NCBI GenBank assembly: GCA_030694425.1
Contig: JAUXYI010000034.1
Span: 31,298 to 95,297, forward strand
Source of the DNA: Thermodesulfovibrionia bacterium
Lineage (GTDB): Bacteria > Nitrospirota > Thermodesulfovibrionia > UBA6902 > BMS3Bbin08
DNA length: 64,000 nt
Direction: 5' to 3'
Shown: piece after piece, positions 1 through 64,000 of the stretch
Layout: every line of letters begins with the position of its first letter
Position numbering within the stretch: the first letter of the stretch is position 1
Made by a program: the position numbers and the translations under genes
Notes under the pieces: model-generated
The model's input: only the letters and a program-made list of their open reading frames with translations
What the model was told of the DNA's origin: nothing
The model's database searches: none

Positions 1-1
1 T

Positions 2-637
2 ATTTTTTGATAAGATCTTAATATAATCTAAATCAACATTGCCTATTTCATTTAAACAAAGATGGTAATTACCAATACTTGAAATCTTGTAGATAAAATT
101 ATAAAAATTTATAAATATTTGTTTTTCTTTTTCTACCTCATGGAGTCTTTGCGTACGAGGATTTTTAATACCAATCTTTTCTCTTTGTAAGACTTTAATT
201 TTTTCTAATATTTTTTTTGGCTGAAACTCGCTATTTAACAAAACCAATAAATCTTCTCTTTCTTTACCTTTGAATTTATATTTCCCCTCATCAAAAAACG
301 GCATTGCTTCACGAAAAGTGGTAAAGCTATTTAAGTTGGGAAGCTCTTTTCTTATCTGTTCTTTACTTTTAAAGATTCTTCTTATTCTATGACACCTGTT
401 CTGGAATTCTCTTGTTATATAGCTTTTCTTTGCAATATTTTTAGTGCCTTCTGCATTCCCATAAACAGACCAAAACAAATTATGTGGCGCTATCTTATTT
501 TGTTCAATGTAGCTTTTTAAAATATCTCCAATATTCCACATGATTTCCAGAGACTCGGCACCTGTAATCTTATTCTTGGATTCTCTATACTTATTGTATA
601 GAGGCGTCATTTGCTGAATTAACTCATTTATGCTCAT
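2..637 (-). CDS. hypothetical protein, N-terminal part only (runs off the left edge); third gene of the GHKL-ATPase operon
   Basis: Not in the ORF track. Hand translation of the minus strand from the ATG at 637-635 stays open to position 2 (MSINELIQQMTPLYNKYRESKNKITGAESLEIMWNIGDIL...). The start lies 3 nt after the stop (643-641) of the upstream gene. No family recognised. Confidence 0.5.
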   Translation of the reverse strand, partial: MSINELIQQMTPLYNKYRESKNKITGAESLEIMWNIGDILKSYIEQNKIAPHNLFWSVYGNAEGTKNIAKKSYITREFQNRCHRIRRIFKSKEQIRKELPNLNSFTTFREAMPFFDEGKYKFKGKEREDLLVLLNSEFQPKKILEKIKVLQREKIGIKNPRTQRLHEVEKEKQIFINFYNFIYKISSIGNYHLCLNEIGNVDLDYIKILSKN

Positions 638-640
638 AAA

Positions 641-2413
641 TCAATTACTCAAATCTGAAAGATTCTTCCCGGATAGATCTTGCAGCATAGACTCGAATTG
701 ATATATAAAACTTACAAGATCGCCGAAATGTGATTTGCTGTATTCAGGCTGAGTCCCCTTTTTCGTATGAAACTTATCTTTGTAATGAACGGTAATTTCA
801 CCTGCAAGATAGGTTATTAAACGTTGTGTTATTTTTGGTGCTCCCCTTCTTAAGACATCAACTCTGCCTTGAAAGTCAGGATGTTGTCTAAATATCCTTA
901 TTTCACTGCCATATATGTTAGAGCGCATGGGTTCGTTTGTAACTGAATCAATATCTGGTTCTCTTTCGTCAATTCTGATATTAAATCCGCTCTTTTTCTT
1001 TTCACCGCCCTTAAATCCTGTATCTTCAAAAGGATTATTTGCTTCTTTGTTAGAAGCAGAGTCGCCGTCGGTACCACCGGGAATATCTCCAGAGTTTCCT
1101 CCGGTTCCTTTTCCTGTTCCTTCATTTTCGCCAACCATGTTATCGGAAGTTGCGTCATCCGTAAAACCTCCTCTGTCTTTTGCGCCTCTGTCGTCCTCGA
1201 TATCTTGTCCTGTGCCACCTTTTTGTAAATTTATATCGTTGCCGGATAAGTAATCTGTTCTGTAATTCATTGCATCTAATCTCGCCAACCTTGATAACGC
1301 CTGATTCAATCTATCTTCCAATTGTTGATAGTGTTTCTCTTCGGATTCTTTGTTTACGTTTCTTACAACATCCAAAATCAAGGGCTCTATTTCTAATAAA
1401 GTATTAAATACCGCCTTAGAGTTCGGTGTGTTTATGAAATCATTTCTTGCAATAGTTGGATCTAAAAAGCCTGCAAGGTCTATATATCCTGTAACATTTG
1501 GGTGATCCCACAACTCGCTTTTATGTACTGACTTAAAAGCTTTTATATCTTTAACCTCTGCAATTCTTCTTCCTTTACTTATAAATACTGGTCTCTTATT
1601 TATCTCCCTTCCCTTTGTCACTCTTATGAAAATATGTATTGGTTTATCAAGAGGTACTTTTGTTACTATTGGATTTTTCTTTCCTTTTACGAACGACAAT
1701 TCTCTTAGATCGTCTTTATATTCATCCCCTTCATATTGGTCATAATCAAATGGGTTGCAGACATATTCCTCTTTATCTTGAAGCAACTGACTGTTTACTC
1801 GAATTAATTTGATAGTAAGGTTCTTCCTGGATAATAATATTTCGAAGTGCTTTTCCACTTCGTTTTGCAATTCATTTATATTTATCTGTTTCCAGCTATG
1901 TTTATCAAATCCCGAAAGCACTATTTTCGTCCCTGACGTAAATTCAAATTTTTTGACTGTCTTAGGATTTGGGAAAGAAACATCTTCTTGTTTATCGGTA
2001 TCGAACTGATGCTTTTCTATCGGAAGATATTGAGCATTTTCTTTTTCTGTTTTTGATGTTACTTCGAGTTTTAAGCATGAAGCCATAAAAGAATAAATTC
2101 CGTATCCAAACTGCCCATTTGTTGTAAAGTCAGCCCTCTTATCAGAGTTGCCTATACTCTGCACAACCTTAGTAAAATTTGTGATACCAAAACAGTTGTC
2201 AGCTATTACTACTTTTCCATTCCTATAATTATCTCCGTGAATTTCTAAAGCTATTTCAATCGGGCGGGAATATCTTCTTGTCTTTTCATTATAGAAAGCT
2301 CCAGCGCTATCAAGCGAGTTGTCAATATATTCCATAAAAATTCGATTAACATCATTGTAGAGACTTGCGATAGACAGAATTATTCTTGGTGATATGTCTG
2401 CATGTATCGACAT
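641..2413 (-). CDS. GHKL-superfamily (HATPase_c_3 / MORC-like) ATPase with a Gly/Asp-rich low-complexity linker
   Basis: 590-aa ORF. N-box E28-YIDN-SLD, G1-like D72-NCFG, G2 G100-QFGYG. Residues ~397-476 are G/D/T/N-rich low complexity. Confidence 0.75.
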   Translation of the reverse strand: MSIHADISPRIILSIASLYNDVNRIFMEYIDNSLDSAGAFYNEKTRRYSRPIEIALEIHGDNYRNGKVVIADNCFGITNFTKVVQSIGNSDKRADFTTNGQFGYGIYSFMASCLKLEVTSKTEKENAQYLPIEKHQFDTDKQEDVSFPNPKTVKKFEFTSGTKIVLSGFDKHSWKQININELQNEVEKHFEILLSRKNLTIKLIRVNSQLLQDKEEYVCNPFDYDQYEGDEYKDDLRELSFVKGKKNPIVTKVPLDKPIHIFIRVTKGREINKRPVFISKGRRIAEVKDIKAFKSVHKSELWDHPNVTGYIDLAGFLDPTIARNDFINTPNSKAVFNTLLEIEPLILDVVRNVNKESEEKHYQQLEDRLNQALSRLARLDAMNYRTDYLSGNDINLQKGGTGQDIEDDRGAKDRGGFTDDATSDNMVGENEGTGKGTGGNSGDIPGGTDGDSASNKEANNPFEDTGFKGGEKKKSGFNIRIDEREPDIDSVTNEPMRSNIYGSEIRIFRQHPDFQGRVDVLRRGAPKITQRLITYLAGEITVHYKDKFHTKKGTQPEYSKSHFGDLVSFIYQFESMLQDLSGKNLSDLSN

Positions 2414-2499
2414 GTTATCCCCCTTGCAAAAAAATGAATTGTTTACAACCTAAACCTCTCTTCCCTCTGTCAAAACATCCATTTAGGTTTTTTTTAAAA

Positions 2500-3570
2500 T
2501 TATTTCCCATATCTCTCAAGAAAATCTTTGCCTTTTTCAGATATTGAATATCTAACCTGAATACCCTCTTTCTCTTTATCTATCAATCCGAGTTCTGACA
2601 TTCTTGACATTAAACCTGCCCTTTGAGTATTTATTACTGCATCCGATGAATCCCAAACGCCACCAAACTCTCTTTGTATCTCATTATTTAATGCGGTTCT
2701 ATCAGATATTCCAGTAACCATTTTATTTAGGAGCCATTTTATTGCATTGAATTCACCTTTAACATTTTTATAAACATGGTTAAGATAAAAATCTATTTCC
2801 AATTGCCCAAAGCTATTTTCATAATTTTTTAAATCAATCACAGGGTTTTCTAATCGGGCAAATTCATAACCTGCTTCGGTTATGCCAATTAAAACTTTAT
2901 TTTTATCGTCTTTCATAAAGTTTGCAAATCTTAAGAACGGCATAGCACCGTCGAGTTTGCCGTCTTTTCTTAAACTGCCTATAAAATGTGCTTTATATCT
3001 TGTTAAGCTCTTAAACTGGTCTTCTGAAATTCTCGGTAATCCTGCAGAAATTTTATCATCTCGCTTTTTGTTTTTTTCTTCCTCATAAGATTTAATTGCT
3101 TTCCCAACGTCAATAGCTATTTTAGCTGCTTTTTCTTTGAATTTTTCGAGTTCTATCCATTGCCCTGAAGCTATTTCATTAAGCAAATATCTTAATGCTA
3201 ATTTAACAGGAAAGATTCTATTTATCTGCCCCCACATCCAGCATTTTTCTTCTATGATATTATTTTGACAGGAAGCTAAGTCAGAATAAATTGGGGGCGT
3301 AACTGGCACAGGGATTTCATCTGGTATGGGTAAAAATATCTCTATATCTTCTTCAAGGAAGCCCCTTGTATCATGGAATTTTTGTTTAATAAAAGGTTTT
3401 CTTTTAACACCCGTCCCGGCTTCTATCCTTGGCATATTACTTTTCTCAATATGAAGTTGATTTTCTATAGCAACAGATACAAACTGATTTACACTTTCAT
3501 AGCAATGTGCCTCTATTAAAGCTTCAATTTGTTTAGCCTGTGCTTGAGAAATATCAATTATATACCGCAT
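2500..3570 (-). CDS. hypothetical protein with ribbon-helix-helix-like N-terminus and possible C-terminal winged-helix; first gene of the GHKL operon
   Basis: 356-aa ORF. The N-terminus (ISQAQAKQIEALIEAHCYESVNQFVSVAIENQL) resembles CopG/RHH. GGAGG lies upstream of the ATG. No other family recognised. Confidence 0.55.
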   Translation of the reverse strand: MRYIIDISQAQAKQIEALIEAHCYESVNQFVSVAIENQLHIEKSNMPRIEAGTGVKRKPFIKQKFHDTRGFLEEDIEIFLPIPDEIPVPVTPPIYSDLASCQNNIIEEKCWMWGQINRIFPVKLALRYLLNEIASGQWIELEKFKEKAAKIAIDVGKAIKSYEEEKNKKRDDKISAGLPRISEDQFKSLTRYKAHFIGSLRKDGKLDGAMPFLRFANFMKDDKNKVLIGITEAGYEFARLENPVIDLKNYENSFGQLEIDFYLNHVYKNVKGEFNAIKWLLNKMVTGISDRTALNNEIQREFGGVWDSSDAVINTQRAGLMSRMSELGLIDKEKEGIQVRYSISEKGKDFLERYGK

Positions 3571-3621
3571 CCATCCTCCATAATTAATTAAATATTATTA
3601 AACTTATTTAATTTTAATAGA

Positions 3622-3650
3622 ATAATACAACATTTTAAATAAATTGTCAA
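3622..3650 (-). promoter_or_regulatory. sigma70-like promoter for the GHKL operon
   Basis: On the minus strand: TTGACA (3650-3645), a 17-nt spacer, then TATTAT (3627-3622), about 50 nt upstream of the 3570 start. Confidence 0.4.
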
Positions 3651-3790
3651 TAGTTTTAAATAATTATGCATAAAAAATTAAAACTTAATTGAATTTAACT
3701 TAAGATTTGAGGGTTTTTAAGAAGATTAAGGCAGGATAATTAATTCTCGTATGGCATCAAAAACCTTGTCAAACGATTATTATCTCGGGC

Positions 3791-4594
3791 TTAAAGCGGA
3801 TTGTTACGATCATCAAATCCCGGCCTCCTAAAACTTCTTGCATTAGGAAAAACCTGTTCAGTTTTCCTTTGCAGCCGACCTAAATGCAAAAGTATATCCA
3901 GAATGCTCTCCATTTTTTCGGGGAAACACGCCTGCAGCCTTCCCCATGCCGCAATAGAACGATCCATTCCAATCAATGCAACTTTCACAGAGCCGTCTGA
4001 ATCCTTCTGTAAGGTGGTGTCACTTTCAATTTCTTCTGCGAAATCTTCCTGCGTAAGTGCCCTCATAAGTTTTACATAAATTTGATGCTGATACCAACGA
4101 ATAATCTCAATTGCATTATTGATACTGTTAGCTTCCACATGCGGAGCAGTACCGTCTATGCCGAGTTCTAACATGGTATTGAGGTCTTCTTGTTTTCGTT
4201 CAAAAATTGGATATTCTGTCCCAAACCACTTATCAACCATTTTTGCATATTCAAGTGCTGTTTGTGAGAGCTCGTGATTTTCTGCATTGTCTGTTTTGCT
4301 GTCGATTTCTCTGGATGCAGATTCTATATCTGCAGAATTCAAATCAATTCCCTTTTCTTTTGCTAATTCGATTATCATTTCTTTTGTCTGTTGGAATATT
4401 TTGTGCAACTTATCCCAAAAGGCTTTATTATTCAAGTCATGAGCTATTGAATCATCTTCGTCTTCTTCACTCATTGCGTAATTCAGACAGCGGGATGTAA
4501 AGATACACCGCTCACACCAGCGGTCACAGTAGTTATAAATTCCTGAAATAAATCGGGAGTCCTTAGCCAGCCTTAAAATATCTTCCTTGTCCAT
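3791..4594 (-). CDS. hypothetical Cys-motif protein
   Basis: 267-aa ORF co-directional with yibQ. N-terminal cluster C-DRW-C-ER-C-IFTSR-C. No other recognisable motif. Confidence 0.6.
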   Translation of the reverse strand: MDKEDILRLAKDSRFISGIYNYCDRWCERCIFTSRCLNYAMSEEDEDDSIAHDLNNKAFWDKLHKIFQQTKEMIIELAKEKGIDLNSADIESASREIDSKTDNAENHELSQTALEYAKMVDKWFGTEYPIFERKQEDLNTMLELGIDGTAPHVEANSINNAIEIIRWYQHQIYVKLMRALTQEDFAEEIESDTTLQKDSDGSVKVALIGMDRSIAAWGRLQACFPEKMESILDILLHLGRLQRKTEQVFPNARSFRRPGFDDRNNPL

Positions 4595-4638
4595 TTGTTC
4601 TTAAACCTCTCCAGTTTTGCAACCTTATTAAAACTTTT

Positions 4639-5472
4639 TTAAGGAGACGCAGTTATTTCAGAAAGAGGCACGATTTTTACTTCATTCTTTGGAAGGGTTT
4701 CTTTTAAGAATCTAATGGTGTTTTCTCTTGGATGGGCGAGTATAATCGCATATCCCTGCTTGTGTGCAATTTTTACTGCCTTCTCCCACTGTTCTTTTAT
4801 ATAATCAGCAGTATCTTTGTCATCAAGGAACACATCCCGTTTTAATGCCTTTATCCCTTGTTTCTCTGCAAGTTTGAAACCTGCTGATATCGGGCTTGTC
4901 AGGCTGTCTAAGAAAAAAAGTTTATGTTCTTTAAGCACAGCTATGGGAATAGACATAGCCCTTTCATCTTCAGTAAATGCAGAACCCATATGATTGCTAA
5001 CACCTTTTATATGAGGTATTGAATTAATATCACCTGCAAATGTCTCCCTGATTTCACTATCAGTCATCCATGTATAAAGCCCTCCCTTACCCAGCTTGAA
5101 TGTGCCTTTTGCTTCCATTGGAATATGTCCTATAACATCGTGGCCTCGCTTATTGCCTTCTTCTGCAATCCATTTTGTGTAAGTTTCATGGGGGAGGATA
5201 GAAAGGGTGAAAGATCCATTTATGCCAAGAATATCCAGAGCAGCCTTTTTACTTGGTCCAAGGTCATCAATCACAAGAGCAACTTTAGGAAGGGCTTCAT
5301 GTTTTTTTTCAGGTTGAGCAGGTTTTATAGTTTTTACCGGCTTGATGCCTTCTTTACTGAATTCCCTGTAAAGAAAAAATACCCCTATTACTGTCAGAAA
5401 TAAAATTAGCAGGATGTGATAATGCCTTTTGCCTTTAGATTTTCTTCTTTTAATTCTCTCTTTTGAGGACAT
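4639..5472 (-). CDS. yibQ: divergent polysaccharide deacetylase family protein (YibQ-like)
   Basis: N-terminal TM segment. VALVIDDLG, GHIPMEA, NHMGSAFT and FFLDSLTS match the YibQ-type pattern. Confidence 0.75.
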   Translation of the reverse strand: MSSKERIKRRKSKGKRHYHILLILFLTVIGVFFLYREFSKEGIKPVKTIKPAQPEKKHEALPKVALVIDDLGPSKKAALDILGINGSFTLSILPHETYTKWIAEEGNKRGHDVIGHIPMEAKGTFKLGKGGLYTWMTDSEIRETFAGDINSIPHIKGVSNHMGSAFTEDERAMSIPIAVLKEHKLFFLDSLTSPISAGFKLAEKQGIKALKRDVFLDDKDTADYIKEQWEKAVKIAHKQGYAIILAHPRENTIRFLKETLPKNEVKIVPLSEITASP

Positions 5473-5511
5473 TTATTTATGACCCGTCTGCGACAAGTAG
5501 AGTAGAGAAGA

Positions 5512-6162
5512 TTATTGATTTAAGTCGAATATCTCTACGCCTGGTTGTAGTTTAAAGGTAAAAATTGAGTCTTCAAGACCGGAATTTATTTTAACATCCT
5601 TAACCGTAATATCAATCTTATTGCCATAAACGTCAAATACGCTGAATGTTTTTACCGGAAAATCAGTAGAATTAATCTCCAGGAGCAATTTATTTATAAA
5701 ACCCATTCTGCGCTTTGGTGTTAACTCAAGAGCATCATCCTTTATCAGTTTTATATCAAAATCATTTTTAAGGTCTCCAAAGTTATTGAGCAAGGCTATT
5801 GGGACTTGGCTGTAGGCATCTTTGCTGAATGCGCTTTTAAGCACCTGCTTGTCAGATTTTTTATAAATCCATATATCATTTTCTCTGATTATAACTTCTT
5901 CGTCTCTTGGTTTAGAAAAATTCCACCTCATGCTTGAAGGTTTTTTTATAAAGAATTCGCCCTCATATCGTTCCGTTCTGTCAAGGTCTTTTATATGGCT
6001 TGTTTGAGAAAATCTCCCCTGAACATCCTTGATTTCACCATATGTCTTTTGTATTCGTCCAACAACCTCATCTACAGTAGAAGCATGAGAAGTAGAGACA
6101 ATAGACAATAGACAATAGACAGCAGACATAAAGAACATCAAGAAAATTTGAAATTTTCTCAT
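5512..6162 (-). CDS. lolA: outer-membrane lipoprotein carrier protein LolA
   Basis: Signal peptide, and a LolA-like pattern GEFFIKKPSSMRWNF...IWIYKKSDKQV. Overlaps the ftsK stop by 4 nt. Confidence 0.8.
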   Translation of the reverse strand: MRKFQIFLMFFMSAVYCLLSIVSTSHASTVDEVVGRIQKTYGEIKDVQGRFSQTSHIKDLDRTERYEGEFFIKKPSSMRWNFSKPRDEEVIIRENDIWIYKKSDKQVLKSAFSKDAYSQVPIALLNNFGDLKNDFDIKLIKDDALELTPKRRMGFINKLLLEINSTDFPVKTFSVFDVYGNKIDITVKDVKINSGLEDSIFTFKLQPGVEIFDLNQ

Positions 6163-8237
6163 TTTTTCCTTCTGAGTATTTCCCTTGGTTTGCCAGCCTC
6201 GCCAGGCGGCCCGATAATCCCTTCCTCTTCCATCATCTCAATAATCCTTGCTGCCCTGTTATACCCTATTTTTAGTCTGCGCTGGACATAAGATATTGAT
6301 GCCTGGCCGGTTGAGAGCACTAAGTCTTTTGCCTGGTGATAGAGTTCGTCCCTTTCTTCAAGAGTAGATTCTTCTGTTTCTTCAGGGATAAGTTCATCAA
6401 ATGTTGTGTAGTCAGGCGCACCCTGAGTTTTTATAAAATCAACTACTGTTTTTACTTCTTCTTCGCTTACATAAGCTCCGTGTATCCTTGTTGTCCTCCA
6501 GCCCGGACTGACAAAGAGCATATCGCCCTTGCCGAGAAGTTGTTCAGCGCCGTATGTGTCAAGTATAATCCTTGAGTCTAATTTAGAAGCGACCCGGAAA
6601 GATACCCTTGAGGAAAAATTCGCCTTGATTACGCCTGTAATGACATCAACAGAAGGCCTCTGCGTAGCGAGGATAAGGTGAATGCCTGCTGCCCTTGCCA
6701 TCTGCGCAAGTCTTGCAATTGAATTTTCAACCTCATAGGCAGAGAGAAGCATAAGGTCTGCAAGTTCATCAATAAATATTACAAGATAAGGAATTGGCTC
6801 TGTTTCCCCTTCATGTGCTGATTTAATCTTTTTGTTGTACGTCTCTATGTTCCTTGAGCCTGTCTCAGCAAGCAGACGGTATCTGCGCTCCATTTCTAAC
6901 ACTATTTTTCTGAGGGCATCCGCGGCATCTTTCGGCGAAGTAATAATAGGAAGCATGAGATGAGGGATTCCCTCATACACAGGAAGTTCAAGCATTTTTG
7001 GGTCTATCATTATCATTTTAACTTCTTTTGGAGTTGCCCTGTAAAGAAGGCTTAAAACCATTGAATTCAGGCCAACGCTTTTGCCAGAACCAGTAGCGCC
7101 TGCTATGAGCAGATGGGGCATTTTGCCTAAATCAACCACAACCGGATTGCCGAATATATCTTTGCCAAGAGCAAGGCTTAATTTTGATGAACCCTTTCTG
7201 AATGTATCAGATGAGAAAATCTCCTTCAGGAAAACATCTTCTCTCTCTTTGTTTGGCACTTCTATCCCAAGGGTCCCCATTCCGGGCAGCTGGGATATAC
7301 GCAGGCTGGTTGCCTTAAGCGTCAATGCAAGGTCATCTGCCAGAGATATAACTCTATTTATCTTAACGCCTGGCGCGGGCTCAAACTCAAACAGCGTAAC
7401 AATAGGCCCGGGTGAAACCTGTGTAATTTTACCTTCTATGGAGAAGTCCTGCAATTTCTTCTCAAGTAAACTGGAGCTTAAAAGCAAGTCTTCTTTTGTA
7501 GGTCTTGATTTTGAAGGAGGAGGGTTTTTTAAAAACTCAATATCCGGAAGCACATAATCACCTTTTGCCTTTGTCAGAGATGTTGGACGCTGCTTTGGCT
7601 CTGCCGGATAAGACAGTGGAAGAGGTTCCTGCTTGTATGTTGGGGACTGCACATGAGGTTCTTCAAATCTTATCTGCGGCTGCTCTTTAACTTTTTCCTT
7701 GAAAGGTATAGATACAGTAGAAACCTTTTTCGCTCCTCTCAGGAAATCAAAAATTGAAAATGGAATAAGAAACATCAGTGTAACAAATGTAAGAGGAATA
7801 AAGAGAAGATACGAGCCCACTGTTGATATCAATCTCAAAGAAACGCCTGTTACAAGAACGCCAATCATGCCCCCCATAGCGCCCTGAAACATAAGGGTAA
7901 AAAGAGAGGACATAGAGAGCATAAGTATAATAGTTGCTCCAATAGTTACAATTAATCTGTGTCTCTTTTCTTTGCCTAATATTTCCCTTATGCCATAGAT
8001 GCAGAAAATCAGAGGAATAATATAAGCTGTGATGCCTAATGCCTGAAGCAGTGTATCTGACAGATAAGAACCAAAAACCCCAAGCAGGTTTTTCACGCCC
8101 GCTGTTTTAGACGCATTACGTGTAAAAAAAGACGGATCCCATTGATTGTGGGTTATAAGGCTTGTAAAAATAATTAAGGAAAGGGTAATGGCTAATATGC
8201 CGGCGATTTCGTGTTTTATGCGTCTAATCTTTCCCAT
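6159..8237 (-). CDS. ftsK: DNA translocase FtsK
   Basis: N-terminal TM segments, Walker A GATGSGKS, C-terminal gamma wHTH (SISYVQRRLKIGYNRAARIIE). Confidence 0.95.
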   Translation of the reverse strand: MGKIRRIKHEIAGILAITLSLIIFTSLITHNQWDPSFFTRNASKTAGVKNLLGVFGSYLSDTLLQALGITAYIIPLIFCIYGIREILGKEKRHRLIVTIGATIILMLSMSSLFTLMFQGAMGGMIGVLVTGVSLRLISTVGSYLLFIPLTFVTLMFLIPFSIFDFLRGAKKVSTVSIPFKEKVKEQPQIRFEEPHVQSPTYKQEPLPLSYPAEPKQRPTSLTKAKGDYVLPDIEFLKNPPPSKSRPTKEDLLLSSSLLEKKLQDFSIEGKITQVSPGPIVTLFEFEPAPGVKINRVISLADDLALTLKATSLRISQLPGMGTLGIEVPNKEREDVFLKEIFSSDTFRKGSSKLSLALGKDIFGNPVVVDLGKMPHLLIAGATGSGKSVGLNSMVLSLLYRATPKEVKMIMIDPKMLELPVYEGIPHLMLPIITSPKDAADALRKIVLEMERRYRLLAETGSRNIETYNKKIKSAHEGETEPIPYLVIFIDELADLMLLSAYEVENSIARLAQMARAAGIHLILATQRPSVDVITGVIKANFSSRVSFRVASKLDSRIILDTYGAEQLLGKGDMLFVSPGWRTTRIHGAYVSEEEVKTVVDFIKTQGAPDYTTFDELIPEETEESTLEERDELYHQAKDLVLSTGQASISYVQRRLKIGYNRAARIIEMMEEEGIIGPPGEAGKPREILRRKK

Positions 8238-8245
8238 ATAGTTAT

Positions 8246-8317
8246 AGGGTTCCAGGATTCAAGGGTGCGAGGGGTCGTCCCGAATAATCGGGATGAATCC
8301 TTGACCCCTTGAACCCT
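8246..8317. repeat. 72-nt nested palindromic element (three stems)
   Basis: AGGGTTC/GAACCCT, AGGATTCA/TGAATCCT and TCCCGA-ATAA-TCGGGA are nested in the uppP-ftsK spacer. Confidence 0.5.
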
Positions 8318-8385
8318 ACTTTGCCCATATTGTTAATATGATAACAAAAGCAAGCAAAAAACGATAATCCTAAAAACGGCAGTTA

Positions 8386-8516
8386 GCCGCTGATTTGCGC
8401 AGATTGACACGGATTTCTCAATGAATTACAAGAAGTTCATATTTCACCTTTTTGGTAAGGTATGAAATAAGTATAACTTTTTGTTCTATCGGTCTTTATC
8501 TGCGTTTATCTGTGGC
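8386..8516. repeat. family D interspersed repeat (CAGATT / ATCTG units)
   Basis: gctgatttgcgcagattgacacggat ... ggtctttatctgcgtttatctgtgg. Related to the 55427-55527 copy. Confidence 0.4.
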
Positions 8517-8574
8517 CAAATGCTTTTTATAGGATAATAAGAAAAGTGACTGAGAAATAAGTTTATTGTTTTAA

Positions 8575-9366
8575 TTACAGATAGTAAAAAAGTATAACAG
8601 CGCCAAAGATGATACGGTATATGGCAAAGGAGTCAAAGGTATGTCTTGTAACAAACCCAAGGAATGCCTTTATAACAAACAATGCCGAAAAAAAGGAGAC
8701 AAAGAAGCCAACCACGAAGATGGGTAAATCGTCTATGGTTAAATAGTGAAGGTTTTTTAAGAGGTCATACGATGTAGCAGCAAACATGGTGGGTATTGCA
8801 AGGAAGAAGGAGAATTCTGTAGCGACTTTTCGTTCTAACCCGAAGCACATAGCGCCCATTATTGTTGCACCAGCCCTTGAAACGCCCGGGAAAAGCGACA
8901 AGGTCTGTGCCAGACCAATACCCAGAGCCTGTTTAAACGAAACGTCATCCACATCCAGGACAATTGATTTTTTTACAACCCTTTCAATCACAAGTATGGC
9001 AATGCCGCCAATGACCAGCGCAATAGCAACGGTTATAGGATTAAACAGATGATGTTTTATAAAGGAATGCGTGATAAGTCCAATAAATGCAGCGGGCAGG
9101 AACGCTGTCAGGAGATTTAATAGAAAGCGGTTTGTCTTTTCTGCGCCGATACTCTTTATTGTGGATGATACTTTTTTACGATACAACCATACCACTGCAA
9201 GGATTGCGCCAAGCTGTATAAATACCTCAAAGGTTTTTGCCGTATCGCCGGTAAAGCCGAGGATATCACCCGCAAGGATAAGGTGGCCTGTTGAAGATAT
9301 GGGTAAAAATTCCGTAACGCCTTCCACTACACCCAGTATCACTGCTTTAAAAATATCCGTATCCAT
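8575..9366 (-). CDS. uppP: undecaprenyl-diphosphate phosphatase
   Basis: Polytopic membrane protein with the BacA/UppP N-terminal signature GVVEGVTEFLPISSTGHL. Confidence 0.9.
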   Translation of the reverse strand: MDTDIFKAVILGVVEGVTEFLPISSTGHLILAGDILGFTGDTAKTFEVFIQLGAILAVVWLYRKKVSSTIKSIGAEKTNRFLLNLLTAFLPAAFIGLITHSFIKHHLFNPITVAIALVIGGIAILVIERVVKKSIVLDVDDVSFKQALGIGLAQTLSLFPGVSRAGATIMGAMCFGLERKVATEFSFFLAIPTMFAATSYDLLKNLHYLTIDDLPIFVVGFFVSFFSALFVIKAFLGFVTRHTFDSFAIYRIIFGAVILFYYL

Positions 9367-9581
9367 CAGTCACCAAAATATTCGATATCTCTCATTGTCT
9401 GCCTTAACAACCTGCTTACAGGGGGGAATTCAGTAATCCCCTGAATAATTCCGAGTACTATCGCCTCAAACATTATTGAATTATAACAGAAATATTTTCA
9501 AAGAGATTATTAATTTCATTTTTTATTCCTTTTTGTTAAACTCTTTTCGGGGGGAAGGGAGGATTTGAAAGGTATTTTTAA

Positions 9582-9845
9582 ATGAAAGATACAAAACAGC
9601 AGCCTTCCCAAAAAAAAGAGGCGAAAAGGGAATTTTTCCGTTTGCTCGGTGTTGCGAGCACAGTTGGAATAAACCTTGTCATAAGCACATTTATTGGTCT
9701 TGCAATTGGCTGGCTGCTGGACAATAAGGTTTTCAATACATCTCCGTGGTTTACTATAATATTTTTGATTCTGGGAATTGCAGCGGGCTTTAAATATTTA
9801 TTCAAGATTGTTTCAAAAATAGATAACAATAATTCTGAAAAATAA
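9582..9845 (+). CDS. AtpZ/AtpI-like small membrane protein
   Basis: 87 aa, two TM helices (LLGVASTVGINLVISTFIGLAIGWLLD...TIIFLILGIAAGF), typical of the ATPase_gene1 family. Confidence 0.55.
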   Translation: MKDTKQQPSQKKEAKREFFRLLGVASTVGINLVISTFIGLAIGWLLDNKVFNTSPWFTIIFLILGIAAGFKYLFKIVSKIDNNNSEK

Positions 9846-9862
9846 GAAATTCCCCTTTTAAG

Positions 9863-9952
9863 TCCCTCCCTCTTGATGGGGGAGGGTTAGGGTGGGGGTG
9901 ATTAAGGTTTTATTTTCACCCTCCCCTTCATCCCCTCCCATCAAGGGACGGG
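9863..9952. repeat. family C G/C-rich palindromic repeat
   Basis: tccctccctcttgatgggggagggttagggtgggggtg ... caccctccccttcatcccctcccatcaagggacgg. Second copy at 59253-59345. Confidence 0.6.
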
Positions 9953-9976
9953 AAGCGAAGGAGTTATTTTACTAAT

Positions 9977-10327
9977 ATGGAAATTCTGAAAAGGGTAATC
10001 CATAAAAGCATTTTCATCATCTTGCCGTGTGCAGTAATATCTGGCTTCTATGAGTGGAAAAAACTGCCTTTAGGTATCATAGCCGGAGGATTATTTGGCA
10101 TTTTAAACCTGCGAGGGTTAGTACGGAGTGTTGAGGGTTTTATTAATTCTAAGATGCTGTCGGCAAAGTTGATATTAATGAGTTTTACGCGGCTATTTAT
10201 ATTATTTTCAGCGATTTTTATCCTTTTATGGTTTAAAATAATCAATGTCTTTGGCTTGCTTTTTGGTTTTACTGTGGTCTTTATTTTGATTCTTGTTGAA
10301 GGGATGAAAGTAGCGAAGTCAAATTAA
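9977..10327 (+). CDS. small polytopic membrane protein (ATP synthase protein I-like)
   Basis: 116 aa with 3-4 TM helices, directly after the AtpZ-like gene. Assignment rests on context only. Confidence 0.4.
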   Translation: MEILKRVIHKSIFIILPCAVISGFYEWKKLPLGIIAGGLFGILNLRGLVRSVEGFINSKMLSAKLILMSFTRLFILFSAIFILLWFKIINVFGLLFGFTVVFILILVEGMKVAKSN

Positions 10328-10420
10328 AAATTAAAATGCAAAATGTAAAATTAAGGAATTCTTTTAAATTTTATCTAATTCTTTCTTCCATAATTTTGAT
10401 TTTTAAATTTTACATTTTTT
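10328..10420. repeat. family E AT-rich palindromic repeat
   Basis: aaaatgcaaaatgtaaaattaaggaatt...ttccataattttgatttttaaattttacatttt. Arms aaaatgtaaaatt / aattttacatttt. Confidence 0.55.
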
Positions 10421-10431
10421 AGGGGGTTTTA

Positions 10432-11772
10432 ATGATAACCTTTGATTTTACTAACATGATGTCAGAAGCTGTTGGCAGAAACGGAGTAAACACTGATGAT
10501 ATAAATTCCCTTAAGGAACAATTGGAAATTATTCATTCCGATATAGTAAAAAGACGACTGCCGGAGATGTACTTCCTTGATTTGCCAAATCAGGACACTG
10601 ATGATATTAATGCCATGGCAGACAATATAAGAAGTAGTTCTAAATATTTCTTACTCCTCGGCATCGGCGGCTCAGCGCTTGGCCCGAGGGCGCTGCTTGA
10701 TGCACTAAAGCCTTTTTATAATCTGAACCACTCTCCCAAAATCTTTATTTATGACAATGTAGACCCAAGCACTCTTACAACAATTTTATCTTTAATTGAT
10801 TTAAAGAAAACTGTTGTAAATGTTATTACAAAATCAGGCAGCACTGTTGAGACAATGAGTTCTTTTCTAATTTTAATTAATGCCCTTAAAAAAGCTCACG
10901 GAAAGAATTTCTCAAAATGGATTATCGCAACAACAGACCCTGAAAAAGGCATCCTCAGGGAGATTGCGGAAAAAGAAAATTTTAAAACCCTGCCGATTCA
11001 TCCTCATGTCGTTGGACGCTTCTCTGTCCTAACTCCCGTTGGCTTGCTGACCGCTGCTGTTGCAGGAATTAATATAAAAGGTATTCTTAAAGGCGCCAAG
11101 GATATGCTTATGAAATGTGCGGGGGAGAATCTGTGGAAAAATCCTGCGTATATATGCGGAGCCCTGATGTACCTTATGGAAGAAAAGAAGAAAAAAAATA
11201 TATCTGTGCTCCTGCCATATTCAGACAGGCTGAAGGCATTTTCAGAGTGGTACTGCCAGCTCTGGGCAGAGAGTCTGGGAAAAAACAATAAGGGACAGAC
11301 TCCATACCCTTCAATAGGCGTAACCGACCAGCATTCCCAGCTTCAGATGTGGATGGAGGGACCAAAAGATAAAGTAATAACATTTATTGATATCCTTGAT
11401 TACGGTGATGATATCGCTATTTATGACGAGGATATAAAGTCGCTCGGCTACCTGAAGAATCATACCCTCGGAGAGCTTATCAGGGCAGAGCAAGAGGCAA
11501 CAGAGCTCGCACTTGTTAAGGCAGGGATGCCAAGTATGAGGCTCAACGTGCCGAAGATAGATGCCTACTATATGGGCCAGCTATTCCTATTTTTTGAACT
11601 TGTAACTGCTGTAACCGGAATGCTCCATGGAATAAATCCTTTTAACCAGCCCGGCGTAGAAGAAGGCAAGAATCTAACTTATGGAATAATGGGGCGCAAA
11701 GGATATGAGGATAAAAAGAAAGAAGTTGTTGAATACAGAAAGAAGATAAAAAATTCAAAGTATAAAATATAA
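10432..11772 (+). CDS. pgi: glucose-6-phosphate isomerase
   Basis: GIGGSALGPRAL sugar-isomerase motif, and the length fits short-type PGI. Confidence 0.9.
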   Translation: MITFDFTNMMSEAVGRNGVNTDDINSLKEQLEIIHSDIVKRRLPEMYFLDLPNQDTDDINAMADNIRSSSKYFLLLGIGGSALGPRALLDALKPFYNLNHSPKIFIYDNVDPSTLTTILSLIDLKKTVVNVITKSGSTVETMSSFLILINALKKAHGKNFSKWIIATTDPEKGILREIAEKENFKTLPIHPHVVGRFSVLTPVGLLTAAVAGINIKGILKGAKDMLMKCAGENLWKNPAYICGALMYLMEEKKKKNISVLLPYSDRLKAFSEWYCQLWAESLGKNNKGQTPYPSIGVTDQHSQLQMWMEGPKDKVITFIDILDYGDDIAIYDEDIKSLGYLKNHTLGELIRAEQEATELALVKAGMPSMRLNVPKIDAYYMGQLFLFFELVTAVTGMLHGINPFNQPGVEEGKNLTYGIMGRKGYEDKKKEVVEYRKKIKNSKYKI

Positions 11773-11785
11773 AGAAAATAAGAAT

Positions 11786-11918
11786 GTCATTGCAAGTCCC
11801 GACACTTCGGGACGAAGCAATCTCGAAAGATGAGATTCCTCGCGGAGTTTATCCTGAGTGAAACAGCGAGATTCTTCGCTACGCTCAGAATGACAAAGAG
11901 CGAAGGGCTCGGAATGAC
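11786..11918. mobile_element. family B MITE-like element, single-unit reference copy
   Basis: gtcattgcaag-tcccgacacttcggga-cgaagcaatctc...ggagtttatcctgag...gctcagaatgaca...gggctcggaatgac. Same module order as the copy inside mnmE. Confidence 0.65.
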
Positions 11919-11933
11919 AGTTTTGGGGGGCAA

Positions 11934-12506
11934 ATGAAACAAAAGCTTATTAAATTAATACTTGCACGTTCATTTAAATTTACCAAAAAACCGACATTCA
12001 AGCTTGCCTCAGGCAAAAAGAGCAATTTTTATTTTAACTGTAAGCCCACCACACTTAGTCCTGAAGGCATGCTTCTTATAGGAAATCTCCTATATAAACT
12101 TATCAGAAAGGAAAAAGCTTGGAAAGCAGTAAAAGCTATTGGCGGGCTTACCCTTGGCGCTGACCCTGTGGCAAATGCAATAGCATATACATCTCAGATT
12201 AAAGGAAAGCCTTTAGAGGCATTTGTCGTAAGAAAAGAGCCCAAGAAACACGGCACTATGTTGTGGATAGAAGGATATGTAAAAAAAGGTGATAAGGTTT
12301 TGATTGTAGAAGATGTTATCACAACTGGCAACTCTACAATAAATGCTATTAACCGGGCAAAACAATGCGGGCTTAAGGTAATGGGCGTGGTTGTGCTCAT
12401 TGACCGGCAGGAAGGCGGAAGAGAAGCAGTCGAGGCAATAGGATTACCTTTCAAGGCATTACTGACAAAAGAAGAGATTTTCAAGGCTTATAAGAAAATG
12501 ACATAG
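11934..12506 (+). CDS. pyrE: orotate phosphoribosyltransferase
   Basis: PRPP loop VLIVEDVITTGNS; LASGKKSNFYFNCK. Confidence 0.9.
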   Translation: MKQKLIKLILARSFKFTKKPTFKLASGKKSNFYFNCKPTTLSPEGMLLIGNLLYKLIRKEKAWKAVKAIGGLTLGADPVANAIAYTSQIKGKPLEAFVVRKEPKKHGTMLWIEGYVKKGDKVLIVEDVITTGNSTINAINRAKQCGLKVMGVVVLIDRQEGGREAVEAIGLPFKALLTKEEIFKAYKKMT

Positions 12507-12650
12507 AATAAAGCAGTATATAGTACCTTCGCTTAATTCCTCCTTGCTATAACGTTATTATATCTGAATACCTGATTACACAGGTTGAAATTTTTTACAC
12601 AAAAAAACTAACAGTAACTCAAACATGAAAACCGGACATTTCTATTTTGG

Positions 12651-12932
12651 CTTGACAAATAAGGAGTAATAAATGTTAGCTAAAATTTAAAAGTGAACTC
12701 TTTAAGAATTAAAAGTGAACCGCATTTTCTTTAAGAAAGTAAACATTATTCATTCTCAATAAACTTACGTCATGCCCGAAGTTCTTAATCGGGCATCCAG
12801 TATATTTGCTTAATGTCTGGATTCCCGCTTACTGACTGCGGGAATGACAAATAATGTAGCATTACTTGTGAACTTCCTAATATTCAGGTGTTCACTTTTA
12901 ATTTTTAATTGACAGTAAGGAGTAATAAATTG
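12651..12932. mobile_element. composite nested repeat upstream of ftsH
   Basis: ~24-bp direct repeats ttgacaNtaaggagtaataaat (12651, 12907) enclose 12-bp inverted repeats ttaaaagtgaac/gttcacttttaa (12686, 12890) and a family A core (12769-12848). Confidence 0.5.
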
Positions 12933-12992
12933 TAAATACAAAAAGAAATATGTTAATCTTTAAAAAGTGGGGATTTTTATGGTCATTAAAAA

Positions 12993-14927
12993 GTGAGGAG
13001 GTTTTTTATTTTGTATAGAAGCATAATCATATGGGTTTTGTTTGGTTTGATGATGATACTCGTCTTCAACCTTTTTAATGTTCCTAAGAGTTCAGAAGAA
13101 ATGATATTTTCTGATTTCATGACAAAGGTCGAGAATGATGAAGTAGCAGAAGTAACTATAAAAAAACCAGAAAATTTAATCATTGGAACACTGAAAAACG
13201 GGACAAAATTTAGGTCTTATATTGCTGATGATCCTGACCTTGTAAAAGTTATGCGAGGGAAAGGAGTAAAGATTACAGCGAAACCCGAACAACACCCCTG
13301 GTATATGGAACTTCTCATGAGCTGGGGGCCGATTATTTTCCTTGTGATTATATGGGTAGTCTTTATGAAGCAGATGCAAACAGGCGGCAGCAAGGCATTA
13401 TCCTTTGGCAAAAGCAGGGCGAAACTCATGTCCGAAAAAGGGGTAAAGGTTACTTTCTCTGATATAGCCGGTATTGAAGAGGCAAAAGCAGAGGTTCAAG
13501 AGGTAATAGATTTTTTAAAAGACCCCGGTAAATTTCAGAAACTCGGCGGTAAAATACCGAAGGGGGTGCTGCTTATTGGGGCACCGGGCACCGGCAAAAC
13601 ATTACTTGCAAAAGCTATTGCTGGTGAAGCAGGGGTTCCATTCTTCTCCATAAGCGGTTCTGATTTTGTAGAGATGTTTGTGGGGGTCGGCGCTTCAAGA
13701 GTAAGGGACCTTTTTGATCAGGCGCAGAAAAATGCGCCGTGCATTTTGTTTATTGATGAAATTGATGCAGTGGGCCGCCATAGAGGCGCGGGCTTAGGCG
13801 GCGGGCACGATGAACGCGAACAAACCTTAAACCAGCTTTTAGTTGAGATGGATGGTTTCAACCCGAATGAAGGGGTAATAGTCTTAGCTGCAACAAACAG
13901 ACCCGATGTCCTTGACCCTGCGCTTTTAAGGCCGGGCAGATTTGACAGGCAGGTTGTTGTTCCTCAACCTGATGTAAAAGGCAGGCTCGAAATAATTAAA
14001 GTCCATGCAAGAAAAATACCCCTTGCAGAAAACGTAAATCTTGAAGTTCTTGCAAGAGGAACCCCGGGATTTTCTGGCGCAGACCTTGCAAACCTTGTTA
14101 ATGAAGCAGCTCTTCTTGCAGCAAAACAGTCCAAGAGCAAAGTTGAAATGAAAGATTTTGAGAATGCAAAAGACAAAGTCATGATGGGAACAGAAAGGAA
14201 AAGTATGATATTGTCAGAGACAGAGAAACGCAATACCGCACACCATGAAGCAGGTCATGCACTTGTTGCTAAATTAACACCAGGGACTGACCCTATTCAT
14301 AAAGTAAGCATAATCCCCAGAGGCATGGCGCTCGGAATTACGCAACAGCTTCCGATAGACGACAGATATACATATCCAAAAGAGTATCTACTAAATACTC
14401 TATCGGTATTACTTGGTGGAAGGGCAGCGGAAGAGGTCTCCCTTGGTCATCTGACCACCGGGGCCGGCAACGACATTGAAAGGGCAACTGAGCTTGCGAG
14501 AAAAATGGTATGCGAATGGGGTATGAGTGAAAAATTAGGGCCTCTGACCTTTGGTAAAAAAGATGAACTGATCTTCCTCGGAAAAGAAATTGCAAAGCAT
14601 AAAGATTACTCCGAGAAAACAGCAGAAGATATAGATGAAGAGATAAAAAGATTTGTTACTGAAAGATATGAGTATTCAAAACATTTGCTCATGGAAAACC
14701 GTCAACTTCTCGAAAAAATTGCAGCAGCCCTGCGCGAAAAAGAGACCCTTGATGGAGCTGAGATAGATGCCATAGTTGAAGGAAGGGAACTCACCGCTGC
14801 TGAACCGGCAAAAACAGACAAAGGCGCTGGTACAGAGGCGAATATTTCTCCTGTAATCCAGAAAACAGAGAGTGATTCACGGGCAAAACCCAAAGGAATG
14901 AGTCCCGTACCAGAAGCAGCAGGGTAA
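12993..14927 (+). CDS. ftsH: ATP-dependent zinc metalloprotease FtsH
   Basis: Walker A GAPGTGKT and HEAGHAL zinc motif. The true start may be the TTG at 13011, after AGGAGG at 12996. Confidence 0.95.
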
Positions 14928-15012
14928 CTCCTAAAATTTAATTTTTCTTCAGCGCCCACTTTTTATATTCCTTTTCTAATTGCCGCACTTTTCTACTTTT
15001 GTACCTTTCCCT

Positions 15013-15096
15013 CTTCCGCGCCTCGCTGTCTTGCCTTTTTTGAGTGTGGGGGATAAGATAGGGTGGAATTTGAGATATAAGAAAATAGGGGATGTG
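15013..15096. repeat. direct repeat copy A, interrupted by a MITE
   Basis: cttccgcgcctcgctgtcttgccttttttgagtgtgggggataagatagggtggaatttgagatataagaaaataggggatgtg. Roughly 90% identical by eye to 15411-15517. Confidence 0.7.
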
Positions 15097-15217
15097 GAGC
15101 TTGTCTAAAAACTAACGAGTTGTCATTCCCGTGAAAACGGGAATCCAGTAATTTCAATAGGTTCTGGATTCCTGCTTCCGCAGGAATGACGAAAAAAAGG
15201 ACTTTTTAGACAGGCTC
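15097..15217. mobile_element. family A MITE with outer terminal inverted repeats
   Basis: Outer TIRs gagcttgtctaaaaa / tttttagacaggctc; core gtcattcccg..gggaatccag...ctggattcctgc..gcaggaatgac. Flanked by a tgtg duplication relative to the uninterrupted copy B. Confidence 0.7.
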
Positions 15218-15410
15218 TGTGTCCCTAATTTACTAATTTAATCTCCATAGTACGTTGAAACATGATGTAATATTTTATAACCTATATTTAAGATAAATTG
15301 TAACAAATTATAACCTGTTTTTGAACAACAATGTAATAAAACAGAAGATTCTTCAGCCGTTCCTCTTAAAACCATTCAGCCGGCTGGAACGGTTTTTCAA
15401 CACTTCCGAA

Positions 15411-15517
15411 CTTCCGCGCTTCTTTGCCTCGCTGTCTTGCCTTTTTTGAGTGGGGAGGGATAAGATTGGGTGAAATTTAGGATATAAGAAAATAGGGGAT
15501 GTGTCCCCCATTTACCC
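15411..15517. repeat. direct repeat copy B, uninterrupted
   Basis: Aligns with 15013-15096 plus 15218-15240. Overlaps the 3' end of ORF 15477-15749. Confidence 0.7.
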
Positions 15518-15749
15518 ATGCCCCATTTACCCAAATCAACTGTTCTTCAATTCCGGGCAAGTCCGACCATTTGATATCGAAGTATTCTCGTACCCGCTCC
15601 AAAGTAGTGGCTAACTCATAGTCTTCTGTATGACCACGGTACACCCATTTGCCTGAACTCTTTGATAATTTCTTTATTTGTTCAATAAATTCATCCCATT
15701 TTTTGACTTGTTCATTTGCAAAATTGATACCTGCAAGAACCGCTTTCAT
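15477..15749 (-). pseudogene. truncated FRG-domain-like gene fragment
   Basis: 90-aa ORF with KWVYRGH...ELATTLER, resembling the N-terminus of FRG-domain proteins. The last ~14 codons are encoded by repeat copy B. Confidence 0.35.
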
Positions 15750-16057
15750 TTGCTTCTCCCACCACGAGACCTGCGATAACCAGCCTTTTCTGCTTCCACT
15801 CGCGATTTAAAGCAAACGCGATTGTCCTTCTTTTTGTCTTTATTTTCTTCGAGCATCTGACCATAGTTTCGGTCTCCAGGAAGATGGTAGATGTGCGTCT
15901 CTGAGTTTCCGACCACGGGGCATTCATTTTCTGTGGAGTACTGTCCGGTCCCTTGCCGTTCAGACTGTGTGGTCCCATGCCGTTCAGTTTGCTCGCATGC
16001 TACCGAACTGGCGCTAAGTACCAGCGCAACAATCAAATGTCTCCATTGCTCCTTCAT
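15746..16057 (-). CDS. small secreted or lipoprotein with sunset/Ada-like C-terminal motif
   Basis: Signal/lipobox-like LVLSASSVAC. C-terminal IYHLPGDRNY...CFKSRVEAEKAGYRRSR resembles the YHxPGxxxY...FxSxxEAxxAGYR pattern. Confidence 0.45.
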   Translation of the reverse strand: MKEQWRHLIVALVLSASSVACEQTERHGTTQSERQGTGQYSTENECPVVGNSETHIYHLPGDRNYGQMLEENKDKKKDNRVCFKSRVEAEKAGYRRSRGGRSK

Positions 16058-16153
16058 TTGCCTCTTCCATGCGCATAACGTCCGCCATAACCGGCAGTAA
16101 AAAGTGGCGCGACGTAGGAGCGCCGCTTTATGGGGTCCGAGTTGATGCCATTG

Positions 16154-16822
16154 TTATGCATTTCTTGCCTTCCAGTACTCTGACTCTAGCCAGGAGCACA
16201 AAGTCTCGACTTGGGAAACTGCCTCAAATATTTTCGCCTTTGTTGATGAAACAGATGGCGGTAACCACCAAGAGATGGCGTTTTCATCGTCTGTCTCAGC
16301 CAAGGCTAATTCGGACTCTTGGGCAAAGAACGGACGCGGGTATTTTTCTAGATCATTTTGACCGTGGTGAATATTCAAGCTAGTAATTTCTTCTGGATGC
16401 TGCACGCGATTACGGGCGAGCGCAACCTGTTCAACTACTTCTAAATCCGCAGGACACTCTTTCATCGGCAATTCTAATTGATTAAATATCTCCCTGTATC
16501 CATTGAACCATCCGTTTTTCTTGAAATTTACCTCGAATGTCATTCCATGATCTTGCTTTAGGCGTCTTGCCCATTCTTTGAGAAATAGTTGCAATGAAGA
16601 CGCAAGCATAGACAGCGCAGCATGACCTACCGCCTCGGTACCTGTTTTTGCTTCTATCCATTCTTCCAAAAACGGAGGCTCTGGGTCTTCACTATATGGA
16701 GGAACAAATGGTTCTTCTCCCTTTTCAATAGCAAGAATCATTTTCTCGAACGACAACGAGGCATGCTCATAAAAGTAGCGTATGAACTCTGTTCTGTTTT
16801 TGAGAAAGAACTCAATATCCAT
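16154..16822 (-). CDS. hypothetical protein with HEPN-like Rx4H motif
   Basis: 222-aa ORF in the visibly more G+C-rich segment. The motif ALARNRVQH fits Rx4H. No other family recognised. Confidence 0.5.
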   Translation of the reverse strand: MDIEFFLKNRTEFIRYFYEHASLSFEKMILAIEKGEEPFVPPYSEDPEPPFLEEWIEAKTGTEAVGHAALSMLASSLQLFLKEWARRLKQDHGMTFEVNFKKNGWFNGYREIFNQLELPMKECPADLEVVEQVALARNRVQHPEEITSLNIHHGQNDLEKYPRPFFAQESELALAETDDENAISWWLPPSVSSTKAKIFEAVSQVETLCSWLESEYWKARNA

Positions 16823-16973
16823 GCCTATATCTTTATTGCATAACGCTAAGCTCAGTGAATCGAACTACTGAATAACTTCAAAAAGCAAAAAACTGATTTG
16901 CAGACCTCAAATTATCACCTGCCCAAAAAGCGCCGTGTGGTTCGATTTCACTGCACGTTGTTAGAGGTCATTT

Positions 16974-17648
16974 TTAATATGGAAATTTTGATTCTTCAGG
17001 AAATTTGCTACCACTTCCAAACTCCATAAAACCTTCTTCTTCTCTTTGAGCCATAATCCATTTCAGACCTCTTTTAAAATATCGCGTATAAATTACCTTG
17101 AATTTAAGATTATCATTTTTTTCATCTAAATCAGGACGACATGCTACTTTCAAAATTTGAGGTGATGATGGGTTGACTATCTTCCAATCTGTTTTCAGAG
17201 ATTTCATTAAATGAATCAGTAGCTCTTCTTGCGTAGCCTCATTGATTGCAGTTACCCACTCTATGTTTGCGTTAACAACCTTGAAGAATTGTGTCTCGAT
17301 ACCGTTATAACTTCCAAATCCAATGCTTCTATCTACTGAATACTCAAACCACATTGGGGATTCCTGAATTTCTTTTGCGGGCCTTATCGATGGATAATCA
17401 AGAGGTTCCGAGGTAATGACTGTCCTGGATTTAGACACAATCTGAATAAATGCCTTATGCCCATCACGAGAAGCATAAATTTCAAGGTCTCCATCAACAC
17501 TATTGACGCTCTCCGTCAGAACATATTTTTCTTTTAAAGAATAACCAGTGGGAATAGACTTTTCAGCTCTGGCACAAACTGTTTCGAGCAGTATTATCAT
17601 AAGGCTAAAATTAAGAATCGTAATAACCTGTTTATGAATACGTGTCAT
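16974..17648 (-). CDS. hypothetical secreted protein
   Basis: 224-aa ORF with an N-terminal hydrophobic signal (ILNFSLMIILLETVCARA). Bracketed by a perfect 13-bp inverted repeat. Confidence 0.55.
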   Translation of the reverse strand: MTRIHKQVITILNFSLMIILLETVCARAEKSIPTGYSLKEKYVLTESVNSVDGDLEIYASRDGHKAFIQIVSKSRTVITSEPLDYPSIRPAKEIQESPMWFEYSVDRSIGFGSYNGIETQFFKVVNANIEWVTAINEATQEELLIHLMKSLKTDWKIVNPSSPQILKVACRPDLDEKNDNLKFKVIYTRYFKRGLKWIMAQREEEGFMEFGSGSKFPEESKFPY

Positions 17649-17964
17649 ATTTTGACCTCTAACAATTAATATACCAAGTTGGTATTTTCTTACTTAATAT
17701 AATGGATACTATCATATATTCTTAGAGAATTCAAAAAAAATAATTCTTAAATCAAGGGGAAAGGATTTAATGTTTTTTTTGTTAGCGAGGGTCTTTGATC
17801 TTGAATTCTGCCAAGCCATTCAACATTGACAATCCACTTCCCCAAGCATTTATTCTGAAATAAACTTAAAAGACTGGAAAGAGCTTGAAGCGAGCCCCTC
17901 AGTTGTTAGCTGTTTTATCGCTTTAAATATCGTATAATAAGCACTAAGAAATCATAGAGGATTT

Positions 17965-18279
17965 GTGGGCAAAAAAGAGTTTACAAAACAATTAAGCCAA
18001 GAGGGTGACAGGTTAAGGATAAGAATCCATGCTGAAAAAGGCAAGGTTGTTGACATAGTTGTCCAGTATGAAGCAAAAATAAACGATAAATGGTATCCTA
18101 TTGTAAGGTATGATTGCTCACACGGATATTTTCACCGCGACATTTTGAATCCGAAAGGCGAGAAGATAAAGCAGCCGATTGATATACCTAATCTGAAAAA
18201 TGCCCTGACGTATGCGGAACAGGATCTTAAAGACAGATGGGAATGGTATAAAGAACGGTTTAAGAAGGAGATTAGGTAA
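17965..18279 (+). CDS. small hypothetical protein (first gene of a TA-like pair)
   Basis: 104 aa, GTG start after GAGGA; VRYDCSHGYFHRD His-rich motif. Its stop overlaps the next start (TAATG). Confidence 0.5.
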   Translation: MGKKEFTKQLSQEGDRLRIRIHAEKGKVVDIVVQYEAKINDKWYPIVRYDCSHGYFHRDILNPKGEKIKQPIDIPNLKNALTYAEQDLKDRWEWYKERFKKEIR

Positions 18280-18494
18280 TGACTAAAAAAGAGTATGTAA
18301 ACAGGAATATCGGGATGGTCTTTGATTTTATACGTCAAGCTGTCGATAATCCAGAGATTCTAAATATTGTTCCAAACGGTGCAGAACTCGATTTTATAGA
18401 TAAGGATATGCCCTTTAAGGCTAAAGAGCCGCTAAAAGGGGAAAAGGTTGCCAGGTATAAAGTAGAGCATATATTTGAGCCTATTAAAGGCTGA
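18279..18494 (+). CDS. small hypothetical protein (second gene of a TA-like pair)
   Basis: 71 aa, translationally coupled to the upstream ORF. No family recognised. Confidence 0.45.
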   Translation: MTKKEYVNRNIGMVFDFIRQAVDNPEILNIVPNGAELDFIDKDMPFKAKEPLKGEKVARYKVEHIFEPIKG

Positions 18495-18581
18495 AACCTG
18501 TCAGTAATAGCCCTCCATAATTGACTTCTCAGATATGCTATAATCTGCAACAGTACATTTATCTAAAACCTGAATCTATGG

Positions 18582-19466
18582 TTGCCCGGTAATAAAAGGG
18601 GATGCTTGAAACTCATCTGGAACAACTTTAGCTTCGATTTTTCTTTAAAGACTTATATCATGGGGATACTTAATGTCACCCCTGATTCTTTTTCTGACGG
18701 AGGGCTGTATTGTGATAAAAATAAAGCCATTGCTCACGCTCTCAGAATGCAGGATGAAGGCGCTGACATGATAGATATAGGCGGAGAATCAACAAGACCC
18801 GGTGCAGAGACGGTTTCTATTAATGAGGAAATAAAACGCGTAGCGCCTGTAATCAAGGAGCTTGCAAAAAGAATAAAAATCCCTGTATCAATTGATACAT
18901 ATAAATCAGCGGTTGCAGAAGCTGCACTTTCGGCAGGCGCTTCTATTGTAAATGATATAAGCGGTCTCAGATTTGACCCCAGGATGGCCTCAGTTGTAGC
19001 CCGTAATAAAGTACCTGTTGTAATAATGCATATTAAAGGCACTCCAAAAAACATGCAGAAAAATCCCATCTATACCGCCCTTATTCCGGAAATAATGGAT
19101 TATTTAAGAGAAGGAATTGAAATTGCCCGAAACGCGGGAATTGCTGATGATAGGATAATAATAGATCCTGGTCTTGGTTTTGGAAAAACCATCGAGCATA
19201 ATCTTGAAATCATAAAACGATTGCATGAGTTTACAGGGTTTGAAAAACCAATACTTTTGGGACCCTCAAGGAAGTCTTTTATTAGCAAAATGCTTGGCGA
19301 CCTGCCGATTACAGAAAGACTTGAAGGAACAACCTCAGCAGTTGCAATAGGGATATTCAACGGAGCAAACATTATAAGGGTACACGATGTAAAGGCTATG
19401 GTTAGAGTAGCTAAGATCGCAGATGGAATAAAAAGGGGAAATGAAAACCTCGCCCAAGTCTTCTAA
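18582..19466 (+). CDS. folP: dihydropteroate synthase
   Basis: MGILNVTPDSFSDGG signature and DIGGESTRPG. The ORF track uses a TTG start at 18582; the exact start is uncertain. Confidence 0.9.
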   Translation: MPGNKRGCLKLIWNNFSFDFSLKTYIMGILNVTPDSFSDGGLYCDKNKAIAHALRMQDEGADMIDIGGESTRPGAETVSINEEIKRVAPVIKELAKRIKIPVSIDTYKSAVAEAALSAGASIVNDISGLRFDPRMASVVARNKVPVVIMHIKGTPKNMQKNPIYTALIPEIMDYLREGIEIARNAGIADDRIIIDPGLGFGKTIEHNLEIIKRLHEFTGFEKPILLGPSRKSFISKMLGDLPITERLEGTTSAVAIGIFNGANIIRVHDVKAMVRVAKIADGIKRGNENLAQVF

Positions 19467-19837
19467 AGGGTTTTATTAGAGTGTCTTTTTTTAAGTGCTC
19501 TATCTATGATATCAAGAAGTTCGTCCTTATCAAAGGGTTTTATAAGGCAACCAAATACCCCAGATTTTAAGGCTTTTTGGGTTGTTTCGTGGGTCGCATA
19601 AGCAGTCAGCAGTATAATTTCCGTCTCCGGATGTTTTCTCTTGATTTCCTTGAGAGCTGTTATGCCGTCTATTTTTGGCATTCTTATATCAAGTAATACC
19701 AGATCAACCGGATTCTCAGCCATATATTTGAAAGCTTCTGTTGCTTCTGCAGCCATGGCAATAGCATACTTATCCTTCAGAATCATCCTTATGGATTCTC
19801 GTGGCGCCACTTGATCATCAATTATGAGAATTTTCAT
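19463..19837 (-). CDS. single-domain response regulator (receiver only), paralogue 1
   Basis: IIDDQ, LLDIRMPKIDGI, LLTAY and IKPF form the receiver pattern. There is no output domain. Confidence 0.85.
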   Translation of the reverse strand: MKILIIDDQVAPRESIRMILKDKYAIAMAAEATEAFKYMAENPVDLVLLDIRMPKIDGITALKEIKRKHPETEIILLTAYATHETTQKALKSGVFGCLIKPFDKDELLDIIDRALKKRHSNKTL

Positions 19838-19885
19838 TTTTTTTGCATTGTAATAAATAAATTGCTGATCTACAGCACGCTCTTT

Positions 19886-19958
19886 TTATAACATTGTGTA
19901 ATATTTTATGTCAAGAAAAATTACACAATGAAATTGTAAGTAGCAAGAGGGTGTTATA
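19886..19958. promoter_or_regulatory. divergent promoter/operator region of XRE-REC pair 1
   Basis: On the minus strand: CTTGACA, a 17-nt spacer, then TTATAA. Inverted repeats cattgtgtaat/attacacaatg (19892, 19920) and tataaca/tgttata (19887, 19952). Homologous to 59842-59915. Confidence 0.4.
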
Positions 19959-19968
19959 AGATTTCTTT

Positions 19969-20355
19969 ATGAAAAGAAAAAATATTGTTGGTGAAAACCT
20001 TAGGGAAATAAGGATAAGTATGAAGCTTACGCAGGAGGAAGCAGCCCTAAGAAGTGGATTATCACAGGGTTACATCAATCAGCTTGAAAGCGGTAAAAGA
20101 ATGTTTACCCAAAAGTCCCTTGAACAGATAGCAGAGGCGCTGAATATGCCGATTATTAATTTCTTTTATAAAAAAGAGAAGGAAAAAGCTGTCGGTGTTT
20201 GTGAAGAGGTATCAGAATATAAAATTGAATATAAAAGAAAAAAGAAGTCACCCTCCAAAAAGGAAATACTTGCGCTCCTGCATGACCTTCCTCCCCAGCT
20301 TAGAGAGCATTATCTTACTCTCTTAAAGCTCGAGAAAGAACTATGGGGGAAATAG
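19969..20355 (+). CDS. XRE-family HTH transcriptional regulator, paralogue 1
   Basis: HTH_3-like LTQEEAALRSGLSQGYINQLESGKR. The C-terminal LPPQLREHYLTLLKLEKELW is shared with 59457-59831. Confidence 0.85.
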   Translation: MKRKNIVGENLREIRISMKLTQEEAALRSGLSQGYINQLESGKRMFTQKSLEQIAEALNMPIINFFYKKEKEKAVGVCEEVSEYKIEYKRKKKSPSKKEILALLHDLPPQLREHYLTLLKLEKELWGK

Positions 20356-20513
20356 CCTAAATTAATAACCAGAAACTTATATTTTCATTTTCCATCCTGA
20401 GAGGTTATGGGAATGGGAGATTGCTACAGACTCTTTCAATAACTTTCATATCATGTTAAAATATAAATTGAAATCTTTTTATCACATTAAATTGACTATG
20501 GCAAGAGGGTTAC

Positions 20514-21389
20514 ATGTTTAAAAAAATTAAAAAAGCTGTAATACCTGCGGCAGGGTTGGGAACGAGGTTTTTGCCTGCGACAAAAGCATCTCCCAAAGAG
20601 ATGCTGCCCATTGTTGACAAGCCGATGATTCAGTATGCAGTTGAAGAGGCAGAGAAATGCGGAATTAAGGAATTTATAATGATTACCGGAAAATCAAAAA
20701 GGGCAATTGAAGACCACTTTGATTCTGCATGGGAGCTTGAGGAAAATCTCAAATCAAAAGGGAAGGAATCCATGCTCGCTGGAATTCAGCACCTGCTGCA
20801 TCTTCAATTTGCTTTTATAAGGCAAAAGACGCCGCTTGGACTCGGGCATGCAATTCTCTGCTCAAAACCTTTTGTGAATGATGAACCTTTTGCTGTATTG
20901 CTTAGTGATGATATTATAGATCCTGACAGTAATCTTCTTGGGAAAATGATGCAATTTTACAATGAACATCAGGCAATAGTCCTTGCCCTCCAGAAAGTTC
21001 CTAAAACAGAGATTCACCGTTATGGAGTTATAGCAGGCCGTGAGATAAAGAAAAATTTTTATGAGATAACTGACATGGTAGAAAAACCGAAACCATCCTC
21101 TGCCCCGTCTGATATTGCAATTATAGGCAGATATATACTTACGCCGGATATCTTTCACTTCATCGAGGCAACTTCTCCTGGGAAAGGCGGAGAAATTCAG
21201 CTTACAGACGCATTAAAAGCTATTTTAAAGAAAGGCTCCATTTATGGTTATCTTTTTGAGGGCAAACGATATGATGCCGGGGATAAGCTTGGGTATCTTA
21301 AGGCCACAGTGGAACTTGCCTTAAAACACCCTGTTGTTAAAGATGAATTTAAAGAATACTTATTAAATAAAATTTCAAATCTCAAATAA
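20514..21389 (+). CDS. galU: UTP--glucose-1-phosphate uridylyltransferase
   Basis: [26 protein letters not shown] signature. Confidence 0.9.
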
Positions 21390-21397
21390 GGAGAATA

Positions 21398-23764
21398 ATG
21401 GCTAATATAGACACAAAAGAAGAACGCGAAGTTGAAATCCCGACGTCACTGCCGATTTTGCCTGTCAGGGATATAGTCATCTTCCCTTATATGATTCTTC
21501 CATTGTTTGTTGGGAGGGAAGTATCAATAAAGGCTATTGAACATGCCCTTGCAAGCAATAAAATGGTATTGCTTATCACTCAGAAAGATGTAAATGTTGA
21601 AACTCCCGTAACTGATGACCTTTACACTATGGGCACAGCAGGTGCAATACTGAGGACGCTAAAACTTCCTGATGGAAGACTTAAAATCCTTGTCCAGGGA
21701 CTTGCAAAGGCAAAGATTCTCAAATTCACCCAGACAGACCCATTTTATATAGGAGAAATTGAAAAGGTCGTTGATGAAAAACTTCCGGAATTAACTATTG
21801 AAATTGAAGCCCTTATGCGCAGTATAAAAGAACAGATGGATAAATCTGTATCACTTGGTAAATCACTCCTGCCAGATGTAATGGTTCTTATAGAAAATAT
21901 TGATGACCCTGGGAAGCTCGCTGATTTAGTGGCATCAAATCTTTCATTAAAAGCAGAACAGGCACAGGAAATATTAGAAATTACAGACCCGGGTGTGCGG
22001 CTTAAAAAAATAAGTGAAATCCTTAACAGGGAAGTTGAACTGCTTATTGTGCAACAGAAGATACAATCAGACGCCAAAGGCGAGATAGATAAAACTCAGA
22101 GAGAGTATTTTCTCAGAGAACAACTAAAGGCAATCCAGAAAGAGCTTGGAGAAATAGACGATAGGACAGAGGAATCCCATGAGCTAAAGAAAAAAATAGA
22201 AGATGCAAAAATGCCGGAAAAGGTGGAAAAAGAGGCAATGAAACAACTCAAGCGTCTTGAAAAAATGCATCCTGACAGCGCTGAAGCCGGCACCATAAGG
22301 ACTTATATTGATTGGTTGAGTGAGCTGCCGTGGTCAAAAAGCACGAAGGACAATATTAATCTGAAAGCCGCAAAAAAAGTCCTTGACGAAGACCATTATG
22401 ACCTTGAGCGTGTAAAAGAAAGAATACTTGAATACTTAGGGGTCAGAAAACTAAAAGAGAAAATGAAAGGGCCTATCCTATGCTTTGTTGGTCCGCCCGG
22501 GGTTGGAAAGACATCACTCGGGAAATCTATTGCGAGGGCGCTTGGAAGGGAATTCTTCAGAATGTCTCTTGGCGGCATGAGAGACGAAGCTGAAATAAGA
22601 GGACACAGAAGGACGTATGTAGGCGCTATGCCCGGCAGGATTATTCAGGGCATTAAGACAGCAGGTAAAAATAATCCTGTTTTTATGCTCGATGAGGTAG
22701 ACAAAATGGGCATGGACTTCAGAGGTGACCCCGCTTCTGCATTATTGGAGGTTTTAGATCCCGAGCAGAATTTTGCCTTTGCAGACCACTACCTGGGCGT
22801 TCCTTTTGACTTAAGTAAAGTAATGTTCATAACAACGGCAAATCTCATAGACCCTATTCCTACTCCTTTAAGAGACAGGATGGAGACAATTTATCTTTCC
22901 GGATATACGGCAGAAGAAAAACTCGGAATAGCGAGAAAATTTTTAATTCCTAAACAATTAAATGAACATGGTATTACAGGGAAAATATTAAAAATTAATG
23001 ACAGCGCAATTTTACAGATAATTTCCCATTATACAAGAGAAGCAGGGGTCAGGAACCTTGAGCGTGAGATAGCAAACCTTTGTCGTAAGGTCGCAAGAAA
23101 GATTGCCGAAGGAAAAGATAAGGCATACCGTATTTTAGCAGGTAATCTCTCAAAATATCTCGGGGTTCCCAAGTTTCTTCCTGAGGAAGAAATAGAAAAA
23201 GACGAGATTGGAGTTGCAACCGGTCTTGCGTGGACAGAAGCGGGAGGAGATATAATTTACATAGAAGCAACAATAATGAAGGGCAAAGGCCATCTAACGC
23301 TTACAGGACATCTTGGGGATGTGATGAAAGAGTCAGCGCATGCAGCCCTGAGTTATATACGTTCAAAGGCTAAAACCCTTGGAATAAATAACGATATGTT
23401 TTCCAAAAATGATATTCATATCCATGTGCCTGCAGGCGCTACTCCAAAAGATGGGCCTTCTGCAGGAATAACCATGGCTACTGCCCTTGCCTCTGCTTTT
23501 ACCAGCAAACCTGTGAAGAAGAGCATTGCGATGACGGGTGAGGTAACGCTCAGGGGAAGGGTGCTTCCAATAGGCGGATTAAAAGAAAAAGCCCTTGCAG
23601 CAAAAAGAATGGGCATTAATAAAATAATTATACCCAAAAGGAATAAAAAGGATATTGAAGACATACCCAAATATATTAAAAAAGATATGGAATTTATATT
23701 TGCGGAGACCATGGATGATGTATTAAAAAATGCCCTTAAAAAAAACTCTAAAAAGAAGGTTTAA
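21398..23764 (+). CDS. lon: ATP-dependent protease Lon
   Basis: LON N-domain, Walker A GPPGVGKT, catalytic PKDGPSAGI. Confidence 0.95.
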
Positions 23765-23837
23765 AACCGTTTTTGAATTTTCTGACTCTATCCATTTGTT
23801 ATAGTCTTATCTTAATCTATTACAATTTTTCCCAAAA

Positions 23838-24953
23838 ATGACTAAAAAGCATGTGCTGAATAAAAAACCCCTCCTTTCGGATTTAGGCGAGTTTGGTCTT
23901 ATAAAGACTCTCCAAACACAGTGTATAGAAACCTCTCCGGAAATTCTAAAAGGTATTGGTGATGATGCAGCAGCGGTAAAAATCAGAGCTGACAAAACCC
24001 TCATCACAACAGACATGCTTCTTGAAGGGATACATTTTGACCTCTCATTTACAACGTTTTATCAACTCGGGTATAAGACTCTGGCGGTAAACATAAGTGA
24101 TATTTTTGCCATGGGCGGAAAGCCTAAATATTTCCTCCTAAGCATTGGCATTCCCAAAAATTATCAGTCAAAAAATATCCATGAATTTTATTCAGGGATA
24201 AGGAAGATTGCCAAAAAATTTGGGATAGCAGTTGTTGGAGGAGACACCTGTGCATCAAGACACGGGCTTGTGATTAGCGGAACGCTTATTGGAGAAGCTG
24301 ATAATATAATAATGCGTTCAGGCGCCAGAGAAGGAGACAATATTTTTGTTACAGACACATTAGGTGATTCAGCAATGGGACTTATGCTTTTAAAAAAACT
24401 GAAAAGAAAAATACCCGTTGAAATGAATTATCCCATGGTCGTTCCTGCGAAAGCAGGAATCCAGAGAAAAGAGTCTGGATTCCGTCCCGACGCTTCGGGA
24501 CAGGGAATAGCAAATTTTAAAATTAATAATAAACAGCTTCCCCTCTGTAACGTCATGCCTCTTTTAAAAAGACATCTTATGCCCGAACCAGTCCCCTTAG
24601 AAGATACCCATGGCGTAACAGCAATGATAGACGTCAGCGATGGTCTCCTTATAGATTTAACTCATATATGCGATGAAAGCAAAGTGGGCGCAATGGTTTA
24701 TATAGATAAAATACCCATATCCGGAGAACTTGCAGAAGCAGCTAAAAAATTAAGCATGGACCCGGTTAAATTTGCATTAAAAGGCGGAGAAGATTATGTT
24801 TTACTTTTCACTGCTCCGCCGGGCATTAAAACAAATGCTGTTGAAATAGGTAAAATAATCGGGAAAGGGCGATTCCTTGTAGATATAAAAGGCAAAAAAA
24901 TTCCTTTCAAAGCAGAGGGATATGAACACTTTAAGACAGTGAACAGTCGTTAG
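23838..24953 (+). CDS. thiL: thiamine-monophosphate kinase carrying a repeat-derived in-frame insertion
   Basis: GIGDDAAAV, NISDIFAMGG and DVSDGL motifs. It is longer than usual because of the 24438-24533 insert. Confidence 0.85.
   Translation: MTKKHVLNKKPLLSDLGEFGLIKTLQTQCIETSPEILKGIGDDAAAVKIRADKTLITTDMLLEGIHFDLSFTTFYQLGYKTLAVNISDIFAMGGKPKYFLLSIGIPKNYQSKNIHEFYSGIRKIAKKFGIAVVGGDTCASRHGLVISGTLIGEADNIIMRSGAREGDNIFVTDTLGDSAMGLMLLKKLKRKIPVEMNYPMVVPAKAGIQRKESGFRPDASGQGIANFKINNKQLPLCNVMPLLKRHLMPEPVPLEDTHGVTAMIDVSDGLLIDLTHICDESKVGAMVYIDKIPISGELAEAAKKLSMDPVKFALKGGEDYVLLFTAPPGIKTNAVEIGKIIGKGRFLVDIKGKKIPFKAEGYEHFKTVNSR
24438..24533. mobile_element. family A/B/E-derived repeat inserted in frame in thiL
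   Basis: gtcgttcctgcgaaagcaggaatccag...ctggattcc-gtcccgacgcttcgggac...aaattttaaaatt. Translates as VVPAKAGIQRKESGFRPDASGQGIANFKINNK without a stop. Confidence 0.6.
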
Positions 24954-25157
24954 TGAATAGTATTTAATACAAACGCATTAAGTAAAGTGTCATTGCGAGG
25001 AGTGAAGCGACGAAGCAATCTCTGTATTTACAAGGGGATTGCCACGCTCCCGTTGGTCGCTCGCAATGACAATGTAACAACATTTATTGCGTTTGTATTA
25101 GTTAAGGAATAATAAGCTACTTACTATTCACTTTTCACTATTCACTATTCACTACAT
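24951..25157. repeat. nested palindromic composite element, including a family B core at 24989-25070
   Basis: Arms agtgaatagta/tactattcact, aatacaaacgc/gcgtttgtatt and gtcattgcgag/ctcgcaatgac, followed by ttcacta x3. Confidence 0.6.
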
Positions 25158-25640
25158 ATGGCATTCAGAGATAAATTTAGAGGGATATTTCAGGCAAAAG
25201 AAACACCGCATCGAATTGCGCTTGCCTTTGCACTCGGAGTGTTCATGGGAATATCCCCCTTACTTGGTCTTCACTATATTGGAGGATTCTTCTTTGCATG
25301 GATTTTTCGCCTGAATAAACTCGTTACTTTTATAGGGGTAAGTGTCAATAATCCCTGGACTATAGTGCCCATATCTTCTTTCTGTGTATGGGTGGGGAAA
25401 AAATTGATTGGCATAAAACAGGTTCTGCCGGAAGTTGATTGGAAGAGTGTGACACTTACCAATATCATCAGCAGATTCACTGATATAGATAATTTTATTT
25501 ATCTGATCAACAAGTTAATGCCCCTTTTAGCATCTTTTTTTGTCGGTTCTTTTGTTATTTGTACATTTGCTGCGATAGCGAGTTATTTTATTATTCAAAC
25601 TTTAGTAATTAGGTACCGGAGAACGCAGGATGGCGCATAA
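25158..25640 (+). CDS. DUF2062-like membrane protein
   Basis: TPHRIALAFALGVFMGISPLLGLH pattern and 3-4 TM segments. Confidence 0.65.
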   Translation: MAFRDKFRGIFQAKETPHRIALAFALGVFMGISPLLGLHYIGGFFFAWIFRLNKLVTFIGVSVNNPWTIVPISSFCVWVGKKLIGIKQVLPEVDWKSVTLTNIISRFTDIDNFIYLINKLMPLLASFFVGSFVICTFAAIASYFIIQTLVIRYRRTQDGA

Positions 25641-26466
25641 ACTTACCCGTCTTCATGTACTGCTTTTTATTCTGACCTTTATGACAACGCTGTTTGCCGG
25701 GGCCATGCTTGCAGGGGTGATACCATGGCAAAATCCAGAAAAAATCTATCTTGGATTGCCATTTTCCATAACGCTGCTCCTCATCCTCCTCACTCATGAG
25801 ATGTCACATTATTTCATGTCGCGGAAGCATCATGTGTCTGTAACGCTTCCGTATTTTATTCCTGCTCCGTCAATAATCGGTACATTTGGAGCAATTATAA
25901 AGATGCGGCCTCCTATACCTGACAGGCGCTCACTGATAGATATCGGGGCAGCAGGTCCGCTTGGCGGATTCATAGTTGCAGTTGTTGCCGTTATGATAGG
26001 GCTCACCTACTCTGACATTAAATCAGCAAAGGAAATACAGGAAGGACTCTCGCTTGGAAGTTCGATATTGTTCTATATACTCTCCAAGATAGTTTTAAAT
26101 GTTGACCCTGATAAATACGAGATAGTACTTCATCCCATTGCCTTTGCAGGATGGATTGGTTTTTTAGTAACATCGCTTAATCTATTGCCAATTGGTCAGC
26201 TTGACGGCGGTCATATTATTTATGCACTTTTAGGAGAGAAACATCAAAGGGTTTCAAAATGGATAATACCTATCCTAATTGTCCTTGGCATTTTATTCTG
26301 GAGCGGCTGGATAATCTGGGCATTTTTAATGTTAATACTTGGCTACAAACATCCGCCTGTCGTTTACCCAGAGATACCACTTGACGGAAAAAGAAAACTT
26401 ATAGGCTGGATTTGTTTTGTTATCTTTATCTTAACGTTTACAGCTGTGCCTATAAAGGGAGTATAA
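25630..26466 (+). CDS. site-2 protease family (M50) membrane metalloprotease
   Basis: HEMSHY (HExxH) inside a TM helix; a polytopic protein. Confidence 0.8.
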   Translation: MAHKLTRLHVLLFILTFMTTLFAGAMLAGVIPWQNPEKIYLGLPFSITLLLILLTHEMSHYFMSRKHHVSVTLPYFIPAPSIIGTFGAIIKMRPPIPDRRSLIDIGAAGPLGGFIVAVVAVMIGLTYSDIKSAKEIQEGLSLGSSILFYILSKIVLNVDPDKYEIVLHPIAFAGWIGFLVTSLNLLPIGQLDGGHIIYALLGEKHQRVSKWIIPILIVLGILFWSGWIIWAFLMLILGYKHPPVVYPEIPLDGKRKLIGWICFVIFILTFTAVPIKGV

Positions 26467-27951
26467 TTATCCGGCCCCTTCGTACTTTTTCATCCGCCAG
26501 TATTCGGCATTAAGAGTCTCTACTATATAATCTATTCTTCTGGTTCTTAATAGTTTTCCAAACGCATCTAAAAATACTTTTGGATGTTTAAACAGGATAC
26601 TGAAGAGTATGGAATAGAAACTTATGTTGCTTGAGCGCGTGAGGTAATTCCTTACAAAGAAGGCGTTTTGCAGATGTCTGCGAATATCCCTGAGTTCTTC
26701 TTTGCCAAAGGTTATTGCCATTAGAGGAAGTTCAGGCTGCCTGTGCGCCCATATCTCTGAAAATGGGATATTTGGGTCAAGCCATCCTTTTTTGATAGCC
26801 ATGTCGTATATATCTGTCCCTGGATAAGGAGTAAGGAAATAAAAGGCAGTATAATCAGCCTTAATATCCTTTGCCACTTGAAAGCTTTGCTCTATATCCT
26901 CCCGTGTTTCTTCAGGATTGCCGATTATAAACGTTGCCAGCGTCCTTATATCCAGTTCCTTACAAAGCTTGAATGATTGTTTAATCTGCTCTGTCCTATC
27001 GCCGTGTCCGCCTTTGCCCAGTACCTTGAGGATTTTCTCAGAGCCGCTTTCAACACCAAAATCAAGCTGGACAAGGCCTGAATCTTTCATCAATTGCATT
27101 AATTCTTTATCCGTCTGGTCAACCCTTGACTGGCCTGCCCATTTAATATCCAGATTTCTACGCTTTAGTTCCTCGCAATATTCCCTGACCCATTTAGGAC
27201 TAAGTGTAAATGTATCGTCACAGTAATATATGCCTTTTATGCCGTATGCCTTGAGCAGATGCTCTATCTCATCAACTACGTTTTTTACGGAGCGTCTTCT
27301 TGTCTGTCTTCCGAAGATATTATGGCTGCCGCAATATATGCATTTAAATGGACAGCCTCTGCTTGTTACAATGGTTGTCTGGTTCTTAGTTGCAAAACCC
27401 CTTATAATTCCCGGGGGCTTAAGATAGGGAGTCATATCAATTAGATGCCGCGCTGGGAAAGGTATGGAATCAAGGTCTTTTATCATTTCCCGCCTGCCGG
27501 TGTCTACTATTTCCCCATCCTCGCGGTACATGACGCCTTTTACGCCTGATAGGCTTTCGTTCTTTTCAAGCTTTTCGCATACCTCAATTATGGTGTTTTC
27601 ACCTTCGCCTACGACAATGAAATCAAGACCGAATTCATTCATAGTCTCTGTCGGCTTAACTGTTGTATGCACCCCGCCTGAACAATAGGTTGCATTTGGC
27701 AGTTCTTTCTTTAATTTCTTCGTGAGGTTAAATGCTCTCTGGTAACCTACTGTCAGAAAACTTAGACCTATCAAATCAGGATTAAATGCTTTTATTTCAT
27801 TAACAATGCTGTCATGAAATTCGGGATCCGCATCATAAATCTGAATCTTGTGCCCTGCCTTTTCTAAGACAGCAGCTATATACATTAGACCCAATGGAGG
27901 AACAACATTATTGCCGTCTAATACCTGAGAATTGACTAAAGTGACTCTCAT
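26467..27951 (-). CDS. B12-binding-domain radical SAM protein
   Basis: N-terminal B12-binding-like Rossmann segment (PPLGLMYIAAVLEKAGH...DLIGLSF), then RGCPFKCIYCGS (CX3CX2C). Confidence 0.85.
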   Translation of the reverse strand: MRVTLVNSQVLDGNNVVPPLGLMYIAAVLEKAGHKIQIYDADPEFHDSIVNEIKAFNPDLIGLSFLTVGYQRAFNLTKKLKKELPNATYCSGGVHTTVKPTETMNEFGLDFIVVGEGENTIIEVCEKLEKNESLSGVKGVMYREDGEIVDTGRREMIKDLDSIPFPARHLIDMTPYLKPPGIIRGFATKNQTTIVTSRGCPFKCIYCGSHNIFGRQTRRRSVKNVVDEIEHLLKAYGIKGIYYCDDTFTLSPKWVREYCEELKRRNLDIKWAGQSRVDQTDKELMQLMKDSGLVQLDFGVESGSEKILKVLGKGGHGDRTEQIKQSFKLCKELDIRTLATFIIGNPEETREDIEQSFQVAKDIKADYTAFYFLTPYPGTDIYDMAIKKGWLDPNIPFSEIWAHRQPELPLMAITFGKEELRDIRRHLQNAFFVRNYLTRSSNISFYSILFSILFKHPKVFLDAFGKLLRTRRIDYIVETLNAEYWRMKKYEGAG

Positions 27952-27974
27952 GTTTCTCCTCTCCTTTTATAAAA

Positions 27975-28042
27975 ATATCAAAATTTAAATATCAAAAATC
28001 ATCCCGACTATTTGGGATAAATTTTGCATTTTAAGTTTTAAT
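27975..28042. repeat. family E AT-rich repeat
   Basis: atatcaaaatttaaatatcaaaaatc...attttgcattttaagttttaat, lying between the two radical-SAM genes. Confidence 0.45.
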
Positions 28043-30463
28043 TTACCCGCATACTGTGCAACCGCATTGAACTTTCTGAGGCTTTGTCCCTTTTAATGTC
28101 ACCGAATAAAAATCTATAAAATCTACCTTTTTGTAAAGATAGTTTTTTATCAATTCAGCATTAGGAAATCCTGCATTTTCAGCTGCCTCTTTAAACCTCT
28201 TGTCTGTCAGTGCGCCTGATAAGCATGCATTCCACAATTCTTTATCTCTTTTCATGTATCCCGGGATAGGTTTATTGGAAACAATATCAGAAATGATAAA
28301 CCTTCCGCCGGGTTTTAAAATCCTGTAAATCTCATCAAGAACCATTGTCTTATCCTCGGTCAGATTAATAACACAGTTGGATATTACAAGGTCAATTGAG
28401 TTATCCTCAACAGGCAATGCCATGATATTTCCTTTTCTGAATTCAACCACATTATAGCCTAAAACCTCTGCAACCTTCTCTGCGCTAATTGCTGCCCTTT
28501 CAATCATTTCATCGGTCATATCTATTCCAATCACTTTACCTTTTTTGCCGAGTTTTTTTGCAGCAATAAAGCAGTCAATGCCTGCGCCTGAACCAAGGTC
28601 CAGAATAGTCTCACCTTCTTTTATATCTGCCAGGGCCGCAGGATTTCCGCAACCGTAAGATACTTCAAGAACTTCATTAGGGATATGCGCTAAATCCTTC
28701 GGGTCATAACCAGTGGGGCAGTAATAGTCTGCCACAGCGGTTGTGGCAGCTTTTGAAAATTTTTTCTTAACGATTTTTGTTATATGCCCCTTTACCTCGG
28801 GTTTGCATACAGCATCCTCATCTTCTACATCAACTGAGAGCACGCATGAACAGTGATAGCATCCAACCTCAAAATTGTCATCAATTGATTTAATGCCAGC
28901 GTCTATATGTGCAGGAAGCTTTGCATCCATAGCATTAAAGACAAGAGGTAGAGAATACCCTTCTGCACTTTGAGAGTGTATTCCTTCAGATGCCAGTTCC
29001 CATAGGGCATCCTCAAGCAATGCCTTATACGTAGAACAATAGGGGTCCCGTGCCTTAATAGAGCCCTTGCCCGTATCAACTTCACTTGCATAGTAGCTAT
29101 GGGATGTACATCCGCCGCCGCAGAAGTATTTAAGATGGCAAGAGCGGCATTCAGTTTTGTCCTGGACACTGTTTTCCCTGCACCACGTCATAGCCTTTGA
29201 ATTCAACCAGATATCTTTTAATGATTTTTCTCTTACAGAACCACCGTCAAACCGCTTGTCTCCGTTAAGGGAGGCGCATGGATAGACATGCCCGTCAGAA
29301 TTCACACAGATTTTTTCATAACAGTTATTGCACAGGTCATTCTTCCTTCCTCTTTTTGCACGCACTCTGACTTTCAATGATTCAACGTTATCCACAATAA
29401 TCGCTTGTTCCTGATAAACGTTCTTGAGGTCTTTCATTATATGAGCAACTTTTTCAGAAGGCACATGCAGTTCATTCACATTGTTTGCCCCGCGTCCTTT
29501 CGCATGCATCCAGAGTATATTATGTTCTTTTACGCCCAGTCGTGATATAAACGTAGAAGTATCAACGATATATTTTTCGTTGTATTTGCTAAGCGCCGTT
29601 GAAACAATAGGCGTTATCCCGATATCAATTAGTCTCTTTATTCCTTCTACAGCCTTATCGAAACTTCCCTTCCCGCGGAGCTTGTCATGGATTTCTGCAT
29701 CCGGCCCTTCTAAGCTTACCTGAATGACAAGTTTAGGGCTTTTAACCTTTTCTAAGGCTGTTATCTTTTTAGCATCAAAAAGGGTGGCATTTGTGAGGAT
29801 AATTAATTCGCATTGTTTTTCTTTTGTTATATATTTTATCAGCTCAAATATATCTTCTTTTATAAATGGTTCTCCACCTGTAATGTAAAACCTCTTAACA
29901 CCTAATGCTATAGCTTCATCTACTATTTTCTTTGTTTCTTCCGTGGTTAACTCATCTTTAAGCCCTTTTCCTGCGCTTACCAGGCAATGCTTGCACCTCA
30001 AGTTACAAGATAGCGTGGTATATATCCACAATTCCACCAGTTTATTGGGCGCAATTGCCTTGCTTCTGCCAGCATATTCGGGTCTTACAAATGGAGTATT
30101 GGATACAAAGTCCAGCAAACCTGCTGAACTCACAAATTCTGATACTTCCTGACTAACCTGTTCTTTATTTGAATTAGAGCCGTTATATCTCTTATAAATG
30201 GCATCCTGTATATCTGATAATGTGTGTTTGCCGTCGCAAAGCTTTAGGATTTCTGCCCCGATAGGGTTTACACTAATCCAGTTTGGTGATTGTGGGTCTA
30301 TGAAAAGATGTATGCCGTTCTTCTTTTTTTGAATATGCGGCGGGGAATATAAAATGTCATTTGGTTTGAAAACTATGTAGTTTGTGCCCTGAACTTTCCA
30401 CTTATCAAGCTGATACTGTTGAATTCTTTCATCTCTTCCTGCATCACAACAGCCCTTTGCCAT
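28043..30463 (-). CDS. fusion protein: PqqD-like N-terminus, radical SAM with SPASM domain, and ArsM-like SAM methyltransferase
   Basis: PqqD-like segment SVNPIGAEILKLCDGKHTLSDIQDAIY. CX3CX2C in SCNLRCKHC. SPASM Cys clusters (CNNCYEKICVNSDGHVYPC; CRSCHLKYFCGGGC). ArsM-type motifs YGCGNP, LDLGSGAGIDC, GIDMT, ISNCVINL, LKPGGRFIISD, LWNACLSGAL. Confidence 0.85.
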   Translation of the reverse strand: MAKGCCDAGRDERIQQYQLDKWKVQGTNYIVFKPNDILYSPPHIQKKKNGIHLFIDPQSPNWISVNPIGAEILKLCDGKHTLSDIQDAIYKRYNGSNSNKEQVSQEVSEFVSSAGLLDFVSNTPFVRPEYAGRSKAIAPNKLVELWIYTTLSCNLRCKHCLVSAGKGLKDELTTEETKKIVDEAIALGVKRFYITGGEPFIKEDIFELIKYITKEKQCELIILTNATLFDAKKITALEKVKSPKLVIQVSLEGPDAEIHDKLRGKGSFDKAVEGIKRLIDIGITPIVSTALSKYNEKYIVDTSTFISRLGVKEHNILWMHAKGRGANNVNELHVPSEKVAHIMKDLKNVYQEQAIIVDNVESLKVRVRAKRGRKNDLCNNCYEKICVNSDGHVYPCASLNGDKRFDGGSVREKSLKDIWLNSKAMTWCRENSVQDKTECRSCHLKYFCGGGCTSHSYYASEVDTGKGSIKARDPYCSTYKALLEDALWELASEGIHSQSAEGYSLPLVFNAMDAKLPAHIDAGIKSIDDNFEVGCYHCSCVLSVDVEDEDAVCKPEVKGHITKIVKKKFSKAATTAVADYYCPTGYDPKDLAHIPNEVLEVSYGCGNPAALADIKEGETILDLGSGAGIDCFIAAKKLGKKGKVIGIDMTDEMIERAAISAEKVAEVLGYNVVEFRKGNIMALPVEDNSIDLVISNCVINLTEDKTMVLDEIYRILKPGGRFIISDIVSNKPIPGYMKRDKELWNACLSGALTDKRFKEAAENAGFPNAELIKNYLYKKVDFIDFYSVTLKGTKPQKVQCGCTVCG

Positions 30464-30679
30464 CCAAAAATCCTCCGTAAAATAAGTTTACATCCTGCTA
30501 ATTATATATGTCAAGGTTTCCTTATTGTTCTTTTGATAACTTTCAGGTTACTCCATTAAAGACACAGGAAAGTAAAATTCTTTGTATTATTTGTATTATA
30601 TTTCCTTATATAAAAATAACATAAACTTAGCAAAATAACAACTTTAATTGTTCGCAAGAGCAGATGGGGAAAGTTGATT

Positions 30680-30856
30680 TTAGAGATGGTTATTGGCTAA
30701 TTTTATTATTATCATAAAACCTGAGTATAAAATCAATAATCCCCCGAGTAAAACCTTAATTCCCGGGGTCTCATGTAAAAAAATCAGTGCCAATATTATA
30801 GCGCCGACAGGTTCAAAATACCCAAGGATTGCAGCTTCATTGGCTTTTAAAACTCT
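30680..30856 (-). pseudogene. C-terminal remnant of an EamA/DMT transporter
   Basis: Hand translation gives ...ANEAAILGYFEPVGAIILALIFLHETPGIKVLLGGLLILYSGFMIIIKL*. This parallels the C-terminus of the intact EamA gene at 42691 (AVLGYLEPVGAVIFGMIFLGEFP...). An in-frame stop lies just upstream. Confidence 0.6.
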
Positions 30857-30932
30857 GTAAATTTATTCTAAAGCAGTTTTAAGTGCACATATAAGGTTAA
30901 CACCTTATGAAATTCCAATAACTTCTTTATGA

Positions 30933-31406
30933 TTGCATAAGATCCCCTCTTTTGTGTTATATATAACTATGTCTTTGAAGAAAGGAAAGATTTTTACATT
31001 CCTATTTATTTTTTATTTCTTATTTTATGCAATATCGCCTCTTAGCCGTTCGCTGACACAATTAGACGATGCAACTGTAACTACCGGAGAAAAAAAATGT
31101 GAAACTAAGGGCATCCGTCTTTTCTTTGGAGAACTGATATGGTTAAAATTCTTTCAAAAGAAAGAACATCAGGGTAGTTCTGATAATTTCCGATTACTGA
31201 TCAAAAAAGCCCGAGCCATATTAAAGTCAAATAACACCATAAAATTAACACAGAAATATGCAATTCCAGATAAAAATGTGTTTGTGTTGTCACTGACACG
31301 ATTCTATGTCTCATTTATTCCAGATCACCTGTCATCCTATAATGGCTTCCCCTATTTATTTTCAGGTCTATCGCCTCCTTTCCCATCACATGAATTATCG
31401 TGTTAG
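30933..31406 (+). CDS. hypothetical membrane protein (weak call)
   Basis: 157-aa ORF with one hydrophobic segment, no RBS noted and no family recognised. Confidence 0.3.
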   Translation: MHKIPSFVLYITMSLKKGKIFTFLFIFYFLFYAISPLSRSLTQLDDATVTTGEKKCETKGIRLFFGELIWLKFFQKKEHQGSSDNFRLLIKKARAILKSNNTIKLTQKYAIPDKNVFVLSLTRFYVSFIPDHLSSYNGFPYLFSGLSPPFPSHELSC

Positions 31407-31517
31407 AAACGCTTTTGTATTTTATATCTGATGCGTTTTGACCGGATTCCCGTTTTTAAGATAACCCAAAAAATTTTAAAACAATTGAATTAAGGCGTTT
31501 AAAAGGAGGATTGGATT

Positions 31518-32066
31518 ATGAAAAAAGTCTTAATTTTAGTTCTGATATTTTTTGTTATTGGCTGCGCAAAAAAGTATGCAAGGATGCCTGAAGAATCCAC
31601 AAGAATGGAAAAAGAGGTAAAGGCTGAGGAAGTTCAGAAAGAAAAAATAAAAGAAACAGAAATAGTTAAGGAAGAGATTTTGACGTCAGAAAAACCGAAA
31701 GAAGTTGTTTTAACAGAAGTGAAAGAGTCTATATTTGAATTTAAAGACGCCCTTTTTGATTATGACAAATATGATATAAGGCTAGATGCCAGAGCAGTGC
31801 TTGATTCTATAGCGGCATGGCTTAATAAGAATAGAAACATAAATGTTCTTATTGAGGGCCATTGTGATGAGAGAGGGACTAACGAATATAATCTTGCCCT
31901 TGGGGAGAAGCGCGCAAATGCAGCAAAAGAATATCTTTTAGCCCGTGGCATAACAGCCAAAAGGATAAACACCATCAGTTATGGCGAAGAAAAACCTCTC
32001 TGCACTGAGCAGAATGAAGACTGCTATCAGAAAAACAGGAGGGCGTATTTTGTCGCTGAAAAATAA
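31518..32066 (+). CDS. pal: peptidoglycan-associated lipoprotein (OmpA family)
   Basis: Lipobox VIGC; OmpA-like LIEGHCDERGTNEYNLALGEKRA. GGAGG RBS. Confidence 0.85.
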   Translation: MKKVLILVLIFFVIGCAKKYARMPEESTRMEKEVKAEEVQKEKIKETEIVKEEILTSEKPKEVVLTEVKESIFEFKDALFDYDKYDIRLDARAVLDSIAAWLNKNRNINVLIEGHCDERGTNEYNLALGEKRANAAKEYLLARGITAKRINTISYGEEKPLCTEQNEDCYQKNRRAYFVAEK

Positions 32067-32159
32067 TGCGATCATTACGTAACATCTTCCGTTCCATATC
32101 CTGTTTATATAAGAACAGGATATGGAATATATATATCCAATATATTCAAGGGGTTTTCC

Positions 32160-33455
32160 ATGAATATTTATAGAAGCCGGAAATATAATCGTAGAAGAGA
32201 TTTCAATTCAAAAGGTATTGCAAAAAAATTATCTGTAATAATCGTCTCTTTAATTGTAACAATATTGTTGTTACTGAATATTTTTGATACCGACAAAAAA
32301 GAAGAGAATTTACCACAGCAACAGGAACAAAAACTTTATCGGGAAATAAATGGAACTGTAAAAAAAGGAGAGACGTTTTTTAATGTTTTTAAACAGTATG
32401 GACTTGATATTGCTGAACTCTTCAAAATTAGAGAAGCAGCTGCAGATGTCCATAGATTGAGAGATGTAGAACCCGGGCGTCAGTATAAAATTGTGGTTGA
32501 CATAGATAACCGGGTCAACTCTCTTTTGTACTGGATAGATGATGATAATATACTTAACATCACTCGCAGCGATAAGGGATTTTCTGCAGGAAAAATCCTT
32601 CTTGAATATGAAAAAAGAATTGAGCACGTAGGCGGGATAATAAAAGACAATCTTATTTCCTCTATTGGAGAAGACAGAGAAAATCTTATGCTGGCGCTTC
32701 AGCTCTCTGACATTTTTGCATGGGATATAGATTTTACATCAGATCTGAGAAATGGCGATGTATTTAAAATTGTTGTTGAAGGACTTTATCTTGATGGTGA
32801 ATTTAAGAAATATGGGGAAATACTCTCTACGGAGTTTGAAAATAATGGGAAAGTGTATCATGCCTACAGATTTGAGAATAACGGGAAGGCTGATTACTAT
32901 GATGCTGAAGGGATATCGCTAAAAAAAGCTTTTCTCAAGGCGCCTCTGAATTTCAGACGCATCAGCTCATATTTCTCTAAAGGGCGATTTCACCCTATAT
33001 TAAAAATTTACAGACCACATCACGGGCTTGATTATGCCGCACCTTCCGGTACCCCTGTTTCTGTTGTTGGTGATGGAACTGTTGTTTTTGCAGGCCGCAA
33101 GAGTCAGTATGGCAACCTTGTTATTGTAAAACACAGAAATGGATGGAAGACATATTATGGTCATTTATTAAGGATTGGCAAGGGTATAAAAAAGTGGAGA
33201 GAAGTAGAACAAGGCTGGATAATTGGTTATGTCGGTTCAACTGGGCTTGCAACAGGACCGCATTTGCACTATGAAATAAAGATTAAGAATAAACCTGTCA
33301 ATCCTCTTACGCTAAAATTACCACAAGGGAAATCTATTCCAAAGACCCTAATAGCTGAGTTCAGGCTATTTAGAGATAAAATGAATAGTCAACTCGCATC
33401 TATAAACCCTGCGGTTCTTGCTTCTTTCAGGAAGGGAACGGACAAAAAGATTTAG
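32160..33455 (+). CDS. M23 family peptidase
   Basis: HHGLDYAAPSGTPV and GSTGLATGPHLHYEI; N-terminal TM segment. Confidence 0.85.
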   Translation: MNIYRSRKYNRRRDFNSKGIAKKLSVIIVSLIVTILLLLNIFDTDKKEENLPQQQEQKLYREINGTVKKGETFFNVFKQYGLDIAELFKIREAAADVHRLRDVEPGRQYKIVVDIDNRVNSLLYWIDDDNILNITRSDKGFSAGKILLEYEKRIEHVGGIIKDNLISSIGEDRENLMLALQLSDIFAWDIDFTSDLRNGDVFKIVVEGLYLDGEFKKYGEILSTEFENNGKVYHAYRFENNGKADYYDAEGISLKKAFLKAPLNFRRISSYFSKGRFHPILKIYRPHHGLDYAAPSGTPVSVVGDGTVVFAGRKSQYGNLVIVKHRNGWKTYYGHLLRIGKGIKKWREVEQGWIIGYVGSTGLATGPHLHYEIKIKNKPVNPLTLKLPQGKSIPKTLIAEFRLFRDKMNSQLASINPAVLASFRKGTDKKI

Positions 33456-33525
33456 AAGTAGATGGTTTGAAAAAATCGTAGCTAAGCAGGCCGTTATATG
33501 AGATAATTTCTTAGTAGGAGGGAAC

Positions 33526-33660
33526 ATGGATGTAAATCTAAAAATACTGCTCCCCTCATTTGTAGCTGTAATTTCAGTAGTCGTCTTGTTCATCATCAGG
33601 GGTATTGCCTTCAATCTCCTTCATAGATGGGCAGGGAAAACCGAGACAAAAGTAATATGA
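33526..33660 (+). CDS. possible 44-aa membrane peptide translationally coupled to otsA
   Basis: Not in the ORF track. AGGAGGG lies 5 nt upstream. Sequence MDVNLKILLPSFVAVISVVVLFIIRGIAFNLLHRWAGKTETKVI. Its stop overlaps the ATG at 33657 (ATATGA). Confidence 0.35.
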   Translation: MDVNLKILLPSFVAVISVVVLFIIRGIAFNLLHRWAGKTETKVI

Positions 33661-35912
33661 AGATTACAATCCGTCTTATTGTCTCCCTTATTTTTGTGGT
33701 AGCTCTGGTAGCTGTTATTTTTTCATTCCAGCAGGTTCGAGCAGAGAAAACACGTCTTATAGGTGAATTAGAGCGCCGCGCCATTGTTTTAGCCGAGAGT
33801 ATAGGGGAGTCAGTAAAACCTCTTATCGAGTCTAACTCTCTTGATAAATTGAACCGCCTCGTGGAACGATTTGGGAATCGTGAAAGATTGGAAGGAGTTG
33901 CAATATATGATAGTCAGGGCAATATCTTAGCATCAACCCCTAACCTTGCATTAAAAATCTCAAAGCCTCTCCCTCAGATAATAAGTTCTATCACAGAGAA
34001 TCGTCCCATACATAGTTTTTTGAACATCGCCGGCAAAGAAATATCACTTTATACTCTGCCTTTATCCCAAGAAAATGAGGTCATGGGCGCTCTGGTGCTT
34101 TTCCATGATGCTTCATACATTGATGTAAGACTCAAAGGAATATGGAAAAATAATCTTATCCGTTTTTTAACACTGACAATGCTTATTGTTGTGATTACGC
34201 TCTTGGTGGTGCGATGGAGTGTTATGGGCCCTATTGCCCAGTTTGCAGACTGGATGAGGGAATTGCGATTGGGGAAAGGTAAGAGCAGCCAGCCCAATAC
34301 TTCCTTAAGAGGAGATATGTTAGCCCCTCTGATTTCAGAAGTGACCCACTTAGCTAAAAGCCTGTCGATGGCTCGTGCACGGGCAGAGGAAGAAGCCAGA
34401 TTGCGGGTTCGGGCAGAATCTATATGGACAGCCAACAGGCTTAAAGAACATATGCGCGTTGAGCTTGGTGGTAAGAAGCTATTTTTAGTCTCAAACCGCG
34501 AACCTTATATGCATGTAAAAGATGGACGCAATATTAAATGTATTGTTCCTGCTGGTGGACTTGTTACCGCATTAGACCCTGTAATGCGAATATGTGATGG
34601 TATCTGGATTGCTCATGGAAGTGGAGATGCAGACAAGGAAGTTGTGGACACCGATGACAAGCTCCGTGTGCCTCCGGAAGAGCCTGCATACACCCTTGAA
34701 AGGATATGGCTTACCAAGGAAGAGGAAAATGGTTACTATTATGGTTTTTCAAATGAAGGACTCTGGCCGTTATGTCATATTACGCATACACGTCCTATCT
34801 TTCGTTTAGAAGACTGGGTTTATTATCAGAAGGCAAATGAAAAATTTGCTGAGGCATTGCTAAAAGAAATTGCCGATGAAGAATCGCCCTTAGTTTTGAT
34901 TCAAGATTATCATCTTGCCCTTCTTCCATTGTTAGTTAAAAAAAGGCGCCCTGATGCAAAGGTAGCGCTTTTCTGGCATATTCCATGGCCAAATCCTGAG
35001 GCTTATGGTATCTGTCCTTGGCAGCAAGAGATTCTTATAGGTATGTTAGGGGCAGACATTATTGGTTTCCATACACAATTTCACTGCAATAATTTTTTAG
35101 ATACAGTTGACCGCTTTTTAGAATCAAAGATTGATTGGGAACAATTCTCAGTTACTCGTGGTAATTACACAACTCTGGTTAAACCTTTTCCCATCAGTGT
35201 AAGTTTTGATAGTTTTTCAGATAAACTATCTGCCTTTCAAGAAAAAATATCGTTAAGAGAAACCATTCTTAAAGAAATAGATGCTTCTGTAAAGTATTTA
35301 GGTGTTGGGGTTGACCGTATTGATTATACCAAGGGGATTCCTGAACGTTTCAGGGCAATTGAACGGTTTTTAGAAAAATACCCTGAATTTGTTGGAAAAT
35401 TTACATTTGTGGAGTTGGGGGCGCCCAGCCGAACACATATTAAAAGATACCGTGACCTGACGACAGTGGTAGAAGAAATGGTTGATAAAATCAATTGGCG
35501 TTTTCGTACTAAAACCTGGAGGCCTATTGTATTTCTTAAAGCACACCACAGCCATGAAGAGGTCAACCATTTTTATAAAGCGAGTGACATTTGTATGGTC
35601 ACTTCTTTGCATGATGGGATGAATCTGGTTGCTAAGGAGTTTGTCGCTTCTCGTGAGGATGAAGATGGAGTATTGCTTTTAAGTCAATTTACAGGTGCTT
35701 CCCGTGAGTTAAAAGATGCTGTTATTGTAAATCCTTATGATATAGAAGCAGTAGCAGATGCCATCTATCTGGCAATTACTATGGAAGCAGATGAACGGTC
35801 TGAACGAATGAAGCGGATGCGCACCGTAATTAAAGAGCATAACATCTATCGCTGGGCAGGGAATCTGATTACAGAGCTTGCGCGTCTGCGGACAGCCGAT
35901 GTTACCAATTAA
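33627..35912 (+). CDS. otsA: trehalose-6-phosphate synthase (GT20) with an N-terminal two-TM sensor-like extension
   Basis: LVSNREPY, GGLVTAL, WIAHGSG and GFSNEGLWPLCH. The first ~270 aa form TM, extracytoplasmic segment, TM, then a HAMP-like helix. The likely start is the ATG at 33657. Confidence 0.85.
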   Translation: MGRENRDKSNMKITIRLIVSLIFVVALVAVIFSFQQVRAEKTRLIGELERRAIVLAESIGESVKPLIESNSLDKLNRLVERFGNRERLEGVAIYDSQGNILASTPNLALKISKPLPQIISSITENRPIHSFLNIAGKEISLYTLPLSQENEVMGALVLFHDASYIDVRLKGIWKNNLIRFLTLTMLIVVITLLVVRWSVMGPIAQFADWMRELRLGKGKSSQPNTSLRGDMLAPLISEVTHLAKSLSMARARAEEEARLRVRAESIWTANRLKEHMRVELGGKKLFLVSNREPYMHVKDGRNIKCIVPAGGLVTALDPVMRICDGIWIAHGSGDADKEVVDTDDKLRVPPEEPAYTLERIWLTKEEENGYYYGFSNEGLWPLCHITHTRPIFRLEDWVYYQKANEKFAEALLKEIADEESPLVLIQDYHLALLPLLVKKRRPDAKVALFWHIPWPNPEAYGICPWQQEILIGMLGADIIGFHTQFHCNNFLDTVDRFLESKIDWEQFSVTRGNYTTLVKPFPISVSFDSFSDKLSAFQEKISLRETILKEIDASVKYLGVGVDRIDYTKGIPERFRAIERFLEKYPEFVGKFTFVELGAPSRTHIKRYRDLTTVVEEMVDKINWRFRTKTWRPIVFLKAHHSHEEVNHFYKASDICMVTSLHDGMNLVAKEFVASREDEDGVLLLSQFTGASRELKDAVIVNPYDIEAVADAIYLAITMEADERSERMKRMRTVIKEHNIYRWAGNLITELARLRTADVTN

Positions 35913-36732
35913 GCCAACTTTTATGCAATACCTTTTTAGTGATTGGAACAAAATTGTCTCGCGAATTAAGTTAGCAAGCCATGTCTTACTTCTCTTTGAT
36001 TATGACGGTACACTAACACCTATAGTGAAAAGGCCTGAACTTGCAATTCTATCTGAGGAATCGAGACAGCTTCTCAAAGCCCTATCTTATAAACGCCACT
36101 TTATCGTAGGCGTTGTAAGCGGCAGAGGACTCAGTGACATTCAGAGTAAGGTTGGGGTTAATGACATAATTTATGTGGGAAATCATGGATTTGAGATAGA
36201 AGGGCTGGGGTTAAATTATGTTCATCCCATAGATAATGATGAAATAAAGTCAATCATAGGTACCCTTAGCCAGATGTTAAACAACTCATTAGGTACAATC
36301 AGAGGAGTTATAGTGGAACATAAAGGACTTACTGTGAGTATTCATTACCGTCTTGTGAAAAAGAAAGAAACAGATACGATAAAAAATATTATACAGCGAG
36401 TCATTGAGACGGCCAGTTTGTCAGATAAGGTAAAGATAACCCACGGTAAGAAGGTCTATGAAATAAGACCAAATGTTCACTGGCACAAGGGAATGGCAAC
36501 CAATTTGATCATAGAAAAATACGGTAGCAAGAGAAGAAAAGACGTGTTCCTTCCAGTATATGTGGGAGATGACCTGACTGATGAAGATGCATTTAAACTC
36601 ATTGAAAACTATGACGGAGTCTCGGTATATGTTGGAGGCGTGAACCCCCAGTCTATAGCACGCTATTATTTGAAGACTTGCAAAGAAGTAAACAAATTTA
36701 TGAAGGAATTGCTTAAAATTAAAAATGATTGA
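35878..36732 (+). CDS. otsB: trehalose-phosphatase
   Basis: HAD motif LLLFDYDGTLTP and GDDLTDEDAF. The start is probably the ATG at 35899 or 35923. Confidence 0.85.
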   Translation: MRVCGQPMLPIKPTFMQYLFSDWNKIVSRIKLASHVLLLFDYDGTLTPIVKRPELAILSEESRQLLKALSYKRHFIVGVVSGRGLSDIQSKVGVNDIIYVGNHGFEIEGLGLNYVHPIDNDEIKSIIGTLSQMLNNSLGTIRGVIVEHKGLTVSIHYRLVKKKETDTIKNIIQRVIETASLSDKVKITHGKKVYEIRPNVHWHKGMATNLIIEKYGSKRRKDVFLPVYVGDDLTDEDAFKLIENYDGVSVYVGGVNPQSIARYYLKTCKEVNKFMKELLKIKND

Positions 36733-38101
36733 ATGGCTAACTAAAAATTGGCTCTCAATAACAGTGCCGGCTGTTGTTTTTCTATCCTTCTTTGTGGTTG
36801 CCATCTGGGCGAGAAGAACTGTTTGTAATTATCTTAACGAGCTGCTATCTAAAATCAAGTGGGAAGGAAGAGAGATATTTCTTCAGAGAATCAGGCTTTC
36901 TTTTTTTCAATGGTGTCTTATATTAGGCGCCTATGCTGCCATTCAGGTTTCAATATTGTCACCGTATGGCAAAGCGTTGACAGGAAAAATTCTGGGGAGC
37001 ATTTTTGTTATTTCTCTGACATGGGCGATTATTAATCTTGCTGAAAAATTACTTAAAATATATTTAAACAAGATAAAGGCACTATCTCTGCTTCCAACAA
37101 ATCTAATAATCAATGCGGTGCGGATTACCTTTGTTGTCGTAGGAGTGTTGATATTGCTTGACATATGGCTAATACCCACTACTCCGTTAGTTTTGGTTCT
37201 TACTATAGGATTATTAGTAATTATTCTGGCATCTCGTGATGAAATACTTAATATTTTTTCGGGATTTGAATTAGCCCGCGGCAGTTTAATCAAGATAGGC
37301 GATTATGTCAAACTTGAGTCAGGTGAGGAAGGGTATGTTTCTAATATAACATTGAGGAATATCCAGATTAAATCCTCTGATGACAGAACCATCCTTGTGC
37401 CTAATAGTAAGTTTACCAAAACAACAATAACCACTTACAGAAAACCTCTTAAAAAGGCAATACAGCCATTCCGTTTTTATACGCAGCTCCATATAAAAGA
37501 ATTGACAGGGCTTAAGGCAAGAAATCTATCAGAACTTGTTAGCATATTGAAAGATGTCCCTGACTCAGTAGTTTATTACCACACTCACCATTTCGTAGAA
37601 GAATATCAGTATCTCACCCCTCAACCAGCCAATGAGTTTGCATTATGGGTCAGTGATGTCATAGGTGATGAGATTCTTGCAGAGAAGTTGTCCAATATAG
37701 ATACCTTTGAATTCTCTACAATCGGCGAGCTAAGAGAAAGGGTCATAGCTGTTATCAATGAAGAGCTATCAACAAGAGGTGATGGACGGACAGCATTTGA
37801 AGGAAGGGAATTCCATTTTATTAAATCAGTAAGTGTAATCTTACCTACTCCCTATGTTGCCCATGATTTAAGAGAATTTGTAGAGGTTTTACGGAAAGTG
37901 AGTATAGATTCTCTTTATTTCCATATCTTTGAGTCAAGGTTAAGACTTCATAGAGGGGTTAATGACTTTTCCATCTGGCTTCAGGATTGTCTGGATGAAA
38001 GAGATCTGGCTGATAAGATTGCTGTGTTAGACCCTTATAACTATACACTGGAAGGCTTGAGGTTTGTAATAATCCAGCTTATTGAAGAACGCATTAAGTA
38101 G
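36725..38101 (+). CDS. MscS-family mechanosensitive channel with a ~200-aa duplicated C-terminal extension
   Basis: TM helices plus the beta-domain GDYVKLESGEEGYVSNITLRNIQIKSSDDRTILVPNSKF. The C-terminus holds two similar modules (DSVVYYHTHHF... / DSLYFHIFES...), possibly DUF5752-like. Confidence 0.8.
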   Translation: MIEWLTKNWLSITVPAVVFLSFFVVAIWARRTVCNYLNELLSKIKWEGREIFLQRIRLSFFQWCLILGAYAAIQVSILSPYGKALTGKILGSIFVISLTWAIINLAEKLLKIYLNKIKALSLLPTNLIINAVRITFVVVGVLILLDIWLIPTTPLVLVLTIGLLVIILASRDEILNIFSGFELARGSLIKIGDYVKLESGEEGYVSNITLRNIQIKSSDDRTILVPNSKFTKTTITTYRKPLKKAIQPFRFYTQLHIKELTGLKARNLSELVSILKDVPDSVVYYHTHHFVEEYQYLTPQPANEFALWVSDVIGDEILAEKLSNIDTFEFSTIGELRERVIAVINEELSTRGDGRTAFEGREFHFIKSVSVILPTPYVAHDLREFVEVLRKVSIDSLYFHIFESRLRLHRGVNDFSIWLQDCLDERDLADKIAVLDPYNYTLEGLRFVIIQLIEERIK

Positions 38102-39359
38102 GAGAATTTATTTGGAAAAAGAAATATTTCACCATCCAAAGGCTAAAATACAGGATTATGTGCCTGTCGTAGGCAGAAGCACTATTGAAGAACTCAGGGC
38201 GCTTGCCGAGAGGTTATCAGGAAAGGTCATACAGAACATAAATTCAACATTCACAGGCGGAGGCGTGGCTGAAATACTTACGCGTATGGTGCCTTTGTTG
38301 AACCAGCTTGGCGTTGATGCCAGATGGACAACCATTAAGGGGAATGAAGAGTTTTTTGGTGTAACAAAAAAGTTTCACAATTCGCTCCATGGCAGAAAGG
38401 AGCATATTTCATCTGAGGATTTATCCTTATTCTTAGAAGTGAACAAGAAGAATGTTGGAGAGTTAATATTTGATGGCGACATTATTTTTGTTCATGACCC
38501 TCAACCTGTTGCTTTGATATCGGAAAAGAAAAGGTTTGGGGAAAAGTGGATATGGCGATGCCATATTGATGTTTCTAATCCAGATAAGAGGGTCTGGGAA
38601 TTTGTGCGGAATTTTGTTGCAGAATATGATGCTGCTGTTTTCTCGGCCCCAAACTTTACTCAGCAGTTGCCTATCCGCCAATTTCTGATTTCTCCATCTA
38701 TAGACCCCTTAAGTGACAAAAATAAAGAACTTCCATCAGAGGTTATTGATTCAGTGTTTGACAAATATGGTTTGGATAAAGACAAACCTATTATTGCCCA
38801 GATTTCCCGATTTGATTATTTGAAGGATCCCCTTGGCGTGATACAGGCATTTGAGATGGTAAGAAAAAGCATAGATTGTCAACTCATTCTGGCAGGCGGC
38901 ACAGCGACTGATGACCCTGAATCTGAAAAGGTATTAGACGAGGTAAGAGAGCGGGTATCCGGTAACCCTGATATACACATATTGCTTATCCCCCCAGAAA
39001 GTGATATAGAGATTAATGCCCTGCAGCGAGCAGCAACTGTAATCCTGCAGAAGTCAATAAAAGAAGGTTTTGGACTTACTGTAACTGAAGCATTGTGGAA
39101 AGGGAAACCAGTAGTGGCTTCTGCTGTAGGAGGGATACAACTTCAGGTTAAAAACAAATTTACCGGTTTGCTTTGTCATAGCATTGAGGGAGCCGCATAT
39201 GCTATAAAGCGGCTTTTGAGCAACCCTGAGTATGCTGACTGGCTTGGTAAAAATGCACGAGAACATGTACGGCAAAACTTCTTAATAACCCGTCATCTTA
39301 AAGATTACCTGCTTCTTTTTATTTCATTATATTATCCCTCTGATGTGATTTACTTATGA
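38082..39359 (+). CDS. GT4 glycosyltransferase, TreT-like (trehalose glycosyltransferring synthase family)
   Basis: GGGVAEIL...ARWTTIKGNEEFFGVTKKFHNSLHG resembles archaeal TreT. C-terminal KEGFGLTVTEALWKGKPVV. The likely start is the TTG at 38112, after AGGAGA. Confidence 0.75.
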   Translation: MKNALSRRIYLEKEIFHHPKAKIQDYVPVVGRSTIEELRALAERLSGKVIQNINSTFTGGGVAEILTRMVPLLNQLGVDARWTTIKGNEEFFGVTKKFHNSLHGRKEHISSEDLSLFLEVNKKNVGELIFDGDIIFVHDPQPVALISEKKRFGEKWIWRCHIDVSNPDKRVWEFVRNFVAEYDAAVFSAPNFTQQLPIRQFLISPSIDPLSDKNKELPSEVIDSVFDKYGLDKDKPIIAQISRFDYLKDPLGVIQAFEMVRKSIDCQLILAGGTATDDPESEKVLDEVRERVSGNPDIHILLIPPESDIEINALQRAATVILQKSIKEGFGLTVTEALWKGKPVVASAVGGIQLQVKNKFTGLLCHSIEGAAYAIKRLLSNPEYADWLGKNAREHVRQNFLITRHLKDYLLLFISLYYPSDVIYL

Positions 39360-39443
39360 TAAAGTGGACACGTTTTATAAGAACTTAAAATTGCCGACAG
39401 GATTGCGCTGAAGTAAAGCATATTTTATGCTACCATAAAAACC

Positions 39444-40727
39444 ATGGAATTTGAATTTTTAAAATCACTGGTCATCATCTTAGGCGCATCAGCGCTGGTT
39501 GTGTTTTTGCTTCACAAACTGAAGATCCCTTCTGTTGTCGGCTTTCTTGTTGCGGGAGTTATCATCGGTCCTTACGGCATCGGAATTGTGAAAGACGTCC
39601 GTTCCGTAGAAATCATGGCAGAGATTGGCGTTATACTTCTCCTTTTTACCATTGGCATTGAGTTTTCAATGGCAAGGCTTGTCAGGATGAAAAAGGCTGT
39701 TTTAGGGGCGGGCGGGCTCCAGGTATTGTTCACCATTTGCCTGTCTGCTGTTTTTGCATATCTTGCAACTGGACAGGTCAATAAATCCGTTTTTACCGGG
39801 TTTCTTATTGCATTAAGCAGTACTGCGATTGTCCTGAAAATGCTTTCGGAACAGGGAGAAACGGACTCACCACACGGACGCATAATGGTGGGTATATTGA
39901 TCTTTCAGGATCTCTGTGTTGTGCCCCTTATGCTTCTTATCCCCACTCTTACCGCCGAAGGGGTACAGGTAACGGATGTCGCAATAAAAATGGGAAAAGC
40001 GGCATTGATTATAGCGATTGTGCTTTTGGGGGCAAAGTGGATAGTCCCCGGGCTCCTCCATAAAATTGTACATACAAGAAGCCGTGAGCTATTCATAACA
40101 ACAATCATTCTCCTTTGCCTTGGCATTGCCCTTTTAACCTCTAAATTCGGGCTATCCCTTGCCCTCGGAGCATTTTTAGCCGGCCTCATCATATCGGAAT
40201 CAGAGTATGCACATCAGGCATCAGCAGATATATTGCCTTTTAAAGACAGTTTTATCGGGCTGTTTTTTGTCTCCATAGGGATGCTGATGGATACAGGGTA
40301 TATAGCAGATAATTTTTTAAAGATTTCAGTAGCTGTTATATCAATATTCGGATTAAAGGTTATAACCGGGATGTTTTCAGCCCTAATAATAGGCAGCCCT
40401 TTTAGGGCTTCCATCCATGCAGGGTTAGGTCTCGCCCAGATAGGGGATTTTTCCTTTGTTCTTGCTGTTGCAGGAAAGGTGTCCGGACTCATAACAGAGG
40501 ATTTTTATCAGATATTTCTCGCCTCTTCCGTCATTACCATGATCGCAACGCCCTTTATCCTTAAGGCTGCACCCGGGCTGTCCGCATGGATAACATCACG
40601 TCATCTGTTAGAAAAAGCAGCCCGGCTTAAAAAGATTTCAGAAGGCGAGGGATTTCCACGAAAAAGGCATGGGCATGTAATAATTATAGGATTCGGTCTA
40701 AATGGGAAGAACCTTGCTAGTATTTAA
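39444..40727 (+). CDS. CPA2 (Kef-type) cation:proton antiporter, membrane part, truncated by a MITE insertion
   Basis: Polytopic CPA2-like protein. It ends inside the first beta-strand/Gly loop of the TrkA-N fold (GHVIIIGFGLNGKNLA-SI*). Confidence 0.8.
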   Translation: MEFEFLKSLVIILGASALVVFLLHKLKIPSVVGFLVAGVIIGPYGIGIVKDVRSVEIMAEIGVILLLFTIGIEFSMARLVRMKKAVLGAGGLQVLFTICLSAVFAYLATGQVNKSVFTGFLIALSSTAIVLKMLSEQGETDSPHGRIMVGILIFQDLCVVPLMLLIPTLTAEGVQVTDVAIKMGKAALIIAIVLLGAKWIVPGLLHKIVHTRSRELFITTIILLCLGIALLTSKFGLSLALGAFLAGLIISESEYAHQASADILPFKDSFIGLFFVSIGMLMDTGYIADNFLKISVAVISIFGLKVITGMFSALIIGSPFRASIHAGLGLAQIGDFSFVLAVAGKVSGLITEDFYQIFLASSVITMIATPFILKAAPGLSAWITSRHLLEKAARLKKISEGEGFPRKRHGHVIIIGFGLNGKNLASI

Positions 40728-40858
40728 TTGCATAAGTTCTATATCCGTCATTCCCGCAGGTATTAAGCGGGAATCCAGTATTTTCTTTGGTTTTTCTGGA
40801 TTCCTGCTTTCGCAGGAATGACAAACATAAGTCGCTAATTTATACAACTAAACACTAG
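40721..40858. mobile_element. family A MITE (134 bp plus CTAG duplication) splitting the Kef-type gene
   Basis: CTAG at 40717-40720 and again at 40855-40858, a 138-bp offset. Core gtcattcccgc..gcgggaatccag...ctggattcctgc..gcaggaatgac at 40747-40822. Confidence 0.8.
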
Positions 40859-40913
40859 GGTTTTAAGGGAAATTGAGATTCCCTATGTTGTACTGGAGAT
40901 AAACAGTGATACT

Positions 40914-41567
40914 GTGAGAGATATGAAAGAGAAGGGAGAACCTATCTATTATGGTGACGGGACAAGCAAGGAGATACTCTATAAACTCGGCGTTGAGAGG
41001 GCAAAGCTTCTCGTTGTAGCAATCTCCGACCCTGCCTCTACAAGAAAAATAACCTCAATTGCAAGACATGAAAACGCAGGTCTTTACATCATCGTAAGGA
41101 CGAGATACCTTGCCGAAGTGGATGACCTGAAGGCGCTCGGAGCAGATGAGGTAATACCTGAGGAGTTTGAGACCTCAATAGAAATATTCGCAAGAGTACT
41201 TCATCACTACCGCTTTCCTCATAATGTAATAATGGATATAGTTGATAGGATAAGAAGTCGTAATTATACAGCATTGAGAAGTGTAGAGATTCAAAAAAGG
41301 CATCTCTTTGAAAAATGCGAGTGGCTTCCTGAAATAGAATTAGATGGTTATAGAGTGCCAGAGGATTCACATTTTATTGAAAAGAGCATCGCTGAACTTC
41401 AGGTGAGAAAAAAGACAGGAGTCACAATTATAGCAGTAAGGAGAAGCTCAAAGGTATTTACTAATCCTGAACCGGATTTCAGGTTTAAGGGAGGGGACAT
41501 TATACTATTTACAGGTGATAGAGAGAGTATGAATATGGCATTGAATTATCTCAAGGGAGGATTTTAA
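40914..41567 (+). CDS. RCK (TrkA-N remainder plus TrkA-C) fragment of the split Kef-type antiporter
   Basis: Same reading frame as 39444. The open frame back to 40839 reads RVLREIEIPYVVLEINSDTVRDMKEKGEPIYYGDGTS, continuing the Rossmann fold. RCK_C-like LDGYRVPEDSHFIEKSIAEL... Confidence 0.75.
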   Translation: MRDMKEKGEPIYYGDGTSKEILYKLGVERAKLLVVAISDPASTRKITSIARHENAGLYIIVRTRYLAEVDDLKALGADEVIPEEFETSIEIFARVLHHYRFPHNVIMDIVDRIRSRNYTALRSVEIQKRHLFEKCEWLPEIELDGYRVPEDSHFIEKSIAELQVRKKTGVTIIAVRRSSKVFTNPEPDFRFKGGDIILFTGDRESMNMALNYLKGGF

Positions 41568-42566
41568 ATGCTTCTCTGGTTTGAATTTTTAATCTGCACA
41601 TCTGTAATTGTTTATTCAGGGATAAGGCTTTCAAAATACGGCGATATTATCGCCGAAAAGACAGGACTTGGAAGAGCATGGATAGGCGTTGTGCTGATGG
41701 CATCTGTAACGTCTCTTCCTGAACTCGTTACAGGAATAAGTTCTGTAACATATGCAGGCGTTCCTGATATAGCAGTGGGTGATGTACTGGGAAGCTGTGT
41801 TTTTAATATGCTCATCCTTGCACTTCTTGATGCTGTATATCGTCCTATGCCTATATCTGCAAAAGCACATCACGGACACGTGCTTTCTGCTGCTTTTGGA
41901 ATACTTCTTTTGGGTATTGTTACAATAAGTCTTTTTTTAGGAAATCGCATTCTTCCATTGGGATGGATAGGGATTTATACTCTGTTGTTTGTGGTTATCT
42001 ATTTTATTGCAATGAGGTTAGTCTATTCTTATGAAAGAAAACAGATATCTGCCTTTGTTAAAGAAATTGCGGTGGAACTGAAATACAAAGACATCGCAAC
42101 AAAGACTGCTGTTGTCAATTATGCTGTTAATGCAATCATTATTATAATTGCTGCCACTTTCTTACCCAAAATAGGCGAGGGCATTGCTGAAACAACTGGT
42201 CTTGGACAGACCTTTGTGGGCAATATTTTTATTGCAATTTCCACATCACTTCCAGAGGTGGTTGTGTCAATCGCTGCTGTAAAAATCGGTTCTATAGATC
42301 TTGCAATTGGCAATCTATTTGGAAGCAATATATTTAATATATTCATTCTTGCTATTGACGACATCCTTTTTACCAAAGGCCCACTTCTTTCCTTTGTTAA
42401 TCAGAATCATATAATCTCTGCTGTATTTGCCATCGCCATGACAACCACTGCTATTATAGGATTAACTTACCGTGCAGAAAGAAAGCCTTTGTTTTTAGCC
42501 TGGGATTCGCTTGGAATACTTCTGATATATGTAATCAATCTTATGCTGCTTTATATGCTTAGATAG
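41568..42566 (+). CDS. Ca2+:cation antiporter (CaCA / YrbG-like) family protein
   Basis: Two alpha-repeats, ASVTSLPELVTGISS and ISTSLPEVVVSIAA; GNLFGSNIFNI. Confidence 0.8.
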   Translation: MLLWFEFLICTSVIVYSGIRLSKYGDIIAEKTGLGRAWIGVVLMASVTSLPELVTGISSVTYAGVPDIAVGDVLGSCVFNMLILALLDAVYRPMPISAKAHHGHVLSAAFGILLLGIVTISLFLGNRILPLGWIGIYTLLFVVIYFIAMRLVYSYERKQISAFVKEIAVELKYKDIATKTAVVNYAVNAIIIIIAATFLPKIGEGIAETTGLGQTFVGNIFIAISTSLPEVVVSIAAVKIGSIDLAIGNLFGSNIFNIFILAIDDILFTKGPLLSFVNQNHIISAVFAIAMTTTAIIGLTYRAERKPLFLAWDSLGILLIYVINLMLLYMLR

Positions 42567-42690
42567 TGTTTAACCCTCATTTAAGATAGATAGCTTTCAT
42601 CTTCAACTAAAAGTTGGAACTTTTGGATATGAAAAAGTAGTTTCCAGTTTGTCTATCAGGATGATAAGTATAAAAAATATAAAAATCATA

Positions 42691-43512
42691 TCAATCTGAT
42701 TTTAATGTAAGATAACCTGAAAAGATTATCAGTAACCCACCGATAAGTGAACCTGCGACTGGGAACTCACCTAAAAATATCATTCCGAAGATTACCGCAC
42801 CAACCGGCTCAAGATAACCGAGCACAGCAGTCCTGTTAGCAGAGACATGCTGAAGACCCTTGAAATATAAAATAGGCGCAATAGTGGAATGCACTACTCC
42901 CATCAGGAGGAAACTCCACAGGGCATTGAGTGGAATCTCTTTTATAAAGGGTGCAAGAAGAACAGCCATAACAGCATTTGAGAAAAAGGCAAGCACAAGC
43001 GGGTTAAATTCCTGAGCAAGGACTCTGAGGAAAATAATGATTATTGCATATGCGACACCTGAACTGAGACCCGCGATTATCCCTGCTGAATGGTTTTCTG
43101 TAAAGGAAAATCCATTAAGCATAATCCAGAGCCCTGTTGATGCTACAATTATTGATATAATAATTTTTCTTGTTATTGTCTCTTGCAGGAAGACAGGGGC
43201 AAGGAATGCAACGATTATAGGTGCCGTATAATGTGTAAGAACGGCATTTGCAATTGTGGTATGCTTAAAGGCATAAAAATATGTAAATGTATTTAAAAGC
43301 GAGAATATGCCCAGTATAACAGGGTACTTCAGTTTCTTTACATTAGGGATTTTTCCCCTGTAATCCCTCTGCAATAAGATTGTCGCCTGAATGGTTATTG
43401 CGACTACGGCGGAATAAAAGATAAGTACATGTACTGCAACACCTGACAGTTTTACAACCACTCCGAGGGAACTCCACAGAAGTATTGCTATAATGATATT
43501 TAAATAACCCAT
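42691..43512 (-). CDS. EamA/DMT family transporter
   Basis: 10-TM protein with two EamA-like halves. Confidence 0.8.
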   Translation of the reverse strand: MGYLNIIIAILLWSSLGVVVKLSGVAVHVLIFYSAVVAITIQATILLQRDYRGKIPNVKKLKYPVILGIFSLLNTFTYFYAFKHTTIANAVLTHYTAPIIVAFLAPVFLQETITRKIIISIIVASTGLWIMLNGFSFTENHSAGIIAGLSSGVAYAIIIIFLRVLAQEFNPLVLAFFSNAVMAVLLAPFIKEIPLNALWSFLLMGVVHSTIAPILYFKGLQHVSANRTAVLGYLEPVGAVIFGMIFLGEFPVAGSLIGGLLIIFSGYLTLKSD

Positions 43513-43563
43513 ATAAAAGAGAATTCAAAAAGTAAATTTTAAAATTAATTTTTGGATTTACTT

Positions 43564-44727
43564 TTACAGCTCTAATTTTTTCACCTGCTCAAGCACAAAT
43601 GTTCTTATTTTCTTTGCAGGCGAGAGTGGTTGTAATACTTTGTTTTCTTTAATAAAAGGGATGAGGACATCGCTGAATTTTCCCCCGCAGTGGCATTTAA
43701 ATGTTTTTATTGAATTTTTTAGAGGAACTATAAGTGAGGCGTTGCATCTGCTACAGCGCAGGACTCTCTTACTTCCTGACCACTTGCCTCTTTTAGCAAG
43801 AGGTTTGCCTTCAACCTCCATTATATCCATGGCAAAATCTACAACCGGGGCATTGCTGATAGATGTGCCAATGCCATAAGCATCAACCACGGGATTAAGC
43901 ACAGGGATGTCTTCCTCTTTGATACCGCCGCTAACAAAGAGCTTTACATGTTTATATCCCCTTAAATCAAGCTCCCATTTCACTTCTTCAAGAATGCGGT
44001 AAAAGTCTCCTCTTCTTGAAGACGGCGTGTCAAGCCTGATACCAAAAAGTTTTTTGCCCATTGCCTCTGCAACATTAAGGGCTTCAAACTTCTCATCTAA
44101 AAATGTATCAATAAGCGCAACCCTTTTAAATTTGGACTCCAGTACCTCATCATAAGCCTTTATAGCCTCAACTGTAGAACCCATGCAAATTATAAGTGCA
44201 TGGGGCATTGTTCCCATAGGGTCTTCTCCGATAATCTCTCCTGATTTTACGACTGCGACTCCATCACAGCCTCCAATATAGGCATTTCTCTCTATCATGG
44301 GCGCCAGAATAGGATGCATTCTTCTTGCGCCAAAGCTTATCACAAGACGTTCTCCTGCAAGTTTTTTAAGCCTTGCAGCTTTTGTAGCAATGCCCGATGC
44401 CTGGCATATCAGACCAAGAATAGCGGTTTCATAGACACAGAAATCCTGATATTTACCTTCGATTTCCATTACTGGCTCATAAGGATAAAAAACAGTACCC
44501 TCTTTTAATGCCCTTACTTTGACCGGTAAATGTTTTAGCAGATAAGCAACTTCTTCCATGCCTGCAAGCACAGCCCACTGCCACCCATCTGGAAAATTTT
44601 TAGCAATAAATTCTGCTTTTACAGTAGGGTTAATACCCTTAGCCTTAAGGATTTTTAAGGTACGCTCAAAATAAACGTCTGTTATTTTCCCATCGAGTAT
44701 GTCTTTAGGTTCTGCAGTATGGAACAT
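43564..44727 (-). CDS. pncB: nicotinate phosphoribosyltransferase (short type) with C-terminal Zn-ribbon-like tail
   Basis: NAPRTase-type motifs (GTMPHALI, RLDTPSSRRG). C-terminal CSRC...CHCGG. Confidence 0.8.
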   Translation of the reverse strand: MFHTAEPKDILDGKITDVYFERTLKILKAKGINPTVKAEFIAKNFPDGWQWAVLAGMEEVAYLLKHLPVKVRALKEGTVFYPYEPVMEIEGKYQDFCVYETAILGLICQASGIATKAARLKKLAGERLVISFGARRMHPILAPMIERNAYIGGCDGVAVVKSGEIIGEDPMGTMPHALIICMGSTVEAIKAYDEVLESKFKRVALIDTFLDEKFEALNVAEAMGKKLFGIRLDTPSSRRGDFYRILEEVKWELDLRGYKHVKLFVSGGIKEEDIPVLNPVVDAYGIGTSISNAPVVDFAMDIMEVEGKPLAKRGKWSGSKRVLRCSRCNASLIVPLKNSIKTFKCHCGGKFSDVLIPFIKENKVLQPLSPAKKIRTFVLEQVKKLEL

Positions 44728-44737
44728 TTATCCTCCT

Positions 44738-44956
44738 TCAAGGGAGAATTTTTACTCTTCTTTTTCTGTATCCCAGAGGGATGAAATCATCTCTCTCCTT
44801 CTCTTCAATCTTCTTCAATCCAAGCCGAATAAGAATCTTTCTTTCCTCTTCATCCCTTTTAGCCCTCTTTCTATATTTCCCGAAACCAAGCTTGTCTCTT
44901 AGCACGAGTATATCAACCGGAGAAACATCTTCATATTTCTTCATTCTTACTTTCAT
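44738..44956 (-). CDS. small Lys/Arg/Glu-rich hypothetical protein
   Basis: 72-aa ORF ending 10 nt before the pncB start. No family recognised. Confidence 0.35.
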   Translation of the reverse strand: MKVRMKKYEDVSPVDILVLRDKLGFGKYRKRAKRDEEERKILIRLGLKKIEEKERDDFIPLGYRKRRVKILP

Positions 44957-45149
44957 TGTTCAGCTTTCCTCTTTAAAGGAGGTTCTGTCTGCTTTATTCT
45001 GTCAGGAATTTCCTCGGTAGTCATAACTTAGATAATAATAACAACTCTTTGTTGTTACTACAAGCGAAAATAAGATGGGAATTCGGTTCGTTATTTACCT
45101 TGCAGATTTCAATCTTCATGTAATGCAGAAACTGAAAAGGCAAGAGGGT

Positions 45150-45674
45150 TTATTCGATATCCACCCCCAGCACATTTTTCATAATCCTCAGTGCGGCATC
45201 GTGGTCTTTTTTTGATAAACCGGCAACACCATTTGCGACTACCGTGACTTTATAATCCCTTAAAACTGCATCTGATGCAGTGAACATGATACAGATATGA
45301 GTAACGCATCCTGTAAGCCTGAGAGAGTTAATATCAAGGGATTTTAGAGTCTCACTTAGCTTTGTATTGTAAAAACCAGAATAGGTAGTTTTTTTAATGA
45401 TTATGTCGTCAGGTTCTGGCTCAAGTTCATCAACAATCTCTGCACCTCTTGTTTCTTTCACTGCATGTGCAGGCCAGCCGAATTTAGAGAACTCTTTATC
45501 GTTTTTATCATGGGCATCACAGACATAGATAACAGGAATGCCCTTAGCCCTTGCCTCGCTTATTTCTTTTTTTATGACCGGAATAATTTTTCTTGTCTCG
45601 GGAACCTCCAGCGGCGCTCCCTCAAGAACAAAGTCATTCAGCATATCTATTATCAGGAGTGCTTCTTCAGGCAT
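45150..45674 (-). CDS. pncA: nicotinamidase / isochorismatase-family hydrolase
   Basis: LLIIDMLNDF, VIYVCDAHD, LTGCVTHICI. Confidence 0.8.
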   Translation of the reverse strand: MPEEALLIIDMLNDFVLEGAPLEVPETRKIIPVIKKEISEARAKGIPVIYVCDAHDKNDKEFSKFGWPAHAVKETRGAEIVDELEPEPDDIIIKKTTYSGFYNTKLSETLKSLDINSLRLTGCVTHICIMFTASDAVLRDYKVTVVANGVAGLSKKDHDAALRIMKNVLGVDIE

Positions 45675-45688
45675 AAGAACATCTCTTT

Positions 45689-45775
45689 TAAAATCAAAAA
45701 TTAAATATCAAAAATTAAAATTGTGGAAGAATATTTTAAATTCATAACTCCTTAATTTTGATTTTTGCATTTTCA
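45689..45775. repeat. family E AT-rich repeat
   Basis: Its reverse complement aligns with the 51739-51850 copy (aaaatgcaaaa..aaaattaagga...ttccacaatttt). Confidence 0.55.
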
Positions 45776-46258
45776 TTTTCCCTTAAATTTCTCCTTCAAA
45801 GCCCTTTCGACCACCTCAGGCACCAACCCTTTAACAGAGCCTCCAAAATATGCCACTTCTTTGACCATAGTGGAAGATAGGAAAGTATATTCCTCGCTCG
45901 GCATCATAAAAACCGTTTCAATATCTGAATTAAGACGCCTGTTCATCAGAGCCATCTGCAGCTCATATTCAAAATCAGAAACTGCCCTTAGCCCGCGCAC
46001 GATGGCAATGCTTTTTTTATTTTTTGCATAGTCAACCAGAAGACTGTCAAATACTTCTACCTTTGCCCCTTTTAATTTTTTTATTGATTGCCTTATTAAA
46101 TCTATTCTTTCCTTTATCGTAAAAAGAGTCTCTTTTTTTTGGCTAAGCGCAGCAGCTACTATTACCTCGTCAAATATCTTCAAGGTTCTTTGAATTAAAT
46201 CAATATGCCCATTGGTGATTGGGTCAAATGTGCCTGGATATATTGCGATTTTACTCAT
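45773..46258 (-). CDS. coaD: phosphopantetheine adenylyltransferase
   Basis: YPGTFDPITNGH signature. Confidence 0.95.
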   Translation of the reverse strand: MSKIAIYPGTFDPITNGHIDLIQRTLKIFDEVIVAAALSQKKETLFTIKERIDLIRQSIKKLKGAKVEVFDSLLVDYAKNKKSIAIVRGLRAVSDFEYELQMALMNRRLNSDIETVFMMPSEEYTFLSSTMVKEVAYFGGSVKGLVPEVVERALKEKFKGK

Positions 46259-46329
46259 TATCTTCTCCTTTATATAATGTTTATACCTGAATCGCGTAAT
46301 AAAGATACCCCTTCCTTTTATATTTTAAG

Positions 46330-46457
46330 TCAAAAATTAAAGATAAAAAATCAAAAATACATATCAAAATGTAAAAATTATCTCTGCTTTTTATAAACTT
46401 ATTTTGAATTTTGATTTGTCATTTTGCATTTTGATTTTTTATTTTTAATTTTTAAAA
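46330..46457. repeat. family E-like AT-rich inverted repeat
   Basis: Arms 46330-46371 and 46419-46457 are near reverse complements (tcaaaaattaaagataaaaaatcaaaaa... / ...tttttgattttttatttttaatttttaa). Confidence 0.45.
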
Positions 46458-46468
46458 GTCCTATGTTA

Positions 46469-47023
46469 TCAAGCAGATTTATACAGGCTCAACACGGTGT
46501 CGCCATATGTATAGTCTTTTGATTTCTGTAATCTGCCAAACTGCTCTGGCAGTTTTCTCTTTGTGAAATGTTCTGCAATGACCACACCATCCTGTCTCAA
46601 TATATGTGATTCACCAATAGCGGTCAATGCATGTACTATTTCATCTGTATGATATGGCGGATCAAGGAATATTATATCAAAATCAACATGGTTTCCTTCT
46701 GCCCATTCAATAAACAGTAAAGCTTTTTTTGTTACAACATTTGCTTTTTCCCTAAAACCGCTTTTTTCTAAAAGCAGCTTTATATTGTTAATATAATTCT
46801 TATTTGTCTCAACAAAAGATACCTCTGAAGCACCGCGGCTTAATGCCTCAAGCCCCACAGCGCCCGTGCCTGCGTAGAGGTCAAGAAAACGAGCTCCGTC
46901 AATTTTTTGTTTAAGTATATCAAAAAGCGCCTCTTTGACTTTTGACGAAGTAGGTCTTAATTGTTTATCGGAAGGAGCAAATTTTATTTTTCTTCCTTTT
47001 AGAATACCGCTGCTGACTTTCAT
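46469..47023 (-). CDS. rsmD: 16S rRNA (guanine966-N2)-methyltransferase
   Basis: RPTSSKVKEALFDIL, LDLYAGTGAVGLEALSRG, LDPPY. Confidence 0.85.
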   Translation of the reverse strand: MKVSSGILKGRKIKFAPSDKQLRPTSSKVKEALFDILKQKIDGARFLDLYAGTGAVGLEALSRGASEVSFVETNKNYINNIKLLLEKSGFREKANVVTKKALLFIEWAEGNHVDFDIIFLDPPYHTDEIVHALTAIGESHILRQDGVVIAEHFTKRKLPEQFGRLQKSKDYTYGDTVLSLYKSA

Positions 47024-47131
47024 TTTTTAATGGGCGGCTTTCTCAAAAATTAAGCGATAATTGTTTTTATCATACTTTTGCAAGAGCCTCTATACGATTA
47101 GAAATTTCTAACGGTTAATTTACCCGGATGC

Positions 47132-48577
47132 TTACTCAAAACCGTATTCTTTCCATCTTTTTGTAACAAGGTTTTTAATCTCTTCAGACATTGTTATGTC
47201 ATTTGGCCACTCGCGGGTAAAGCCTTCTGACAGCCATTTTTTTGTAGCATCTATTCCTATTTTTCCTCCATAGGCAGGGATGTCAGATGCATGTTCAAGC
47301 ACATCAAGGGGGCCTTCAATAACCACTGTATCGCGTTTTGGGTCAACATTATTCCCCATTCTCCATACTACCTCGCTTAGATTCTGCACATCCACCCATT
47401 TATCCACAACAACAATAGCCTTTGTAAAACTCATTTGCCCCATTCCCCATAAGGCATACATAACTTTTCTTGCATGCCCCGGGTAGCGTTTATCAATAGA
47501 TATAACAGCAATGTTGTGGAACACGCCTTCAAGCGGTAGATTCATGTCAACTATCTCAGGAAGCTGTTTTTTTAACAACGGAAGGAATATCCTCTCAGTT
47601 GCTTTTGCGATATAGCAGTCTTCCATCGGCGGCTTTCCGACAATTGTCGCGGGATAGATTGCATCTTTTCGGTGTGTGATGCAGGTGATATGGAATACAG
47701 GATATTCATCTTTTAATGAATAATAACCTGTGTGGTCGCCAAATGGTCCTTCTATTCTTCGTTCTCCGGGGTTGCAATACCCTTCAAGCACTATCTCTGA
47801 ATTGGCAGGAACTTCTAAATCTACGGTCTCGCATTTAACGAGTTCTACGGTATCATTCCTTAAAAATCCTGCAAAGAGCATTTCATCAATCCCTTCTGGC
47901 AAAGGGGCTGTTGCCGAGTACATTACAGCAGGGTCTGAACCTATTGCAACAGCTACTTCTAATCTCTTGCCTTTCCTTTCTGCATTACGATAATGTTTTG
48001 CGCCGTCTTTATGCATATGCCAGTGCATGCCCGTTGTTTTTGAGTCGTATACATGCATACGGTACATGCCGCAATTGCGAATGCCCGAGTCAGGGTCTTT
48101 TGTGAAGACCATTGGCAGAGTAATAAATTTCCCGCCGTCCTCAGGCCATGTCTTTAAAATAGGGAAGATATCAAGCGATGGATTGTCTTTAATAATTACT
48201 TCCTTGCAGTGTCCTGATTTTATAATTTTGGGGAAAAAGTCCGAGAGTTTTTTGAGTTTAGGCAGCGCCTTGAGTTTTTCAATAAAATTAGTTGGAATCT
48301 CAGGCTCAAGAAATTCCAGTATGCGTCCCCCTATGTCATCAAGGCTTTTTACCTCAAGAGCAAGCTGCATTCTTTCATAAGAGCCAAAGGCATTGACAAG
48401 GACAGGAAATTTTGAATTCTTCGGGTTCTCAAATAAAAGCGCAGGCCCGCCTGCTTTTACTATCCTGTCATTTATCTCTGCTATCTCGAGAGCAGGCTCA
48501 GCCTCGGCCTTAATCCGTTTCAAAAGCCCTTTTCCCTCAAGTAGCCTTAGAAATTCTCTTAAATCTTTGTAAGCCAT
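47132..48577 (-). CDS. UbiD-family (prenylated-FMN-dependent) decarboxylase
   Basis: The N-terminus MAYKDLREFLRLLEGKGLL and the overall length and pattern are typical of UbiD / menaquinone-pathway decarboxylases. Confidence 0.85.
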   Translation of the reverse strand: MAYKDLREFLRLLEGKGLLKRIKAEAEPALEIAEINDRIVKAGGPALLFENPKNSKFPVLVNAFGSYERMQLALEVKSLDDIGGRILEFLEPEIPTNFIEKLKALPKLKKLSDFFPKIIKSGHCKEVIIKDNPSLDIFPILKTWPEDGGKFITLPMVFTKDPDSGIRNCGMYRMHVYDSKTTGMHWHMHKDGAKHYRNAERKGKRLEVAVAIGSDPAVMYSATAPLPEGIDEMLFAGFLRNDTVELVKCETVDLEVPANSEIVLEGYCNPGERRIEGPFGDHTGYYSLKDEYPVFHITCITHRKDAIYPATIVGKPPMEDCYIAKATERIFLPLLKKQLPEIVDMNLPLEGVFHNIAVISIDKRYPGHARKVMYALWGMGQMSFTKAIVVVDKWVDVQNLSEVVWRMGNNVDPKRDTVVIEGPLDVLEHASDIPAYGGKIGIDATKKWLSEGFTREWPNDITMSEEIKNLVTKRWKEYGFE

Positions 48578-48699
48578 TGAACAATATGATACAGGATATA
48601 TGATATGGGATACAAGTCAGCAAATCGCCTTTTTTGTCAGGTCAATCTGGATTAACCTTTCAAGCTGTGTTACAATTTTTCATCTAATCTTATTTTTCT

Positions 48700-49542
48700 A
48701 TGCAGGTAATCAGGACTATAAAAAATATGCAGACCTTGAGCAAGGCGCTCAGGTCTGAGAAAAAGACCATAGGGTTTGTTCCAACAATGGGCGCCCTTCA
48801 CGAGGGACATCTAAGTCTTGTCAGGCGGTCAAAAAATGAAAATGATGCAACGGTTGTCAGCATTTTTATAAATCCAACACAGTTTGGTCCAAAGGAAGAT
48901 TTTAAGCAATATCCAAAGGATGAAAAAGGAGATTTGAACAAACTTTCTGGTCTTAATGTAGATGCTGTTTTCATTCCCGAGGCTGATGAGATGTACCATG
49001 ATGGCTTTAATACAACGATAAACATAGGACATATCGGGGAAATACTCTGCGGGGCATCAAGGCACGGGCATTTTAACGGAGTAGCAACAGTAGTTGAAAA
49101 ACTTTTTAATATTGTCATGCCTGATAAGACATATTTTGGGCAGAAGGATTTCCAGCAGACAGTGGTCATAAAAAAATTGGTTAAGGATTTGAATTTTAAT
49201 ATAGATATTATTGTTTGTCCTACGGTGAGGGAGACTGACTGGCTTGCAATGAGTTCAAGAAACAGCTATTTAAACAATGAGGAAAGAAAGGCAGCTACGA
49301 TTTTATATAAAGCATTAAAACAAGGCGAGGCGCTTTTAGGTAGAGGCGCAGATGATGTTTCTGATGTCAGGAGAGGAATGAAAGCCTTGATAAAATCAGA
49401 GCCATTAGCAGAAATAGAATATATTGAAGTTGTGGAACCCCGGACCCTTCAAGGAATTGAAAAGATAAAAAAGCCCGTTGTAATATGCCTTGCTGTCAAA
49501 ATCGGTAAGACAAGGCTTATTGATAACTTGGTTGTTGAGTAA
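48700..49542 (+). CDS. panC: pantoate--beta-alanine ligase
   Basis: GFVPTMGALHEGHLSL signature. Confidence 0.9.
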   Translation: MQVIRTIKNMQTLSKALRSEKKTIGFVPTMGALHEGHLSLVRRSKNENDATVVSIFINPTQFGPKEDFKQYPKDEKGDLNKLSGLNVDAVFIPEADEMYHDGFNTTINIGHIGEILCGASRHGHFNGVATVVEKLFNIVMPDKTYFGQKDFQQTVVIKKLVKDLNFNIDIIVCPTVRETDWLAMSSRNSYLNNEERKAATILYKALKQGEALLGRGADDVSDVRRGMKALIKSEPLAEIEYIEVVEPRTLQGIEKIKKPVVICLAVKIGKTRLIDNLVVE

Positions 49543-49651
49543 ATTATTGCTCGGTGAAGCCCTTAGATTGATTTTTTTAAGACATATCAAGTAAAATTAT
49601 AGTTTAACATCTTTAGATTCAAAGAAGTCTTAAAACATAAGAGGAGAAGCA

Positions 49652-49789
49652 ATGACTTATACTACCTATCACCCTCATAATAGAAAGCGCAATAAAACTC
49701 ATGGCTTCCTTGAGAGAATGAGCACTAAAGGCGGTCGTAAGGTTTTAAAAAGAAGGCGTCAGAAGGGACGCAAAAGATTAACTGTATAA
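49652..49789 (+). CDS. rpmH: 50S ribosomal protein L34
   Basis: Not in the ORF track (45 aa). [45 protein letters not shown] matches the L34 consensus. GAGGAG RBS. Confidence 0.9.
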
Positions 49790-49888
49790 TTTCTAAATGT
49801 CTTAGATATCAAAATTCAAAAGTATATGCCCCTCATTTTTTCATTTAGATATAATCTTTATGAATGAAAATCGGACAAGGAGAATTAA

Positions 49889-50119
49889 TTGAAAACATTA
49901 TTAGTTTTCACAATTGGATGTTATAAAAAATACATATCGCCGTTTCTGCCTCATTCATGCAGGTTTTATCCATCGTGCTCAAGTTATTGCATGGAGGCAA
50001 CAGAAAGATACGGCTTTCTGAAGGGTTTATGGTTTTTTTTAAAGCGTATTCTAAAATGTCACCCGCTGCATCCTGGCGGATATGATCCGGTGCCAATGAA
50101 TTTGCAGAAGATAAGATAA
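49889..50119 (+). CDS. yidD: membrane protein insertion efficiency factor YidD
   Basis: [10 protein letters not shown] and HPGGYDPVP motifs. Confidence 0.9.
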
Positions 50120-51738
50120 TGGAAAAAAGAACTCTTTTAGCAATAGCCTTATCAATCATTATCCTTGTGGCATTTTCATATCTTTCTCCCCAAAGACCTC
50201 TACAAAAGCAGGTAAAACAGCAGCCCGCAGAGAGTAAAGCAGAAGGCCAGATAAAAAAGGAAGAAAAACCATCGGTGCAGGCGGAGGTTGCTATCCCTGC
50301 TGCACAACCCCTGCCATCAGAGGAAAAGGAAATAAAGGTTGAGACTGACTTATATTCAGCAGTCTTTACCACAAAAGGCGGGACATTTAAAAAATGGGAG
50401 CTAAAAAAGTTTACTGATTCTGTCAGCAAAAAGCCTATTCAGCTATTACCGCCTGATACCCCGATACCGCCGATATCTATTATTCTTGAGGGCCAGCCAA
50501 TGGATGCAACCCAAAAAATTGACTATATTTATAATGCTGACAATGATTCTATACTATTGGACAGCAAAACTAATAAAGATACCCTTACATTTTTCTACAC
50601 AGACCCTGCAGGATTTTCTGTTAAGAAAAGTTTCACATTTTACAGGGACGATTACAAGGTTGACCTTACGACTGAAGTAAAAGGCGTTAAGTCATATTAT
50701 GTTGTCCTTGGTTCAGAATTCGGCATTTTTGATAAAAAAGGGACATGGGTTCACATAGGACCGGTTCTCCTGAACGATAATAAAAAAATTGATATAAGTG
50801 CAGACAATATTGAAGGAATAGGTTTTTTCCAGCGTTATATTACAGGCAGAAAAAGCAGGGATGAAATAGCATATCAGGGCAATATCTGGTGGATTGCCCA
50901 GGAAGATAAATATTTTGCAGCAGCCCTTGCATCCTTAAGCAGAACGAATGATGTAAAGGTATGGACGAGGGGAAAAGAGAGTAAAAATCAGGGTGTTGAA
51001 ATCGCTTATAAGGTAGAAGGAGAAAAAGGTAAATTTTTATTATACGCCGGACCCAAAAAAGACGAGATACTCAAGCCTCTTAATGTAGGTTTAGAGCATA
51101 TAATTGATTTCGGGTTTTTTTCCATAATTGCAAGACCGCTTTTCTGGCTTTTGAAATATCTTTATAAACTCATAGGGAATTACGGGTGGGCTATAATCAT
51201 CCTTACTATACTTACCAGAATACCATTCATACCGCTCCTTAACAAAAGCCAGAAGTCAATGAAAAAACTTCAGGACATACAACCTCACATGGCTGAAATA
51301 AAAGAGAAATACAAAAAAGACCCCCAGAAGATGCAGAAAGAAATGATGGGGCTTTACAAAAAACATAAGGTAAATCCTGTTGGCGGCTGTCTGCCTATGC
51401 TGATTCAGATGCCGGTGTTCCTTGCCCTTTATCAAATATTGCTCATAGCCGTTGAACTGAGAGGTGCGCCATTTTTCTTGTGGATAACTGACCTTTCAGT
51501 AAAAGACCCTTATTATGTTTTTCCCATATTAATGGGGGCAACCATGGTAATCCAGCAAAAAATAACCCCTACTGCAATGGAGCCCCTGCAGGCAAAGATG
51601 ATGATGCTTATGCCCATTGTCTTTACCTTCATGTTTTTAAGTTTTCCCGCAGGGCTTGTCCTGTACTGGCTCGTAAATAACACATTAGGCATAGTCCAAC
51701 AGGTTTACGTAAACAAAAAATCAAAAAAGCCTGCATAG
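50119..51738 (+). CDS. yidC: membrane protein insertase YidC
   Basis: N-terminal TM segment, large periplasmic domain, and a conserved 5-TM core (GWAIIILTILTR...). The start overlaps the yidD stop. Confidence 0.9.
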   Translation: MEKRTLLAIALSIIILVAFSYLSPQRPLQKQVKQQPAESKAEGQIKKEEKPSVQAEVAIPAAQPLPSEEKEIKVETDLYSAVFTTKGGTFKKWELKKFTDSVSKKPIQLLPPDTPIPPISIILEGQPMDATQKIDYIYNADNDSILLDSKTNKDTLTFFYTDPAGFSVKKSFTFYRDDYKVDLTTEVKGVKSYYVVLGSEFGIFDKKGTWVHIGPVLLNDNKKIDISADNIEGIGFFQRYITGRKSRDEIAYQGNIWWIAQEDKYFAAALASLSRTNDVKVWTRGKESKNQGVEIAYKVEGEKGKFLLYAGPKKDEILKPLNVGLEHIIDFGFFSIIARPLFWLLKYLYKLIGNYGWAIIILTILTRIPFIPLLNKSQKSMKKLQDIQPHMAEIKEKYKKDPQKMQKEMMGLYKKHKVNPVGGCLPMLIQMPVFLALYQILLIAVELRGAPFFLWITDLSVKDPYYVFPILMGATMVIQQKITPTAMEPLQAKMMMLMPIVFTFMFLSFPAGLVLYWLVNNTLGIVQQVYVNKKSKKPA

Positions 51739-51850
51739 AAAATCAAAGCAAAATATAAAAATAAAAATGCAAAATTAAGGAATTATTTACTAAAATTTAA
51801 ATTGATTTTTTCCACAATTTTGAATTTTAATTTTTATATTTTTAAATTTC
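51739..51850. repeat. family E AT-rich repeat
   Basis: aaaatgcaaaattaaggaattatt...ttccacaattttgaatttt. Confidence 0.55.
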
Positions 51851-51907
51851 ACGTAAATCTTCCATTTGACAACTATAGCAAACGAAATAAGTAATGTTAC
51901 ATTTTCT

Positions 51908-51984
51908 GTCATGCTCCCGATGCTTCGGGATTCGGTATCTTTCTTTAAGAATCCCGATGCATCGGGACGACAAGCGGGAATGAC
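51908..51984. repeat. family B-like palindromic repeat
   Basis: gtcatgc-tcccgatgcttcggga-...-atcccgatgcatcgggac-...gcgggaatgac. Confidence 0.55.
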
Positions 51985-52032
51985 ACACTAAAGAGTTATG
52001 TCAACTGTTTGTATTAATTAAGTGAATAAATC

Positions 52033-53649
52033 ATGTTTACCGATGACACCATAGCTGCCATATCAACCCCCTTAGGCCATAGCGGTATAGGAATTGTAAG
52101 ACTTAGCGGTAAAGACGCAATAAAGATAGCAGATAAGATTTTTTTGTCTCCAAAGAATAAAACCCTTAAACAAATACTATCCCACAGAATCATTTACGGT
52201 CATATCATAAATTTAAACAAAGAGATTATAGATGAAGCGCTGATTTCCGTAATGCGCAGTCCTCATACTTATACAAAAGAGGACGTTGTAGAAATAAATT
52301 GTCACGGCGGTCCTGTGCCGTTGCGCAGGATTTTAGAGCTTGTTTTAAAAAATGGCGCAAGGCTTGCCGAACCAGGGGAATTTACCAGAAGGGCATTTTT
52401 AAATGGAAGAATTGACCTTGCCCAGGCAGAGGCTGTACTTGATGTTATAAATGCAATGACAGAGCAGAGTCAGAAAAGTGCAATTGAACAGCTAAGAGGA
52501 GGACTTTCAAAAAAAATAGAAGCCATAAGGGAAAAACTGATTGAGCTTACTGCTTTTGTTGAGGCATATATTGATTTTCCAGAAGAAGATATAGAGCCGA
52601 TGTCTTTAACAGGCATGAAAGAGCGAGCTTTAAAGATACAGCAGTCATTAAGAGAACTTATAGAGAGTTCGCACTATGGAATGATTCTAAGAGAAGGGCT
52701 TAAGACAGCAATTATCGGCAGGCCTAACGTTGGCAAATCTTCTTTGCTCAATGCGCTTCTTGAACAAGACAGGGCTATTGTAACAGAAGTTCCGGGGACA
52801 ACAAGAGATGTTATTGAGGATTATTTGAATATCCAGGGGCTTCCTGTAAAAATTATGGATACGGCCGGAATAAGAGAGGTTGAAGATATTGCTGAAAAAG
52901 AAGGGGTAAAAAGAAGCCTCTTTGCAATGAAGGATGCAGATTTGGCGCTTATTGTACTTGATGGAAGCGAAGATTTGCATGATACAGACAGAGAACTGAT
53001 TGAAAAATCAAATCCGCAGAACACAATTTTAGTTATAAATAAAATAGACCTCCCGCAAAAGATAAAATTAAAAGAATCAAAAACGCATAAAAATGTCATT
53101 GCGAGTCCCGACACTTCGGGACGAAGCAATCTCAAAGACGAGATTCTTCGCGGAGTTTATCCTGAGCAGAAAGACGAGATTCTTCGCGGAGTTTATCCTG
53201 AGCAGAAAGATGAGATTCTTCGCGGAGTTTATCCTGAGCAGAAAGACGAGATTCTTCGCTTCGCTCAGAATGACATGCGAAGGGCTCAGAATGACATGCG
53301 AAGGGCTCAGAATGACAAATTAGAGGTACTCTCAAATCATATAGTCAAAATCTCTGCCCTGAAAGGCATGGGGCTTGATGAATTGAAAGATAAAATAGTT
53401 GAAGCAGTCTTACACGGCAAACCTGCAAATGGCAGTGGTATTGTGACGAACATAAGGCATGTGAATGCATTGGAGCGGGCACTTAAATCAATAAATTCCT
53501 TTATCAAGGAGATTGACAAAAAAACCTCTCCTGAATTTCTGTCAGTTGAATTAAGAGAATCCCTTGATGCAATTGGAGAGATAATAGGGATTACCACTCC
53601 CGAAGATATACTTAATAGAATCTTTAGCAATTTTTGTATTGGGAAGTAA
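52033..53649 (+). CDS. mnmE: tRNA modification GTPase MnmE carrying a ~75-aa repeat-derived insertion
   Basis: G1 GRPNVGKSSL, G3 DTAGIRE, G4 NKIDL, G5-like ISALKG, C-terminal CIGK. The insert lies between G4 and G5. Confidence 0.9.
   Translation: MFTDDTIAAISTPLGHSGIGIVRLSGKDAIKIADKIFLSPKNKTLKQILSHRIIYGHIINLNKEIIDEALISVMRSPHTYTKEDVVEINCHGGPVPLRRILELVLKNGARLAEPGEFTRRAFLNGRIDLAQAEAVLDVINAMTEQSQKSAIEQLRGGLSKKIEAIREKLIELTAFVEAYIDFPEEDIEPMSLTGMKERALKIQQSLRELIESSHYGMILREGLKTAIIGRPNVGKSSLLNALLEQDRAIVTEVPGTTRDVIEDYLNIQGLPVKIMDTAGIREVEDIAEKEGVKRSLFAMKDADLALIVLDGSEDLHDTDRELIEKSNPQNTILVINKIDLPQKIKLKESKTHKNVIASPDTSGRSNLKDEILRGVYPEQKDEILRGVYPEQKDEILRGVYPEQKDEILRFAQNDMRRAQNDMRRAQNDKLEVLSNHIVKISALKGMGLDELKDKIVEAVLHGKPANGSGIVTNIRHVNALERALKSINSFIKEIDKKTSPEFLSVELRESLDAIGEIIGITTPEDILNRIFSNFCIGK
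53134..53259. repeat. 36-bp tandem repeat, 3.5 copies
   Basis: aaagacgagattcttcgcggagtttatcctgagcag at 53134, 53170 and 53206 (one c>t change), with a partial copy at 53242. Encodes KDEILRGVYPEQ repeats. Confidence 0.9.
53261..53317. repeat. 21-bp tandem repeat, ~2.7 copies
   Basis: tgcgaagggctcagaatgaca at 53276 and 53297, preceded by a partial copy. Encodes AQNDMRR repeats. Confidence 0.8.
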
Positions 53650-53819
53650 TAAAAAATGCTGACAAGATTTTTAGGGAAAACTGTAAGGCATCATTACAGA
53701 CACCCTTGATTTTTATTGATATTTCAGATCTCTTAATTTAAAATATTGCAAATTTAATACCAAGTGGGATTATCAAGGCAGAAGCGGCAGAGAATTTTTT
53801 ATAGTCCTTTTTTGGGCAC

Positions 53820-54014
53820 TTAAAAAGGAAGCTTTCGAATTCTAACTCTATTATCTTCAACTGATATTATAGAGCCTTTTTTAACATCGTCTTCGATTAA
53901 CTTATCTGACGCACTTGGTGACAATATCTCATTTACCCTGATTACATCATGACCAAGTTTTCTAAGAAAAAGCACAGTTATTGGGGAGATATGCATATCA
54001 GCAAGAATTTTCAT
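53820..54014 (-). CDS. DUF5615-like (PIN-like) putative toxin, unusually short
   Basis: MKILADMHISPITVLFLRKLGHDVIRV resembles the DUF5615 N-terminus. Only 64 aa. Overlaps the upstream DUF433 gene by 4 nt. Confidence 0.5.
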   Translation of the reverse strand: MKILADMHISPITVLFLRKLGHDVIRVNEILSPSASDKLIEDDVKKGSIISVEDNRVRIRKLPF

Positions 54015-54229
54015 GCGATAGCAATAGTTTTTTCACTTGCCAACCAGGCTCCATACTTTGCAGCCTGATAAATATCTTCCTTTTCTAATTCAGGATAATT
54101 TTGGATGATCTCATCTGTTGTATAACCATCACCAAGGAGTTTTAAAATAAAGTCAACAGTAATACGGAGATTTCTTATTGTGGGTTTGCCTTCGCAAATA
54201 TCCGGATTAATCGTTATTCTGTCTAACAT
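54011..54229 (-). CDS. DUF433-like putative antitoxin
   Basis: ITINPDICEGKPTIRNLRITV...DEIIQNYPELEKEDIYQA matches the DUF433 pattern. Confidence 0.7.
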   Translation of the reverse strand: MLDRITINPDICEGKPTIRNLRITVDFILKLLGDGYTTDEIIQNYPELEKEDIYQAAKYGAWLASEKTIAIA

Positions 54230-54257
54230 AATATAATCATATCAAACAAAGAATTAT

Positions 54258-55184
54258 TTGGCAACAAGCCAAATTGCTGTAAAAATTTTTCAAAGAATCC
54301 ATTCAAAATCAGGTATAATCTACTCTATGATACGCCTTAAGGAAGTTAGACATGTCCTTATTTATACTCTATTTCTAAACATGGCTGTTGCCTTAGCAAA
54401 AATAATCTATGGTTACAAGACAAATTCTATAAGCATGTTCTCTGATGGCTTTCATTCATTTTTTGACGGGACATCCAATGTTATAGGGCTTATTGGCATA
54501 TGGATAGCATCACAGCCGCCTGACGAGAGCCACCCTTATGGACACAGAAAATTTGAGACCCTGTCAACTATTGCGATAGCTGTCCTCATATTTTTTGCAG
54601 GACTTGAAATATTAAAGAAAGCCTATCACGGCTTAAGAGAGCCTCACAGTATTGAGGTAACTTCCATGAGCTTTATAATCATGTCAATAACACTTCTAAT
54701 AAACATAGGGGTGATGACTTATGAAAGAAAAAAAGGGCGGGAGCTTAAAAGCGATTTTCTTATTGCAGATGCCCTGCATACAAACTCTGATATATTTGTC
54801 TCGCTGTCTGTAATTGTAAGCCTTATCGCAGCAAAAATCGGCTATCCTATCATTGATTCAATTGCAGCTATTATTATTGTCATTCTGATTGCAAAGATAG
54901 GCTATGGCATACTCAAGTCAGCTACGGATGTTCTATCTGATGCAGCACGTATTGACACAAGGGAAATAAAGGATATAGTTATGCTGATAGAGGGCATAAA
55001 AGAATGTCATGAGATAAGGACAAGGGGAAGAGAGGATGCGGTGCACATTGACCTTCATATCCTCATTGACCCCGGGGAGCAGATACATAAAGCACATGAC
55101 TTAGCGCATTCTGTAGAAGAGGTCATTAAAAAAAAATTTCCTTCAGTTATAGATGTTGTTGTTCACATTGAGCCTTATAAATAA
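54258..55184 (+). CDS. cation diffusion facilitator family transporter
   Basis: Six TM segments, with SDGFHSFFD and ADALHTNSD metal-site motifs. The probable start is the ATG at 54327. Confidence 0.85.
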   Translation: MATSQIAVKIFQRIHSKSGIIYSMIRLKEVRHVLIYTLFLNMAVALAKIIYGYKTNSISMFSDGFHSFFDGTSNVIGLIGIWIASQPPDESHPYGHRKFETLSTIAIAVLIFFAGLEILKKAYHGLREPHSIEVTSMSFIIMSITLLINIGVMTYERKKGRELKSDFLIADALHTNSDIFVSLSVIVSLIAAKIGYPIIDSIAAIIIVILIAKIGYGILKSATDVLSDAARIDTREIKDIVMLIEGIKECHEIRTRGREDAVHIDLHILIDPGEQIHKAHDLAHSVEEVIKKKFPSVIDVVVHIEPYK

Positions 55185-55260
55185 ACTCTACATTATTTGT
55201 GGTTAAACAGGATGTAAAATTTGTATACTTATTTATAAAAATAAAACTCAGATAATGCTT

Positions 55261-55411
55261 TTACTAATGAGTTCATTAGTGAAGCCTCATAAGCAGTCAT
55301 TCCTGCGAAAGCAGGAATCCAGGAAAACCAAAGAAAATACTGGATTCCCGCTTAAGGACTGCGGGAATGACGGAAAAAGCAATGTGCTCTTACTTATGGT
55401 CTTCTTAGTAA
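55261..55411. mobile_element. family A MITE, full-length copy with terminal inverted repeats
   Basis: TIRs ttactaatgag... / ...cttcttagtaa. Core at 55296-55371. Reverse-complement homologue of 60803-60984. Confidence 0.8.
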
Positions 55412-55426
55412 AACAAAAAACTTGGA

Positions 55427-55527
55427 ACGCAGATTTGCAGGATTTATCACGATTTACACAGATAAATATTTTTATTTCTGAAGAGAGATTATTTTAAAAT
55501 CATTTTTTTCTGTGTTAATCTGTGTCC
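55427..55527. repeat. family D interspersed repeat
   Basis: acgcagatttgcaggatttatcacgatttacacagataaa ... ttctgtgttaatctgtgtcc. Confidence 0.4.
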
Positions 55528-55568
55528 AATTGCTTTTTTAGTAAAACTTTTTAAAAAAGGAGAAATAT

Positions 55569-56540
55569 ATGTCTTTTCCGATTCACAGGCCGAGAAGGCT
55601 CAGGCTTAACAGGATAATCAGAAGCATGGTTCGCGAGACCCATCTTACACCAGAGGATTTTATATACCCTATGTTTGTTACTTTTGGGAAAGGTGTTAAG
55701 AAAAAAATATCTTCAATGCCAGGGTGTTTTCAGCAGTCAGTAGATGAGATAGTAAAAGAAGCGCAGCAAGTCTATAAACTCGGGATACCTGCTGTTCTGC
55801 TTTTTGGCATTCCAGAACACAAAGATGAACGCGGTTCAGAAGCATACAGTCCCAAAGGGGTTGTACAAAAAGCCGTAACGGCTATCAAAGGTAAAATTCC
55901 TGAATTAGTAGTAATTACAGATGTGTGCCTTTGTGAATATATGAGCCACGGCCATTGCGGCATTGTGAAAAACGGCAGGATACTCAATGACCCCACGCTT
56001 GAACTCCTTGCCAAAGAGGCTTTATCTCATGCCAAAGCAGGAGCAGATATTGTTGCTCCTTCAGATATGATGGACGGCCGGGTTTCTGCAATAAGGGACG
56101 TACTTGATGCTAATGGTCTTGAGGACATACCTATAATGAGTTATTCGGCTAAATATGCCTCTGCATTTTACTCTCCTTTCAGAGAGGCGGCAGAATCAAC
56201 ACCCCAATTTGGAGACAGGCGCTCTTACCAGATGGACCCTTCAAACAGAAGAGAAGCCATAAAAGAAGTCGCTCTTGATATTGAGGAAGGGGCAGACATT
56301 GTAATGGTCAAACCGGCCATGTGCTACATGGATATAATTTCTGATATAAAAGATACATTTGATGTGCCTGTTGCAGCGTATAATGTCAGCGGTGAGTATT
56401 CTATGGTCAAAGCTGCTGCAAAACTCGGATGGATTGATGAAAAGAGAATTATGATGGAGATATTGACCTCTATAAAACGCGCCGGCGCTGACCTCATACT
56501 CACATATTTTGCAGTGGATGCGGTAAAGGAATTAAAGTAG
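55569..56540 (+). CDS. hemB: porphobilinogen synthase
   Basis: RPRRLR N-terminus, a DVCLCEY..HGHCG Cys-rich metal site, and an active-site VKPA lysine region. Confidence 0.95.
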
Positions 56541-56609
56541 GTTATTTTAGATTTTGACAAAAATAAAAACCTGCTGTAAAATATCCGTATAAATATACGG
56601 ATGTGATAT

Positions 56610-56870
56610 ATGCTTACAAAGCGATTAGAAATCTTACTCGACCCCGATGAATATAAAGAGATGCAAAGAGAGGCTAAAGAGCGCGGAGAATCTGTGGGAC
56701 AGTTGGTGAGAGATGTATTAAGGGAAAAGATGGTTAAACCAAGGAAGAAAACATCAGCAAGGGCATTTCAAAAACTTTTCTCTAAAGATATGGAGATAGA
56801 TATATCATCGTGGACAGAAGAAAAAAAGAAGATAACCAAAGCTCGTCTGAAAGAAATTGAAGCTCATTGA
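56610..56870 (+). CDS. RHH-type antitoxin (VapB-like)
   Basis: 86 aa; LEILLDPDEYKEMQREAKERGESVGQLVRDVL is a CopG/RHH pattern. Overlaps the PIN gene. Confidence 0.65.
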   Translation: MLTKRLEILLDPDEYKEMQREAKERGESVGQLVRDVLREKMVKPRKKTSARAFQKLFSKDMEIDISSWTEEKKKITKARLKEIEAH

Positions 56871-57264
56871 CACTAATATCATCCTCTATTCCCTGGGCCG
56901 TGAACATCCTCTCAAAGAGCCATGCAGAGGGCTTATCGCTAAAATAGTTCCCGGGGAGATTGCAGCCAATATAGATGTTGAGGTTTTACAGGAAGTCCTC
57001 TATGTTTATACTTACAGAAATGAGAAAGTTAAGGGTATTGCAGCATGCCGGTATCTCCTTGACATCTTCCCAAACCCATTTCCAGTAACAAAGAATGACA
57101 TTTCCACAGCAATTACTTTTATGGATAAATATCCTTCGCTTGTTTCAAGAGACGCAATCCATGCCGCAGTAGTCGCAAATAACAAACTCAAAGGTATAAT
57201 AAGTGAAGACAGCGACTTTGATATAATTAAAGGCATTAAAAGATTTCGTTGTAAGGATTTTTAG
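56857..57264 (+). CDS. vapC: PIN-domain toxin (VapC-like)
   Basis: LIDTNIILY (first Asp), QEVLY, and SRDAIHAAV / SEDSDFD acidic residues. Confidence 0.8.
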   Translation: MKLIDTNIILYSLGREHPLKEPCRGLIAKIVPGEIAANIDVEVLQEVLYVYTYRNEKVKGIAACRYLLDIFPNPFPVTKNDISTAITFMDKYPSLVSRDAIHAAVVANNKLKGIISEDSDFDIIKGIKRFRCKDF

Positions 57265-57342
57265 AAAAAAGAGTTGTTTTATGAGCTAATTATAGTCTTC
57301 GACTTCTGGAAATGAAAATCGTGAAAGAGTAAAGTATACAAT

Positions 57343-59217
57343 ATGAAAATTTCTTTACCTTCCGGCAAAATTATATCAGGCTCGCCAGACACATCTATTT
57401 TGGAATCTCTTAAAAACGAAGGTATTTACCTTACTTCTTCCTGCGGCGGCAAAGGCACTTGCGGCAAGTGTAAGATAATCATTAGGTCAGGCTCTGTCAA
57501 TACACGTTCAGCAATAAAACTTACGCAGGAAGAGATTAAGAAAGGCTATACCCTTGCGTGTCAGACTTTTCCAGAAGGAGATGTTCTGATTGAGATACCA
57601 AAAGAATCAATGCTCACACTTGAGGGCAGGATTGCTACCGGCAAGTCAAAAGACCTTCAGGCTCTTTTGCGCTCAACAGGCGCTGGGATAGAACCTCTTA
57701 CAGAGAGGATAGTCCTTCAGCTTCCCCATCCGTCTCTTAATGACAATATAAGCGACCTTGAAAGATTGAAGAGGGAACTTTTTTCAAAAGGGCTTGGATG
57801 TCTGAGAGTTCCATTCAGGTTTTTGACAGACCTTGCAAAGACAGTCAGGAAAAAAGACTGGGAGGTAACCCTGTGTATTATACACACTGAAGATTGCAAT
57901 GAAATTACGAATATTTTCCCGGACAATAAAAAAACCCCACGATACGGCATTGCAGTTGACATTGGAACTACAACCCTTGTGGTCTATCTTATTGACCTTG
58001 CCGATGGGAGTCTTGTAGATATTGCTTCTACTTATAATTCACAAATAAGGTTTGGCGACGATGTCATAACAAGGATTGTGTATGCAACCGAGCACAATGG
58101 ATTAAAGAATTTGAACAAGGCAGTTATTACTGATATAAACATCTTTCTTTCATTATTAAAAAAAACCCATCATGTAGATTTTGATTCCATAGACCAGTTC
58201 GTAATAGCAGGAAACACAACAATGACACATCTTTTTTTAGGTCTTGACCCTTCTGCCATAAGAGAAGAGCCTTATATTCCGACAGCAAACAGTTTCCCAC
58301 TTGCCTTTGCAGGGGAGCTCGGGCTAAAAATAAATCCGAATACTCCTGTATACGCATTTCCATGCGTGGCAAGCTATGTAGGCGGTGATATAGTTTCAGG
58401 GGTGCTCGCAGCAAGGCTGCACAAAAAACAGGAACTTTCTCTTTTTATGGATATAGGCACTAATGGCGAGATAGTGCTCGGTAACTCAGAGTGGCTTGTG
58501 GCAGCAGCATGTTCTGCAGGACCTTGCTTTGAGGGCAGCGGCATTAAACATGGAATGAGGGCAACAGAAGGCGCTATAGAAGACGTGAGGATTAACCGTG
58601 AAACGCTTGAACCTGAAATAAAAATAATTGGCGATACTGCTCCAATGGGTATATGCGGTTCAGGAATGATTGATGTGGTTGCAGAGATGTTCCTGACCGG
58701 GATTTTAAATCAGAAAGGAAAGTTGCAGCAAGAGGTTTCAAAAAGGATAAGGGAAGGCGAAGACGGACTTGAGTTTGTTGTCTACTCTCAAGATGACAGA
58801 GATATAGTTCTTACAGAGCCTGACATAGAGAATATAATAAGGGCAAAGGCAGCTATATATGCAGGATTTTCCATACTCCTTAAGGAAGTTGGTTATACCT
58901 TTGATGATATACATAAAGTTTATATTGCAGGAGGTTTTGGAAAATTTCTGGATATAGAAAAGGCTGTAATCCTCGGCATGCTGCCTGACATATCAAGAGA
59001 GAAATTTGAATACATGGGAAATACATCAATTACAGGCGCCTACCTCTGTGCCATTTCCCGAAAGATGCGTGAAGAGGCAGAGGAGATAGCAAGAAAAATG
59101 ACCTACCTTGAACTCTCTGTATCGCGCTCATTCATGGATGAATATGTCTCAGCGCTGTTTATCCCCCATACAAATATAGATGCTTTTTCGAGTGTAAAGA
59201 AATTGATGAAAAAATAG
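57343..59217 (+). CDS. 2Fe-2S ferredoxin plus ASKHA (DUF4445) protein, RACo-like corrinoid reductive activase
   Basis: N-terminal plant-type ferredoxin SSCGGKGTCGKCK...C. DIGTTT and DIGTNGE ASKHA phosphate motifs. Confidence 0.8.
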   Translation: MKISLPSGKIISGSPDTSILESLKNEGIYLTSSCGGKGTCGKCKIIIRSGSVNTRSAIKLTQEEIKKGYTLACQTFPEGDVLIEIPKESMLTLEGRIATGKSKDLQALLRSTGAGIEPLTERIVLQLPHPSLNDNISDLERLKRELFSKGLGCLRVPFRFLTDLAKTVRKKDWEVTLCIIHTEDCNEITNIFPDNKKTPRYGIAVDIGTTTLVVYLIDLADGSLVDIASTYNSQIRFGDDVITRIVYATEHNGLKNLNKAVITDINIFLSLLKKTHHVDFDSIDQFVIAGNTTMTHLFLGLDPSAIREEPYIPTANSFPLAFAGELGLKINPNTPVYAFPCVASYVGGDIVSGVLAARLHKKQELSLFMDIGTNGEIVLGNSEWLVAAACSAGPCFEGSGIKHGMRATEGAIEDVRINRETLEPEIKIIGDTAPMGICGSGMIDVVAEMFLTGILNQKGKLQQEVSKRIREGEDGLEFVVYSQDDRDIVLTEPDIENIIRAKAAIYAGFSILLKEVGYTFDDIHKVYIAGGFGKFLDIEKAVILGMLPDISREKFEYMGNTSITGAYLCAISRKMREEAEEIARKMTYLELSVSRSFMDEYVSALFIPHTNIDAFSSVKKLMKK

Positions 59218-59252
59218 TCACCCTAAAACAGAGATAGAGATTTCTTAAAGTT

Positions 59253-59345
59253 CCCTCTCCCTTGATGGGAGAGGGTTAGGGTGAGGGTGAAAATAACCCA
59301 GAAAGTTACCCCTCCCCTCTGTCCCCTCCCTCAAGGGGAGGGGAG
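59253..59345. repeat. family C G/C-rich palindromic repeat
   Basis: ccctctcccttgatgggagagggttagggtgagggtg...cccctcccctctgtcccctccctcaaggggaggggag. Confidence 0.6.
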
Positions 59346-59456
59346 TCATAAGAAAAAGACATTTTCTAAATCGGGATTTGGGTAGTCATATTTTGATTGA
59401 CTATTTAGTTTTATTGATTGACTACTCCTTCAAGCTCCAAAAGGCTTATATCCATA

Positions 59457-59831
59457 TTATTTCTTCCAAAATTCCTTTTCAAGCCTTAAAAGGGTAAGAT
59501 AGTGCTCTCTAAGTTGGGGAGGGAGTTCATTCAGGAGAGAAAGTATTTCTTTCTTTGAGGGCGCCCTTCCGCTCCTACATTTATATTCAGATACCTCTTC
59601 ACGAACCCTGTCAGCCTCTTTCTCATCTTTCTTAAAAAAATTGATAAGAGGGACATTCAGCGCTTTCGCTATTTGCTCAAGGGACTTTTGTGTAAACCGT
59701 CTTTTGCCGCTTTCAATCTGAGTTATATACCCCTGTGATAAGTTACTCCTAAGGGCCACTTCTTCCTGTGTAAGCCCCATCTTTCTCCTTATCTTTCTAA
59801 GATTTTCACCAACTATATTTTTTCTTTTCAT
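59457..59831 (-). CDS. XRE-family HTH transcriptional regulator, paralogue 2
   Basis: Most residues identical to 19969-20355 by eye (MKRKNIVGENLR..., LPPQLREHYLTLLRLEKEFW). Confidence 0.85.
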   Translation of the reverse strand: MKRKNIVGENLRKIRRKMGLTQEEVALRSNLSQGYITQIESGKRRFTQKSLEQIAKALNVPLINFFKKDEKEADRVREEVSEYKCRSGRAPSKKEILSLLNELPPQLREHYLTLLRLEKEFWKK

Positions 59832-59841
59832 TTAAGAATCC

Positions 59842-59915
59842 TATAACACTTTTTTTATTACTTACAAATACAACATGCAATTTTTTTCTTGACAAAAATA
59901 TTTCAAAGTGTTATA
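59842..59915. promoter_or_regulatory. divergent promoter/operator region of XRE-REC pair 2
   Basis: CTTGACA (59888), a 17-nt spacer, then TATAAA. The 11-bp inverted repeat tataacacttt / aaagtgttata (59842, 59905) brackets it. Confidence 0.4.
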
Positions 59916-60042
59916 AAAACCAAGGTTATAGAATTTGACAGTTAGTTAATCCATTTTATTATCTGATTATAAGGCGTCTACTTACTATGACTTAGAACAT
60001 AAAGATTGAAATAACAAGAAAACATATAAAACTTATATACGA

Positions 60043-60426
60043 ATGCAGGGTAAACCAAAAATTCTCATCGTTGACGATCAATTAGAATTACGAGAAGTCA
60101 TCAGGTTTGTTCTTAAAGACAAATACCTGGTTGCCGCAGTCACGGGAGCAGAAGAAGCCTTCAAATATATGGCTGATAATCCTGTTAATCTGGTATTACT
60201 CGACATTAATATGCCAAAAATAGATGGGATAACAGCGCTTCAGGAAATAAAGAAAAGTCATCCTGAGACAGAAATTATATTTGTGACTGCATATGCAACT
60301 CTTGAAACAATACGAAAAGCTTTAAATCTTGGCGCATTTGGGTTCCTTATGAAACCTTTTGACCATGACAAACTTATTAATATTGTAGATGAAGCGCTTA
60401 AAAACAGGGACTCAAATAAATCTTGA
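60043..60426 (+). CDS. single-domain response regulator (receiver only), paralogue 2
   Basis: IVDDQ, LLDINMPKIDGI, FVTAY, MKPF. Clearly paralogous to 19463-19837. Confidence 0.85.
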   Translation: MQGKPKILIVDDQLELREVIRFVLKDKYLVAAVTGAEEAFKYMADNPVNLVLLDINMPKIDGITALQEIKKSHPETEIIFVTAYATLETIRKALNLGAFGFLMKPFDHDKLINIVDEALKNRDSNKS

Positions 60427-60518
60427 GTCCAAAAATGCAATTAATCACAGGATGGAGAGTGATCTTTCCCCTAATTCTATAGAAATTTCGCAATGAAAAG
60501 TTTAAAAGATTAATACGT

Positions 60519-60776
60519 ATGAACGAAATCGAAAAAAAGGTTTACGAAGTCCTGCATAATTTAAATTGGCTTATGGAAGGCCATGATAGCTTCGCTGAAT
60601 TAATTAAAGTTAAGGGCAACAAGGTAGTATTACGTTGTGTTGGATACTGCGCTGAATGCGAGAGCAACTGCATAGAAGTAGCTTTTAAAGAGAGGATGCC
60701 TGACATTGAATTAATTATTCGTCATAGCGCAGCCTTTAAAAAGGAAAATAAAAAAACTAAAATTAGAGAATTATAA
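60519..60776 (+). CDS. NifU C-terminal-like small protein
   Basis: 85 aa. The pattern ...ELIKVKGNKVVLRCVGYCAECESNCIEVAFKERMP resembles a NifU-like domain with CxxC. Confidence 0.4.
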   Translation: MNEIEKKVYEVLHNLNWLMEGHDSFAELIKVKGNKVVLRCVGYCAECESNCIEVAFKERMPDIELIIRHSAAFKKENKKTKIREL

Positions 60777-60802
60777 GCAGAAGAAGCCTTCGCCCTTTGT
60801 CA

Positions 60803-60984
60803 TTACTAAGAAGACCATAAGTAAGAGTACATTGCTTTTTCCGTCATTCCCGTCCCGATACTTCGGGATAAGCTGGAATCCAGTATTTTCTTTGGTTTCC
60901 TGGATTCCTGCTGGAGTTTATCCCGTGCTTCATACGGGGCAGGAATGACTGCTTACGAGGCTTTACTAATGAACTCATTAGTAA
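60803..60984. mobile_element. family A MITE, inverted relative to the 55261 copy, with nested extra hairpins
   Basis: The ends ttactaagaagaccataagtaagag... and ...ctttactaatgaactcattagtaa are reverse complements of the ends of the 55261-55411 copy. Extra gtcccgatacttcgggat and ccccgtatgaagcacggg modules are inserted. Confidence 0.8.
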
Positions 60985-61083
60985 CTCAGCAATGTCACCC
61001 TGTATTTTCCTGCCAGTAGAAGTTGATTATAAATTGTGCTAAAATGTTCCATACTTTAAATCTCTCTTAGAAGGAGATATTGT

Positions 61084-62412
61084 TTGGAGAAGACCGTTGC
61101 GGTCAGCTTTGAAGAAGACATTGTAAAGGTTGTTCATGCCTCTTTAAAGGGAAACAGTATCTCTATTGACAAAGCAGAAATAATCGCAGACGACCAACTC
61201 GATAATTATTTAAGAAGAGAAAAGTCAAAAAAATTCATCGTAACTTACAATTTTAATGAATCCTACCATAATGTAGTCACGGTTCCGGTCGCGGGCACAA
61301 GGCATCTTGAAAAAATCGTAGAATCAGAAATCAAAAAAACCGTAGAGATAAAAGATTTCTCGTTCATATATACCCCTATGGGCGAGCGGGTTATTGGAAA
61401 CAAAAGAGTGACGGAACTCGCGTATTTTGCTGTCAATAATGAGGAGCTTCGAAATGTAGTTAAGAGATTTTACGATAACGGCAAGATGGTAAAGGCAGTA
61501 TATCCAAAGGTTTTTTCAGTTGCACCGCTGTTTGAATTTAGAGATGAAGCCGTAATCGGTGTATTGGGCGCAAAGACAGAGAAAACCGCATTTCTTATCA
61601 AAAAAGGGATAATTTATTTTATAAGGAAATTCAGTTCATTAACAACTGATATTTCTGATATAGATATTCAGGATATAAATATGACGGCAAATTATTGTCT
61701 GCAGAATATCAGAATAAATCCATCATTAGTCATCTTCCTCGGTAATCTATTGGAATCATCCGACATTAATATACCCACAACCGTACCTTTAGCAGTGCTT
61801 CATAAACCTGAATATATCCGTTGTGACAGAAAGACATTTAATGATTTTATCCTTCCAATTACTTCTTTTTATGCCTCTAAATCATCAAACATCCTGAATA
61901 AAGAATTTAAAGATATCTACATGTTAAAAAACTACCTGTTAAATGCATCCAGAGTTTTTGTCATACTCGCATTTTTGTGTCTTGGCATTGCGTTTTATAA
62001 TGTAAAAAATATTGCCGATATGAAAGGCACGCTGAAATTAATAAAAGCTAATAATGCAGATATAGAGAATATATTTTCAGAATATACTGCAAAGGAGACC
62101 CAGCTAAGACAGTATATGCCTACAATCAATTTTCTAAATAAGGATGCCCCTGATGTCCAGAAATTATTAATTGCGTTAACTGAGATTGATATGAAAGATT
62201 CAAAAATCGACTCAATTGAAGCAGCAGCAAAGGATGATTCTATTTCTGTTACTATAAACGGGACAATTCACGCAGATACATACACCTCTATCCAGGCAGG
62301 GTTTCAGGATATGATGGATTCCCTGAGTAAAATTAAGGATGTCAGGATTTCAGATAAAACCATGGACATAGATAGGAAAACTTTTTTAATAAAATTGGAT
62401 TACAAGAATTAA
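61084..62412 (+). CDS. PilM/PilN-fusion-like (MshI-like) pilus assembly protein
   Basis: Cytoplasmic actin-like N-terminal part, a single TM segment (VFVILAFLCLGIAFY) and a periplasmic tail. The call rests on architecture and context before the secretin; the motifs are weak. Confidence 0.4.
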   Translation: MEKTVAVSFEEDIVKVVHASLKGNSISIDKAEIIADDQLDNYLRREKSKKFIVTYNFNESYHNVVTVPVAGTRHLEKIVESEIKKTVEIKDFSFIYTPMGERVIGNKRVTELAYFAVNNEELRNVVKRFYDNGKMVKAVYPKVFSVAPLFEFRDEAVIGVLGAKTEKTAFLIKKGIIYFIRKFSSLTTDISDIDIQDINMTANYCLQNIRINPSLVIFLGNLLESSDINIPTTVPLAVLHKPEYIRCDRKTFNDFILPITSFYASKSSNILNKEFKDIYMLKNYLLNASRVFVILAFLCLGIAFYNVKNIADMKGTLKLIKANNADIENIFSEYTAKETQLRQYMPTINFLNKDAPDVQKLLIALTEIDMKDSKIDSIEAAAKDDSISVTINGTIHADTYTSIQAGFQDMMDSLSKIKDVRISDKTMDIDRKTFLIKLDYKN

Positions 62413-62413
62413 T

Positions 62414-62944
62414 ATGCAATATTTTAAATATATTAAGAATATTCTAATGATTTATTTTATAAGCAGCGCTGTTTTGGGTTTTGCAGTATTTTCATTGATA
62501 ACACTTCATCAATATAGCAACCACCTTGTTGATACGCTTCATGTGATAAAAAATATCAGTAATAATAAGGATAAAGTCAGAACCCAGATTGATGAAATGG
62601 AGTCGGTGATAAAATATCTCAAGTATGATTTAAAGCTAAGTGCAGTTGATATATATTCGGAAATATCATTTTTCCAGAGGCTTGATGATATAAAGACAAA
62701 TATGAAAGATGCCTCCATAGCCATAACCAGATTTGAAGATGCTGAGGGGGAAAAAACGCTTCCTGTTCAAATTGCCGTGCCGGTGAAGAATTACAAAATG
62801 TTAGTGGATTATGCAGGTTATATTGAATCATTCAGTATTCCTCCTGCTTTTAGAATCAAAGATTTTTCCATATCAAGAGATCCAAAGGGGGATTTTGTAT
62901 TTAATATTCGGGGCGCATTGAGGGCGCCTGTTATTAATCGGTGA
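62414..62944 (+). CDS. PilO/MshJ-like bitopic pilus assembly protein
   Basis: N-terminal TM segment, then a coiled-coil-like segment. Called on position in the cluster only. Confidence 0.3.
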   Translation: MQYFKYIKNILMIYFISSAVLGFAVFSLITLHQYSNHLVDTLHVIKNISNNKDKVRTQIDEMESVIKYLKYDLKLSAVDIYSEISFFQRLDDIKTNMKDASIAITRFEDAEGEKTLPVQIAVPVKNYKMLVDYAGYIESFSIPPAFRIKDFSISRDPKGDFVFNIRGALRAPVINR

Positions 62945-62983
62945 CTGGCTGTTTAATATAAAATATAACTTATTGAATGGACA

Positions 62984-63424
62984 ATGGATAATAAAATAAA
63001 GATATCAATTGTTTTTCCAGTAATTTTAATTATAATACTTATATTGATAGCTAACTCCATTCATTTTAAAGGAAAATTTTCAGAAATTGAGATGCAAACC
63101 CTTAAATTTAAGCCATCAGGTATCATGCTGAAACAAAGGGAGAGCGCGCAGGTTAGCGCAGACTTAAAAAGTCCAATAGATTTTACTCACGTGGGCTCTC
63201 AGGGGTTGTTTCCTACAGTGGCTCTGGATACTTTAGCGCCGCAGGCGGGAGGGGGATTATCTCTTATTGTAATCAGCGGAAAAAGCCGAATGGCAATTAT
63301 TAAGGGCGTTGTTGTTAAAGAGGGAGATAGTATTGACGGGGTAAAGATAGTTAGGATAGAACTCGACAGGGTATTATTAAAAGATAAAACAACACAATGG
63401 CTTTATATGGAGAAAATAAAATGA
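62984..63424 (+). CDS. PilP/MshK/GspC-like small periplasmic protein
   Basis: N-terminal TM segment. C-terminal MAIIKGVVVKEGDSIDGVKIVRIELDRVLLK resembles the GspC/PilP beta-domain pattern. Confidence 0.3.
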   Translation: MDNKIKISIVFPVILIIILILIANSIHFKGKFSEIEMQTLKFKPSGIMLKQRESAQVSADLKSPIDFTHVGSQGLFPTVALDTLAPQAGGGLSLIVISGKSRMAIIKGVVVKEGDSIDGVKIVRIELDRVLLKDKTTQWLYMEKIK

Positions 63425-64000
63425 AAAAAACACAAAAGACAATGAAAATCTTCCCCCTTAACCCCCCCTTCCTAAAGGCCATGGCTCGTAGAGAGGGATG
63501 GGTGGATTTTCAGGTGAAAAATATTCTATCTTTTTTGTTCTGTTTACTGTTTTTGATTTCCTGTGCTACTGCTAAATCCGCAAAAGAAACGGTTCACAGT
63601 TCACAGTCCGCAGTTCACAAAGAAGAACCATCTACTGAGACAAAAGGCGCTGAACTTAAAGTTTCAGACTATGTCCCTGTTAATGAAGACATAACCCCGC
63701 TTCAAACCAAGGTTGTTTCTATTTCTGCAAGAAATACGCCGCTCAGGGATGTGCTTTATACCATTGCAGAAGCTGTAAATCTTAATCTTGTTATGGAGAG
63801 CGGAGTTAAGCCCGATCTTCCTGTAACAATGACATTGAACAATATGGTTGTGCAGGATGCGCTGAATATCATATTTGATTCCGTAGATTATTTTTATACC
63901 ATTAAAGACAACATACTTATTGTTAAATCCGTGGGGACAAAAATATTTGAACTTGGACTGCCAAATGTAATACATGAATACCAGACAGATATTGGCGGAG
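63421..64000 (+). CDS. secretin (MshL/PilQ-like) N-terminal part, runs off the right edge
   Basis: Not in the ORF track. Open frame from the ATG at 63421 (overlapping the upstream stop) to the window end. An alternative GTG at 63514 gives a lipoprotein signal, VKNILSFLFCLLFLISC. VSISARNTPLRDVLYTIAEAVNLNLVM...VVQDALNIIF resembles the secretin N-terminal domain. Confidence 0.55.
   Translation, partial: MKKTQKTMKIFPLNPPFLKAMARREGWVDFQVKNILSFLFCLLFLISCATAKSAKETVHSSQSAVHKEEPSTETKGAELKVSDYVPVNEDITPLQTKVVSISARNTPLRDVLYTIAEAVNLNLVMESGVKPDLPVTMTLNNMVVQDALNIIFDSVDYFYTIKDNILIVKSVGTKIFELGLPNVIHEYQTDIGG

What the first reader, a model, noticed from the sequence alone, without database searches (positions are those of the whole stretch)
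26467..30463. Radical-SAM/SPASM enzyme fused to an ArsM-type methyltransferase with all three As(III)-binding-type cysteines, followed by a B12-binding radical-SAM enzyme
Seen in the sequence: one 806-aa ORF joins a PqqD-like segment, a CX3CX2C radical-SAM core (SCNLRCKHC), two SPASM-type Cys clusters and a C-terminal class I methyltransferase. The methyltransferase motifs track ArsM closely: YGCGNP, LDLGSGAGIDC, GIDMT, ISNCVINL, LKPGGRFIISD, LWNACLSGAL. It includes Cys residues at the positions equivalent to the three arsenite-liganding cysteines of ArsM. A B12-binding radical-SAM gene lies 91 nt downstream on the same strand. No precursor-peptide-like small ORF is visible in the 470-bp upstream spacer, which holds only a promoter-like TTGACA and a GGAGGA RBS. 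Established knowledge: ArsM methylates As(III). Separate radical-SAM enzymes (ArsS in arsenosugar and ArsL in arsinothricin biosynthesis) form As-C bonds. B12-dependent radical-SAM methylases such as PhpK methylate phosphinate P. Inference: a covalently fused radical-SAM plus ArsM enzyme with a cobalamin radical-SAM partner could be an uncharacterised anaerobic organoarsenical (or related metalloid or thiol) tailoring pathway. A RiPP maturase is the alternative reading, given the PqqD-like and SPASM parts.
Basis: partly seen in the sequence, partly recalled or inferred. Interest (0 to 1): 0.7.

Follow-up and report, generated by a model that had tools for sequence, protein, structure and literature searches.

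The report
Radical-SAM enzyme fused to arsenic methyltransferase
[quoted passage not shown] The fusion is real, widespread and uncharacterised, and it most likely makes carbon-arsenic compounds in anaerobes.

Summary
Window 28043-30463(-) encodes an 806-aa protein with four parts: a PqqD/RRE-like domain, a radical-SAM core, a full SPASM domain, and an ArsM-type methyltransferase. All four As(III)-binding-type cysteines are invariant. A 494-aa B12-binding radical-SAM gene lies 91 nt downstream.

It is not an artefact. More than 120 protein clusters (67-97% identity), all from Nitrospirota MAGs, have the same architecture, and an independent read assembly reproduces the locus.

The methyltransferase half matches ArsM by profile (254.7 bits, just under the curated cut-off of 263), by sequence against solved structures, and by predicted fold.

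No precursor-peptide gene is conserved next to the pair.

The same fusion, without the B12 partner, occurs at 30-50% identity in at least eight other phyla. There it repeatedly lies next to 'arsenosugar biosynthesis' glycosyltransferases (TIGR04282/TIGR04283), a PiT-like transporter also found in Nitrospira ars operons, DedA proteins and MerA-like reductases. No ArsS gene is nearby. A relative of the B12 enzyme lies in a methanogen arsM-arsR-arsC operon.

Best reading: an uncharacterised bifunctional enzyme that forms As-C bonds and methylates arsenic.

Caveats:
- The window holds no ars genes.
- The pair is as conserved as housekeeping genes.
- The closest out-clade relatives of the B12 enzyme lie in a different, non-arsenic-looking context.

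The parts
28043..30463 (-). 806-aa fusion gene: RRE/PqqD-like domain + radical-SAM + SPASM + ArsM-type methyltransferase
   Evidence: ORF. Pfam and NCBIfam. More than 120 homologous clusters with the same architecture. AlphaFold2 model with pLDDT 84.9 and pTM 0.80.
30374..30463 (-). N-terminal tail (aa 1-30) with a vicinal cysteine pair, C5-C6
   Evidence: A CC pair within the first 30 residues in 118 of 118 full-length clade members. Disordered in the model, pLDDT below 50 for residues 1-26. Absent from distant clades.
30116..30358 (-). PqqD/RRE-like domain (aa 36-116)
   Evidence: Pfam PqqD 36.9 bits. The model shows a beta-sheet plus helices at pLDDT 93-97. Foldseek alignments to SuiB run over about 475-480 columns. 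W62 and G69 are invariant across both clades.
29408..30034 (-). Radical-SAM core (aa 144-352) with the C153-x3-C157-x2-C160 motif and the GGEP SAM motif (196-199)
   Evidence: Pfam Radical_SAM 98.9 bits. The three cysteines and G196, G197, E198 are invariant.
28991..29344 (-). SPASM domain (aa 374-491), with cysteines for two auxiliary clusters: C378, C381, C386, C396, C439, C442, C448, C452, C476
   Evidence: Pfam SPASM. These cysteines are invariant in the clade. Many distant fusion clades have lost them.
28793..28990 (-). Linker (aa 492-557) with the conserved motif H537-C538-S-C540-V-L-S
   Evidence: C540 is invariant in 82 sequences from two clades and nearly invariant in 42 distant representatives.
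28073..28792 (-). ArsM-type methyltransferase domain (aa 558-797) with C582, C605, C697, C747
   Evidence: PRK11873 254.7 bits against cut-off 263. Residue-by-residue alignment to ArsM structures. Foldseek top hits are CrArsM, CmArsM and AS3MT, rmsd 2.1-2.9 A for all but one entry.
28046..28072 (-). C-terminal cysteine-rich tail (QCGCTVCG)
   Evidence: At least 2 Cys in the last 12 residues in 98 of 118 clade members and in 115 of 116 members of the distant clade, where the tail reads CCxPxxCC.
27952..28042 (-). 91-nt spacer between the two genes, with a weak hairpin followed by a T-run (28020-27999)
   Evidence: The number of such hits is no higher than in shuffled sequence. The spacer is about 30 nt in homologous loci.
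26467..27951 (-). 494-aa B12-binding (class B) radical-SAM gene
   Evidence: Pfam B12-binding + Radical_SAM. No NCBIfam family reaches its cut-off; the best are BchE, HpnJ and ApyD. It is 75-98% identical across the clade and adjacent to the fusion in L001, L002, L004 and L085.
30471..30514 (-). Promoter-like TTGACA/TAAACT and the GGAGGA ribosome-binding site upstream of the fusion gene
   Evidence: This is a consensus match only.

Best explanation
The pair encodes an uncharacterised organoarsenical (soft-metalloid) biosynthetic module of anaerobes.

Proposed mechanism for the 806-aa protein:
- The ArsM-type domain holds trivalent arsenic on its cysteine set (C582, C605, C697, C747). The invariant C540 and the vicinal-cysteine tails probably help.
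- This domain methylates arsenic with SAM by polar chemistry.
- The fused radical-SAM domain cleaves a second SAM at the C153/C157/C160 cluster and forms a further As-C bond. This could be addition of a 5'-deoxyadenosyl radical or of a substrate radical, as ArsS does on dimethylarsenite.
- The two SPASM clusters handle the extra electron.

In the Thermodesulfovibrionia clade, the co-transcribed B12-dependent radical-SAM enzyme adds a cobalamin-mediated step, most likely a methylation of a centre that polar chemistry cannot reach.

What is shown: the domain architecture, the conservation of catalytic and ligand residues, ArsM-type sequence and fold, linkage of the two genes, and the gene neighbourhoods of homologues.

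What is inferred: the substrate (arsenic), the nature of the radical step, the order of steps and the product.
For: (1) The methyltransferase half is ArsM-like by three routes.
- Profile: PRK11873, E 1e-75.
- Sequence against solved structures, with the arsenic-ligand cysteines aligned.
- Predicted fold: the top Foldseek hits are ArsM and AS3MT.

(2) C540, C582, C605, C697 and C747 are invariant in 82 fusions from two clades at 36-78% identity.

(3) Cysteine-rich tails are a family hallmark. In ArsL a C-terminal RCCLKC tail was shown to bind As(III) (paper 10.1101/2024.02.01.577332).

(4) Fusion homologues at 30-50% identity occur in Acidobacteriota, Planctomycetota, Gemmatimonadota, Thermoanaerobaculia, Pseudomonadota, Desulfobacterota and others. 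Their neighbours recur:
- TIGR04282 and/or TIGR04283 'arsenosugar biosynthesis glycosyltransferase', scoring above their cut-offs where scanned with NCBIfam, directly beside the fusion in L007, L008 and L016; a Pfam DUF2064 gene sits there in L089; TIGR04282 also lies 7 kb upstream in L003.
- A PiT-like transporter immediately adjacent in L010, L011, L013, L023, L086 and L088. Homologues about 50% identical lie in Nitrospira loci that also hold arsM, arsR and arsC homologues.
- An LMWPc (ArsC-type) gene follows in L086.
- DedA/VTT proteins in L007, L012, L014 and L019; MerA-like reductases in L009-L011 and L019.
- L088 lies inside a mer/metal island.

(5) In the 20 distant fusion loci scanned, the fusion was the only ORF with a CX3CX2C motif, except for one extra radical-SAM ORF in L013. 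So no separate ArsS-type enzyme lies beside the arsenosugar-type transferases.

(6) A B12-radical-SAM 40% identical to the partner lies directly upstream of arsM (PRK11873, 321 bits, above cut-off), arsR and a thioredoxin-type arsC in a Methanomicrobiales MAG, L076.

(7) The closest standalone relatives of the methyltransferase domain (about 50% identity) lie beside arsR and arsC.

(8) The two genes are tightly linked:
- They are adjacent in every clade locus examined.
Against: - No ars gene (arsR, arsC, acr3) was found in the parts of the window examined or in the close relatives' loci. The flanks are housekeeping genes: GalU, Lon, ThiL, an M50 peptidase, a Pal-like lipoprotein and trehalose genes.
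- The pair is as conserved as core genes. Between the window and L001/L002, the B12 enzyme is 84/80% identical, Lon 83/80%, the fusion 76/68% and GalU 77/76%. That is unusual for an accessory detoxification function.
- The PRK11873 score is just under its curated cut-off.
- The radical-SAM half is not related to ArsS or ArsL. Its nearest relatives are peptide-modifying SPASM enzymes, and it keeps an RRE-like domain that normally binds a peptide.
- The nearest out-clade relatives of the B12 enzyme (67-69% identity) lie with other B12-radical-SAMs, a class III aminotransferase and a 672-aa polytopic membrane protein, with no ArsM.
- The links to arsenosugar-type genes come from homologues only 30-40% identical to the window protein, and only from a minority of their loci.
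Confidence: 0.5

Rival explanations
1. A core biosynthetic enzyme pair unrelated to arsenic. The ArsM-type domain would methylate another nucleophile, such as a thiol or a cofactor or lipid intermediate. The two radical-SAM enzymes would tailor a membrane lipid, glycan or cofactor that this Thermodesulfovibrionia lineage needs at all times.
For: - Housekeeping-level conservation and a core-chromosome setting.
- No ars genes nearby.
- In L003 and L004 the pair is preceded by a polyprenyl-phosphate-type GT2 and a 650-750-aa polytopic membrane protein. The same membrane-protein family lies beside the 67%-identical B12 enzyme in L083 and L084, together with an aminotransferase and further B12-radical-SAMs. 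This arrangement looks like lipid or glycan tailoring.
- The best weak profile matches of the B12 enzyme include HpnJ and a lipid-biosynthesis B12 radical-SAM.
Against: - All arsenic-ligand cysteines of ArsM stay invariant over wide divergence.
- Vicinal-cysteine tails are conserved.
- Distant fusions lie with arsenosugar-type transferases, ars-operon-type PiT transporters, LMWPc and metal islands.
- No specific lipid or cofactor gene is conserved next to the window pair.
Confidence: 0.22
2. A RiPP or protein maturase. The RRE-like domain recruits a peptide or protein encoded elsewhere, the SPASM radical-SAM domain cross-links or modifies it, and the fused methyltransferase and the B12 enzyme methylate it.
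For: - A PqqD/RRE-like domain with a confident fold.
- The nearest solved relatives of the radical-SAM half include the RiPP maturases CteB, SkfB, PqqE and SuiB. The best NCBIfam matches are StsB, MftC and others.
- B12-radical-SAM methylases are common in RiPP clusters; the partner matches ApyD and TIGR03975 weakly.
Against: - No small ORF is conserved within 1 kb upstream or downstream across the window, L001, L002, L003 and L004. In L004 only 93 bp separate the fusion from the upstream gene.
- No protease, transporter or leader-processing genes were seen.
- The methyltransferase is specifically ArsM-type with the metalloid-binding cysteines.
- Many family members have lost the SPASM cysteines.
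Confidence: 0.12
3. The same kind of bifunctional enzyme, but acting on another soft element (Sb, Se, Te or Hg) rather than arsenic.
For: - One homologue lies in a mer/metal island with MerT, MerC, HMA and a MerA-like gene.
- MerA-like reductases recur near distant fusions.
- NCBIfam holds several ArsM-like selenoprotein families that match the domain at 160-170 bits.
- The long fusions carry a C-terminal DUF5714 region that matches the 'metal-binding double selenoprotein MbdU' model.
Against: - The best profile and structure matches are arsenite methyltransferases.
- The recurrent neighbours are named for arsenosugar biosynthesis and for ars operons.
Confidence: 0.1

Closest known systems
ArsS + ArsM (arsenosugar pathway; ArsS adds 5'-deoxyadenosyl to dimethylarsenite)
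   Same: A radical-SAM enzyme works together with an ArsM-type methyltransferase. Distant members of the fusion family lie beside the same accessory glycosyltransferase families, TIGR04282 and TIGR04283. No separate ArsS-type gene is present in those loci.
   Different: Here the two activities are one polypeptide. The radical-SAM half is a SPASM-type enzyme with an RRE-like domain. ArsS does not appear among the 25 best NCBIfam matches. The window clade has no TIGR04282/TIGR04283 gene in the window, and it adds a B12-radical-SAM.
ArsL + ArsM (arsinothricin pathway; ArsL transfers the aminocarboxypropyl group of SAM to As(III))
   Same: A radical-SAM enzyme plus ArsM form As-C bonds. ArsL binds As(III) on a cysteine-rich tail, RCCLKC, and the fusion has conserved CC tails. 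The B12 partner matches the ArsL model weakly: 72.8 bits against a cut-off of 450.
   Different: Neither protein reaches the ArsL family threshold. The partner has no RCCLKC tail. There is no arsQ-like permease and no ArsR-controlled operon.
RRE-containing SPASM radical-SAM peptide maturases (SuiB, CteB, SkfB, PqqE/PqqD)
   Same: The same three-part layout of RRE-like domain, radical-SAM core and SPASM domain with two auxiliary clusters.
   Different: No precursor peptide gene is conserved nearby. An ArsM-type methyltransferase is fused to the C-terminus. Related clades have lost the auxiliary-cluster cysteines.
Class B (cobalamin) radical-SAM enzymes such as PhpK, TsrM, TokK, AprD4, BchE and HpnJ
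   Same: The partner has the B12-binding domain followed by a radical-SAM core. Its solved-structure relatives are AprD4, TsrM, TokK and OxsB.
   Different: It reaches no curated family cut-off; the best is BchE at 229.9 bits against 481. Its substrate is unknown.

Membership tests
ArsM / AS3MT arsenite methyltransferases | Class I SAM methyltransferase fold with the SAM-binding glycine motif | tested here: met
   Methyltransf_31 123.7 bits. LDLGSGAG with D622, G624, G626 and G628 invariant. Foldseek gives rmsd 2.1-2.9 A to all but one of the ArsM/AS3MT entries listed.
ArsM / AS3MT arsenite methyltransferases | Conserved As(III)-binding cysteines (CmArsM C72, C174, C224, plus C44) | tested here: met
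   C605, C697 and C747 align with the cysteines of the YGCG, SNCV and ECLGGAL motifs of ArsM structures. C582 lies near the C44 position. All are invariant in 82 fusions.
ArsM / AS3MT arsenite methyltransferases | Score at or above the curated NCBIfam cut-off (PRK11873, 263 bits) | tested here: not met
   254.7 bits, which is 8 bits short. Distant fusions score 222-224 bits, and a standalone ArsM from L076 scores 321 bits.
ArsM / AS3MT arsenite methyltransferases | ArsM C-terminal domain | tested here: not met
   The window clade ends about 10 residues after the methyltransferase fold with a short Cys tail. Distant fusions keep an extra C-terminal region of about 70 residues ending CCxPxxCC, which I take to be the ArsM C-terminal domain.
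ArsM / AS3MT arsenite methyltransferases | As(III) methylation activity | not testable with these tools
   Needs a biochemical assay.
ars operon member | Neighbourhood with arsR, arsC, acr3 or arsB | tested here: not met
   No ArsR or ArsC homologue was found in the window or in fusion loci L001-L025. The flanks are housekeeping genes. Standalone relatives of the domain do have such neighbours.
Radical-SAM / SPASM enzymes | CX3CX2C cluster motif and the SPASM cysteine pattern | tested here: met
   C153, C157 and C160. C386-x9-C396, C439-x2-C442-x5-C448-x3-C452 and C476, plus C378 and C381. All are invariant in the clade. Pfam SPASM scores above its cut-off.
RiPP maturase with RRE | PqqD/RRE-like recognition domain | tested here: met
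   Pfam PqqD 36.9 bits against 23.4. Confident predicted fold.
RiPP maturase with RRE | Co-located precursor peptide gene conserved among homologous loci | tested here: not met
   No conserved small ORF within 1 kb on either side across five loci.
ArsS (TIGR04167) arsenosugar radical-SAM | Sequence membership in the family | tested here: not met
   ArsS is not among the 25 best NCBIfam matches of the radical-SAM half. Those are SPASM-type families.
ArsS (TIGR04167) arsenosugar radical-SAM | Neighbourhood with TIGR04282/TIGR04283 glycosyltransferases | tested here: inconclusive
   Met for distant fusion homologues L007, L008, L016 and L089, and at 7 kb in L003. Not met in the window.
ArsL (NF040542) arsinothricin radical-SAM | Family score and RCCLKC tail | tested here: not met
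   The partner scores 72.8 bits against a cut-off of 450. Its C-terminus has no cysteines.
Class B cobalamin radical-SAM | N-terminal B12-binding domain plus radical-SAM core | tested here: met
   PF02310 85.7 bits and PF04055 88 bits.

The most novel reading that the evidence does not exclude
The fusion would be a third, independently evolved class of radical-SAM enzyme that forms As-C bonds. It would be SPASM/RRE-type and physically coupled to ArsM, and it is spread over at least eight bacterial phyla. In one Thermodesulfovibrionia lineage it would be paired with a cobalamin radical-SAM enzyme and kept under housekeeping-level selection. That would imply that these groundwater and sediment anaerobes make a complex organoarsenical (an arsenosugar-, arsenolipid- or peptide-bound arsenical) constitutively, not only as detoxification.
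Probability: 0.3. Interest if true: 0.8.

Novelty: new variant of a known kind. Interest (0 to 1): 0.62.

Why it matters
Only two radical-SAM enzymes are known to make carbon-arsenic bonds, ArsS and ArsL, and each works with a separate ArsM.

A fused radical-SAM/ArsM family found in many anaerobic phyla would add a new route to organoarsenicals in anoxic aquifers, sediments and paddy-type soils. In those settings arsenic speciation controls toxicity and mobility. Metagenomic 'arsM' counts probably already include these genes without recognising that they are bifunctional.

The fusion also offers a self-contained system for studying how a polar and a radical SAM reaction are coupled on one metalloid centre.

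If instead the substrate is not arsenic, the family would show that the ArsM cysteine scaffold has been reused for another chemistry. That would matter for how arsM genes are annotated.

Tried and rejected
- Frameshift or assembly artefact: rejected. There are 120 clusters of about 800 aa, and an independent Logan contig has the same pair.
- Riboswitch or other known RNA upstream: none. There is no Rfam match at gathering score anywhere in the window.
- Precursor peptide: no conserved small ORF around the pair. The 157-aa ORF at 30933-31406(+) has no Pfam match.
- TIGR04282/TIGR04283, ArsR, ArsC, DedA and MerA-like homologues in the window: none found by tblastn.
- Separate ArsS beside the distant fusions: none, apart from one extra radical-SAM ORF in L013.
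- The first genome scan, with a 42-sequence alignment, failed because no block was conserved enough. It was repeated with 15 sequences.
- Literature: no paper combines ArsM, radical SAM and 'fused', and none mentions DUF5714. Papers on ArsS and ArsL do not mention such a fusion.
- The 672-aa membrane protein linked to the B12 enzyme has no Pfam or NCBIfam match. Its GT-C-like look is only an impression from the sequence.
- ArsQ of the arsinothricin cluster is GntP-type, so the EamA remnant upstream is not an ArsQ relic.

Full report
**1. What is in the sequence**

On the minus strand, 28043-30463 is an 806-aa ORF and 26467-27951 is a 494-aa ORF, separated by 91 nt.

Pfam places four domains on the first protein:
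- PqqD, residues 55-112.
- Radical_SAM, residues 148-303.
- SPASM, residues 378-443.
- A class I methyltransferase, residues 614-765.

The second protein has a B12-binding domain (residues 15-123) and a Radical_SAM domain (residues 194-358).

Upstream, the TTGACA at 30514-30509 and the GGAGGA at 30476-30471 are present. The promoter scan as a whole is no richer than shuffled sequence.

The pair stands alone on its strand:
- It converges on an M50 peptidase gene, 25630-26466(+).
- Upstream lie an unannotated 157-aa ORF on the other strand and then a Pal-like lipoprotein gene.
- The spacer also holds the last ~54 codons of an EamA-family transporter gene, preceded by in-frame stop codons, so it is a gene remnant.

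No Rfam family matches anywhere in the window.

**2. The fusion is real**

- The protein database holds at least 120 clusters at 67-97% identity, nearly all 790-810 aa, with the same Pfam content. Every one that carries a taxon name is from a Nitrospirota/Thermodesulfovibrionia MAG.
- An independent Logan read assembly carries the same two genes with the same neighbours.
- Alignment of 18 members shows that all catalytic and cluster-binding residues are invariant.

**3. Identity of the methyltransferase half**

- The best NCBIfam match is PRK11873 'arsenite methyltransferase' at E 1e-75 and 254.7 bits. This is 8 bits below the curated cut-off of 263. Other ArsM families follow.
- Generic Pfam methyltransferase models score much lower.
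- Against solved structures the top five matches are ArsM and AS3MT entries (E 1e-37 to 1e-30). In the printed alignments the query cysteines in YGC605G, SNC697V and AC747LSGAL sit on the corresponding ArsM cysteines. From knowledge of the family, these are CmArsM C72, C174 and C224.
- C582 (YYCP) lies near the fourth cysteine.
- A confident AlphaFold2 model (pLDDT 84.9, pTM 0.80) has ArsM and AS3MT as its best Foldseek hits. The rmsd is 2.1-2.9 A over about 230 columns for all but one entry, at 34-40% identity.
The domain is ArsM-type, although formally just below the family threshold and without the ArsM C-terminal domain.

**4. Identity of the radical-SAM half**

- Its nearest solved relatives are CteB, SkfB, PqqE and SuiB. 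By fold they are SkfB, SuiB, anSME, ChlB and PqqE.
- Its best NCBIfam matches are StsB, NirJ2, MftC and AhbD, all far below their cut-offs. ArsS is not among the best 25.
- It has a complete SPASM cysteine set and a confidently folded N-terminal RRE-like domain.
- It is therefore a new subfamily of SPASM radical-SAM enzymes, not a relative of the two known arsenic radical-SAM enzymes.

**5. Cysteine tails**

- All 118 full-length clade members carry a vicinal CC pair in the first 30 residues.
- 98 of 118 end in a tail with at least two cysteines.
- In a second clade, 115 of 116 end in a CCxPxxCC-type tail.
- C540, in a conserved H-x-x-C-V-L-S motif between the SPASM and methyltransferase domains, is invariant across both clades.
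- In ArsL a cysteine-rich tail was shown experimentally to bind As(III). By analogy these tails may collect or hand over the metalloid. This is inference.

**6. The B12 partner**

- It reaches no curated family. The best matches are BchE, HpnJ, ApyD, a lipid-biosynthesis B12 enzyme and P-methyltransferases. Its solved relatives are AprD4, TsrM, TokK and OxsB.
- It is 75-98% identical across the clade.
- It follows the fusion directly in L001, L002, L004 and L085.
- The next tier of relatives (67-69% identity) is not beside a fusion. In L083 and L084 it lies with a 527-aa B12-radical-SAM, a class III aminotransferase and a 672-aa polytopic membrane protein.
- That membrane-protein family (50% identity) also lies two genes upstream of the fusion in L003 and L004, next to a polyprenyl-phosphate-type GT2.
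- A more distant member (40% identity) lies directly upstream of arsM-arsR-arsC in a Methanomicrobiales MAG, L076.

**7. The wider fusion family**

- An exhaustive profile search found full-length fusions at 30-50% identity, 700-1080 aa long.
- The genome scan and a second homologue search place them in Acidobacteriota, Planctomycetota, Gemmatimonadota, Thermoanaerobaculia, Pseudomonadota, Chitinivibrionales, Desulfobacterota (including the cultured Hydrosulfovibrio ferrireducens and Ca. Electrothrix), Ca. Manganitrophus and Nitrospiria.
- Many of these have lost the SPASM cysteines but keep an extra ArsM-type C-terminal region.
- 20 of the 42 representatives scanned carry an extra DUF5714 region that resembles a metal-binding selenoprotein.
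- None of them has the B12 partner nearby.

Their neighbourhoods vary, but some genes recur:
- TIGR04282 and/or TIGR04283 'arsenosugar biosynthesis glycosyltransferases', above cut-off where scanned with NCBIfam, directly adjacent in L007, L008 and L016, with a Pfam DUF2064 gene there in L089.
- A PiT-like transporter immediately adjacent in six loci. Relatives about 50% identical lie in Nitrospira loci that also hold arsM, arsR and arsC homologues.
- An LMWPc gene in L086.
- DedA/VTT proteins in four loci and MerA-like reductases in four.
- One locus lies inside a mer/metal island.

Apart from one extra radical-SAM ORF in L013, the fusion is the only protein with a radical-SAM motif in the 20 distant loci scanned. 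Where arsenosugar-type transferases are present, no separate ArsS accompanies them.

**8. Evidence that pulls the other way**

- Neither the window nor the close relatives' loci contain ars genes. The surroundings are FtsK, FtsH, GalU, Lon, ThiL, trehalose genes, YidC and MnmE.
- Between the window and two relatives the B12 enzyme is as conserved as Lon, and the fusion as conserved as GalU. That fits a core function better than an accessory one.
- The RRE-like domain suggests a peptide or protein ligand, yet no precursor gene is conserved nearby.
- The context of the 67% B12 relatives looks like lipid or glycan tailoring.

**9. Verdict**

An uncharacterised organoarsenical (or soft-metalloid) module is the best-supported reading (about 0.5).
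- It is ahead of a non-arsenic core biosynthetic role (about 0.22), a maturase with a substrate encoded elsewhere (about 0.12) and another soft element as substrate (about 0.1).
- No curated family or paper found here describes this fusion.
- It is best filed as a new variant of the known 'radical-SAM plus ArsM' theme, with a different radical-SAM lineage, covalent fusion and, in this clade, a cobalamin partner.

Noticed in passing
window 30683-30844 (-): The last ~54 codons of an EamA/DMT transporter gene (Pfam EamA 29.7 bits, model positions 89-134 of 135), preceded by in-frame stop codons. This is a gene remnant lying between the fusion's promoter region and the next gene.
   Followed up: partly
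window 27999-28020 (-): A weak hairpin followed by a T-run inside the 91-nt spacer between the fusion and the B12 gene. Homologous loci have only about 30 nt here. It could be a partial terminator, or chance.
   Followed up: no
window 57343-59217 (+): A RACo-type reductive activator of corrinoid proteins (Fer2 + RACo domains). The organism therefore uses corrinoid enzymes, which fits a B12-dependent partner.
   Followed up: no
window 33627-39359 (+): A run of trehalose genes. It comprises a trehalose-6-phosphate-synthase-like protein with a long N-terminal extension and a phosphatase-like ORF (both identified by eye only), an MscS-like channel fused to DUF5752, and a TreT-type synthase. The fusion of a mechanosensitive channel domain to DUF5752 is unusual.
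   Followed up: partly
L083 2351-12954 (CP070740.1) and L084: A cluster rich in B12-radical-SAM genes: four paralogues in L083, a class III aminotransferase, a SAM hydroxide adenosyltransferase-like gene, Rrf2-TusA-NifS-NifU, and a 672-aa membrane protein with no family match. It looks like an uncharacterised tailoring pathway.
   Followed up: partly
L076 8444-12648 (Methanomicrobiales MAG): An archaeal ars-type operon: B12-radical-SAM, ArsM (above cut-off), ArsR, a DGC-domain protein, a thioredoxin-type ArsC and a DUF166 protein. A cobalamin radical-SAM inside an ars operon is not a described arrangement as far as I found.
   Followed up: partly
L032 2993-4096, L033 4797-5912, L034 12326-13022 (Nitrospira MAGs): A divergent PiT/PHO4-like transporter lies in Nitrospira loci that also hold arsM, arsR and arsC homologues. 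Transporters about 50% identical lie directly beside the fusion in six loci from other phyla. Its substrate (arsenate, phosphate or an organoarsenical) is unknown.
   Followed up: partly
P0146 and about 20 other representatives of 950-1080 aa; loci L015, L017-L022, L024: Long versions of the fusion carry a C-terminal DUF5714 region that matches NCBIfam's 'metal-binding double selenoprotein MbdU' model (143 bits, below cut-off).
   Followed up: no
alignments A2 and A3 (distant fusion clades): Many distant fusions have replaced the SPASM cysteines (consensus ...VYPSAAL..., ...GGGDxEH...) while keeping the fold region. The auxiliary clusters are therefore not needed throughout the family.
   Followed up: partly
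window 50119-53649 (+): YidC and MnmE lie next to each other, as is common near bacterial replication origins. The window may lie close to oriC.
   Followed up: no
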